IMG/VR virus record: IMGVR_UViG_2917398303_000001
Source of the DNA: a virus
Lineage: Duplodnaviria; Heunggongvirae; Uroviricota; Caudoviricetes
Reading direction: 5' to 3' (one strand)
DNA length: 42,130 bases
Shown here: positions 1 through 42,130 of the stretch, in pieces
Layout of the letters: every line of letters begins with the position of its first letter
How positions within the stretch are numbered: the stretch's first letter is position 1
Notes under the pieces: model-generated
What the model was told of the DNA's origin: nothing
Databases searched by the model: none
Seen by the model: only the letters and a program-made list of their open reading frames with translations
Position numbers and translations under genes: made by a program

Positions 1-1254
1 ATGCTGGAACAAATGGGCATTGCCGCGAAGCAAGCCTCGTATAAATTAGCGCAACTCTCCAGCCGCGAAAAAAATCGCGTGCTGGAAAAAATCGCCGATG
101 AACTGGAAGCACAAAGCGAAATCATCCTCAACGCTAACGCCCAGGATGTTGCTGACGCGCGTGCTAATGGCCTCAGCGAAGCGATGCTTGACCGTCTGGC
201 ACTGACGCCCGCACGGCTGAAAGGCATTGCCGATGATGTGCGCCAGGTGTGTAACCTCGCCGATCCGGTGGGGCAGGTAGTCGATGGCGGCGTGCTGGAC
301 AGCGGCTTGCGTCTGGAGCGTCGTCGCGTGCCGCTGGGGGTGATTGGCGTGATTTATGAAGCGCGCCCGAACGTGACGGTCGATGTTGCTTCGCTATGCC
401 TGAAAACGGGTAACGCGGTGATCCTGCGTGGCGGCAAAGAAACCTGTCGCACTAACGCTGCAACGGTGGCGGTGATTCAGGACGCCCTGAAATCCTGCGG
501 TTTACCGGCAGGAGCAGTACAGGCAATTGATAATCCTGACCGCGCGTTGGTCAGTGAAATGCTGCGTATGGATAAATACATCGACATGCTGATCCCGCGC
601 GGCGGCGCTGGTCTGCATAAGCTATGCCGCGAACAGTCGACAATCCCGGTGATCACAGGCGGTATAGGCGTATGCCATATTTACGTTGATGAAAGTACAG
701 AGATCGCTGAAGCATTGAAAGTGATCGTCAACGCGAAAACTCAGCGTCCGAGCACGTGTAATACGGTAGAAACGTTGCTGGTGAATAAAAACATCGCTGA
801 TAGCTTCCTGCCCGCATTAAGCAAACAAATGGCGGAAAGCAGCGTGACATTACACGCAGATGCTGCCGCACTGGCGCAGTTGCAGGCTGGACCCGCGAAG
901 GTGGTGGCTGTTAAAGCCGAAGAGTATGACGATGAATTTCTGTCATTAGATTTGAACGTCAAAATCGTCAGCGATCTTGACGATGCCATCGCCCATATTC
1001 GTGAACACGGCACACAACACTCCGATGCGATCCTGACCCGCGATATGCGCAACGCCCAGCGTTTTGTTAACGAAGTGGATTCCTCCGCTGTTTACGTTAA
1101 CGCCTCTACGCGTTTTACCGACGGCGGCCAGTTTGGACTGGGTGCAGAAGTGGCGGTAAGCACACAAAAACTCCACGCGCGTGGCCCAATGGGGCTGGAA
1201 GCACTGACCACTTACAAGTGGATCGGCATTGGTGATTACACCATTCGTGCGTAA
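1..1254 (+). CDS. proA: gamma-glutamyl phosphate reductase (proline biosynthesis)
   Basis: Full 417-aa ORF from ATG at 1; translation recognised as ProA (aldehyde dehydrogenase fold). Host gene flanking the prophage. Confidence 0.93.
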
Positions 1255-1368
1255 ATAAAAACGGGTGATGCAAAAGTAGCCATTTGATTCACAAGGCCAT
1301 TGACGCATCGCCCGGTTAGTTTTAACCTTGTCCACCGTGATTCACGTTCGTGAACATGTCCTTTCAGG

Positions 1369-1444
1369 GCCGATATAGCTCAGTTGGTAGAGCAGCGCAT
1401 TCGTAATGCGAAGGTCGTAGGTTCGACTCCTATTATCGGCACCA
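1369..1444 (+). tRNA. thrW: tRNA-Thr (anticodon CGU), prophage integration target
   Basis: 76-nt sequence GCCGATATAGCTCAGTTGG...GGTTCGACTCCTATTATCGGCACCA with D-loop, anticodon loop containing CGT, T-loop GGTTCGA and 3' CCA; integrase gene starts 15 nt downstream. Confidence 0.9.
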
Positions 1445-1458
1445 TTTAAATCAATAAG

Positions 1459-2622
1459 TTACACATCATTAGTACCTTCCTTATTTTTTGACTGGGACAA
1501 ATTTGGGACCGATGGGTTCAGAATCGAGTCTATTTGCCGTGCGTGTTCGGTAAGGTGATTAGGCGCGAGGTGAGCATATCGACGAACCATTTCGATAGAC
1601 TCCCAGCCACCCATTTCCTGTAACACTGACAACGGGACTCCGGCTTGAACCAGCCAACTTGCCCAGGTGTGTCTCAAGTCGTGAAATCTGAAATCATCAA
1701 TACCAGCTCGTCTCAGCGCCGCTTTCCAGGCTGTGTTTGCGTCATACCGCATCTTCCTTACTGTTGGCGCTTTCGTTCCGTCTGGTTTGGTACAGCTTTC
1801 CTTATACACAAATACCCAACGGTGATGATTCCCTATTTGTTTTTTCAATACGCGACATGCAGTATCATTCAGCGCAACGCCAATTGCGCGGTTTGATTTA
1901 CTCTCTTCCGGGTTTATCCATGCCACCCGGCGCTGCATGTCTATTTGTTGCCATTCAAGGTTGATGATGTTCGAGCGTCTTAAACCTGTTGCCAGTGCAA
2001 ATTCAACAACAGACTTTAATGGCTCCGGACATTCATCAATCAGCCTTTGTGCTTCATGAGGCTCCAGCCAGCGGATCCGTTTATTCTTTGGTTGAGGCAC
2101 TTTAATAATTGGTGCCTTATCCAGCATTTTCCATTCACGCTCTGCGGCTCTTAGCAGGGCCTTTATAAATGAAAGATGCGTTGCCTTCGTTGCAACGGAC
2201 GCTGGTTTTGGCGTGTATTCTGGAACAGGTTTCCCTTTTTTTCTGCATGCTTCTGCCCTGAGTTTCCAGTTTTCCTCATGACGCCGGTTCGTCATTTTCT
2301 GAATTGCTGAATAAATTTTTGATTCAGTAATGTCTCTTAGTTGCATCCCTGCGAAATGTTGAAGCCAGAATCCGATCCGGCTTTTGTCATCGTCCAGTGA
2401 TTTTTTATGTGCTTTCTCTTCAAGCCACCTGACACACGCTTCCTCGAACGTCATATCAGGTATTTCACCAAGTTTGCTGACCCGCCATGCTTCAGCCTTT
2501 AGCTTGTCATGGAGCTCTGTTGCCTGCCTTTTGTCCTTTGTTCCAAGAGACTGTTTAAATCTTTTACCGTTCGGCAATGTGAAACTGGCGTACCATATTT
2601 CACTTCTGCGGAAGAGTGACAT
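1459..2622 (-). CDS. int: tyrosine-type phage integrase (P4-like family)
   Basis: 387-aa ORF next to the tRNA; C-terminal catalytic motifs ([15 protein letters not shown] ... VRRYAHL) typical of tyrosine recombinases; RBS AGAGGA upstream of the ATG. Confidence 0.9.
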
Positions 2623-2849
2623 TTTCTTTCCTCTGTTATGCCATCACCCGCGCTCACCTTGATAGTATGCAGCGGAGACTGAAGCGCCGCAATGCAGGCT
2701 TGTCGCGTTGTGAGGTAAGGAGATTTTGGTTTAGTGGGGTCTTTGCGTGTTGCCTGTAGGCGGCCTGTTCGTATCCAGTTGGTAGCGGTAGGTCTGGATA
2801 TCTTGAGAAACTGACAGGCCTCATCGAGTGTGAGACTGTATGATTCCAT
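2499..2849 (-). CDS. xis: excisionase-like DNA-binding protein (AlpA/Xis family)
   Basis: ORF upstream of int; ATG at 2849 preceded by AGAGGT RBS; N-terminus [31 protein letters not shown] has a helix-turn-helix typical of AlpA-type excisionases. The 3' end overlaps the int start by 124 nt, so the true C-terminus is uncertain. Confidence 0.5.
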
Positions 2850-3099
2850 GGTTACCTCTGCTTTTTGAACGCATGTCACGTAACTTCTTAATGTGTTCTG
2901 CCGTTTCGATCTCTTCTGCTATCCGATCTGCATCAGCTTTATTCACAGGTTCAAAGTCATGATTAAAGCGGAACATGCTGGCGATACATGTTCTGCCTTT
3001 TCGGATGTAGTGAACTTTGTTGTGAGTGGAACGCAGGATTTTGCAGGGAGTGCCGTGGTGGTCGACGTACCAGGTGTTAGGGTAAATCACTCTGAACAT
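2821..3099 (-). CDS. hypothetical early protein (92 aa)
   Basis: ATG-initiated ORF in the compact minus-strand early operon with short overlaps to its neighbours; no recognisable domain. Confidence 0.4.
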   Translation of the reverse strand: MFRVIYPNTWYVDHHGTPCKILRSTHNKVHYIRKGRTCIASMFRFNHDFEPVNKADADRIAEEIETAEHIKKLRDMRSKSRGNHGIIQSHTR

Positions 3100-3409
3100 T
3101 CTTGACCTTGTGTTGTGCGGATTGATATTCAGTGCTGATATTCACCTTTATAGCGAACACCTTTACCGGTTTATCGCCAAAGTGTGGATGTGTGATTGTC
3201 TTCACTTCATATCCGTCATACGGAACATCAATTCTGCGACTGGAATCGTCGCGCTTCGGATATCCTTTCGTGATGATCAGACTGCCATACTCGCGGTTAA
3301 CGAGGCGCTTTTTCCAGTAGTCATTACACAGGCGATACTCTTCCGTTTTCTCTCCGCGAATCATGGCATCGAAGTATTCACTTTTAACAGCAAGTTGCAG
3401 GTTAGCCAT
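3077..3409 (-). CDS. ASCH/DUF3850-like protein
   Basis: 110-aa ORF (ATG at 3409, overlapping the stop of the upstream gene); size and sequence pattern resemble ASCH-like small proteins common in prophage early regions. Assignment from memory only. Confidence 0.45.
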   Translation of the reverse strand: MANLQLAVKSEYFDAMIRGEKTEEYRLCNDYWKKRLVNREYGSLIITKGYPKRDDSSRRIDVPYDGYEVKTITHPHFGDKPVKVFAIKVNISTEYQSAQHKVKNVQSDLP

Positions 3410-3630
3410 CACTTAATCCCCCTTTGTTTGCGGATAAGCTCCAGATCTTGCTGGCAACTGGCGCAAGTCCGACAACCCTGAACGGCCAGTCGTCTTCGTT
3501 CATCTATGGGATCGCCACACTCACAACAATGAGTGGCAGATATAGCCTGGTGGTTCAGGCGGCGCATTTTTATTGCTGTGTTGCGCTGTAATTCTTCAAT
3601 TTCTGATGCTGAATCAATTATGTCCGCCAT
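3409..3630 (-). CDS. DksA/TraR-family C4-type zinc-finger protein
   Basis: 73-aa ORF with CxxC-x17-CxxC motif (CCECGDPIDERRRLAVQGCRTCASCQ) characteristic of TraR/DksA C4 zinc fingers. Confidence 0.7.
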   Translation of the reverse strand: MADIIDSASEIEELQRNTAIKMRRLNHQAISATHCCECGDPIDERRRLAVQGCRTCASCQQDLELIRKQRGIK

Positions 3631-3728
3631 CTTTCATTAATCCCTGAATTGTTGGTTAATACGCTTGAGGGTGAATGCGAATAATAAAAAAGGAGCCTGT
3701 AGCTCCCTGATGATTTTGCTTTTCATGT

Positions 3729-3944
3729 TCACCGTTCCTTAAAGACGCCGTTTAACATGCCGATCGCCAGGCTTAAATGAGTCGGTGTGAATCCCATCAT
3801 CGTTACCGTTTTGCGGTGCTTTTTCAGAACGCTACGGCAAATGTCATCGACGTTTTTATCCGGAAACTGCTGTCTGGCTTTTTTGATTTCAGAATTAGCC
3901 TGACGGGCAATGCTGCGAAGGGCGTTTTCTTGCTGATGTGTCAT
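3729..3944 (-). CDS. hypothetical protein (71 aa from internal ATG)
   Basis: Open frame; ATG at 3944 chosen over the upstream start of the 104-aa track ORF; no domain recognised. Confidence 0.3.
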   Translation of the reverse strand: MTHQQENALRSIARQANSEIKKARQQFPDKNVDDICRSVLKKHRKTVTMMGFTPTHLSLAIGMLNGVFKER

Positions 3945-4020
3945 TGAACAAGTCCCATGTCGGCAAGCATAAGCACACAGAATATGAAGCCCGCTGCCAG
4001 AAAAATGCATTCCGTGGTTG

Positions 4021-4578
4021 TCATGCAGCCTCCCGACGGGCAAGAATCCTTGAGCCGAACGCCATCAACTCGCCACGATCAACGGTCGTAAAGTGGCAGT
4101 GTGTACGGGGGTATGGGTGCCAGATAATGAGCATCGAGCCTTTATTATTTCCACTCACGGGTTTCCCGGTGAGTGGGTTAATAAATGCCAGTCGTCCTGC
4201 CGTGATGAATCTGACCTCACTGGCGGTTTGTATCGCTTCATGAAACCATCCGACAGACGTGTCAGCAGGTAATAACATTACACATCCCACACTACTGAAT
4301 TTGTTTTCAGTGGCTGCCTTTTTCACAAAAGGGGAAATATTGCTGTATGGTGGATTCAGCCAGACATAACCAGAGGCATATCCCATTGCTTCAGGCCATG
4401 AAGTGGTTAATGTGTTCTGCTCCTGTGAGATAAAAAGCCGACATAGCCGGTTTTTTTCGTTGGCTGCAGCATCAAGTTGAAAAACGAACTCTGCATTCAG
4501 CGCAGCAAAAATCTCTGGTGGTGTGCGCCAGCTGTCGCGATGTTCGGCAGGAGTATTGCTTCCGGTGAAATCAGTCAT
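4021..4578 (-). CDS. phage N6-adenine DNA methyltransferase (orphan)
   Basis: 185-aa ORF containing the NPPY catalytic motif (WLNPPYSN) of N6-adenine methyltransferases; no restriction partner nearby. Confidence 0.75.
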   Translation of the reverse strand: MTDFTGSNTPAEHRDSWRTPPEIFAALNAEFVFQLDAAANEKNRLCRLFISQEQNTLTTSWPEAMGYASGYVWLNPPYSNISPFVKKAATENKFSSVGCVMLLPADTSVGWFHEAIQTASEVRFITAGRLAFINPLTGKPVSGNNKGSMLIIWHPYPRTHCHFTTVDRGELMAFGSRILARREAA

Positions 4579-4739
4579 ACAGCCCCCCGTTTATTATTTA
4601 TCGCCTCAGCCAGCCGCTGTGCTTTCAGTGGATTTCGGATAACAGAAAGGCCGGGAAATACCCAGCCTCGCTTTGTAACGGAGTAGACGAAAGTGATCGC
4701 GCCTACCCGGATATTATCGTGAGGATGCTTCATCGCCAT
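4575..4739 (-). CDS. small early protein (lambda orf60a-like, 54 aa)
   Basis: Hand-translated ORF below the track length cutoff: [54 protein letters not shown]; its stop overlaps the methyltransferase ATG (ATGA), and it sits just downstream of exo as in lambda. Confidence 0.4.
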
Positions 4740-5410
4740 TGCTCCCCAAATACAAAACCAATTTCAGCCAGTGCCTCGTCCATTTTTTCGATGAATTCCG
4801 GCACCATCTCGTCAAAACTCGCCATGTACTTTTCATCCCGCTCAACCACGACATAATGCAGGCCTTCACGCTTCATACGCGGGTTATAGTTGGCAAAGTA
4901 CCAGGCATCTTTTCGCGTCACCCACATGCTGTACTGCACCTGGGCCATGTAAGCCGACTTTATGGCCTCGAAACCACCGAGCCGGAACTTCATGAAATCC
5001 CGGGAGGTAAACGGGCATTTCAGCTCAAGGCCATTGCCGTCACTGCATAAACCATCGGGAGAGCAGGCGGTGCGCATACTTTCGTCGCGATAGATGATCG
5101 GGGATTCAATAACATTCACGCCGGAAGTGAACTCAAACAGGGTTCTGGCGTCGTTCTCGTACTGTTTTCCCCAGGCCAGTGCTTTAGCGTTAACTTCCAG
5201 AGCCACACCGGTGCAAACCTCGGCAAGCAGGGTGTGGAAGTAGGACATTTTCATGTCAGGCCACTTCTTTCCGGAGCGGGGTTTTGCTATCACGTTGTGA
5301 ACTTCTGAAGCTGTGATGACGCCGAGGCGTAATTTGTGCCACGCATCATCCCCCTGCTCGACAGCTCTCACGTCGATCCCGGTACGCTGCAGGATAATGT
5401 CTGGTGTCAT
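4730..5410 (-). CDS. exo: lambda exonuclease (Red alpha)
   Basis: 226-aa ORF, near-identical over its length to lambda Exo ([40 protein letters not shown]...). Confidence 0.97.
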
Positions 5411-6192
5411 GCTGCCACCTTCTGCTCAGTGGCTTTTTGTTTCAGGAATCCAAGAGCTTTCACTGCTTCGGCCTGTGTCAATTCTGACGATGCACGAATG
5501 TCGCGGCGAAATATCTGGGAACAGAGCGGCAATAAGTCGCCATCCCATGTTTTATCCAGGGCGATCAGCAGAGTGTTAATCTCCTGCATGGTTTCATCGT
5601 TAACCGGAGTGATGTCGCGTTCCGGCTGACGTTCTGCAGTGTATGCGGTATTTTCGACAATGCGCTCGGCTTCATCCTTGTCATAGATACCCGCAAATCC
5701 GAAGGCCAGACGGGCACACTGAATCATGGCTTTATGCCGTAACATCCGTTTGGGATGCGACTGCCACGGCCCCGTGATTTCTCTGCCTTCGCGGGTTTTG
5801 AATGGTTCGCGGCGGCATTCATCCATCCACTCGGTAACGCAGATCGGATGATTACGGTCCTTGCGGTAAATCCGGCATGTACAGAATTCGTTGTCCTGCT
5901 CAAAGTCCATGCCATCAAACTGCTGGTTTTCATTGATGATGCGGGACCAGCCATCAACGCCCACCACCGGAACGATGCCGTTCTGCTTATCAGGAAAGGC
6001 GTAAATTTCTTTCGTCCACGGATTAAGACCGTACTGGTTGGCGACGATCAGCAATGCGATGAACTGCGCATCGCTGGCATCACCTTTAAATGCCGTCTGG
6101 CGAAGAGTGGTGATCAGTTCCTGTGGGTCGACAGAATCCATGCCGACACGTTCAGCCAGCTTCCCTGCCAGCGTTGCGAGTGCAGTACTCAT
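5407..6192 (-). CDS. bet: Red beta single-strand annealing protein
   Basis: 261-aa ORF matching lambda Bet ([72 protein letters not shown]...); overlaps the exo start. Confidence 0.97.
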
Positions 6193-6197
6193 TCGTT

Positions 6198-6494
6198 TTA
6201 TACCTCTGAATCAATATCAACCTGGTGGTGAGCAATGGTTTCAACCAAGTACCGGATGTGTTCTGCCATGCGCTCCTGAAACTCAACATCGTCATCAAAT
6301 GCACGAGAAATGGCTTTTTTGCTGACCCCGTGGCGTTGCAAATGATCGATGCATAGCGATTCAAACAGGTGCTGGGGCAGGCCTTTTTCCATGTCGTCTG
6401 CCAGTTCTGCCTCTTTCTCTTCACGGGCGATCTGCTGGTAGTGACGCGCCCAGCTCTGAGCCTCAAGACGATCCTGAATGTAATAAGCGTTCAT
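6198..6494 (-). CDS. gam: Gam, RecBCD inhibitor (98-aa form)
   Basis: [59 protein letters not shown]... matches lambda Gam. Confidence 0.93.
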
Positions 6495-6569
6495 GGCTGA
6501 ACTCCTGAAAATGGCTGTGAAAATATCGCCCGCGAAATGCCAGGCTGATTAGGAAAACAGGAAAGGGGA

Positions 6570-6860
6570 TTAGTGATTCAGGCCGTTACCGCGTCCGTCG
6601 AGAAAAACTTCCACGAGCAAATCACGGGTATAAGTGCGCTCGATGCCGCGATGCAGATAAAGCCGTCCGCGTAAATTAGCTGAGGCAGTCCAGGTACCAT
6701 CTTTGTGTTTGACCAGCATTCCTGGCATGACCGCACCGCGATTAACGGTCTGCGTTCCGTAATGTTGATGAACCATAAAAACTCCTGCCCGTAAGCTGGG
6801 CTGCTGAACATATAGAGACTTCTGCGCGTATTCAGGCGGTGGATGGCCGCCGGTTGTCAT
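6570..6860 (-). CDS. hypothetical early-left protein (96 aa)
   Basis: ATG-initiated ORF with RBS, first gene downstream of the putative leftward early control region; occupies the kil/cIII position of lambda but has no recognisable similarity. Confidence 0.45.
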
Positions 6861-7221
6861 AACTAAGCCGCCTCGTTGAAGCGACTGAGGTATGAAGTGT
6901 TGAGTTGAGTTGATTTCAGCTGGTCACACCGACGTTCACGCGTCCGCTTCACCCCTCGCACTCCCCGGAGCCTGCTGAAATTCAAGCTGCGGATCTAAGC
7001 GGTCATCGCAACGGTGAATCAGGTGGTTGCCGTATCGTTGTGTTGTTGCGATATGGTGATAATAGCTATTGCTATTGGTGATATCAATACTTATTGCTAT
7101 TGGTTGATGTGTTTTGATATTAAATGTTTGATAGCAAAAAGAATTAATTTTGTGACTTGCATTGCACAGCAATAACTGAAGCGAGGTTGTGGTGTTTTTT
7201 AGGACGATATGCGTGATGAGG
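6861..7221. promoter_or_regulatory. noncoding early-left control region with repeated TATTGCTATTGG motifs (candidate OL/pL)
   Basis: About 360 bp with no plausible ORF; direct repeats ATTGCTATTGG at about 7066 and 7093, with related TTGCTATTG motifs recurring in the cI-cro intergenic region. Confidence 0.35.
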
Positions 7222-7256
7222 GGAGGCAAAAGAAAACCCGGCACGGAGGCCGGGTT
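7222..7256 (-). terminator. intrinsic terminator closing the cI-proximal module
   Basis: 8-bp stem AACCCGGC / GCCGGGTT (7235-7242 and 7249-7256) with a 6-nt loop, followed on the minus strand by UUUCUUUUG; stem starts at the stop codon of the 7255..7638 gene. Confidence 0.65.
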
Positions 7257-7638
7257 AACTTTTATCTTTTCTACTGGCAGCAGGGAATAATCCCCTGATA
7301 ACACCAAGAAAAGCAGCGAATACATTAAGAGTAACAGCTGTTGTTACAGCCAAAACTACCTTATCGGAAAAAACCTTTATCCCAATGATAGAAAACCAGC
7401 CTTGAAAGAAAAGAAACAAAGCCCATCCGTAAAGTGATTTTTTTACGACACGGTACGCTTTTTCCGCCAATATCTCACGAAGTTGCCTGTTTGACTTGGC
7501 GTCTGCCGCTTTTTGAGCATTGAGGTCGTCACCTCTGGATATTCTTTCTGTAATTGGCGGCTCATCTTCGGCACTTGATACTGTCGATGAGCCTACATTT
7601 GTGCCACTGGGTATAGATATGCTATCAAACGACTTCAT
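7255..7638 (-). CDS. small membrane protein, candidate toxin/effector (PanT-like)
   Basis: 127-aa ORF whose ATG overlaps the stop of the upstream gene (TAATG); hydrophilic N-terminal 70 aa, then two predicted TM helices (LYGWALFLFFQGWFSIIGIKVF; VVLAVTTAVTLNVFAAFLGVIRGLF); AT-rich codon usage. Confidence 0.5.
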   Translation of the reverse strand: MKSFDSISIPSGTNVGSSTVSSAEDEPPITERISRGDDLNAQKAADAKSNRQLREILAEKAYRVVKKSLYGWALFLFFQGWFSIIGIKVFSDKVVLAVTTAVTLNVFAAFLGVIRGLFPAASRKDKS

Positions 7639-8108
7639 TAGTGAATATGCTTCGCCATATCCTCATGAGAAATGGGGCCACCATCTGCACTTCCCTTGCT
7701 CCATGCTGTACCAGGCGCATGTGTTAAGTTAGACAGTTCGGTACCTGAAAATTTCCCATATACTTCGATGATTTTATTGATAAGAGCTTGAGCTTCTTGA
7801 TCATCTTTTTGAATTGTAGGGGTGATTCTTTTTAATTCGCCATCACACTCTAAGATGACGCTAATCTTTTCAGTGATTTCGTTTGCTCCATACTTCTTCA
7901 ACATATGATAAAGCGGTGGAATAACAGGCCCGAATTTCCATCTGGCGAAAAGATCATCAAAAAGCGGTGTGTTGTCGCGTAACTTTAAATGCCATGATTG
8001 AGTATAAAAAAGAAGCTTCTGGAGCTTCATTGGAGTCAGATTCTTTAACTTACCCTTTAAAGCCTTTTCAATGAAGGCATTAGCAACCGCTGCAGCTGAG
8101 TAAGCCAT
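7638..8108 (-). CDS. Panacea-domain (DUF4065) protein, candidate antitoxin (PanA/SocA-like)
   Basis: 156-aa ORF with strong RBS AAGGAGGG; N-terminal region AAAVANAFIEKA...LKNLTPMKLQKLLFYTQSWHLKL...GPVIPPLY matches the conserved core of DUF4065/Panacea proteins as I recall it. Confidence 0.55.
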   Translation of the reverse strand: MAYSAAAVANAFIEKALKGKLKNLTPMKLQKLLFYTQSWHLKLRDNTPLFDDLFARWKFGPVIPPLYHMLKKYGANEITEKISVILECDGELKRITPTIQKDDQEAQALINKIIEVYGKFSGTELSNLTHAPGTAWSKGSADGGPISHEDMAKHIH

Positions 8109-8397
8109 GTTATGCCCTCCTTAACTGTATAAATAACCAGTTGTATAATGCTTGCATTTTACCTGAAAGGTAACTGTTAGTACATATTAATAACTTTATG
8201 TACATCCGTCACTTACAAAACGATAGGATTTATTGCTGTTTATCCTTATTAGGTAGCATATTATTCTGGTAAGGGGTGCTGGAAAGTTGTTTACTATATA
8301 TAGTGGTAGGGTGGCATAATTCAATACAACATAAAGTGTCATGGCGAGAGCTCTGGCTATCGCCATCATTAATATTGTCTATTATGTAGACATGGGA

Positions 8398-9090
8398 TTA
8401 ACCATGTTTCCTATACGTCTGCGGCATGCTCCCAATAACCTTACCGAAGATGAATACCCGGTTCATCTCGTCTTTCTCGATCGGGTCCCACGGTGAGTAG
8501 CTTTTGTTATCAGAGATGACCAGTAGCTTATCCTTCATCATTTGCAGGCGCTTTACATGGGCTGTGTCGTCATACAGAAACGCATAGATACCATCACCGT
8601 CGAAAGATTTAACCGTGATATCAACGAACAGCAGATCACCTGGTTCGATAGTTCCTGACATGCTGTCACCACGCACGTTAATGATGCGGATATTTTCCGC
8701 CTTCCTGCCATCGAACATGTGACGAGCATCGTCAAACGAGTACTCAACCGAGCGTAGGACTTCTACAAACTCACGGTTGATGACACCCGGCCCGGCACTG
8801 ACTTCTATATCAAGAACGTCAATCTTGAAGTATTTGGAATGGTTGACAGCAGGCTTCCCTGATTGTTGACCGTCATTTCTCATCGGGCCTATGCCTGATG
8901 AGAGCCACTCTGTTCGAACACCCAATGCATTAGCTATTTCAACAATTTTTGTTGAGCCGCGCGCGTTGCCGCTTGTCAGTCTCCAGATTGTGGGTTGAGC
9001 TACGCCAGACGCCTTTGCAAGAGCGCCTTGAGACATTCCAGATTGTTCCATCGCTAGGTTTAAGCGATCAGCAAGAGTTTCTTTTTTCAT
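8398..9090 (-). CDS. cI: CI-like prophage repressor (HTH plus S24 LexA-like peptidase domain)
   Basis: 231 aa from ATG at 9090 (the track ORF begins at an upstream TTG); N-terminal HTH (MSQGALAKASGVAQPTIWRL) and C-terminal S24 autopeptidase motifs (NVRGDSMSGTIEPGDLLFVD ... HVKRL); divergently oriented to cro. Confidence 0.85.
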   Translation of the reverse strand: MKKETLADRLNLAMEQSGMSQGALAKASGVAQPTIWRLTSGNARGSTKIVEIANALGVRTEWLSSGIGPMRNDGQQSGKPAVNHSKYFKIDVLDIEVSAGPGVINREFVEVLRSVEYSFDDARHMFDGRKAENIRIINVRGDSMSGTIEPGDLLFVDITVKSFDGDGIYAFLYDDTAHVKRLQMMKDKLLVISDNKSYSPWDPIEKDEMNRVFIFGKVIGSMPQTYRKHG

Positions 9091-9197
9091 AAGTTTTAAT
9101 TTATACGCTTGCGTATTGATGGTCAAAACACGTTTTGCTATTGCTTGGATTAATACGCATTGCTATTATCCATTCATTGCAATACCAATAGGAATTG
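9091..9197. promoter_or_regulatory. cI-cro intergenic operator/promoter region (OR-like)
   Basis: Divergent-gene spacer containing the perfect palindrome ATACGC-TT-GCGTAT (9103-9116), a related half-site AATACGCATTGC, and TTGCTATTG motifs. Confidence 0.6.
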
Positions 9198-9428
9198 ATG
9201 ATGACAAATCAAACCATTCAACTCGCAATCAGTATTACAGGTAGTCAAAAACGACTGGCAGATCTATGCGGTGTAGCCCAACCCACTGTTTGGCGTTGGC
9301 TACACGGTGGCGGAATTGATGCCCGCTATGTAATGAAAATTGTCTCAGCCACTGGTGGAAAGATTAAACCAGCAGATATTCGTCCCGACCTCGCACCATT
9401 GTTTAACGCGAGTAATTCTGCCGCCTAA
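9198..9428 (+). CDS. cro: Cro/YdaS-like HTH regulator
   Basis: About 76-aa ORF divergent from cI; HTH QKRLADLCGVAQPTVWRWL; ATG at 9198 follows AGGA. Confidence 0.75.
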   Translation: MMTNQTIQLAISITGSQKRLADLCGVAQPTVWRWLHGGGIDARYVMKIVSATGGKIKPADIRPDLAPLFNASNSAA

Positions 9429-9452
9429 ACTGCGGCGTTAACTGATAAGGCA

Positions 9453-9998
9453 ATGACTATGCAACCACTTACATACCAACAGACTAGCGGATTTAGCCCG
9501 ACTGCGGTGATAAATCGTTCTCAAACAAAACAGGTGCCAGGCCACGAAAAAATCCGTGATGCCGTTCGCGCCTGGTCGGCTGCAGATAATCAGGATGTTG
9601 TTGCCGCACTCATTGTGAATGAGTATCGGGAGCAGGGCGGCGGCACCATCGATTTCCCTGATGATGTCAGCCGTGCACGCCAGAAGCTGTTCCGCTTCCT
9701 CGATAACAAATTCGATTCTGAAAAATACCGAAATAACGTGCGTGAACTGACCCCGGCAATTCTGGCGGTACTACCGCTGGAATATCGCGGTTACCTGGTT
9801 AAGCAGGATAGCTTCATGGCTCGGCTGGCTGAAATGGAAAAGGAACTCAGTGAAGCAAAACAGGCTGTCATTCTCAACGCGCCACGCCACCAGAAACTGA
9901 AGGAGATGAGTGAAGGCATTGTGTCGATGTTTCGTGTGGACCCGGATCTGGCTGGTCCATTGATGGCGATGGTCACCACCATGCTGGGGGCGATATGA
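9453..9998 (+). CDS. YdaT-family regulator (likely CII functional analogue)
   Basis: 181-aa ORF directly after cro where lambda has cII; recalled resemblance to Rac YdaT-type proteins (EYREQGGG ... PAILAVLP). Confidence 0.45.
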   Translation: MTMQPLTYQQTSGFSPTAVINRSQTKQVPGHEKIRDAVRAWSAADNQDVVAALIVNEYREQGGGTIDFPDDVSRARQKLFRFLDNKFDSEKYRNNVRELTPAILAVLPLEYRGYLVKQDSFMARLAEMEKELSEAKQAVILNAPRHQKLKEMSEGIVSMFRVDPDLAGPLMAMVTTMLGAI

Positions 9999-10084
9999 CA
10001 GGTTCAGAAATGGCGAAAGCCGGTCTGCTGGAACAGAACCGACTTTCAGGTGCAAATCGTAACGCACTCATTGCGGGAGGAATT

Positions 10085-11014
10085 ATGGCAAACACTGCTG
10101 AGATATTCAATTTTCCAGTGCCGGATGTGGCACAAAAGGAGCCGCGCGTGGCAGATCTCGATGATGGTTATACGCGCATTGCAAATGAGTTGCTGGAAGC
10201 TGTGATGCTGGCCGGATTAACACAGCACCAGCTTCTGGTCTTCCTGGCTGTCATGCGCAAAACATATGGCTTTAATAAAAAACTGGATTGGGTGAGCAAC
10301 GAGCAACTTTCCGAGTTGACCGGGATATTGCCGCACAAGTGTTCTGCTGCAAAAAGTGTTCTGGTAAAGCGTGGGATTTTTATTCAGAGCGGGCGGAATA
10401 TCGGCATCAATAATGTGGTCAGTGAATGGTCAACATTACCCGAATCAGGTAAGAAAAATAAAGTTTACCTGAAAGAGGTAAATTTACCTGAATCAGGTAA
10501 GAAAAGTTTACCTAAATCAGGTAAAGGCGTTTACCCGAATCAGGTAAACACAAAAGACAAACTAACAAAAGACAATATAAAACCTTTTTCGTCCGAGAAT
10601 TCTGGCGAATCCTCTGACCAGCCAGAAAACGATCTTCCTGTGGAGAAACCGAATGCTGCAATTCAGAGCGGCAGCAAGTGGGGGACAGCAGAAGACCTGA
10701 CCGCCGCAGAGTGGATGTTTGACATGGTGAAGACCATCGCGCCATCAGCCAGAAAACCGAATTTTGCAGGGTGGGCTAACGATATCCGCCTGATGCGTGA
10801 ACGTGACGGACGTAACCACCGCGACATGTGCGTGCTGTTCCGCTGGGCATGCCAGGACAACTTCTGGTCCGGTAACGTGCTGAGTCCGGCCAAACTCCGC
10901 GACAAGTGGACCCAGCTCGAAATCAACCGAAACAAGCAACAGGCTGGCGTGACAGCCGGCAAGCCAAAACTCGACCTGACGAACACTGACTGGATTTACG
11001 GGGTGGAGCTATGA
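10085..11014 (+). CDS. O: replication initiator O (non-lambda N-terminal ori-binding domain, lambda-type C-terminal domain)
   Basis: ATG at 10085 after GGGAGG RBS (MANTAEIFNF...); C-terminal 110 aa match lambda O; iterons lie inside the gene. Confidence 0.9.
   Translation: MANTAEIFNFPVPDVAQKEPRVADLDDGYTRIANELLEAVMLAGLTQHQLLVFLAVMRKTYGFNKKLDWVSNEQLSELTGILPHKCSAAKSVLVKRGIFIQSGRNIGINNVVSEWSTLPESGKKNKVYLKEVNLPESGKKSLPKSGKGVYPNQVNTKDKLTKDNIKPFSSENSGESSDQPENDLPVEKPNAAIQSGSKWGTAEDLTAAEWMFDMVKTIAPSARKPNFAGWANDIRLMRERDGRNHRDMCVLFRWACQDNFWSGNVLSPAKLRDKWTQLEINRNKQQAGVTAGKPKLDLTNTDWIYGVEL
10436..10590 (+). repeat. replication origin: five 17-18-bp iterons (TTTACCYGAATCAGGTAA) followed by an AT-rich stretch
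   Basis: Direct repeats at 10436-10452, 10464-10481 (degenerate), 10483-10500, 10507-10524 and 10530-10547, then ACACAAAAGACAAACTAACAAAAGACAATATAAAACC; same architecture as ori-lambda inside O. Confidence 0.8.
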
Positions 11015-11712
11015 AAAACATCGCCGCACAGATGGTTAATTTTGACCGTGAGCAGATGCGCCGGATCGCCAATAACATGCCGGAACAGTACGACGAAAAG
11101 CCGCAGGTACAGCAGGTAGCGCAGATTATCAATGGTGTGTTCAGCCAGTTACTGGCAACTTTCCCGGCGAGCCTGGCTAACCGGGACCAGAATGAACTGA
11201 ACGAAATCCGCCGCCAGTGGGTTCTGGCTTTCCGGGAAAATGGGATCACCACGATGGAACAGGTTAACGCTGGAATGCGCGTAGCCCGTCGGCAGAATCG
11301 ACCATTCCTGCCATCACCCGGGCAGTTTGTCGCCTGGTGCCGGGAAGAAGCATCCGTTATTGCCGGACTGCCAAACGCCAGCGAGCTGGTTGATATGGTT
11401 TACGAGTATTGCCGGAAGCGTGGACTGTATCCAGATGCAGAGTCTTATCCGTGGAAATCAAACGCGCACTACTGGCTGGTTACCAATCTGTACCAGAACA
11501 TGCGGGCCAATGCGTTGACTGACGCGGAATTACGGCGCAAGGCTGCCGATGAACTGTCCTGTATGACCGCGCGAATTAACCGTGGTGAGGCTATACCTGA
11601 ACCAGTAAAACAACTTCCTGTCATGGGCGGTAGACCTCTAAATCGTGCACAGGCTCTGGCGAAGATCGCAGAAATCAAAGCTAAGTTCGGACTGAAAGGA
11701 GCCAGTGTATGA
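11011..11712 (+). CDS. P: replication protein P (DnaB helicase loader)
   Basis: 233-aa ORF near-identical to lambda P (MKNIAAQMVNFDREQMRRIANNMPEQYDEKPQVQQVAQIINGVF...); start overlaps the O stop. Confidence 0.97.
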   Translation: MKNIAAQMVNFDREQMRRIANNMPEQYDEKPQVQQVAQIINGVFSQLLATFPASLANRDQNELNEIRRQWVLAFRENGITTMEQVNAGMRVARRQNRPFLPSPGQFVAWCREEASVIAGLPNASELVDMVYEYCRKRGLYPDAESYPWKSNAHYWLVTNLYQNMRANALTDAELRRKAADELSCMTARINRGEAIPEPVKQLPVMGGRPLNRAQALAKIAEIKAKFGLKGASV

Positions 11713-12002
11713 CGGGAAAAGAAGCAATTATTCATTACCTGGGGACGCATAAGAGCTTCTGTGCGCAGGACGTTGCTGCGGTAACAGGCGCAACAGTAAC
11801 CAGCATAAATCAGGCTGCGGCTAAAATGGCGCGGACAGGAATCTTAGTCATTGATGGTAAGGTCTGGCGAACGGTGTATTACCGGTTCGCTACCAGGGAA
11901 GAACGGGAAGGAAAGGTGAGCACGAATCTGATTTTCAAGGAGTGTCGCCAGAGTGCCGCGATGAAGCGGGTGTTGGCATTTTATCGCGGCAATTTTCAAT
12001 AG
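11709..12002 (+). CDS. ren: Ren (rex-exclusion resistance)
   Basis: 97-aa ORF matching lambda Ren (MTGKEAIIHYLGTH...GKVWRTVYYRFATREEREGK...). Confidence 0.9.
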   Translation: MTGKEAIIHYLGTHKSFCAQDVAAVTGATVTSINQAAAKMARTGILVIDGKVWRTVYYRFATREEREGKVSTNLIFKECRQSAAMKRVLAFYRGNFQ

Positions 12003-12039
12003 ACTATGTACATAAAAATATCATTTTTTTAATACATGT

Positions 12040-12231
12040 CTAATTATTGGACGAAATTGGTTTTTGCTTTGGTTTAGTTAGCCTAGCAATCAAGCCAGAG
12101 GCAATAATGATGATCCAAGCAATTTGATGCAATGCTACTCCAATATAAGAACCTTTATAGATAATAAAGGCATAGATCGCTAGAAACGAAATAAATATCC
12201 ATAACGAAAGTTGATAAATTTTGGCGCGCAT
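12040..12231 (-). CDS. small hydrophobic protein (63 aa, 2 predicted TM helices)
   Basis: ATG at 12231; two hydrophobic segments; lies in an AT-rich island; no RBS or homology verified. Confidence 0.3.
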   Translation of the reverse strand: MRAKIYQLSLWIFISFLAIYAFIIYKGSYIGVALHQIAWIIIIASGLIARLTKPKQKPISSNN

Positions 12232-12487
12232 ATTTAATCCAATCAATCAGAAAGACGAGTAATCATAGAGGTACTATCACCCGGGTAACTATTGCTATTA
12301 TGAACGGATAGGATAGAGGCTTCAATAACATATGCATCAAGTATGATGGAATATGTAGATGAAAATGACTTGTGTCAAATTTGTGGAAATGAGTACCATG
12401 TTTCTCTGAAATTGATGTCGTTAATGGCTAGTGATAGTGAACTTTTTTACTTTATAATTCCTTTGGTTATAACAATAAGGTAAATTT

Positions 12488-13048
12488 ATGAAGAAGATAA
12501 TATTATTAGCCATGATTATTGGTTCTTTAACAGGTTGCGCTAGTGTGCCACCATTGAATTTTTCAACACCTAACGTGGGAGTTAGCCAGAAAAAAATAGA
12601 TGCTGAAATTAAGTCATTAACGGTATCACTTGCTCGTCCAGATGAGCAGAAAGGGGATATCACTGCTGGTATGGAGGCTATAACTCCAATTTGGCGTGAA
12701 TCTTTGCAGGAAGCACTCGACCGAATGACTATTTTTCGTGATAGTTCACCAAATACGGTTAGCTTAAATGTTAAAGTGTTGGCTCTTGACGTTCCTGCTT
12801 TTGGTGTTTCAATGACAACTAAAGCAATTGCAAGGTATGAAATAATCAACCGTGCGAATGGTGATATTATATATACGCAGGATATTGAGTCTACCGGTAC
12901 TGTTCCAGCCAGTTACGCATTCTACGGTATTGTTCGAGCACGCGAATCTGTTAATCGCGCGGTGCAAAACAACATAACGCAGTTCTTGCAAGCATTAGAA
13001 AGTGTTGATCTTTCTCGTCCAATGTTTCCTGTTAGGGTAGCTAAATGA
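12488..13048 (+). CDS. lipoprotein (186 aa), unknown function
   Basis: Signal peptide with lipobox MKKIILLAMIIGSLTGC; AT-rich codon usage unlike flanking phage genes. Confidence 0.7.
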   Translation: MKKIILLAMIIGSLTGCASVPPLNFSTPNVGVSQKKIDAEIKSLTVSLARPDEQKGDITAGMEAITPIWRESLQEALDRMTIFRDSSPNTVSLNVKVLALDVPAFGVSMTTKAIARYEIINRANGDIIYTQDIESTGTVPASYAFYGIVRARESVNRAVQNNITQFLQALESVDLSRPMFPVRVAK

Positions 13049-13497
13049 AGCGATTATTCGTAATTGCTCCACTCTTAGTGTTGGTTGGATGCGCACAAAA
13101 TATATCGCCAAATAGTTATTCTGTTGGCTCTGTGGGCATGGTTAATCGAACTATCGCTGGTACAGTTATTAGTGCCAGGGGGGTTGATATCAGTGGGACT
13201 TCCGCGTTAGGCGGGACTGCTGGGGCTGCCGTGGGGGCAACCGCTGGTTCTGCGCTTGGTGGGGGAGTTCGTTCTAATATCGTTGGTGCCGTTGGTGGTG
13301 CAGTCATTGGTGGTATTGCCGGGGCAGCAATCGAATCTTCAGCAACAAAACAAACAGGCATGGAATATGTTGTCGAAACTGAGAATGGGAATTTAATGAC
13401 CATTGTTCAAGGCAAAGAGCCGTTATTTACTCAAGGAAGTAAGGTCCTTGTTTTATACGGAAACCCTTCTCGCATAATAACAGACCCGCGTCACTAA
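13045..13497 (+). CDS. SlyB-like glycine-zipper outer-membrane lipoprotein
   Basis: Lipobox LLVLVGC; central Gly/Ala-zipper (GGTAGAAVGATAGSALGGGVRSNIVGAVGGAVIGGIAGAAI); C-terminal segment resembles E. coli SlyB; overlaps the upstream lipoprotein stop. Confidence 0.7.
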   Translation: MKRLFVIAPLLVLVGCAQNISPNSYSVGSVGMVNRTIAGTVISARGVDISGTSALGGTAGAAVGATAGSALGGGVRSNIVGAVGGAVIGGIAGAAIESSATKQTGMEYVVETENGNLMTIVQGKEPLFTQGSKVLVLYGNPSRIITDPRH

Positions 13498-13687
13498 CAT
13501 ACCTTTTGATTTTGTAAAATCAATTCGTAATAATAAAGTCATCGGAGCTTGAACAACTCCGGTGACTTCTGCGCTAAACGGGGACGTTTATGCGCGCATA
13601 CAATCCAAACTCTCTTCTACCGTCACAGATGCAGAAATGCACCTGTGGTTCTTTGCATCCAACGTTTGACCTCTGCGGAGGTGAAGC

Positions 13688-14143
13688 GTGAACCTCCCAC
13701 AAGACGGCATCAAATTACATCGCGGCAACTTCACCGCTATCGGCCAGCAGATCCAGCCTTATCTGGAGGACGGAAAATGCTTTCGCATGGTGCTTAAACC
13801 GTGGCGTGAGAAACGCAGTCTTTCCCAGAATGCACTCAGCCACATGTGGTACAGCGAAATCAGTGAATACCTCATCAGCAGGGGGAAATCGTTCGCTACT
13901 GCAGTATGGGTAAAAGATGCACTCAAACACACATACCTCGGTTATGAAACCAAGGACCTGGTTGATGTCGTAACCGGCGAAATCACTACGATCCAGTCGT
14001 TACGCCATACCTCCGATCTTGATACCGGAGAGATGTATGTCTTCCTGTGTAAGGTTGAAGCCTGGGCGATGAATATTGGCTGCCACCTGACTATTCCGCA
14101 GAGCTGCGAGTTCCAGCTGCTGCGCGACAAGCAGGAGGCGTAA
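13688..14143 (+). CDS. YbcN-like protein (DLP12-type nin region)
   Basis: 151-aa ORF with GTG start after GAGGTG RBS; recalled near-identity to DLP12 YbcN. Confidence 0.75.
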
Positions 14144-14313
14144 TGGCTACACCGCTTATTCGTGTCATGAACGGACACATCTACAGAGTACCAAATCGTC
14201 GTAAGCGTAAGCCTGAGCTGAAACCATCCGAAATACCAACACTGCTCGGGTATACCGCCAGCCTGGTTGATAAAAAATGGTTGCGACTGGCAGCAAGGAG
14301 GAGTCATGGCTGA
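14143..14313 (+). CDS. ninE: NinE-like small basic protein (56 aa)
   Basis: Hand-translated ORF below track cutoff: [56 protein letters not shown]; ATG overlaps the preceding stop. Confidence 0.55.
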   Translation: MATPLIRVMNGHIYRVPNRRKRKPELKPSEIPTLLGYTASLVDKKWLRLAARRSHG

Positions 14314-14596
14314 TTTGAGAAAAGCAGCGTGTGGTCGGGAATGCCAGGTAAGAATCCCTGGCGTATGTAATGGCAACCCTGAAACGTCTGTACTGGCACA
14401 TATCCGGCTGGCTGGATTGTGCGGCACCGGTATTAAACCGCCAGACCTGATTGCCACCATTGCATGTTCTGCCTGTCACGATGAGATCGACCGTCGCACG
14501 AATTTTGTTGACGCTGGATATGCAAAAGAATGCGCGCTGGAAGGTATGGCGAGAACGCAGGTTATCTGGCTGAAAGAAGGGGTAATCAAGGCGTGA
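14306..14596 (+). CDS. YbcO-like (DUF1364) protein
   Basis: 96 aa from ATG at 14306 after AGGAGGA RBS; Cys-rich ([13 protein letters not shown]...CSACH); sits before rusA as in DLP12. Confidence 0.8.
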
Positions 14597-14955
14597 ATAC
14601 TTACTACATCACACTACCCTGGCCGCCGAGCAATAACCGCTACTACCGCCATAATCGCGGGCGCACGCACATCAGCGCAGAGGGGCAGGTATACCGCGAT
14701 AACGTCGCCCGAATCATCAAAGGCTCCATGCTGGATATCGGTCTGGCTATGCCAGTGAAAATCCGTATTGAGTGCCACATGCCGGATCGCCGTCGCCGTG
14801 ACCTGGATAATCTGCAAAAAGCAGCTTTTGACGCACTCACCAAAGCAGGTTTCTGGCTGGATGATGCTCAGGTCGTTGATTATCGCGTTGTGAAAATGCC
14901 CGTTACCAAGGGTGGAAAGCTGGAACTGATCATCACCGAACTGGGGGATGAATGA
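14593..14955 (+). CDS. rusA: Holliday-junction resolvase RusA
   Basis: 120 aa from GTG at 14593, which overlaps the ybcO stop; sequence [25 protein letters not shown]...[28 protein letters not shown] matches RusA. Confidence 0.9.
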
Positions 14956-15035
14956 TGTGTGAGTCATATATGGCAGAACTCCTTCGCTACCGCTGGGTGC
15001 GCCTGCGCTTATATCGTTTCCCGGTTCTGTTTTGA
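14952..15035 (+). CDS. very small ORF (27 aa) in the ylcG position
   Basis: [27 protein letters not shown]; ATG overlaps the rusA stop; identity to YlcG not verified. Confidence 0.25.
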
Positions 15036-15171
15036 CCGATTACCGGATACTGAAGAATTACGCCAAAACACTGGCAGAGACAATTGTATGAAGCCAGAGA
15101 TAACGATCGGTTGATGCCGTTTTATTGTTTTTTGCTGCCAATTGGCGTGCTGGTGTAAATGGAGAGCGAGA

Positions 15172-15924
15172 ATGAATCTTGAGGCCTTACCAAAATATTA
15201 CTCCCCAAAATCTCCAAAATTGAGCGATGACGCACCGGCGACAGACTCAGGTGGTTTATCAATTACGGATGTGATGGCTGCGCAGGGGATGGTGCAGTCG
15301 AAAGCACCGCTTGGGTTTGCCTTATTCCTGGCAAAAGTTGGTGTTCAGGACCCTCAGTTTGCGATTGAAGGTCTGCTCAATTACGCGATGGCACTGGATA
15401 ACCCGACATTGAATAAATTGAGTGCAGAAACACGGTTACAGATTATTCCTTACCTCGTGAATTTTGCCTTTGCTGATTATTCCAGGTCTGCGGCAAGTAA
15501 GGCTCGCTGTGAGCATTGTGCTGGTACGGGATTTCATAATGTATTGCGCGAAGTGGTGAAACATTCCAGAAGCGGGGAATCCGTTATCAAGGAAGAGTGG
15601 GTGAAGGAACTATGTCAGCATTGTCATGGTAAGGGAGAAGTCAGCACAGCGTGCAGAGGGTGTAAGGGTAAAGGTATTGTCCTGGATGAAAAAAGGACCC
15701 GGCTTCATGGCACGCCTGTTTATAAGATTTGTGGGCGTTGCAATGGAAACCGGTTTAGCCGTTTACCAACCACACTGGCGCGGCATCATGTCCAGAAACT
15801 GGTACCGGACCTGACGGATTATCAGTGGTACAAGGGGTATGCTGATGTTATTGATAAACTGGTTACAAAGTGCTGGCAGGAAGAAGCATATGCAGAAGCA
15901 CAGTTGAGAAAAGTGACAAGATAA
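15172..15924 (+). CDS. late-gene antiterminator Q (DLP12/phage 82 type)
   Basis: 250 aa from ATG at 15172; multiple CxxC zinc motifs (CEHCAGTG, CQHCHGKG, CRGCKGKG, CGRCNGN); followed by a promoter and early terminator as expected for PR'/qut/tR'. Confidence 0.8.
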   Translation: MNLEALPKYYSPKSPKLSDDAPATDSGGLSITDVMAAQGMVQSKAPLGFALFLAKVGVQDPQFAIEGLLNYAMALDNPTLNKLSAETRLQIIPYLVNFAFADYSRSAASKARCEHCAGTGFHNVLREVVKHSRSGESVIKEEWVKELCQHCHGKGEVSTACRGCKGKGIVLDEKRTRLHGTPVYKICGRCNGNRFSRLPTTLARHHVQKLVPDLTDYQWYKGYADVIDKLVTKCWQEEAYAEAQLRKVTR

Positions 15925-15955
15925 ATAATTTTCGCCGAAGATATCGACATGATGC

Positions 15956-15990
15956 TTGCATTTTTCAAAAAATATGGATAGGATTTTCTC
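15956..15990 (+). promoter_or_regulatory. candidate late promoter PR' (Q-dependent)
   Basis: TTGCAT (15956-15961), 17-nt spacer, TAGGAT (15979-15984), immediately downstream of Q and upstream of a terminator. Confidence 0.45.
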
Positions 15991-16031
15991 AACGATGGGC
16001 TTTGTATGTCCGGTGTTGAGAAAAAGTAGAA

Positions 16032-16058
16032 AACCCGCTAATGAGCGGGTTTTTGTGT
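16032..16058 (+). terminator. tR'-like intrinsic terminator
   Basis: Stem ACCCGC / GCGGGT with loop TAATGA, then TTTTTGTGTTTT. Confidence 0.7.
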
Positions 16059-16292
16059 TTTAAATGGGGAGGTGGCTGGATGTCTAAAATAAACATTGCT
16101 TCCAAGTGTACAACTATGCGTTAATGGCTGCGTCGGTTTGAAGAACAGACGATATACGAAGTAGTTTACTAAAGCAGTTCTCATTTCAGGTGTTATTCAC
16201 TTATTCCTTCTTTGAGTCTCTCCAATTAAGTACGAAGTCGTTTCTGTTATACAAATCATTTATGCCGAAAGGCTCAAGTTAAGGAATGTAGA

Positions 16293-16508
16293 ATGTCAAA
16301 TAAAATGACTGGTTTAGTAAAATGGTTTAACGCTGATAAAGGTTTTGGCTTTATTTCTCCTGTTGATGGTAGTAAAGATGTGTTTGTGCATTTTTCTGCA
16401 ATTCAGAATGATAATTATCGAACCTTATTTGAAGGCCAAAAGGTTACCTTCTCTGTAGAGAGTGGTGCTAAAGGTCCTGCAGCAGCAAATGTCATTATTA
16501 CTGATTAA
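16293..16508 (+). CDS. CspA-family cold-shock protein
   Basis: 71-aa ORF with RNP motifs ([12 protein letters not shown]; VFVHFSAI); about 230-nt upstream leader, as is usual for csp genes. Confidence 0.9.
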
Positions 16509-16708
16509 AATTCATAGCTTGTCTGTATACGATAACGAAGAAGGCTGATGCCTGAGTAGAGATGCAGATAGAGTTGTGGGTATTGAATCCCATTTTGTGG
16601 TGAAGTGCAGGTTTGCTGCATGAATAGTTTTACAGTAGAAGCTAACTGCTGGCATAGCAATACAAAGTGCGTAAGTGGGTAACTACCACAAAAAGCACCA
16701 CAATCTCA

Positions 16709-16731
16709 AACCCGCGCAGGCGGGTTTTTTA
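16709..16731 (+). terminator. intrinsic terminator downstream of csp
   Basis: Stem CCCGC / GCGGG with loop GCAG, followed by TTTTTT. Confidence 0.6.
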
Positions 16732-16789
16732 TTATCTGATTTAAATATATTATTAAAATATAAAAACTCTTTGTAAGTAATCAAAACAC

Positions 16790-16960
16790 TCAGGCAACAG
16801 CTTTAAGATTTGTTTGGAATACTTTGTTGCAATGAGGGCAGATCAAAAGGGCACCTTTTTGTACTCTAGAAAAACTGTGTTCTGATTCTTGGGTACAGTG
16901 TGGGCAGGAACATTTTACGAGATAATTACGGCGTGATTTTGAGTCTTTACGTTCTGACAT
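16790..16960 (-). CDS. small zinc-ribbon protein (56 aa)
   Basis: Hand-translated: MSERKDSKSRRNYLVKCSCPHCTQESEHSFSRVQKGALLICPHCNKVFQTNLKAVA, with two CxxC pairs; below track cutoff. Confidence 0.35.
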   Translation of the reverse strand: MSERKDSKSRRNYLVKCSCPHCTQESEHSFSRVQKGALLICPHCNKVFQTNLKAVA

Positions 16961-17181
16961 AGGCTTTTCCTGTATAAATGGCCGTATACATTACACTAAA
17001 TAGAAAAATATATCCCGCATTATTATTTAATAGATGGTTTTTCTTTTAAAATATTTAACCACATTATTTTAATTTTCTGTTTTTTGAGCGTCGTTGAGAA
17101 CAACGTTTGCTGTAAAAACTAACCCGTAGACTCCGATCTTTTCAAACATATTGCACCATCCGTGTACATCGGGGTGAGGAT

Positions 17182-17397
17182 ATGAAATCAATGGATAAGT
17201 TAACAACAGGTGTCGCCTATGGCACCTCTGCAGGCAGTGCTGGCTACTGGTTTTTACAGTTGCTCGATAAAGTCACGCCATCACAGTGGGCGGCAATAGG
17301 TGTGCTGGGTAGTCTGGTATTTGGCCTGCTGACGTACCTGACAAACCTTTATTTCAAGATTAAAGAAGATAAGCGTAAGGCTGCGAGAGGTGAATAA
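17182..17397 (+). CDS. S: class II holin (phage 21 S-type pinholin) with dual-start motif
   Basis: 71 aa, MKSMDK dual-start, two TM helices, charged C-terminus; matches S21. Confidence 0.9.
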
Positions 17398-17894
17398 TGT
17401 CGCCATCATTACGCAAGGCTGTTGCAGCTGCTATTGGTGGTGGGGCTGTTGCCATAGCGTCTGTGCTCATCACTGGTCCGAGTGGTGACGATGGTCTGGA
17501 AGGTGTCAGCTACATACCATATAAAGATATCGTTGGCGTATGGACTGTATGTTACGGGCACACCGGAAAAGACATTATGCTCGGTAAAACGTATACCGAA
17601 GCAGAATGCAAAGCCCTCCTGAATAAAGACCTTGCCACTGTCGCCAGACAAATTAACCCGTACATCAAAGTCGATATACCGGAAACAACGCGCGGCGCTC
17701 TTTACTCGTTCGTCTATAACGTGGGCGCAGGCAATTTCAGAACATCTACTCTTCTTCGCAAAATAAACCAGGGCGATATCAAGGGCGCATGTGACCAGCT
17801 ACGTCGCTGGACATACGCTGGCGGTAAGCAATGGAAAGGCCTGATGACTCGTCGTGAGATTGAGCGTGAGGTCTGTTTGTGGGGGCAACAATGA
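17397..17894 (+). CDS. R: SAR endolysin (phage lysozyme, T4-lysozyme-like fold)
   Basis: 165 aa; N-terminal Gly/Ala-rich signal-anchor-release segment ([20 protein letters not shown]) then lysozyme domain; start overlaps the holin stop. Confidence 0.9.
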
Positions 17895-18328
17895 GCAGAG
17901 TCACCGCGATTATCTCCGCTCTGGTTATCTGCATCATCGTCTGTCTGTCATGGGCTGTTAATCATTACCGTGATAACGCCATCACCTACAAAAAGCAGCG
18001 TGATAAGGCCGCATCCATTATCGCTGACATGCAGAAGCGTCAACGTGATGTAGCAGAACTCGACGCCAGATATACAAAGGAGCTTGCTGATGCTAACGCG
18101 ACTATCGAAAGTCTTCGTGCTGATGTTTCTGCTGGGCGTAAGCGCCTGCAAGTCGCCGCCACCTGTGCAAAGTCAACGACCGGAGCCAGCGGCATGGGCG
18201 ATGGAGAAAGCCCAAGACTTACAGCAGATGCTGAACTCAATTATTACCGTCTCCGAAGTGGAATCGACAAGATAACCGCGCAGGTTAACTACCTGCAGGA
18301 GTACATCAGGACGCAATGCCTGAAATAA
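17891..18328 (+). CDS. Rz: i-spanin Rz
   Basis: ATG at 17891; N-terminal TM helix then coiled coil; contains the embedded Rz1 frame. Confidence 0.85.
18084..18275 (+). CDS. Rz1: o-spanin Rz1 (lipoprotein embedded in the +1 frame of Rz)
   Basis: 63-aa ORF entirely within Rz; lipobox LLGVSAC; proline-rich mature region. Confidence 0.75.
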
Positions 18329-18360
18329 TTTTTTTGCAAATCACAAAGTCAATTTAATGA

Positions 18361-18385
18361 GCCTCGCGATGCGGGGCTTTTTTAT
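18361..18385 (+). terminator. intrinsic terminator after the lysis cassette
   Basis: Stem GCCUCGC / GCGGGGC (one G-U pair), loop GAU, then UUUUUUAU. Confidence 0.6.
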
Positions 18386-18530
18386 GTCCGCAGTAAACGC
18401 GCTTCACACGCGCGACTTATGAACACAGAACCTTTCAGGATGACCCTTGAGGATGCCGGTTTGGTGATCGGTGCCTTTCTGTGGGCCGGAATCCTGTGTG
18501 ACAAGGTTCATCACTAAAAGGTGAACACTG

Positions 18531-19073
18531 ATGAATTATCCAACTATCGTTAACGGCATCGATTTCCGAGATCTGATTTTTGTGGCAAACAACGATCCGG
18601 TTACAGATTCTTTTATGGTGGCAAAAGCATTTGGAAAGCTGCCGAAGAACGTAGTTCGTGACATTGAACGAACCATAGAAGCTTGCCCTCCTGAGTTTGA
18701 TACAAAGCTCAACTTTGAGCTTTGCTATAAAAACAATGAGTTACAGAATGGTAAGCCGCAAAAATTCTACCGTCTCCGCAAGGATGGGTTGATGCTTTTG
18801 GTTATGTCCTACACCAAAAAAGAAGCAATGCGTATCAAAATTGCTTACATCAACGCATTCAACTGGATGTACGCCATGCTTCAGGTTGGTCATCGTCAAT
18901 TTGAAGAAGAGCGAAACGCCGTAATGCTGGAGTACATGAAAGAAAAGGATGTCGCCAGCATGTCTGGCCGTCTGCTCAATCGCTGGGGAAAAATTAAGAA
19001 GCCTCAGCTAATGGCGAGAATTGAACGCCTTGAACAGCACGGGCAAACCGTAATCCCCGGACTCACTAATTAA
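18531..19073 (+). CDS. Rha-family phage regulatory protein
   Basis: 180-aa ORF with AAAGGTGA RBS; N-terminal region (VTDSFMVAKAFGKLPKNVVRDIERTIE) resembles the Rha domain. Confidence 0.55.
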   Translation: MNYPTIVNGIDFRDLIFVANNDPVTDSFMVAKAFGKLPKNVVRDIERTIEACPPEFDTKLNFELCYKNNELQNGKPQKFYRLRKDGLMLLVMSYTKKEAMRIKIAYINAFNWMYAMLQVGHRQFEEERNAVMLEYMKEKDVASMSGRLLNRWGKIKKPQLMARIERLEQHGQTVIPGLTN

Positions 19074-19551
19074 CGGCAGTACCACGAAACAACCCAAGCC
19101 AGAAAGTGGGGAAATAACACTGGCAGCCACTGAAAGATGAACCTCCAGCCTTATGGCAAAAAAGATTCTTTGTGGTGGCGGACTGATGGAAAGACATCGG
19201 TTATTGCAGAGACCATTCAATGAGTGGTCTCGACAATGGCTTATACCCTACACGGGATAACTTAACTGATATCCCTTTTAACGGATAAAGGTATTCAAGC
19301 CTGACACATCATGCGCTGTATCGTCGCTGTATTCCCGCATTAACCATGACCGTAGCCCGACGGGGAACTCCTTCTGCGCGAGTGTGCGGGAATAATCAAA
19401 AACGATGCACACCGGGTTTTTACCGCGTTTATGATTCGCGGGGTTGTCCCTCATGCTCGCCAGTCCTGTGCGGGGGTGGAAGAAACAGGACGTGTATTCA
19501 GGTCTGTGCGACCGTGGTCGCACGCATTTCTTTTATTGCTTTGAGGTAGAT

Positions 19552-19761
19552 ATGTCAGTTGCTGTTTTCGAGGCACTCAATGCACGTATTAACCAACTTG
19601 AAAGTAAGCTGAAGGAATACGATCAGCGACAGGCTGAGGCAGATGAGAAGACTCAGAACGAACTTTTCCTGGAGTTTCTTGCCATCGTTCACGAACTGAT
19701 GCCGTTAGTTAATCAGGCGCTGATGACAGGGCTGAAGGATGGAGATTTACACAGTAGGTAA
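19552..19761 (+). CDS. hypothetical coiled-coil protein (69 aa)
   Basis: ATG at 19552 after GAGGTAG RBS; last gene before cos. Confidence 0.4.
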   Translation: MSVAVFEALNARINQLESKLKEYDQRQAEADEKTQNELFLEFLAIVHELMPLVNQALMTGLKDGDLHSR

Positions 19762-19810
19762 ACCTGATCTTCTGTCCTACGGGTCCTTTCCGGCAATCCA
19801 GAACGTTACG

Positions 19811-19822
19811 GGGCGGAAGGCG
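19811..19822. other. cosN: 12-nt cohesive-end site (GGGCGGAAGGCG), flanked by lambda-like cosQ and cosB
   Basis: Flanking sequence (GTTACG | 12-mer | CGCGGGTTTTCGCTATTTATGAAAATTTTCCGG...) matches the lambda cos context, immediately upstream of nu1. Confidence 0.65.
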
Positions 19823-19999
19823 CGCGGGTTTTCGCTATTTATGAAAATTTTCCGGTTTAAGGCGTTTCCGTTCTTCTTCGCCGTAACTTAATGTTTTTAT
19901 TTAAAACACCCTCTGAAAAGAAAGGAAACGACAGGTGCTGAAAACGGGCTTTTTGGCCTCTGTCGTTTCCTTTCTCTGTTTTTGTCCGTGGAATGAACA

Positions 20000-20519
20000 A
20001 TGGAAGTCAACAAAAAGCAGCTGGCTGACATTTTCGGTGCGAGTATCCGTACCATTCAGAACTGGCAGGAGCAGGGAATGCCCGTTCTGCGGGGTGGTGG
20101 CAAGGGTAATGAGGTGCTTTATGACTCTGCCGCCGCCATAAAATGGTATGCCGAAAGGGATGCTGAAATTGAGAACGAAAAGCTGCGCCGGGAGGTTGAA
20201 GAACTGCGACAGGCCAGCGAGACAGATCTCCAGCCAGGCACTATTGAGTACGAACGCCATCGACTTACGCGTGCGCAGGCCGACGCACAGGAGCTGAAGA
20301 ATGCCAGAGACTCCGCTGAAGTGGTGGAAACCGCATTCTGTACTTTCGTGCTGTCGCGGATCGCAGGTGAAATTGCCAGTATTCTCGACGGGATCCCCCT
20401 GTCGGTGCAGCGGCGTTTTCCGGAACTGGAAAACCGACATGTTGATTTCCTGAAACGGGATATCATCAAAGCCATGAACAAAGCAGCCGCGCTGGATGAT
20501 CTGATACCGGGGTTGCTGA

Positions 20520-20545
<26 letters not shown>
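20000..20545 (+). CDS. nu1: terminase small subunit Nu1
   Basis: 181-aa ORF near-identical to lambda Nu1 (MEVNKKQLADIFGASIRTIQNWQEQGMPVLRGGGKGNEVLYDSAAAIKWY...). Confidence 0.97.
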
Positions 20546-24226
<3,681 letters not shown>

Positions 24227-24246
<20 letters not shown>

Positions 24247-25546
24247 TCTCCCGCATATTGCCAGTATGGCCTTTAATGAGCCGCTGATGCTTGAACCCGC
24301 CTATGCGCGGGTTTTCTTTTGTGCGCTTGCAGGCCAGCTTGGGATCAGCCGCCTGACGGATGCGGTGTCCGGCGACAGCCTGACTGCCGGAGAGGCACCC
24401 GCGACGCTGGCGTTATCCGGTGATGATGGCGGGCCACGACAGGCCCGCAGTTATCAGGTCATGAACGGCATCGCCGTGCTGCCGGTGTCCGGCACGCTGG
24501 TCAGCCGGACGCGGGCGCTGCAGCCGTATTCGGGGATGACCGGTTACAACGGCATTATCGCCCGTCTGCAACAGGCTGCCAGCGATCCGATGGTGGACGG
24601 CATTCTGCTCGATATGGACACGCCCGGCGGGATGGTGGCGGGGGCATTTGACTGCGCTGACATCATCGCCCGTGTGCGTGACATAAAACCGGTATGGGCG
24701 CTGGCCAACGACATGAACTGCAGTGCAGGTCAGCTGCTTGCCAGTGCCGCCTCCCGGCGTCTGGTCACGCAGACCGCCCGGACAGGCTCCATCGGCGTCA
24801 TGATGGCTCACAGTAATTACGGTGCAGCCCTGGAGAAACAGGGCGTGGAAATCACGCTGATTTACAGCGGCAGCCATAAGGTGGATGGCAACCCCTACAG
24901 CCATCTTCCGGATGACGTCCGGGAGACACTGCAGTCCCGGATGGACGCAACCCGCCAGATGTTTGCGCAGAAGGTGTCGGCATATACCGGCCTGTCTGTG
25001 CAGGCTGTGCTGGATACCGAGGCTGCAGTGTACAGCGGTCAGGAGGCCATTGATGCCGGACTGGCTGATGAACTTGTTAACAGCACCGATGCGATCACCG
25101 TCATGCGTGATGCACTGGATGCACGTAAATCCCGTCTCTCAGGAGGGCGAATGACCAAAGAGACTCAATCAACAACTGTTTCAGCCACTGCTTCGCAGGC
25201 TGACGTTACTGACGTGATGCCCGCGACGGAGGGCGAAAACGCCAGCGCGGCGCAGCCGGACGTGAATGCGCAGATCACCGCAGCGGTTGCGGCAGAAAAC
25301 AGCCGCATTATGGGGATCCTCAACTGTGAGGAGGCTCACGGACGCGAAGAACAGGCTCGCGTGCTGGCAGAAACCCCCGGTATGACCGTGGAAACGGCCC
25401 GCCGAATTCTGGCCGCAGCACCACAGAGTGCACAGGCGCGCAGTGACACTGCGCTGGATCGTCTGATGCAGGGTGCACCGGCACCGCTGGCTGCAGGTAA
25501 CCCGGCATCTGATGCCGTTAACGATTTGCTGAACACACCAGTGTAA
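24227..25546 (+). CDS. C: head protease / minor capsid protein C
   Basis: 439 aa from GTG at 24227 (the track ORF starts further upstream); matches lambda gpC; overlaps the B 3' end. Confidence 0.92.
24941..25546 (+). CDS. nu3: scaffolding protein Nu3 (in-frame internal start within C)
   Basis: Internal ATG at 24941 (MDATRQMFAQKV...) in the C frame, the same nested arrangement as lambda C/Nu3. Confidence 0.65.
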   Translation: MDATRQMFAQKVSAYTGLSVQAVLDTEAAVYSGQEAIDAGLADELVNSTDAITVMRDALDARKSRLSGGRMTKETQSTTVSATASQADVTDVMPATEGENASAAQPDVNAQITAAVAAENSRIMGILNCEEAHGREEQARVLAETPGMTVETARRILAAAPQSAQARSDTALDRLMQGAPAPLAAGNPASDAVNDLLNTPV

Positions 25547-25555
25547 GGGATGTTT

Positions 25556-25888
25556 ATGACGAGCAAAGAAACCTTTACCCATTACCAGCCGCTGGGCAAC
25601 AGTGACCCGGCTCATACCGCAACCGCGCCCGGCGGATTGAGTGCGAAAGCACCTGCAATGACCCCGCTGATGCTGGACACCTCCACCCGTAAGCTGGTTG
25701 CGTGGGATGGCACCACCGACGGTGCTGCTGTTGGCATTCTTGCGGTTGCTGCTGACCAGACCAGCACCACGCTGACGTTCTACAAGTCCGGCACGTTTCG
25801 TTATGAGGATGTGCTCTGGCCGGAGGCTGCCAGCGACGAGACGAAAAAACGGACCGCGTTTGCCGGAACGGCAATCAGCATCGTTTAA
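25556..25888 (+). CDS. D: head decoration protein D
   Basis: 110 aa ([12 protein letters not shown]...) matching lambda gpD; the second ATG has the better RBS spacing. Confidence 0.95.
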
Positions 25889-25909
25889 CTTTACCCTTCA
25901 TCACTAAAG

Positions 25910-25931
25910 GCCGCCTGTGCGGCTTTTTTTT
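25910..25931 (+). terminator. hairpin plus U-tract between D and E
   Basis: Stem GCCGC / GCGGC with loop CTGT, followed by TTTTTTTT. Confidence 0.5.
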
Positions 25932-25944
25932 ACGGGATTTTTTT

Positions 25945-26970
25945 ATGTCGATGTACACAACCGCCCAGCTGCTGGCGGCAAATGAGCAGAAATTTAAGTT
26001 TGATCCGCTGTTTCTGCGTCTCTTTTTCCGTGAAAGCTATCCCTTCACCACGGAGAAAGTCTATCTCTCACAAATTCCGGGACTGGTAAACATGGCGCTG
26101 TACGTTTCGCCGATTGTTTCCGGTGAGGTTATCCGCTCCCGTGGCGGCTCCACCTCTGAATTTACGCCGGGATATGTCAAGCCGAAGCATGAGGTGAATC
26201 CGCAGATGACCCTGCGTCGCCTGCCGGATGAAGATCCGCAGAATCTGGCGGACCCGGCTTACCGCCGCCGTCGCATCATTATGCAGAACATGCGTGACGA
26301 AGAGCTGGCCATTGCCCAGGTCGAAGAGATGCAGGCAGTTTCTGCCGTGCTTAAGGGCAAATACACCATGACCGGTGAAGCCTTCGATCCGGTTGAGGTG
26401 GATATGGGCCGCAGTGCGGCGAATAACATCACGCAGTCCGGCGGCACGGAGTGGAGCAAGCGTGACAAGTCCACGTATGACCCGACCGACGATATCGAAG
26501 CCTACGCGCTGAACGCCAGCGGTGTGGTGAATATCATCGTGTTCGATCCGAAAGGCTGGGCGCTGTTCCGTTCCTTCAAAGCCGTCAAGGAGAAGCTGGA
26601 TACCCGCCGCGGCTCTAATTCCGAGCTGGAGACAGCGGTAAAAGACCTGGGCGAAGCGGTGTCCTATAAGGGGATGTATGGCGATGTGGCGATCGTCGTG
26701 TATTCCGGACAGTACGTGGAAAACGACGTCAAAAAGAACTTCCTGCCGGACAACACGATGGTGCTGGGGAACACTCAGGCACGCGGTCTGCGCACCTATG
26801 GCTGCATTCAGGATGCGGACGCACAGCGCGAAGGCATTAACGCCTCTGCCCGCTACCCGAAAAACTGGGTGACCACCGGCGATCCGGCGCGTGAGTTCAC
26901 CATGATTCAGTCAGCACCGCTGATGCTGCTGGCTGACCCTGATGCGTTCGTGTCCGTACAACTGGCGTAA
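25945..26970 (+). CDS. E: major capsid protein E
   Basis: 341-aa ORF near-identical to lambda gpE. Confidence 0.97.
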   Translation: MSMYTTAQLLAANEQKFKFDPLFLRLFFRESYPFTTEKVYLSQIPGLVNMALYVSPIVSGEVIRSRGGSTSEFTPGYVKPKHEVNPQMTLRRLPDEDPQNLADPAYRRRRIIMQNMRDEELAIAQVEEMQAVSAVLKGKYTMTGEAFDPVEVDMGRSAANNITQSGGTEWSKRDKSTYDPTDDIEAYALNASGVVNIIVFDPKGWALFRSFKAVKEKLDTRRGSNSELETAVKDLGEAVSYKGMYGDVAIVVYSGQYVENDVKKNFLPDNTMVLGNTQARGLRTYGCIQDADAQREGINASARYPKNWVTTGDPAREFTMIQSAPLMLLADPDAFVSVQLA

Positions 26971-27011
26971 TCGTGGCCCTTCGGGGCCATTTTCTCTCTG
27001 TGGAGGAGTCC

Positions 27012-27410
27012 ATGACGAAAGATGAACTGATTGCCCGTCTCCGGTCGTTGGGTGAGCAACTGAACCGTGATGTCAGCCTGACGGGGACGAAAGAAGAATT
27101 GGCGCTCCGTGTGGCAGAGCTGGAAGAAGAGCTTGATGACACGGATGACACTGCCGGTCAGGACACCCCTCTCAGCCCGGAAAATGTGCTGACCGGGCAT
27201 GAAAATGAGGCTGTATCAGCGCAGCCGGATACCGTGATTCAGGATGCGGCTGATCTGGTCACGGTCGTGGCACTGGTGACGCTGCACACCGATGCACTTC
27301 ACGCCACGCGGGATGAAACTGTGGCATTTGTGCTGCCGGGAACGGCGTTTCGTGTCTCTGCCGGTGTGGCAGCCGAAATGACAGAACGTGGCCTGGCCAG
27401 AATGCAATAA
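27012..27410 (+). CDS. FI: DNA packaging protein FI
   Basis: 132 aa from ATG at 27012 after GGAGGA; matches lambda gpFI. Confidence 0.93.
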   Translation: MTKDELIARLRSLGEQLNRDVSLTGTKEELALRVAELEEELDDTDDTAGQDTPLSPENVLTGHENEAVSAQPDTVIQDAADLVTVVALVTLHTDALHATRDETVAFVLPGTAFRVSAGVAAEMTERGLARMQ

Positions 27411-27421
27411 CGGGAGGCGCT

Positions 27422-27775
27422 GTGGCTGATTTCGATAACCTGTTCGATGCTGCCATTGCCCGCGCCGATGAAACGATACGCGGGTACATGGGAACGTCAG
27501 CCACCATGACATCCGGTGAGCAGTCCGGTGCGGTGATACGTGGTGTTTTTGATGACCCTGAAAATATCAGCTATGCCGGACAGGGCGTGCGCGTTGAAGG
27601 CTCCAGCCCGTCCCTGTTTGTCCGGACTGATGAGGTGCGGCAGCTGCGGCGTGGAGACACGCTGACCATCGGTGAGGAAAACTTCTGGGTAGATCGGGTT
27701 TCGCCGGATGATGGTGGAAGCTGTCATCTCTGGCTTGGACGGGGCGTACCGCCTGCCGTTAACCGTCGCCGCTGA
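27422..27775 (+). CDS. FII: head-tail connector protein FII
   Basis: 117-aa ORF with GTG start; matches lambda gpFII. Confidence 0.93.
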   Translation: MADFDNLFDAAIARADETIRGYMGTSATMTSGEQSGAVIRGVFDDPENISYAGQGVRVEGSSPSLFVRTDEVRQLRRGDTLTIGEENFWVDRVSPDDGGSCHLWLGRGVPPAVNRRR

Positions 27776-27786
27776 AAGGGGGATGT

Positions 27787-28365
27787 ATGGCCATAAAAGG
27801 TCTTGAGCAGGCCGTTGAAAACCTCAGCCGTATCAGCAAAACGGCGGTGCCTGGTGCCGCCGCAATGGCTATTAACCGCGTTGCTTCATCCGCGATATCG
27901 CAGTCGGCGTCACAGGTTGCCCGTGAGACAAAGGTACGCCGGAAACTGGTAAAGGAAAGGGCCAGGCTGAAAAGGGCCACGGTCAAAAATCCGCAGGCCA
28001 GAATCAAAGTTAACCGGGGGGATTTGCCCGTAATCAAGCTGGGTAATGCGCGGGTTGTCCTGTCCCGCCGCAGGCGTCGTAAAAAGGGGCAGCGTTCATC
28101 CCTGAAAGGTGGCGGCAGCGTGCTTGTGGTGGGTAACCGTCGTATTCCCGGCGCGTTTGTTCAGCAACTGAAAAATGGCCGGTGGCATGTCATGCAGCGT
28201 GTGGCCGGGAAAAATCGTTACCCCATTGATGTGGTGAAAATTCCGATGGCGGTGCCGCTTACCACGGCATTTAAACAGAATATTGAACGGATACGGCGTG
28301 AACGTCTTCCGAAAGAGCTGGGCTATGCGCTGCAGCATCAACTGAGAATGGTAATAAAGCGATGA
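27787..28365 (+). CDS. Z: tail completion protein Z
   Basis: 192-aa ORF matching lambda gpZ. Confidence 0.95.
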   Translation: MAIKGLEQAVENLSRISKTAVPGAAAMAINRVASSAISQSASQVARETKVRRKLVKERARLKRATVKNPQARIKVNRGDLPVIKLGNARVVLSRRRRRKKGQRSSLKGGGSVLVVGNRRIPGAFVQQLKNGRWHVMQRVAGKNRYPIDVVKIPMAVPLTTAFKQNIERIRRERLPKELGYALQHQLRMVIKR

Positions 28366-28757
28366 AACATACTGAACTCCGTGCAGCCGTACTGGATGCA
28401 CTGGAGAAGCATGACACCGGGGCGACGCTTTTTGATGGTCGCCCCGCTGTTTTTGATGAGGCGGATTTTCCGGCAATTGCCGTTTATCTCACTGGCGCTG
28501 AATACACGGGCGAAGAGCTGGACAGCGATACCTGGCAGGCTGAGCTGCATATCGAAGTTTTCCTGCCTGCTCAGGTGCCGGATTCAGAGCTGGATTCGTG
28601 GATGGAGTCCCGGATTTATCCGGTGATGAGCGATATTCCGGCACTGTCAGACTTGATCACCAGTATGGTGGCCAGTGGCTATGACTACCGACGCGACGAT
28701 GATGCGGGCCTGTGGAGTTCAGCCGATCTGACTTATGTCATTACCTATGAAATGTGA
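28362..28757 (+). CDS. U: tail terminator protein U
   Basis: 131-aa ORF matching lambda gpU. Confidence 0.95.
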
Positions 28758-28764
28758 GGACGAT

Positions 28765-29505
28765 ATGCCTGTACCAAATCCTACAATGCCGGTGAAAGGG
28801 GCCGGGACCACACTGTGGGTTTATAAGGGGAACGGTGACCCTTATGCGAACCCGCTTTCAGACGTTGACTGGTCGCGTCTGGCAAAAGTTAAAGACCTGA
28901 CGCCCGGCGAACTGACCGCTGAGTCCTATGACGACAGTTATCTCGATGATGAAGATGCGGACTGGACTGCGACCGGGCAGGGGCAGAAATCAGCCGGAGA
29001 TACCAGCTTCACGCTGGCGTGGATGCCCGGAGAGCAGGGGCAGCAGGCGCTGCTGGCGTGGTTTAATGAAGGTGATACCCGTGCCTATAAAATCCGCTTC
29101 CCGAACGGCACGGTCGATGTGTTCCGTGGCTGGGTCAGCAGTATCGGTAAAGCGGTGACGGCGAAGGAAGTGATCACCCGCACGGTGAAGGTCACCAATG
29201 TGGGACGCCCGTCGATGGCAGAAGATCGCAGCACGGTAACAGCGGCCACCGGCATGACGGTAACGCCAGCCAGTGCTTCCGTAGTGAAAGGGCAGAGCAC
29301 CACGCTGACCGTGGCATTCCAGCCGGAAGGCGCAACCGACAAGAGCTTCCGTGCGGTGTCTGCGGATAAAACAAAAGCCACCGTGTCGGTCAGTGGTATG
29401 ACCATCACCGTGAACGGCGTTGCTGCAGGCAAGGTCAACATTCCGGTGGTATCCGGTAATGGTGAGTTTGCTGCGGTTGCAGAAATCACCGTCACCGCCA
29501 GTTAA
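28765..29505 (+). CDS. V: major tail tube protein V
   Basis: 246 aa from ATG at 28765 ([14 protein letters not shown]...); matches lambda gpV, including the C-terminal Ig-like domain. Confidence 0.95.
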
Positions 29506-29520
29506 TCCGGAGAGTCAGCG

Positions 29521-29943
29521 ATGTTCCTGAAAACCGAATCATTTGAACATAACGGCGTGACCGTCACGCTTTCTGAACTGTCAGCCCTGCAGCGTATTGA
29601 GCATCTCGCCCTGATGAAACGGCAGGCAGAACTGGCGGAGTCAGACAGCAACCGGAAGTTTACTGTGGAAGACGCCATCAGAACCGGCGCTTTTGTGGTG
29701 GCGATGTCCCTGTGGCATAACCATCCGAAGAAGACGCAGATGCCGTCCATGAATGAAGCCGTTAAACAGATTGAGCAGGAAGTGCTTACCACCTGGCCTA
29801 CAGAGGCAATTTCTCATGCTGAAAACGTGGTGTACCGGCTGTCCGGTATGTATGAGTTTGTGGTGAATAATGCCCCTGAACAGACAGAGGACGCCGGGCC
29901 TGCAGAGCCTGTTTCTGCGGGAAAGTGTTCGACGGTGAGCTGA
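29521..29943 (+). CDS. G: tail assembly chaperone G
   Basis: 140-aa ORF matching lambda gpG. Confidence 0.95.
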   Translation: MFLKTESFEHNGVTVTLSELSALQRIEHLALMKRQAELAESDSNRKFTVEDAIRTGAFVVAMSLWHNHPKKTQMPSMNEAVKQIEQEVLTTWPTEAISHAENVVYRLSGMYEFVVNNAPEQTEDAGPAEPVSAGKCSTVS

Positions 29944-30359
29944 GTTTTGCCCTGAAACTGGCGCGAGAGATGGGGCGACCCGACTGGCGCGCCATGCTTG
30001 CCGGGATGTCATCCACGGAGTATGCCGACTGGCACCGCTTTTACAGTACCCATTATTTTCATGATGTTCTGCTGGATATGCACTTTTCCGGGCTGACATA
30101 CACCGTGCTCAGCCTGTTTTTCAGCGATCCGGATATGCATCCGCTGGATTTCAGTCTGCTGAACCGGCGCGAGGCTGACGAAGAGCCTGAAGATGATGTG
30201 CTGATGCAGAAAGCGGCAGGGCTTGCCGGAGGCGTCCGCTTTGACCCGGACGGGAATGAAGTTATCCCCGCATCCCCGGATATGGCGGGCATGACGGAGG
30301 ATGACGTAATGCTGATGACAGTATCAGAAGGGATCGCAGGAGGAGTCCGGTATGGCTGA
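29521..30359 (+). CDS. T: tail assembly chaperone G-T fusion via -1 programmed ribosomal frameshift
   Basis: Slippery heptamer GGGAAAG at 29919-29925 near the end of G; T frame open from 29925 to 30359, as in lambda G/GT. Confidence 0.8.
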
Positions 30360-32912
30360 ACCGGTAGGCGATCTGGTCGTTGATTTAAGTCTGGATGCGG
30401 CCAGATTTGACGAGCAGATGGCCAGAGTCAGGCGTCATTTTTCCGGTACGGAAAGTGATGCGAAAAAACAGCGGCAGTCGTTGAACAGTCGCTGAGCCGA
30501 CAGGCGCTGGCTGCACAGAAAGCGGGGATTTCCGTCGGGCAGTATAAAGCCGCCATGCGTATGCTGCCTGCACAGTTCACCGACGTGGCCACGCAGCTTG
30601 CAGGCGGGCAAAGTCCGTGGCTGATCCTGCTGCAACAGGGTGGTCAGGTGAAGGACTCCTTCGGCGGGATGATCCCCATGTTCAGGGGGCTTGCCGGTGC
30701 GATCACCCTGCCGATGGTCGGGGCCACCTCGCTGGCGGTGGCGACAGGTGCGCTGGCGTATGCCTGGTATCAGGGCAACTCAACCCTGTCCGATTTCAAC
30801 AAAACGCTGGTCCTTTCCGGTAATCAGTCGGGTCTGACGGCAGATCGTATGCTGGTCCTGTCCAGAGCCGGGCAGGCCGCAGGGCTGACGTTTAACCAGA
30901 CCAGCGAGTCACTCAGCGCACTGGTTAAGGCGGGGGTAAGCGGCGAGGCTCAGATTGCGTCCATCAGCCAGAGTGTGGCGCGTTTCTCCTCTGCATCCGG
31001 TGTGGAGGTGGACAAGGTCGCTGAAGCCTTCGGGAAGCTGACCACTGACCCGACGTCGGGGCTGACAGCGATGGCGCGCCAGTTCCATAACGTGACGGCG
31101 GAGCAGATTGCGTATGTTGCTCAGTTGCAGCGTTCCGGCGATGAAGCCGGGGCATTGCAGGCGGCGAACGAGGCCGCAACGAAAGGGTTTGATGACCAGA
31201 CCCGCCGCCTGAAAGAGAACATGGGCACGCTGGAAACCTGGGCAGGCAGGACAGCACGGGCATTCAAATCCATGTGGGATGCTGTGCTGGATATTGGTCG
31301 TCCTGATACCGCTCAGGAGATGCTGATTAAGGCAGAGGCTGCGTTTAAGAAAGCGGACGACATCTGGAATCTGCGCAAGGATGATTATTTTGTTAACGAT
31401 GAAGCGCGGGCACGTTACTGGGATGATCGTGAAAAGGCCCGTCTTGCGCTTGAAGCCGCGAGAAAGAAGGCTGAACAGCAGAGTCAACAGGACAAAAATG
31501 CGCAGCAGCAGAGCGATACCGAAGCGTCACGGCTGAAATATACCGAAGAGGCGCAGAAGGCTTACGAACGGCTGCAGACGCCGCTGGAGAAATATACCGC
31601 CCGTCAGGAAGAACTGAATAAGGCACTGAAAGACGGAAAAATCCTGCAGGCAGATTACAACACGCTGATGGCAGCGGCGAAAAAGGATTATGAAGCGACG
31701 CTGAAAAAGCCGAAACAGTCCGGCGTGAAGGTGTCTGCGGGCGATCGTCAGGAAGACAGTGCTCATGCTGCCCTGCTGACGCTTCAGGCAGAACTCCGGA
31801 CACTGGAGAAGCATGCCGGAGCGAATGAGAAAATCAGCCAGCAGCGCCGGGATTTGTGGAAGGCAGAAAGTCAGTTCGCGGTACTGGAGGAGGCGGCACA
31901 ACGTCGCCAGCTGTCCGCACAGGAGAAATCCCTGCTGGCGCATAAAGATGAGACGCTGGAGTACAAACGCCAGCTGGCTGCACTTGGTGACAAGGTTACG
32001 TATCAGGAGCGCCTGAACGCGCTGGCGCAGCAGGCGGATAAATTCGCACAGCAGCAACGGGCAAAACGGGCCGCCATTGAGGCGAAAAACCGGGGGCTGA
32101 CTGACCGGCAGGCAGCGCGGGACGCCACGGAACAGCGCCTGAAGGAGCAGTATGGCGATAATCCTCTGGCGCTGAATAACGTCATGTCAGAGCAGAAAAA
32201 GACCTGGGCAACTGAAGACCAGCTTCGTGGGAGCTGGATGGCTGGCCTGAAGTCCGGCTGGAGCGAGTGGAAAGAGAGTGCCACAGACAGTATGTCGCAG
32301 GTTAAAAGTGCTGCTACGCAGACCTTTGATGGTATTGCGCAGAATATGGCGGCGATGCTGACCGGCAGTGAACAGAACTGGCGCAGCTTCACCCGTTCCG
32401 TGCTGTCCATGATGACAGAAATTCTGCTTAAGCAGGCAATGGTGGGAATTGTCGGGAGTATCGGCAGCGCCATTGGCGGTGCTGCCGGTGGTGGCGCATC
32501 AGCGTCAGGCGGTACAGCCATTCAGGCTGCTGCGGCAAAATTCCATTTTGCGACTGGGGGATTTACGGGAACCGGCGGCAAATATGAGCCTGCGGGGATT
32601 GTTCACCGTGGTGAATTTGTCTTCACGAAGGAGGCAACCAGCCGGATTGGCGTGGGGAATCTCTACCGGCTGATGCGCGGCTATGCCACCGGTGGTTATG
32701 TCGGTACACCGGGCAGCCTGGCGGACAGCCGGTCGCAAGCGTCCGGGAAGTTTGAGCAGAATAACCATGTGGTGATTAATAATGACGGCACGAACGGTCA
32801 GATAGGTCCGGCTGCTCTGAAGGCGGTGTATGACATGGCCCGCAAGGGTGCCCGTGATGAAATTCAGACACAGATGCGTGATGGTGGCCTGTTCTCCGGA
32901 GGTGGACGATGA
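30352..32912 (+). pseudogene. H: tail tape measure protein H, reading frame interrupted near codon 40 (apparent 1-nt deletion in an A-run)
   Basis: ATG at 30352 overlaps the T stop and opens a 47-codon ORF ending at 30495; the rest of H continues in the -1 frame as the 785-aa ORF 30555..32912; the frames switch at the run of six A at 30463-30468. Confidence 0.75.
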
Positions 32913-33238
32913 AAACCTTCCGCTGGAAAGTGAAACCGGGTATGGATGTGGCTTCGGCTCCTTCCGTCAGGGAGGTGCGCTTTGGTGATGGTTACTCCCA
33001 GCGCGCGCCTGCCGGGCTGAATGCCAACCTGAAAACGTACAGCGTGACACTTTCTGTTTCCCGTGAGGAAGCCACGGCGCTGGAGTCATTTCTGGCAGAG
33101 CACGGGGGCTGGAAAGCCTTTCTGTGGACACCGCCTTATGGCTACCGGCAGATAAAGGTGACCTGCGCAAAGTGGACTGTGCGGGTCAGTATGTTGCGCG
33201 CTGAGTTCAGCGCAGAGTTTAAACAGGTGGTGAACTGA
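32909..33238 (+). CDS. M: tail tip protein M
   Basis: 109-aa ORF matching lambda gpM. Confidence 0.95.
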   Translation: MKTFRWKVKPGMDVASAPSVREVRFGDGYSQRAPAGLNANLKTYSVTLSVSREEATALESFLAEHGGWKAFLWTPPYGYRQIKVTCAKWTVRVSMLRAEFSAEFKQVVN

Positions 33239-33936
33239 TGCAGGATATCCGGCAGGAAACACTGAATGAATGCACCCGTGCGGAGCAGTCGGCCAGCGTG
33301 GTGCTCTGGGAAATCGATCTGACAGAGGTCGGTGGAGAACGTTATTTTTTCTGTAATGAGCAGAACGAAAAAGGTGAGCCGGTCACCTGGCAGGGGCGGC
33401 AGTATCAGGCGTATCCCATTCAGGGAAGCGGTTTTGAACTGAATGGCAAAGGCACCAGTACGCGCCCCACGCTGACGGTTTCTAACCTGTACGGTATGGT
33501 CACCGGTATGGCGGAGGATTTGCAGAGTCTGGTCGGCGGAACGGTGGTCCGGCGTAAGGTTTACGCCCGTTTTCTGGATGCGGTGAACTTCGTCAACGGA
33601 AACAGTGACGCCGATCCGGAGCAGGAGGTGATCAGCCGCTGGCGCATCGAGCAGTGCAGCGAACTGAGCGCGGTCAGTGCCTCTTTTGTACTGTCCACGC
33701 CGACGGAAACGGATGGTGCTGTTTTCCCGGGGCGCATCATGCTGGCCAACACCTGCACCTGGACCTATCGCGGTGATGAGTGCGGTTATAACGGTCCGGC
33801 TGTCGCGGATGAATATGACCAGCCGACGTCCGATATCACGAAGGATAAATGCAGCAAATGCCTGAGTGGTTGTAAGTTTCGCAATAACGTCGGCAACTTT
33901 GGCGGCTTCCTTTCCATTAACAAACTTTCGCAGTAA
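33238..33936 (+). CDS. L: tail tip protein L
   Basis: 232-aa ORF matching lambda gpL. Confidence 0.95.
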   Translation: MQDIRQETLNECTRAEQSASVVLWEIDLTEVGGERYFFCNEQNEKGEPVTWQGRQYQAYPIQGSGFELNGKGTSTRPTLTVSNLYGMVTGMAEDLQSLVGGTVVRRKVYARFLDAVNFVNGNSDADPEQEVISRWRIEQCSELSAVSASFVLSTPTETDGAVFPGRIMLANTCTWTYRGDECGYNGPAVADEYDQPTSDITKDKCSKCLSGCKFRNNVGNFGGFLSINKLSQ

Positions 33937-33941
33937 ATCCC

Positions 33942-34685
33942 ATGACACAGACAGAATCAGCGATTCTGGCGCACGCCCGACGATGTGCGCCAGCGGAGTC
34001 GTGCGGCTTCGTGGTGAGAACGCCGGAGGGGGAAAGATATTTTCCCTGCGTGAATATCTCCGGTGAGCCGGAGGATTATTTCCGGATGTCGCCGGAGGAC
34101 TGGCTGCAGGCAGAAATGCGGGGTGAGATTGTGGCGCTGGTCCACAGCCACCCCGGTGGTCTGCCCTGGCTGAGTGAGGCCGACCGGCGGCTGCAGGTGC
34201 AGAGTGATTTGCCGTGGTGGCTGGTCTGCCGGGGGGCGATTCATAAGTTCCGCTGTGTGCCGCATCTCACCGGGCGGCTCTTTGAGCACGGGGTGACGGA
34301 CTGTTACACGCTGTTCCGGGATGCTTACCATCTGGCGGGGATTGAGATGCCGGATTTTCATCGTGAGGATGACTGGTGGCGTAACGGTCAGAATCTCTAT
34401 CTGGATAATCTGGAGGCCACAGGGCTGTATCAGGTGCCGTTGTCAGCGGCGCAGCCGGGCGATGTGCTGCTGTGCTGTTTTGGTTCATCTGTGCCGAATC
34501 ATGCCGCCATTTACTGTGGTGACGGCGAGCTGCTGCACCATATTCCTGAACAACTGAGCAAACGAGAGAGGTATACCGACAAATGGCAGCGACGCACACA
34601 CTCCCTCTGGCGTCACCGGGCATGGCACGCATCTGCCTTTACGGGGATTTACAACGATTTGGCCGCCGCATCGACCTTCGTGTGA
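33942..34685 (+). CDS. K: tail tip assembly protein K (JAB/MPN plus NlpC/P60-like)
   Basis: 247-aa ORF starting 6 nt after L; contains the JAMM motif (ALVHSHPGG); the classical lambda annotation starts at the internal Met at 34086. Confidence 0.9.
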   Translation: MTQTESAILAHARRCAPAESCGFVVRTPEGERYFPCVNISGEPEDYFRMSPEDWLQAEMRGEIVALVHSHPGGLPWLSEADRRLQVQSDLPWWLVCRGAIHKFRCVPHLTGRLFEHGVTDCYTLFRDAYHLAGIEMPDFHREDDWWRNGQNLYLDNLEATGLYQVPLSAAQPGDVLLCCFGSSVPNHAAIYCGDGELLHHIPEQLSKRERYTDKWQRRTHSLWRHRAWHASAFTGIYNDLAAASTFV

Positions 34686-35254
34686 AAACGGGGGCCGAAG
34701 CCATCCGGGCGCTGGCCACACAGCTCCCTGCGTTTCGTCAGAAACTGAGCGACGGCTGGTATCAGGTGCGTATTGCCGGGCAGGATGTCAGCACGTCCGG
34801 ATTAACGGCGCAGTTACATGAGGCTCTGCCTGATGGCGCTGTGATTCATATTGTTCCCAGAGTCGCCGGGGCCAAGTCAGGTGGTGTATTCCAGATTGTC
34901 CTGGGAGCAGCCGCCATTGCCGGATCATTCTTTACCGCCGGAGCCACCCTTGCAGCATGGGGGGCTGCCATTGGTGCCGGTGGTATGACCGGCATTCTGT
35001 TTTCTCTCGGTGCCAGTATGGTGCTCGGCGGTGTGGCTCAGATGCTGGCACCGAAAGCCAGAACTCCCCGCACACAGACAACGGATAACGGTAAGCAGAA
35101 CACCTATTTCTCCTCACTGGATAACATGGTTGCCCAGGGCAATGTTATGCCTGTTCTGTATGGTGAAATGCGCGTGGGGTCACGTGTGGTATCTCAGGAG
35201 ATCAGCACGGCAGATGAAGGGGACGGTGGTCAGGTTGTGGTGATTGGTCGATGA
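34583..35254 (+). CDS. I: tail tip assembly protein I
   Basis: 223-aa ORF matching lambda gpI; overlaps the K 3' end by 103 nt as in lambda. Confidence 0.95.
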   Translation: MAATHTLPLASPGMARICLYGDLQRFGRRIDLRVKTGAEAIRALATQLPAFRQKLSDGWYQVRIAGQDVSTSGLTAQLHEALPDGAVIHIVPRVAGAKSGGVFQIVLGAAAIAGSFFTAGATLAAWGAAIGAGGMTGILFSLGASMVLGGVAQMLAPKARTPRTQTTDNGKQNTYFSSLDNMVAQGNVMPVLYGEMRVGSRVVSQEISTADEGDGGQVVVIGR

Positions 35255-35314
35255 TGCAAAATATTTTATGTGAAACCGCCTGCGGGCGGTTTTGTCGTTT
35301 ATGGAGCATGACGA

Positions 35315-38300
35315 ATGGGTAAAGGCAGCAGTAAGGGACATACCCCGCGCGAAGCAAAGGACAATCTGAAGTCCACGCAGTTGCTGAGTGTGATCGATGC
35401 CATCAGCGAAGGGCCGATTGAAGGTCCGGTGGATGGATTAAAAAGCGTGCTGCTGAACAGTACACCGGTGCTGGACAGTGAGGGGAATACCAACATCTCC
35501 GGTGTCACGGTGGTATTCCGGGCAGGTGAGCAGGAACAGACACAGCCGGAGGGATTTGAATCCTCCGGATCCGAGACGGTGCTGGGTACGGAAGTGAAAT
35601 ACGACACGCCGATCACCCGGACCATCACGTCTGCAAACATCGACCGTCTGCGCTTTACCTTCGGTGTGCAGGCACTGGTGGAAACCACCTCAAAGGGTGA
35701 CAGGAATCCGTCGGAAGTCCGCCTGCTGGTTCAGATCCAGCGTAATGGTGGCTGGGTGACGGAAAAAGACATCACCATTAAGGGCAAAACCACCTCGCAG
35801 TATCTGGCCTCGGTGGTGGTGGGTAACCTGCCGCCGCGCCCGTTCAATATACGGATGCGCAGGATGACGCCGGACAGCACCACAGACCAGCTGCAGAACA
35901 AAACGCTCTGGTCGTCATACACCGAAATCATCGATGTGAAACAGTGCTACCCGAACACGGCACTGGTCGGCGTGCAGGTGGATTCGGAGCAGTTCGGCAG
36001 CCAGCAGGTGAGCCGTAATTATCATCTGCGCGGGCGCATTCTGCAGGTGCCGTCGAACTATAACCCGCAGACGCGGCAATACAGCGGTATCTGGGACGGA
36101 ACGTTTAAGCCAGCATACAGCAACAACATGGCATGGTGCCTGTGGGATATGCTGACCCATCCGCGCTACGGCATGGGGAAACGTCTTGGTGCGGCGGATG
36201 TGGACAAATGGGCGCTGTATGTCATCGGCCAGCATTGCGATCAGTCGGTGCCGGACGGTTTTGGCGGCACGGAGCCGCGCATCACCTGTAATGCGTACCT
36301 GACCACACAGCGTAAGGCGTGGGATGTTCTCAGTGATTTCTGCTCGGCGATGCGCTGTATGCCGGTATGGAACGGGCAGACGCTGACGTTCGTGCAGGAC
36401 CGACCGTCGGATAAGGTGTGGACCTATAACCGCAGTAATGTGGTGATGCCGGATGATGGCGCGCCGTTCCGCTACAGCTTCAGCGCCCTGAAGGACCGCC
36501 ATAATGCCGTTGAGGTGAACTGGATTGACCCGAATAACGGCTGGGAGACGGCGACAGAGCTTGTGGAGGACACGCAGGCCATTCTCCGTTACGGTCGTAA
36601 CGTCACGAAGATGGATGCTTTTGGCTGTACCAGCCGGGGGCAGGCACACCGCGCCGGGCTGTGGCTGATTAAAACGGAGCTGCTGGAAACGCAGACCGTG
36701 GACTTCAGCGTGGGTGCAGAAGGGCTTCGCCATGTACCGGGCGATGTCATTGAAATCTGTGATGATGACTATGCGGGTATCAGCATCGGCGGGCGCGTGC
36801 TGGCGGTGAACAGCCAGACCCGGACGCTGACGCTCGACCGTGAAATCACGCTGCCATCCTCCGGCACCACGCTGATAAGCCTGGTTGACGGACAGGGGAA
36901 TCCGGTCAGCGTGGAGGTCCAGTCCGTCACCGACGGCGTGAAGGTGAAAGTGAGCCGGGTTCCTGACGGCGTTGCCGAGTACAGCGTGTGGGGGCTGAAG
37001 CTGCCGACGCTGCGCCAGCGCCTGTTCCGCTGTGTGAGTATCCGTGAGAACGATGACGGTACGTATGCCATCACTGCCGTGCAGCATGTGCCGGAGAAAG
37101 AAGCCATCGTGGATAACGGGGCGCACTTTGACGGTGACCAGAGCGGCACGGTGAATGGTGTCACGCCGCCAGCGGTGCAGCACCTGACCGCAGAAGTCAC
37201 CGCAGACAGCGGGGAATATCAGGTGCTGGCGCGCTGGGACACGCCGAAGGTGGTGAAGGGCGTGAGCTTCCTGCTTCGCCTGACCGTGGCTGCGGATGAT
37301 GGCAGTGAACGGCTGGTCAGCACGGCCCGGACGACGGAAACCACATACCGCTTCAGGCAACTGGCGCTGGGAAATTACAGGCTGGCAGTCCGGGCGGCAA
37401 ATGCCTGGGGGCAGCAGGGCGATCCGGCATCGGTATCGTTCCGGATTGCCGCACCGGCAGCGCCGTCGCGGATTGAGCTGACGCCGGGCTATTTTCAGAT
37501 AACCGCCACGCCCCATCTTGCCGTTTATGATCCGACGGTACAGTTTGAGTTCTGGTTCTCGGAAAAGCGGATTACCGATATCAGGAAGGTTGAAACCAGC
37601 GCGCGTTATCTTGGCACGGCGCTGTACTGGATAGCCGCCAGTATCAATATCAAGCCGGGCCATGATTATTATTTTTATATCCGCAGTGTGAATACTGTTG
37701 GCAAATCGGCATTCGTGGAGGCTGTCGGTCGGGCGAGCGATGATGCGGAAGGTTACCTGGATTTTTTCAAAGGCCAGATAACCGAATCTCATCTCGGCAA
37801 GGAGCTGCTGGAAAAAGTCGAGCTGACGGAGGATAACGCCAGCAAACTGGAGGAGTTTTCGAAAGAGTGGAAAGACGCCAACGATAAATGGAATGCCATG
37901 TGGGGCGTCAAAATTGAGCAGACCGAAGACGGCAGGCATTATGTCGCGGGGCTTGGCCTCAGCATGGAGGATACGGAGGAAGGTAAACTGAGCCAGTTCC
38001 TGGTTGCCGCTAACCGTATCGCGTTTATTGACCCGGCAAACGGGAATGAAACGCCGATGTTTGTGGCGCAGGGCAACCAGATATTCATGAACGAGGTGTT
38101 CCTGAAGTATCTGACGGCGCCAACCATTACCAGCGGCGGTAATCCTCCGGTATTTTCCCTGACACCGGACGGGCGGCTGACGGCGAAAAATGCCGATATC
38201 AGCGGTAACGTGAACGCGAACTCCGGGACGCTCAATAATGTCACGATTAACCAGAACTGTCGGATTATGGGAAAACTGTCTGCCAACCAGATTGAAGGTG

Positions 38301-38713
38301 ATATTGTCAAAACGGTGGGAAAAGCCTTTCCGAGAAATGGCAGTTATGCCAGCGGTACAATAACGGTCACTGTGTACGATGACCAGGCTTTTGACCGTCA
38401 GATAGTAATCCCACCCGTTCTGTTTCGCGGTGGTAAGCATGAAAACTTCAACAGCAACAACCAACAGTCATACTGGTATTCGACCTGTAAGCTGCAGGTA
38501 CTGAAGAACGGACAGGAAATCTTTCAGCAACCCGCGACGGATGTCAGCAGGGTATTTTCATCCGTCATTGATATGCCAGCGGGACACGGCCATGTCACCC
38601 TGACTTTCAATGTTTCTTCATATGGTGCTCATAACTGGACGCCAACGACCAGTATCAGCGACCTTCTTGTTGTCGTGATGAAGAAATCAACAGCCGGTAT
38701 CAGTATCAGTTGA
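35315..38713 (+). CDS. J: central tail fibre / host-specificity protein J
   Basis: 1132-aa ORF; N-terminal about 980 aa match lambda gpJ; the C-terminal about 150 aa look divergent from lambda. Confidence 0.95.
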
Positions 38714-38732
38714 ATTTTATAACCCAAATACG

Positions 38733-38758
38733 GGCGCCAGAAATGGCGCCTTTTTTAT
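38733..38758 (+). terminator. intrinsic terminator after J
   Basis: Stem GGCGCC / GGCGCC with loop AGAAAT, followed by TTTTTTATTT. Confidence 0.7.
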
Positions 38759-38771
38759 TTGTGGAGTGAAT

Positions 38772-40834
38772 ATGGCAGTACAGATTTCAGGCGTGCTGAA
38801 AGACGGTGCAGGAAAACCAATACAGAACTGCACTATTCAGCTCAAAGCAAAGCGTAACAGCACCACGGTACTGGTGAACACGGTGGCCTCTGAAAATCCG
38901 GATGAAGCCGGGCGTACAGCATGGATGTTGAGTACGGTCAGTACAGCGTCATTCTGTTGGTGGAGGGATTCCCGCCGTCACATGCCGGGACCATTACCGT
39001 CTATGAAGGTTCCAGGCCAGGTACGCTGAATGATTTTCTCGGTGCCATGACGGAAGATGATGTCATGCCTGAGGCATTGCGCCGTTTTGAGGAAATATTG
39101 GAAGAAACGGCACGAAACGCTGAAGCTGCCTCTCAGAGCGCAGCGGCGGCAAAGAAATCCGAAACTGCAGCGGCATCATCGAAGAACGCGGCGAAAACGT
39201 CAGAGACGAATTCAGCCAACAGCGAGAAAGCTGCTGCATCTTCTAAAACAGCATCAGAAACAGCAGCAACAGCAGCATCACTTTCAGAGGCTAATGCCCG
39301 GGCGTCAGAGGAGAAATCTGCAGAAAATGCTGACGCAGCACGTCGTGAAGCATTATTAGCGACAACTGCAGCTGAAACTGCCACCACAAAAGCGCAGGAG
39401 GCCGCAGCAGACGCAACAAAGGCCGGGCAGAAAAAGGATGAAGCCGTCGCGGCGGCGACACGTTCGGAAGCGGCGGCAGACCGCGCAGAAGCTGCAGCGG
39501 AAGTGACTGTAAAACCATATGTGAATATAGTTCCGCCGCTGCCTGATGTCTGGATTCCGTTTAATGATTCACTGGATATGATTACGGGCTTTTCGCCGTC
39601 ATATAAAAGGATTGTTATTGGCGATGATGAAATAACAATGCCTGGCGACAAGATTGTAAAGTTTAAACGCGCATCAAAAGCAACTTACATTAATAAATCT
39701 GGTGTGCTGACAGAGGCTGCCATTGACGAGCCACGATTTGAATGTGATGGCCTGCTTATTGAGGGGCAAAGAACGAACTTCTTCCCGAACAGTACAGACC
39801 CTTCGAAGTGGAATAAGTCAACTTCACTGGACGTTACAGAAACAGGCACAGATAGTTTCGGTTTTAATTATGGCCGGTTTGTCGTACAGGATTCGATTGT
39901 TGGCACAAGTAAAGCGCATACCATTATAGGGCTGTATTCAAGTACCGGAGGGGTTGATACTTCAGGTGACGAAAAGTATGTAACTATATCCTGTCGGGTA
40001 AAAAGTGAAGTTGATAATATCGCCGTTCGTATTTTATTTGAACATTATGATGGGGAGGTAAGGACATCAATAGGAGCAGCAAGCCTGAACCTTACCACCC
40101 GCATAATTAGCAAGACAGGCCAGACAAGCCGTGTTACAGCAAGGTCTGTTAAGGAAGATGCAACTGGCTGGATATTTTTTGAGGCTACATTAAAAGCAGA
40201 TACAACAGAAAATACGGTTGGTGGTTTCGTCCAGTATTCTCCGGATACAGGGCAGATGGTGGCATCAGGGGATTGTCTCGATGTAACCACTCCACAGATT
40301 GAGGCTGGTACAGGCGCATCATCTTTTATTGTTACGGGGGCGGCACCGGTAACGCGGGCAAGCGATATAGTTACAGTCCCAATTAAGAATAATCTTTATA
40401 ATCTTCCTTTTACGGTTCTTTGTGAGGTACATAAGAACTGGTATAAAACGCCAAATGCAGCACCGCGTGTTTTTGATACCGGCGGTCATCAAACCGGAGC
40501 GGCTATTATTCTTGGCTTCGGTTCTTCAGCAGATTACGACGGATTTCCTTATTGCGATATTGGTGGGTCTAACAGACGGATAAACGAAAATGCATCACTT
40601 GAAAAAATGGTTATGGGGATGCGTGTAAAGTCTGATCAGTCTACATGCGCAGTAAGTAACGGGCGTATATCCAGCGAAACAAAAACCACATGGTCATATA
40701 TTCAGAACTCCGCAATTATCCGTATTGGAGGCCAGACTACAGCCGGTTTACGCCATTTATTTGGTCATGTCAGGAATTTCAGAATATGGCATAAAGAATT
40801 AACTGATGCGCAAATGGGGGAGAGTATTAAATGA
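38772..40834 (+). pseudogene. stf: side tail fibre Stf: lambda-type N-terminal anchor, Ala-rich coiled coil, non-lambda C-terminal domain; apparent frameshift after codon 46
   Basis: ATG at 38772 opens MAVQISGVLKDGAGKPIQNCTIQLKAKRNSTTVLVNTVASENPDEAGR, then the frame is lost; the continuation MDVEYGQYSVIL... is in the -1 frame (ORF 38921..40834). Confidence 0.7.
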
Positions 40835-41112
40835 AAGATTTAACACTCAAATTTTCCGACAGGGCCGACTTTTCGGCCTTTATGGATAGCACTGGCTATT
40901 ATGATGACGAGTCGATGCAGGATGATATTCTCATTGACGTGATAGGTGACGTGTATAAAGAAACCGGAGAACTGACTGACGATGGCGAGCCGGTATGTGT
41001 TAAGGAAGACGGATATTTTGTAAACGTGCGCATCATTAATGATGTGAAAACACCGTCAATATTCGATGAATACGCGGTTGTTGTTGAGCATCAACTTCGT
41101 GGCTGGATGTGA
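40831..41112 (+). CDS. hypothetical acidic protein (93 aa) translationally coupled to stf
   Basis: ATG overlaps the stf stop (ATGA) with a GGGGGAGAG RBS; strongly acidic; occupies the Tfa position but is half the usual Tfa size. Confidence 0.45.
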   Translation: MKDLTLKFSDRADFSAFMDSTGYYDDESMQDDILIDVIGDVYKETGELTDDGEPVCVKEDGYFVNVRIINDVKTPSIFDEYAVVVEHQLRGWM

Positions 41113-41121
41113 GGGAGACAA

Positions 41122-41823
41122 ATGGCTACATCGACAGTAATTCCAGGAGATATCACTACGCTAAAGGGAGATGTCAGTAAAGCTAAGGAAGATATTTCCT
41201 CAATTAGCGGAAAAGTATCAACGCTTCAGACTGATATGGACAGTGCAAAGCAGGATATCAGTACCAGATACACAAAAACTGAAGTGGATAATAAGCTGAA
41301 AAATAAAGTAGAAGTGAATGATCTGGAAAGCGGTCGTTATGGCGGGGATTTTTATCCACTGACAGGTCGTGAAGCGTTTTATTTATGGAATTTGGCTACG
41401 ACTACAGCTGCGGCAAACCTTTATCTTAATCCTGACCCCGCAATTTCGTCTGTATTGCGGTCAACATCGTCTATCCGCTATAAGCATTCAGTAGAGACGA
41501 TAGATTCAGAGCACGCCGATCTCATTCTCAAGATGCGCCCTGTATGGTACAGGTCGCAATGCGAAAATGACAGGCGTGATTGGGGGTTCTATGGATTGAT
41601 TGCCGAGGAAGTAGGAGAAATTGCCCCTCAGTTTGTACACTGGCGACCAGCTAACGAAGATGATGCTCCTGAAGCTATTTCCAGCAATGGCCTTGTTGCC
41701 GAAGGTGTAATGTACGAACGTCTGGTTGTTCCACTGATTCACCATATCCAGAAACTGACTGAAAGAGTTGATGAACTTGAGTCAGAATTAAAGCTGTTAT
41801 CAACTTCCCGAAGCGATATCTGA
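41122..41823 (+). CDS. fibre-like protein with C-terminal intramolecular-chaperone (peptidase S74-like) domain
   Basis: 233-aa ORF with GAGGGAGA RBS; N-terminal coiled coil; C-terminal region (SSIRYKHSVETI ... WGFYGLIAEEVGEIAPQFV ... GLVAEGVMYERLVVPLIHHIQKLTERVDELE) resembles the S74 auto-cleaving chaperone domain of tail fibres and tailspikes. Confidence 0.5.
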   Translation: MATSTVIPGDITTLKGDVSKAKEDISSISGKVSTLQTDMDSAKQDISTRYTKTEVDNKLKNKVEVNDLESGRYGGDFYPLTGREAFYLWNLATTTAAANLYLNPDPAISSVLRSTSSIRYKHSVETIDSEHADLILKMRPVWYRSQCENDRRDWGFYGLIAEEVGEIAPQFVHWRPANEDDAPEAISSNGLVAEGVMYERLVVPLIHHIQKLTERVDELESELKLLSTSRSDI

Positions 41824-41836
41824 TAAAGGAGGAGTA

Positions 41837-42130
41837 ATGGATATAAGCCCCTTACTTCATGCACTTTGTGCTGTGGCTGCGCAGATACTGGTTGGTCTTT
41901 TTACCGGAAACTGGGTTTACGGAGCGATAGCCGGCTGTACGTTCTTCATTGCGCGTGAACACACCCAGGCAGAATATCGCTGGATTGAAATGTTCGGGCA
42001 TGGCAAGCGGATTAACATGCCGTGGTGGGGCGGTTTTGATCCACGCGCGTGGGATGTAGCAAGCCTGATGGATTTTGCTGTGCCGGTGGTGGCGTGTCTG
42101 CTGGTCTGGGTATTTATCCGTTCAACATAA
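41837..42130 (+). CDS. small integral membrane protein (97 aa)
   Basis: Strong RBS AAGGAGGAG; hydrophobic segments at both ends (LLHALCAVAAQILVGLF ; FAVPVVACLLVWVFI); function unknown; its stop is the last base of the window. Confidence 0.45.
   Translation: MDISPLLHALCAVAAQILVGLFTGNWVYGAIAGCTFFIAREHTQAEYRWIEMFGHGKRINMPWWGGFDPRAWDVASLMDFAVPVVACLLVWVFIRST

Follow-up and report, generated by a model that had tools for sequence, protein, structure and literature searches.

In the deposited sequence, the side tail fibre gene (stf) of the lambdoid prophage analysed here is spread over two reading frames, and its lambda-like beginning is followed by a distal part that is unlike that of lambda. This raises the question of whether the prophage has lost its side fibres or whether the real gene is intact, and of what kind of fibre the gene encodes. 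The window, meaning the whole stretch of 42,130 nucleotides of virus record IMGVR_UViG_2917398303_000001, contains the complete gene and its neighbours. By its sequence, stf belongs to a widespread Stf subtype that is already known, and it carries a 1-nt frameshift early in the gene. The best explanation as a whole, to which we give a probability of about 0.58, is that this is a lambdoid Stf of a known type with an artefactual missing T, and that the fibre would bind a glycan.

The stf gene starts with the ATG at position 38772, directly downstream of J (35315-38713), and the features mapped in this region are all on the plus strand. The 58-nt spacer between J and stf contains a terminator-like hairpin (GGGCGCC-AGAAAT-GGCGCC followed by a T run; 38732-38751). 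The lom gene, present in lambda and in the sister strain E3356, is missing between J and stf in the window. The native frame of stf covers codons 1 to 48 (38772-38915; MAVQISG...DEAGR) and encodes the first part of the PF08400 anchoring domain. The original prediction was right that the first codons match the N terminus of lambda Stf, but the native frame is longer than the 46 codons that it counted. It had also placed a loss of frame early in the gene, and alignment with four intact homologues confirmed this: all four read CGT-TAC where the window stf reads CGTAC (38913-38917), so that one T of the TT is missing at codon 49. Beyond this point the upstream frame runs on out of frame, without coding meaning, from 38916 to 39029, where it ends at a TGA (39027-39029). 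The continuation in the -1 frame is, as predicted, an open reading frame of 637 codons (38921-40834; 637 aa). The PF08400 domain is thereby split over the two frames, with profile positions 1 to 46 matched upstream (75.7 bits) and positions 51 to 131 matched downstream (119 bits; 38921-39163). A single unbroken stf frame is absent in the deposited sequence as a result of this 1-nt deletion, and when the T is put back, a single 687-aa product without a stop is obtained.

Behind the anchoring domain lies a shaft rich in Ala, Ser, Thr, and Glu (39176-39532) that shows homology with the repeats of lambda orf-401. Its Ala content is 34% (residues 86 to 204 of the downstream open reading frame), in agreement with the Ala-rich proximal part that had been predicted. 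The distal module opens with a conserved adapter (PLPDVWIPFNDSLDM ... EPRFE.DGLLIEGQRTN; 39533-39790) that is common to all subtypes of the PHROG 1419-type Stf family. It continues with a variable domain (NF048003; 39755-40360) that has homology to the head spike fibre of RcGTA, and it ends with a probable C-terminal LamG/pentraxin-like (concanavalin A-type) lectin domain (40400-40831), which is assigned from matches of the family profile and of the relatives. Three genes follow. A 93-aa accessory gene (PHROG 1361; 40831-41112) always follows a PHROG 1419-type stf, and the next gene encodes a 233-aa protein with a coiled-coil N terminus and a Peptidase_S74 intramolecular-chaperone domain (41122-41823), which is a conserved partner of this type of stf. 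The last gene of the module is a 97-aa accessory gene (PHROG 1443; 41837-42130). In the relatives, the 3' gene set is likewise fixed: first a 93-aa gene, then one for an S74-domain protein (about 233 aa), and then one of about 97 aa. The S74 protein is 345 aa long in phages 2G7b and Tritos and 233 aa long here, and it aligns with the 2G7b protein over the first 32 residues only. Its role may be that of a second fibre in shortened form or of a factor that assists the assembly of Stf.

The base composition changes along the gene. Total GC, at first 0.53-0.56, falls to 0.43-0.46 at about 39500, the place from which the sequence had been described as richer in AT. The drop in GC3 sits earlier, at about 39160; in the shaft, total GC stays high because of the Ala codons. 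At the other end, the low GC extends through the two genes 3' of stf, up to 41823. The early drop in GC3 and the low GC up to 41823 mean that the compositional module is larger than the distal domain: the compositional unit consists of the shaft, the distal module, and the accessory genes.

The distal module can be assigned to a family that is already annotated. PHROG 1419 is matched at an E value of 6e-296, and NF048003 is matched over residues 279 to 480 with 67.7 bits against a cut-off of 36. In this type, the parts are named "prophage tail fiber N-terminal domain" and "phage head spike fiber domain." The repaired protein aligns from end to end with the annotated side tail fibres of ev243 (78.6% identity), an E. 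coli WP8-S18 prophage (75.6%), Tritos (62.5%), and phages 2E9 and 4C10 (61 to 64%), and also with the proteins of P0001 and P0002. The family comprises 2,413 cluster representatives at E ≤ 1e-3, and in 287 of 5,426 complete E. coli genomes the region is covered to 80% or more. Isolated phages (ev243, 2G7b, and Tritos) carry this distal type as well. Compared with the Stf proteins of ev243, 2G7b, Tritos, and E3356 (WP_135383362.1), the window Stf has the same order of domains and nearly the same length (687 aa, against 687 to 689 aa), the same 3' genes, and the same place after J. Intact alleles are up to 99% identical, and the window Stf differs solely in the T lacking at codon 49 of the deposited sequence. 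The distal module is thus a widespread Stf type already annotated in PHROGs and NCBIfam, with nothing new in kind. A receptor-binding end foreign to lambda had been predicted and was indeed found; the view of it as an unusual chimera did not hold, given PHROG 1419, NF048003, and the 287 genomes. That stf genes are mosaic and can exchange their distal modules is textbook knowledge of lambdoid phages. Within the family, the central and C-terminal domains are reshuffled independently among the subtypes, and the two distal domains of Tritos are 62% (distal A) and 92% (distal B) identical to those of the window. The same distal module is also found on a 598-aa protein of P0031 (locus positions 2501-4297) that has no lambda-type N-terminal domain and lies 3' of a 1,649-aa J-like protein, and the module can therefore move from one kind of tail anchor to another. 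Two short database entries had been considered as further broken stf genes, and both were rejected: a 561-aa entry results from the start-site call on an intact open reading frame, and the 598-aa entry behind the 1,649-aa J represents a different architecture.

Only the N-terminal third is common to the window Stf and lambda Stf. The anchoring domains are 81% identical over 130 aa, and both genes have an Ala-rich shaft, a place downstream of J, and a 1-nt frameshift in the reference sequence. Lambda orf-401 was matched only over residues 1 to 243. Lambda orf-314 gave no BLASTP match and a probability of 0.07% in hhalign, which bears out the claim that the distal part is unlike the C terminus of lambda Stf. 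Whereas orf-314 matches PF07484 and PF03335 (Collar and Phage_fiber repeats, T4 gp37-like), the window open reading frame matches neither. Lambda Stf binds OmpC and needs Tfa, whereas in the window there is no tfa gene downstream of stf. The frameshift in lambda PaPa is, as originally noted, a different one. It splits stf into orf-401 and orf-314 near codon 400, whereas the break in the window is at codon 49.

The profile search that had been suggested for the distal residues gave, besides the NF048003 match, a remote relationship of the central domain with Rcc01080 (GhsB), the RcGTA head spike fibre. The E value was 1.4e-5 with the single sequence, 4e-11 with a 5-sequence profile, and 1.6e-39 with a 45-sequence profile. 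Domains homologous to the central domain also occur in the baseplate protein gp45 of Pseudomonas phage E217 (8ENV), in a chain deposited as "gp46 Baseplate wedge 2" (9B45), and in a tail fibre gp17 (9OCC). Capsular polysaccharide is the ligand of the RcGTA head spike fibre (PMC7296036, PMC10218006), and Tritos, a bearer of a PHROG 1419-type fibre, forms plaques on K-12 (PMC9928086). Going by its remote homology to the capsule-binding RcGTA fibre, the distal module would most likely have a surface glycan, and not OmpC, as its receptor. The two proteins differ in other respects. Rcc01080 is a single subunit on the capsid vertices, attached via an N-terminal Ile/Leu-Gly repeat, and has no lambda-type anchor, Ala-rich shaft, or LamG-like C-terminal domain. 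The structure 6TB9 resolves only residues 2 to 10 of Rcc01080, so that the homologous domain is without a solved structure there. In profile comparisons, the C-terminal 150 aa, with the motif G.R.LFGH.RNFR.W, resemble pentraxins and laminin-G domains (C-reactive protein, 3.5e-5). Laminin_G_3 (PF13385) is matched by 31 of 45 relatives, whereas the window sequence by itself matches no Pfam family at the C terminus. An AlphaFold2 model of the distal 433 aa from a 16-sequence alignment had a pLDDT of 30 and was unusable. When the 2E9 distal domain was used as the query, the homologue search gave only sequences identical to the query and added no diversity. As a GTA-spike-fibre-like and LamG-like class carried by hundreds of E. 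coli prophages, these Stf proteins are a reasonable target for studies of receptor-binding proteins.

The window is 100% identical to PDIB01000028.1 (GCA_004745285.1) over the 14.8 kb compared. This is the genome of E4694, an Escherichia sp. of cryptic clade II from intertidal sediment, in which the lambdoid prophage lies at proA-thrW (tRNA-Thr, 1369-1444). The genome was sequenced by Ion Torrent with single-end reads of 35 to 400 bp at 50x, and MIRA and SPAdes were used for the assembly (PMC6639607). E3356 has the same prophage at the same site, with an intact stf of 688 aa. In the cos-to-J structural module (about 19290-38850), the two prophages are 96 to 98% identical, and at both ends they are about 99.9% identical. 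Compared with E3356, 10 substitutions are clustered in positions 38769 to 38846, together with a 3-nt indel; from 38847 on, the sequence is near-identical except for the missing T and one synonymous change. Over 38921-42130, the two sequences differ by two substitutions. This is a module exchange, with the right junction inside the stf N-terminal domain (38847-38914). The host proA (positions 1-1360) shows 36 differences in 1.25 kb from E3356 (about 2.9%), next to an almost identical prophage. The divergence of proA suggests either recombination of the host flank or an independent acquisition of the same prophage.

A second lesion that breaks an open reading frame is found in the tape-measure gene H (30352-32912). 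At 30463-30468 on the plus strand, the window has A6 where relatives have A7, and compared with phage 2G7b, this splits H into open reading frames of 47 aa and 785 aa. The lesion looks private; among 5,426 E. coli genomes, only 4 have the A6 allele. In the NCBI annotation, no gene is called at the H locus. The other structural genes are intact, with 92 to 100% protein identity to 2G7b. Three further candidates were rejected. The C4-to-C3 change in ylcG (15020), which breaks a 46-aa open reading frame compared with 2G7b and PhiR30_1, is shared with E3356 and thus not private. The difference from PhiR30_1 near the start of kil, in the number of tandem copies of a 5-bp GTTGA at about 6899, is not a clear lesion, since a 68-aa KilR open reading frame is still called. 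A seemingly split rtcB in the host flank proved to be intact.

When the GenBank assemblies are compared with the Logan assemblies made from the same reads, every difference is a 1-nt homopolymer indel, and there are no substitutions. For E4694, these are G4/G3 at 15285 and CC/C at 42020 (2 in 29.4 kb), and for E3356, AA/A and TTT/TT (2 in 9.6 kb; positions 5707 and 7831 of the compared stretch). The CC/C and AA/A differences show that runs of two bases are demonstrably unstable in the data of these two strains. In the GenBank assembly of E3356, the TTT/TT site cuts a SocA_Panacea-domain gene from 156 to 102 aa. In the near-identical prophage DNA of E4694 and E3356, 2 T-run indels were found against 1 substitution in 12.5 kb (4 in 18 kb). 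Such a ratio of T-run indels to substitutions, about 1:1, is far above that of a normal mutational spectrum.

We therefore consider it probable that the T missing from the deposited assembly is a homopolymer under-call of the Ion Torrent platform and that the real gene is intact. A characteristic error of Ion Torrent is the loss of bases at short homopolymers, which in some cases depends on the strand (PMC3431227). A 41-mer with the missing T had no match in 5,426 E. coli genomes, and an exact 28-mer had none in 185,579 species-representative genomes or in 2.9 million viral contigs, whereas the repaired 42-mer with the intact site is present in 3,637 of the 5,426 E. coli genomes. The artefact reading thus draws on the platform, the 1-nt loss in a run, the private allele, and the near-identical intact stf of E3356, as well as on the A7-to-A6 change in H, the further homopolymer-only differences between assemblies, and the ratio of indels to substitutions. 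In that case the true gene would encode an intact 687-aa fibre. Its lambda-type N-terminal domain would anchor Stf to the tail tip and would be followed by an Ala-rich trimeric shaft and a distal module of about 430 aa with the RcGTA-spike-like and LamG/pentraxin-like lectin domains. The three conserved small genes after stf, one of them with an S74 chaperone domain, would complete the arrangement.

Several points count against an artefact. Such errors typically fall in long runs, and a run of two bases is much less prone to them. Prophage genes are under relaxed selection, so that real frameshifts are common there. The GenBank assembly and the independent Logan assembly both show the missing T and the A6 in H, and most reads therefore probably carry both. 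The host flank of about 17 kb is without a broken open reading frame where about 1.3 would be expected, which is only weakly informative. The alternative is that a real, very recent 1-nt deletion inactivated stf and that A7-to-A6 may have inactivated H, resulting in early decay or in particles without side fibres like those of lambda PaPa. We regard this as possible, but as the less likely of the two. In its favour, two independent assemblers concur on both lesions, and the A6 allele of H is found in 4 other E. coli genomes. The stf of this family is disrupted in other ways elsewhere, by an internal deletion in TUM14697 and by an IS3 element in the stf region of AVS0096. Lambda PaPa shows that the loss of stf is tolerated (Hendrix and Duda 1992, cited at second hand). 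On the other hand, there is no decay after the stf break: the 637-codon frame is open and, within stf, 1 nt away from the intact allele of E3356, and the remaining structural genes are intact as described above. The lesions that break open reading frames are 1-nt losses in runs, the error signature of the platform, and at least one such indel, the TTT/TT of E3356, is demonstrably an assembly discrepancy. An indel-to-substitution ratio of about 1:1 between near-identical prophages also argues against real mutation. A more specific version of this alternative is that the loss is real and natural and lies beside the module-exchange junction, so that the prophage of an environmental clade II lysogen would just have lost its side fibres and, with the A6, its tape measure too. 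We consider this unlikely. If true, it would be a natural parallel to the stf loss of lambda PaPa, caught a handful of substitutions from the intact allele. Should the lesion in H be real as well, the prophage would lack not just side fibres but tails and would simply be defective.

The position of the junction also allows the idea that the deletion is a by-product of the structural-module recombination, as the transition to an E3356-like right end falls in 38847-38914, just upstream of the missing T. Dense differences up to 38846, near-identity from 38847 on, and the lower identity over about 19.4 to 38.8 kb than at both ends are in line with this. Homologous recombination, however, is not normally a source of 1-nt deletions. 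That the missing T lies within 70 nt of the junction is probably a coincidence, the lesion in H is left unexplained, and as a sub-case of a real mutation, the idea meets the same objections. We consider it highly improbable. Even less credit can be given to a functional frameshift, in which a programmed -1 slip would give full-length Stf or a restart at ATG 38921 would give an N-terminally truncated fibre. Over 38906-39029 the two frames are open together, and a -1 slip in 38906-38915 would result in a near-native protein. But an X XXY YYZ slippery heptamer is absent at the site, ATG 38921 is not preceded by a Shine-Dalgarno sequence, and a product made from it would be without the first 50 residues of the PF08400 anchoring domain. 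Moreover, the two-frame arrangement is conserved in no relative (0 matches of the allele, compared with 3,637 genomes with the intact site), and programmed frameshifting and re-initiation were rejected as effectively refuted.

With an artefactual missing T as the preferred reading, the suggestion that fibre loss may be recurrent becomes doubtful as biology, because it would depend on a private, under-length TT run in Ion Torrent data, and the parallel with PaPa, at a different site, is only superficial. The finding has little biological weight, and its practical value is cautionary. Frameshifts in drafts based only on Ion Torrent data should not be read as gene loss without a check of the reads, and this stf frameshift in particular calls for read-level or Sanger confirmation before it is equated with fibre loss.

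One of the relatives showed a neighbourhood of its own. In E. coli TUM14697, whose stf is the pseudogene with the internal deletion, cdtA and cdtB, encoding cytolethal distending toxin, lie directly 3' of the same stf accessory module (6677-7950 of its locus).

Follow-up and report, generated by a model that had tools for sequence, protein, structure and literature searches.

Genes following the frameshifted side tail fibre gene of a lambdoid prophage: an acidic Stf partner, a putative short distal fibre with an S74 domain, and a small membrane protein

The window, i.e., the whole stretch of DNA analysed (42,130 nucleotides), belongs to a temperate lambdoid prophage. Three open reading frames, which an earlier sequence-only reading had placed downstream of the side tail fibre gene stf, were confirmed at 40831-41112, 41122-41823, and 41837-42130. 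They encode proteins of 93, 233, and 97 aa (referred to below as g93, g233, and g97), and the window ends exactly with the stop codon of g97. The features of the locus are the following:

38732..38751, + strand: terminator-like hairpin between J and stf (8-bp stem with 6 GC pairs, then a T run)
38772..40834, + strand: stf, proximal side tail fibre, frameshifted (compared at the DNA level with intact copies in PhiR49_1, Tritos, and phage 21)
40831..41112, + strand: g93 (phrog_1361), acidic 93-aa partner of the C-terminal domain of Stf; candidate for a fibre joint or an assembly protein
41122..41181, + strand: g233 residues 1-20 (MATSTVIPGDITTLKGDVSK), putative N-terminal docking peptide (motif common to downstream partners)
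41149..41316, + strand: g233 residues 10-65, coiled-coil stalk (heptads, AF2 helix, weak profile matches)
41317..41466, + strand: g233 residues 66-115, small distal tip and predicted mature C-terminal end (conservation)
41467..41823, + strand: g233 residues 116-233, Peptidase_S74 intramolecular chaperone, IMC (PF13884, S116/K121)
41826..41832, + strand: Shine-Dalgarno sequence AAGGAGG of g97 (read from the sequence; 4 nt ahead of the ATG)
41837..42130, + strand: g97, small inner-membrane protein (phrog_1443, E 4.9e-57)

The hairpin between J and stf matches the position of an annotated terminator in phage 21. Concerning stf itself, the true start is the ATG at 38772, and the DNA alignment with PhiR49_1, Tritos, and phage 21 reveals that a single T has been lost at 38914/38915, after codon 48, such that the open reading frame 38921-40834 is the out-of-frame remainder of the frameshifted gene. 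Owing to this frameshift, the virions of this prophage are probably without a mounted fibre apparatus. The three genes are ordinary for this type of prophage; it is the fibre they serve that is frameshifted. The arrangement is not confined to this prophage: of 5426 complete E. coli genomes, 718 have it, and it has partly been described in the T5-like phage IrisVonRoten. A block of low GC content (around 0.43) begins at about position 39600 within stf and persists through the end of g233. The description of all three genes as AT-rich fits g93 (43.3% GC) and g233 (43.9%) but not g97, which at 52.0% is close to the whole window (51.5%) and differs in composition from its two neighbours (43-44%).

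The N-terminal anchor of Stf matches phage_tail_N (PF08400, E 1.8e-34; the Pfam match runs from profile position 51), residues 279-480 correspond to the head-spike-fibre domain of NCBIfam, and the C-terminus exhibits a weak match to Laminin_G_3. The final 40 or so residues are conserved in all lineages compared (lambdoid, T1-like, Dhillonvirus, and T5-like phages), and the C-terminal motif IRIGGQT..G.RHLFGH.RN.RIWHKELTD is common to seven phages with minor substitutions. Stf is read as the proximal fibre: behind a tail-anchoring N-terminal domain come an Ala-rich coiled coil and a C-terminal domain that is lectin-like and has this conserved end.

The following protein, g93, is indeed highly acidic (pI 4.05; 22 D/E vs 8 K/R). 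Its ATG overlaps the stf stop codon as ATGA, which bears out the proposed coupling to stf, but the frame taken for stf in that proposal was the frameshift remainder. The protein has a full-length family of its own (phrog_1361) and is a near one-to-one neighbour of the conserved C-terminal domain of side fibres. This pairing occurs in lambdoid, T1-like, T5-like, Dhillonvirus, JenP-type (around 60 kb), and rV5-like phages; g93 is found in 179 phage records and the Stf C-terminal domain in 199, with the same taxonomic spread and abutting coordinates. It aligns over its full length with bas32_0023 of IrisVonRoten and relatives, the T5-like members being 35-39% identical with conserved motifs. No fold relative of g93 is known. 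It is a small alpha/beta protein, produced in step with Stf through the overlapping stop and start codons, that would act on, or remain bound to, the conserved Stf C-terminus. We infer that it either serves as a joint accepting the next fibre or helps the C-terminal domain of Stf to assemble.

A narrower reading would make g93 purely a Tfa-like chaperone of the Stf C-terminal domain that is absent from virions, with the distal fibre docking straight onto Stf. Its location in the tfa position, the translational coupling to stf, the near one-to-one association with the Stf C-terminal domain, and its retention in phage 21, which is without a distal fibre, all fit this reading. Against it, neither sequence nor fold similarity of g93 to the Tfa/Caudo_TAP family or to solved chaperones was found, the tail-fibre-assembly (Tfa) families of Pfam and NCBIfam matched none of g93, g233, and g97, and the homologue in IrisVonRoten is annotated as "tail fiber protein" by the BASEL authors. 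We consider it a serious possibility, albeit one we lean against. It overlaps with the main explanation, which allows for a joint or a chaperone.

Concerning g233, the S74 domain suspected in the sequence-only reading was detected by a search with PF13884 in residues 116-172 (29.4 bits vs a gathering cut-off of 22; E 1e-6; profile positions 1-57 of 58). It had been regarded as standalone; instead, it forms the C-terminal half of the protein (residues 116-233 of 233) behind a fibre part of its own of around 115 residues. Within the segment S116-S-I-R-Y-K121, Ser116 (codon 41467-41469) and Lys121 (codon 41482-41484) are invariant among 30 homologues, and from the Ser911/Lys916 pair of endosialidase we take this spacing to be that of a catalytic dyad. 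The nearest solved sequence is the IMC end of DT57C LtfA (PDB 8hqz_d, residues 953-1069; whole-protein E 8.5e-7).

The domain is preceded by the coiled coil that had likewise been anticipated. Its heptads run from I11 to I46 without a break, 11 of 11 a/d positions being hydrophobic, and the stalk exhibits weak matches to Lpp and to the trimeric coiled coil of P22 gp26. The AF2 monomer model shows a helix at residues 10-60, although the model is poor overall (pLDDT 60), and a Foldseek search of this poor model against the PDB returned nothing at E <= 0.001. In comparison with a T1-like homologue, identity amounts to 75% in the docking peptide, 66% in the tip, and 69% in the IMC, vs 24% in the stalk; residues 92-115 are conserved jointly with the IMC across the family. 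Conservation of the tip between distant phages is unusual for a receptor-binding tip, and the mature part of the protein is very small.

Homologues of g233 measure around 220-235 aa (2928 members in one cluster) and are found in the viable phages PhiR49_1, IdasGreatGrand, and PeterMerian. At all 77 related loci, the open reading frame in the g233 position begins 10 nt past the g93 stop and opens with the N-terminal motif, in which at most one residue differs. The motif, M-A/V-T-x-T-V/N-I-P-x-D-I-x-x-L-K, is common to all sequenced downstream partners and heads the downstream proteins in T1-like, Dhillonvirus, and T5-like phages; proteins that have it include Tritos gp21, PeterMerian gp29, KarlBarth gp30, the 573-aa protein of T5_ev219, and IrisVonRoten Gp24. 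It reads MATSTVIPGDITTLK in the window vs MVTKTVIPTDITKLK in IrisVonRoten and T5_ev219. Tritos gp21 and g233 are alike in their first 24 residues, after which gp21 continues with another body and another S74 domain, and recombination breakpoints lie near codon 20-22 of g233.

It is very improbable that the three open reading frames are remnants of one larger tail fibre gene that was disrupted. The frameshift in stf would agree with such an origin, and so would the alignment of g233 to PHROG profile 3299, a long profile of 1385 positions in which g233 matches the C-terminal end (1147-1384). However, all three possess a start and a Shine-Dalgarno sequence of their own, the gene boundaries repeat at those 77 loci as well as in viable phages from several families, where the genes are intact, g233 has at its N-terminus a conserved protein start common to the separate families phrog_4563 and phrog_19752 (positions 1-32), and g93 and g97 have full-length families of their own. 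As far as sequence comparison goes, these data argue strongly against debris.

The best reading of g233 is that of a minimal distal fibre, the "second short fibre" among the options raised earlier. It would be a short homotrimer in four parts: residues 1-20 would dock on the Stf/g93 end, residues from around 10 to 65 would form a trimeric coiled coil, and residues 66-115 a small tip, whereas the IMC (116-233) would template the folding of the trimer and then cut itself off before Ser116 by means of the Ser116/Lys121 dyad, such that the mature protein would comprise around 115 residues. Both the docking and the self-cleavage are predictions. The distal fibre may be an exchangeable cassette behind one docking peptide: the same peptide stands at the head of a 346-aa allele in sister prophages and of the T-shaped fibre, 574 aa long, in T5-like phages.

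Alternatively, g233 might be a trans-acting chaperone, i.e., a separate S74 domain aiding the trimerisation of the upstream Stf. This is suggested by names given to homologues ("putative lateral tail fiber chaperone" in PeterMerian and KarlJaspers, "chaperone of endosialidase" in others) and by the proportions of the protein, more than half of which is IMC, with a tiny, conserved mature part. However, the invariance of the Ser/Lys dyad implies release from the protein's own N-terminal part, the docking motif also heads the RBD-bearing fibres IrisVonRoten Gp24 and Tritos gp21, and Stf of the same type is kept without g233 in phage 21 and mEp460-type phages. To our knowledge, known S74 chaperones work in cis on the segment directly upstream. 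A role in trans is therefore unlikely, and the distal fibre remains the preferred reading.

The last gene, g97, encodes a membrane protein, as claimed earlier, with strongly hydrophobic segments at residues around 3-28 and 72-96. The number of spans is two to three, and the topology is ambiguous, the analysis here being at odds with the annotation of phage 21. The strong ribosome-binding site ascribed to it is likewise present (AAGGAGG). The family possesses an invariant, Trp/Arg-rich loop motif, and among its 576 homologue clusters none is named and none has a Pfam domain. Searches of Pfam yielded only sub-threshold noise (PhoR, E 0.31; Phage_holin_8, E 0.042, in 1 of 20 members), searches of NCBIfam and PADLOC yielded no match, and the protein contains no lipobox. 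With 38% of complete E. coli genomes carrying it, in up to 8 copies per genome, g97 is among the commoner unnamed genes of E. coli prophages, and its loop is unusually invariant.

In temperate phages of the siphovirus, podovirus, and myovirus types, g97 is the last gene after the host-recognition genes. It directly follows g93 in phage 21 and mEp460_4F5. In a Leclercia prophage of the P2-like type it comes after an S74 fibre, and in a Comamonas prophage after gpJ; in P22-like phages the tailspike gene and int flank it, and in one case OafA, an O-acetylase, is a neighbour. The virulent phages PeterMerian, T5_ev219, and IrisVonRoten have no g97 behind their fibre genes. Full-length homologues occur in temperate phages, prophages, and one phage-plasmid; some large Aeromonas phages exhibit only partial and weak matches, and one copy is an orphan chromosomal gene. 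In 611R6, g97 is intact, whereas the upstream fibre gene has decayed to a remnant. Consensus-only scans, which are weak evidence in this respect, found no promoter-like site upstream of g97 in the window, PhiR49_1, phage 21, or Tritos, and a hairpin with a T run ahead of g97 in Tritos and 611R6 is the sole regulatory-like feature. Since no promoter of its own was found, expression of g97 in lysogens is putative.

The best reading of g97 is that of a membrane-protein cargo gene, separable from the fibre genes, which was also among the options first considered. Its inferred role is protection of lysogens or infected cells, whether through superinfection exclusion or through changes to the cell envelope. 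It might instead be a membrane factor of the fibre system, acting in maturation or release, or a holin-like protein of lysis timing. The gene is always packed tightly after fibre or tailspike genes (in JEP4 and Leclercia the start overlaps or nearly abuts), late co-transcription is probable given that no promoter was detected, and one family member produced the weak Phage_holin_8 match. On the other hand, virulent phages with the same Stf, g93, and distal fibre genes do without g97, its partners are unrelated to one another (Stf, S74 fibres, P22-type tailspikes, gpJ), it stays intact where the adjoining fibre gene has decayed, and the lysis cassette is distant, with the holin match confined to that single member of 20. 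A role in the fibre system or in lysis is quite improbable, and we retain the cargo gene as the preferred reading.

The three genes had initially been viewed as one module, a view at variance with their differing phylogenetic distributions: phage 21 possesses Stf, g93, and g97 without the fibre gene, whereas T1-like and T5-like phages possess Stf, g93, and a distal fibre without g97. The region probably comprises two functional units, namely a two-part side tail fibre (the distal half of stf, g93, and g233) and, separate from it, g97.

A wider proposal, which we put forward tentatively and regard as rather doubtful, is that the Stf end, the 92-93-aa protein, and the N-terminal peptide constitute a universal plug-in joint, together with g97 as a new lysogen-protecting family. 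Through a peptide of 15-20 residues, such a joint would let very different phages swap their distal receptor-binding fibres; its proposed users are lambdoid, T1-like, T5-like, and Dhillonvirus phages, the JenP-type siphoviruses of around 60 kb, and possibly rV5-like phages. In this proposal g93 would be a new kind of structural fibre-fibre adaptor, and the g97 family would act via a conserved target in the envelope or in DNA entry. If true, the joint would offer a simple and portable way to re-target the side fibres of siphoviruses, in which the first 20 or so residues are retained and the remainder is replaced; this would hold across phage families used in therapy and engineering, and it would assign a role to phrog_1361, which is "hypothetical" in nearly all records examined. 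A protective or envelope-modifying role of g97, if true, would matter for the prediction of phage host range. Both g93 and g97 represent small protein families that are so far unstudied.

The organization of the locus is similar to that of Stf-Tfa in phage lambda with regard to the position after J, the homologous N-terminal anchor of Stf, and a small gene coupled to the 3' end of stf. It differs in that there is no match to the Tfa family, the C-terminal part of Stf is lectin-like, and a second fibre gene follows downstream.

Lysogen-protective genes located by receptor-binding genes include cor of phi80 and N15, llp of T5, and the gp15 moron of HK97. Like such genes, g97 is small, encodes a membrane protein, and is found mainly in temperate phages, whereas sequence similarity to the named families, a lipobox, and a detected promoter are lacking. 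Its location between the tailspike gene and int resembles that of the gtrABC/OafA seroconversion clusters of P22-type phages, e.g., Hf4s (10.1101/2021.06.09.447823).

The IMC of g233 corresponds to those of endosialidases and of the L-shaped fibres T5 pb1 and DT57C LtfA in its PF13884 domain, its Ser-x4-Lys dyad, its C-terminal position, and its end in a long helix. In classical S74 proteins, however, the upstream part comprises around 900-1260 residues, compared with around 115 in g233, in which the cleavage is predicted. In the branched LtfA/LtfB fibres of DT57C, one fibre protein is attached to the virion through another, and the small accessory protein LtfC, which forms a collar, anchors a fibre by accepting beta-strands from the N-terminal peptide of that fibre (PMC4728585, PMC10713586). 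The concept of a fibre borne by a fibre with a small accessory protein is the same as that proposed here, but no sequence relationship of LtfC to g93 was detected, LtfC is located at the tail tip and not at a fibre-fibre joint, and LtfA is anchored via a T5-type N-terminus, whereas Stf of the window is anchored via phage_tail_N.

The closest correspondence is found in IrisVonRoten (Bas32), for which Gp24, a T-shaped protein with two published RBDs, has been described as the distal fibre attached to the proximal Gp22, the latter with a galectin-like C-terminal domain (PMC11990801). In the work of the BASEL-2 authors each of these two fibres was modelled on its own, and the 92-aa protein was left aside. 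Gene order and spacing of bas32_0022, bas32_0023, and bas32_0024 are as in the window: the proximal fibre shares with Stf the phage_tail_N anchor and the conserved C-terminal sequence (77% identity in the last 150 residues) and is directly followed by the 92-aa homologue of g93, and the distal protein shares 11 of 20 residues of the docking motif with g233 and likewise ends in an S74 IMC. Differences concern the length of the distal protein (574 aa in IrisVonRoten vs 233 aa) and the context, since the window is a temperate lambdoid prophage in which stf is frameshifted and g97 follows, unlike in the T5-like IrisVonRoten. Two-part lateral fibres are already known as a kind, to which this locus adds another example.

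The three open reading frames distal to the side tail fibre gene (stf) were found exactly where the sequence-only reading had placed them, and the features of the region are as follows.

38732-38751, between J and stf: terminator-like hairpin, 8-bp stem with 6 GC pairs, followed by a T run
38772-40834, plus strand: stf, proximal side tail fibre (Stf), true start ATG at 38772, frameshifted by a deletion at 38914/38915
40831-41112, plus strand: g93, ORF of 93 aa (acidic protein, phrog_1361)
41122-41823, plus strand: g233, ORF of 233 aa (Peptidase_S74 protein)
41837-42130, plus strand: g97, ORF of 97 aa (membrane protein, phrog_1443), its stop codon ending with the last base of the window

The start ATG of g93 and the stop of the upstream fibre ORF overlap as ATGA, and the protein has a pI of 4.05 (22 D/E versus 8 K/R), in agreement with the claim of an acidic protein coupled to stf. 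In the g97 protein, two segments are strongly hydrophobic, and the very strong ribosome binding site ascribed to the gene is borne out by AAGGAGG, which lies 4 nt upstream of its ATG. All three genes had been called AT-rich; this holds for g93 and g233 (43-44% GC), but not for g97 (52.0%, versus 51.5% in the window). The window stops exactly at the end of g97, with the right prophage end outside view. Its left end (1-2622) comprises a 417-aa host ORF, a tRNA-Thr(CGT) (1369-1444), and an integrase gene on the minus strand (1459-2622); the tRNA and the integrase fit the thrW attachment site assumed by the earlier reader.

Concerning their distribution, the three genes differ from each other. By tblastn, g93 was found in 179 phage records, in which it always sits directly at the 3' end of a gene for a side or lateral tail fibre; its carriers are lambdoid phages, T1-like Drexlerviridae, Dhillonvirus, T5-like phages, ~60-kb siphoviruses (JenP2, Dru_SM1), and rV5-like myoviruses. 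The last 150 residues of Stf as encoded in the window match 199 records with a taxonomic breakdown matching that of g93, and wherever records list both, the Stf match stops where g93 starts. Proteins of the g233 type occur only in lambdoids and T1-like phages, whereas g97 is carried by lambdoid phages, P22-like phages, and one phage-plasmid, and is absent from virulent phages that have the fibre genes. Furthermore, in phage 21 and mEp460_4F5, stf, g93, and g97 follow each other without an intervening fibre gene. The proposal that the three genes form a single module is therefore abandoned. Records named 'Campylobacter phage' or 'Listeria phage' (MG065692, MG065635, OR847733, and others) also carry an E. 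coli-type Stf C-terminus together with g93, of T5-like or rV5-like type and with identities of up to ~90%; these records are probably mislabelled or contaminant.

The 1.6-kb stretch is present at a coverage of at least 80% in 718 of 5426 complete E. coli genomes (best identity ~94-95%), and also in isolated lambdoid phages, e.g., PhiR49_1 and IdasGreatGrand. That g233 might be debris of a larger fibre gene was prompted by phrog_3299, a long profile with whose C-terminal end it aligns, but the comparative data speak strongly against this. In a survey of 80 viral-contig loci with a close g93, which covers close E. coli-type relatives only, all 77 loci having downstream sequence contain an ORF exactly 10 nt past the g93 stop, with an N-terminus that is identical or a one-residue variant. 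Two alleles of this ORF dominate (~234 aa and 346 aa), and g97 is next in line in most of these loci. Full-length homologues of g233 measure ~220-235 aa, with one cluster of 2928 members, and the middle gene is longer in Tritos, HannyBb, and 2G7b. Given this recurrent ORF boundary and N-terminus and the homologue sizes, the debris explanation was rejected; all three are common genes rather than fragments. No paper on these genes was found in the literature on Tritos, HannyBb, IdasGreatGrand, PhiR49, lateral tail fiber chaperones, and ECOR13.

The S74 domain suspected in the 233-aa protein was recovered by the profile check: residues 116-172 match Pfam Peptidase_S74 with 29.4 bits (curated cut-off 22). 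In an alignment of 30 homologues, the conserved core extends from about residue 92 to the C-terminus, and Ser116 and Lys121 are invariant; their i/i+5 spacing is that of the S74 catalytic dyad (cf. endosialidase Ser911/Lys916). If the protein cleaves itself before Ser116, its mature form would comprise ~115 residues. The domain is not standalone, as had been assumed, but sits behind a fibre part of g233's own. From residue 11 to 46, the heptad register is unbroken, with hydrophobic residues at all 11 a/d positions; the AF2 model is helical over residues 10-60, and the trimeric coiled coils Lpp and P22 gp26 were matched weakly. Among solved sequences, the nearest is the LtfA C-terminus of DT57C, an L-shaped fibre protein (8hqz chain d, 953-1069; whole-protein E 8.5e-7). 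A fold search with the monomer model (pLDDT 60) gave only noise. Judged from sequence and model, g233 would be a short distal fibre, and of the earlier readings that of a second short fibre, with a coiled coil and an S74 intramolecular chaperone (IMC), is thus the one retained.

The 346-aa gp21 of Tritos has only its first 24 residues in common with g233; the body that follows (~200 residues) is unrelated, and its S74 domain is canonical but divergent (S-D-R-D-L-K). The N-terminal motif M-[AV]-T-x-T-[VN]-I-P-x-D-I-x-x-L-K heads the protein following the 92-aa gene in five other phages, i.e., PeterMerian (231 aa), KarlBarth (98 aa), T5_ev219 (573 aa), IrisVonRoten (574 aa), and Tritos, whose upstream fibres all end in IRIGGQT..G.RHLFGH.RN.RIWHKELTD.Q with minor substitutions. 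Between g233 and its T1-like homologue, identity amounts to 75% in this docking peptide, 66% in the tip, and 69% in the IMC, but only 24% in the coiled-coil stalk. Megablast breakpoints lie at codon 20-22 of g233, up to which ESCO3 matches and from which PhiR55_1 matches onward. Shared motif, breakpoints, and part-by-part identities together are typical of a receptor-binding cassette that is exchanged behind a conserved attachment peptide. In the Dhillonvirus KarlBarth (locus L008, 4770-5649), two separate ORFs (98 and 196 aa) encode the distal fibre, with the docking motif in the first. An S74-like C-terminus was not seen in either of these two sequences, and distal partners therefore need not carry an IMC.

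A single T of GGGCGTTACAGC is deleted at 38914/38915 in comparison with the intact stf genes of PhiR49_1, Tritos, and phage 21. The frame breaks after about codon 48, such that the anchor domain's first 48 codons are out of frame with the remainder. This might be either a real pseudogene or a sequencing error; unless the latter applies, the proximal fibre would be without its anchor domain, and g93 and g233 would have nothing to mount on. A comparable stf pseudogene exists in lambda PaPa. The C-terminal lectin-like domain of Stf (40382-40831) is only 44-46% identical to that of PhiR49_1 and IdasGreatGrand, whereas g93 (85-86%) and g233 (~95%) are far closer in the same two phages; this domain thus appears to vary like a receptor-binding domain, with only its last ~40 residues fixed. 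The GC content is ~0.6 in J (~0.53-0.6 before the drop), falls sharply to ~0.43 within stf at ~39600, and does not recover before the end of g233, which fits a horizontal exchange of g93, g233, and the distal half of stf as one block and suggests a mosaic junction in the fibre gene near 39600. The hairpin between J and stf is strong, and a terminator is annotated at the corresponding place in phage 21. PhiR49_1 possesses lom between these two genes, whereas the window does not.

The g93 family is small (49 representatives at 50% clustering) and shares the motifs MKDLTLKF, D-IG--Y, GYxVNxRI, and R-W. A confident AF2 model built on the proteins from the representative search shows a compact alpha/beta fold (pLDDT 84.8, pTM 0.71). 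As g93 accompanies the Stf C-terminal domain nearly one-to-one, whether or not a distal fibre is present, its role is probably tied to that domain; it may be either a structural joint or an assembly chaperone. Weak matches of g93 to M20 peptidase (E 0.1), mREase_IV (E 0.006, 13 bits), GAPDH, and the PH0671 cage protein, and the weak resemblance of one g93 motif to each of the nine repeats in two Ig-like repeat surface proteins were ascribed to chance or composition.

It is the role of this 92-93-aa protein and the function of g97 that lend the finding its interest. Homologues of g97 fall into 576 clusters, none of which has a name or a Pfam domain; their sources are Escherichia, Salmonella, Enterobacter, Citrobacter, Leclercia, Aeromonas, and Comamonas. 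Searches of Pfam, NCBIfam, and PADLOC gave no family match. Weak matches to PhoR, antibody chains, and galactosidase chains were dismissed as chance or composition. Of the 5426 complete E. coli genomes, 2068 contain the gene, at up to 8 copies each; its annotation is always 'hypothetical protein'. It lies behind stf and g93 in phage 21 and in a 108-kb phage-plasmid, directly behind a 939-aa S74 fibre in a P2-like Leclercia prophage, and behind gpJ in a Comamonas prophage. In the P22-like JEP4, it overlaps the end of the tailspike gene and adjoins int. In the P22-like vB_EcoP-611R6 (locus L094, 4200-4790), a block between an OafA-type O-acetylase gene and int consists of a truncated 3' remnant of a Tritos-type distal-fibre gene, a GC hairpin, and an intact g97, which was evidently imported along with a piece of fibre gene, only g97 having been kept. 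Tritos itself (locus L003, 6670-6684) has the hairpin GGGGCCGAGCGCCCC and a T run between the 346-aa distal-fibre gene and g97, whereas in the 234-aa-allele context of the window there is no such hairpin, but only a 13-nt spacer. Outside any recognisable prophage, an orphan homologue is situated on the Aeromonas rivipollensis chromosome (locus L005, 6001-6309) among housekeeping genes; genes for a pirin and a RIO1 kinase flank it, and lipid A acyltransferase genes are near.

P22-like phages keep O-antigen conversion genes between tailspike and int. A Gtr cluster of this kind is described to protect lysogens in the Hf4s preprint (10.1101/2021.06.09.447823). By analogy, and considering its varied contexts, g97 is best read as separable cargo with a putative lysogen- or cell-protective role, in line with the membrane-protein cargo offered as one of the earlier readings. 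The loop between its hydrophobic segments is almost invariant (REHTQAEYRWI..G.GKR.NMPWWGGFD.R.W) and averages 5.3 K/R, which by the positive-inside rule suggests a cytoplasmic loop, contrary to the TMHMM note in the phage 21 record (N-in/C-in). This ambiguous topology counts against a firm assignment of the role, as does the absence of an independent promoter-like site in promoter scans.

According to the earlier BASEL paper (PMC8594841), small siphoviruses may build their lateral fibres from a single polypeptide or from two or more proteins. Two precedents come from DT57C, in which LtfB is attached via LtfA, and the small protein LtfC accepts beta-strands from the fibre's N-terminal peptide, thereby anchoring the fibre (PMC10713586). 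IrisVonRoten possesses the same gene trio as the window: bas32_0022 (proximal fibre), bas32_0023 (92 aa), and bas32_0024 (574 aa). The BASEL-2 study describes Gp24 as a T-shaped fibre in distal position that comprises RBD1 (Gp12-like), RBD2 (T5-like), and an IMC and is attached to the proximal fibre Gp22, which has a galectin-like domain at its C-terminus; in the supplementary table, Gp22 and Gp24 are modelled separately, whereas the 92-aa Gp23 is neither modelled nor discussed (PMC11990801). The distal protein has 574 aa there versus 233 aa here, and the fibre part of the window is a minimal new example of the known two-part lateral fibres with an IMC.
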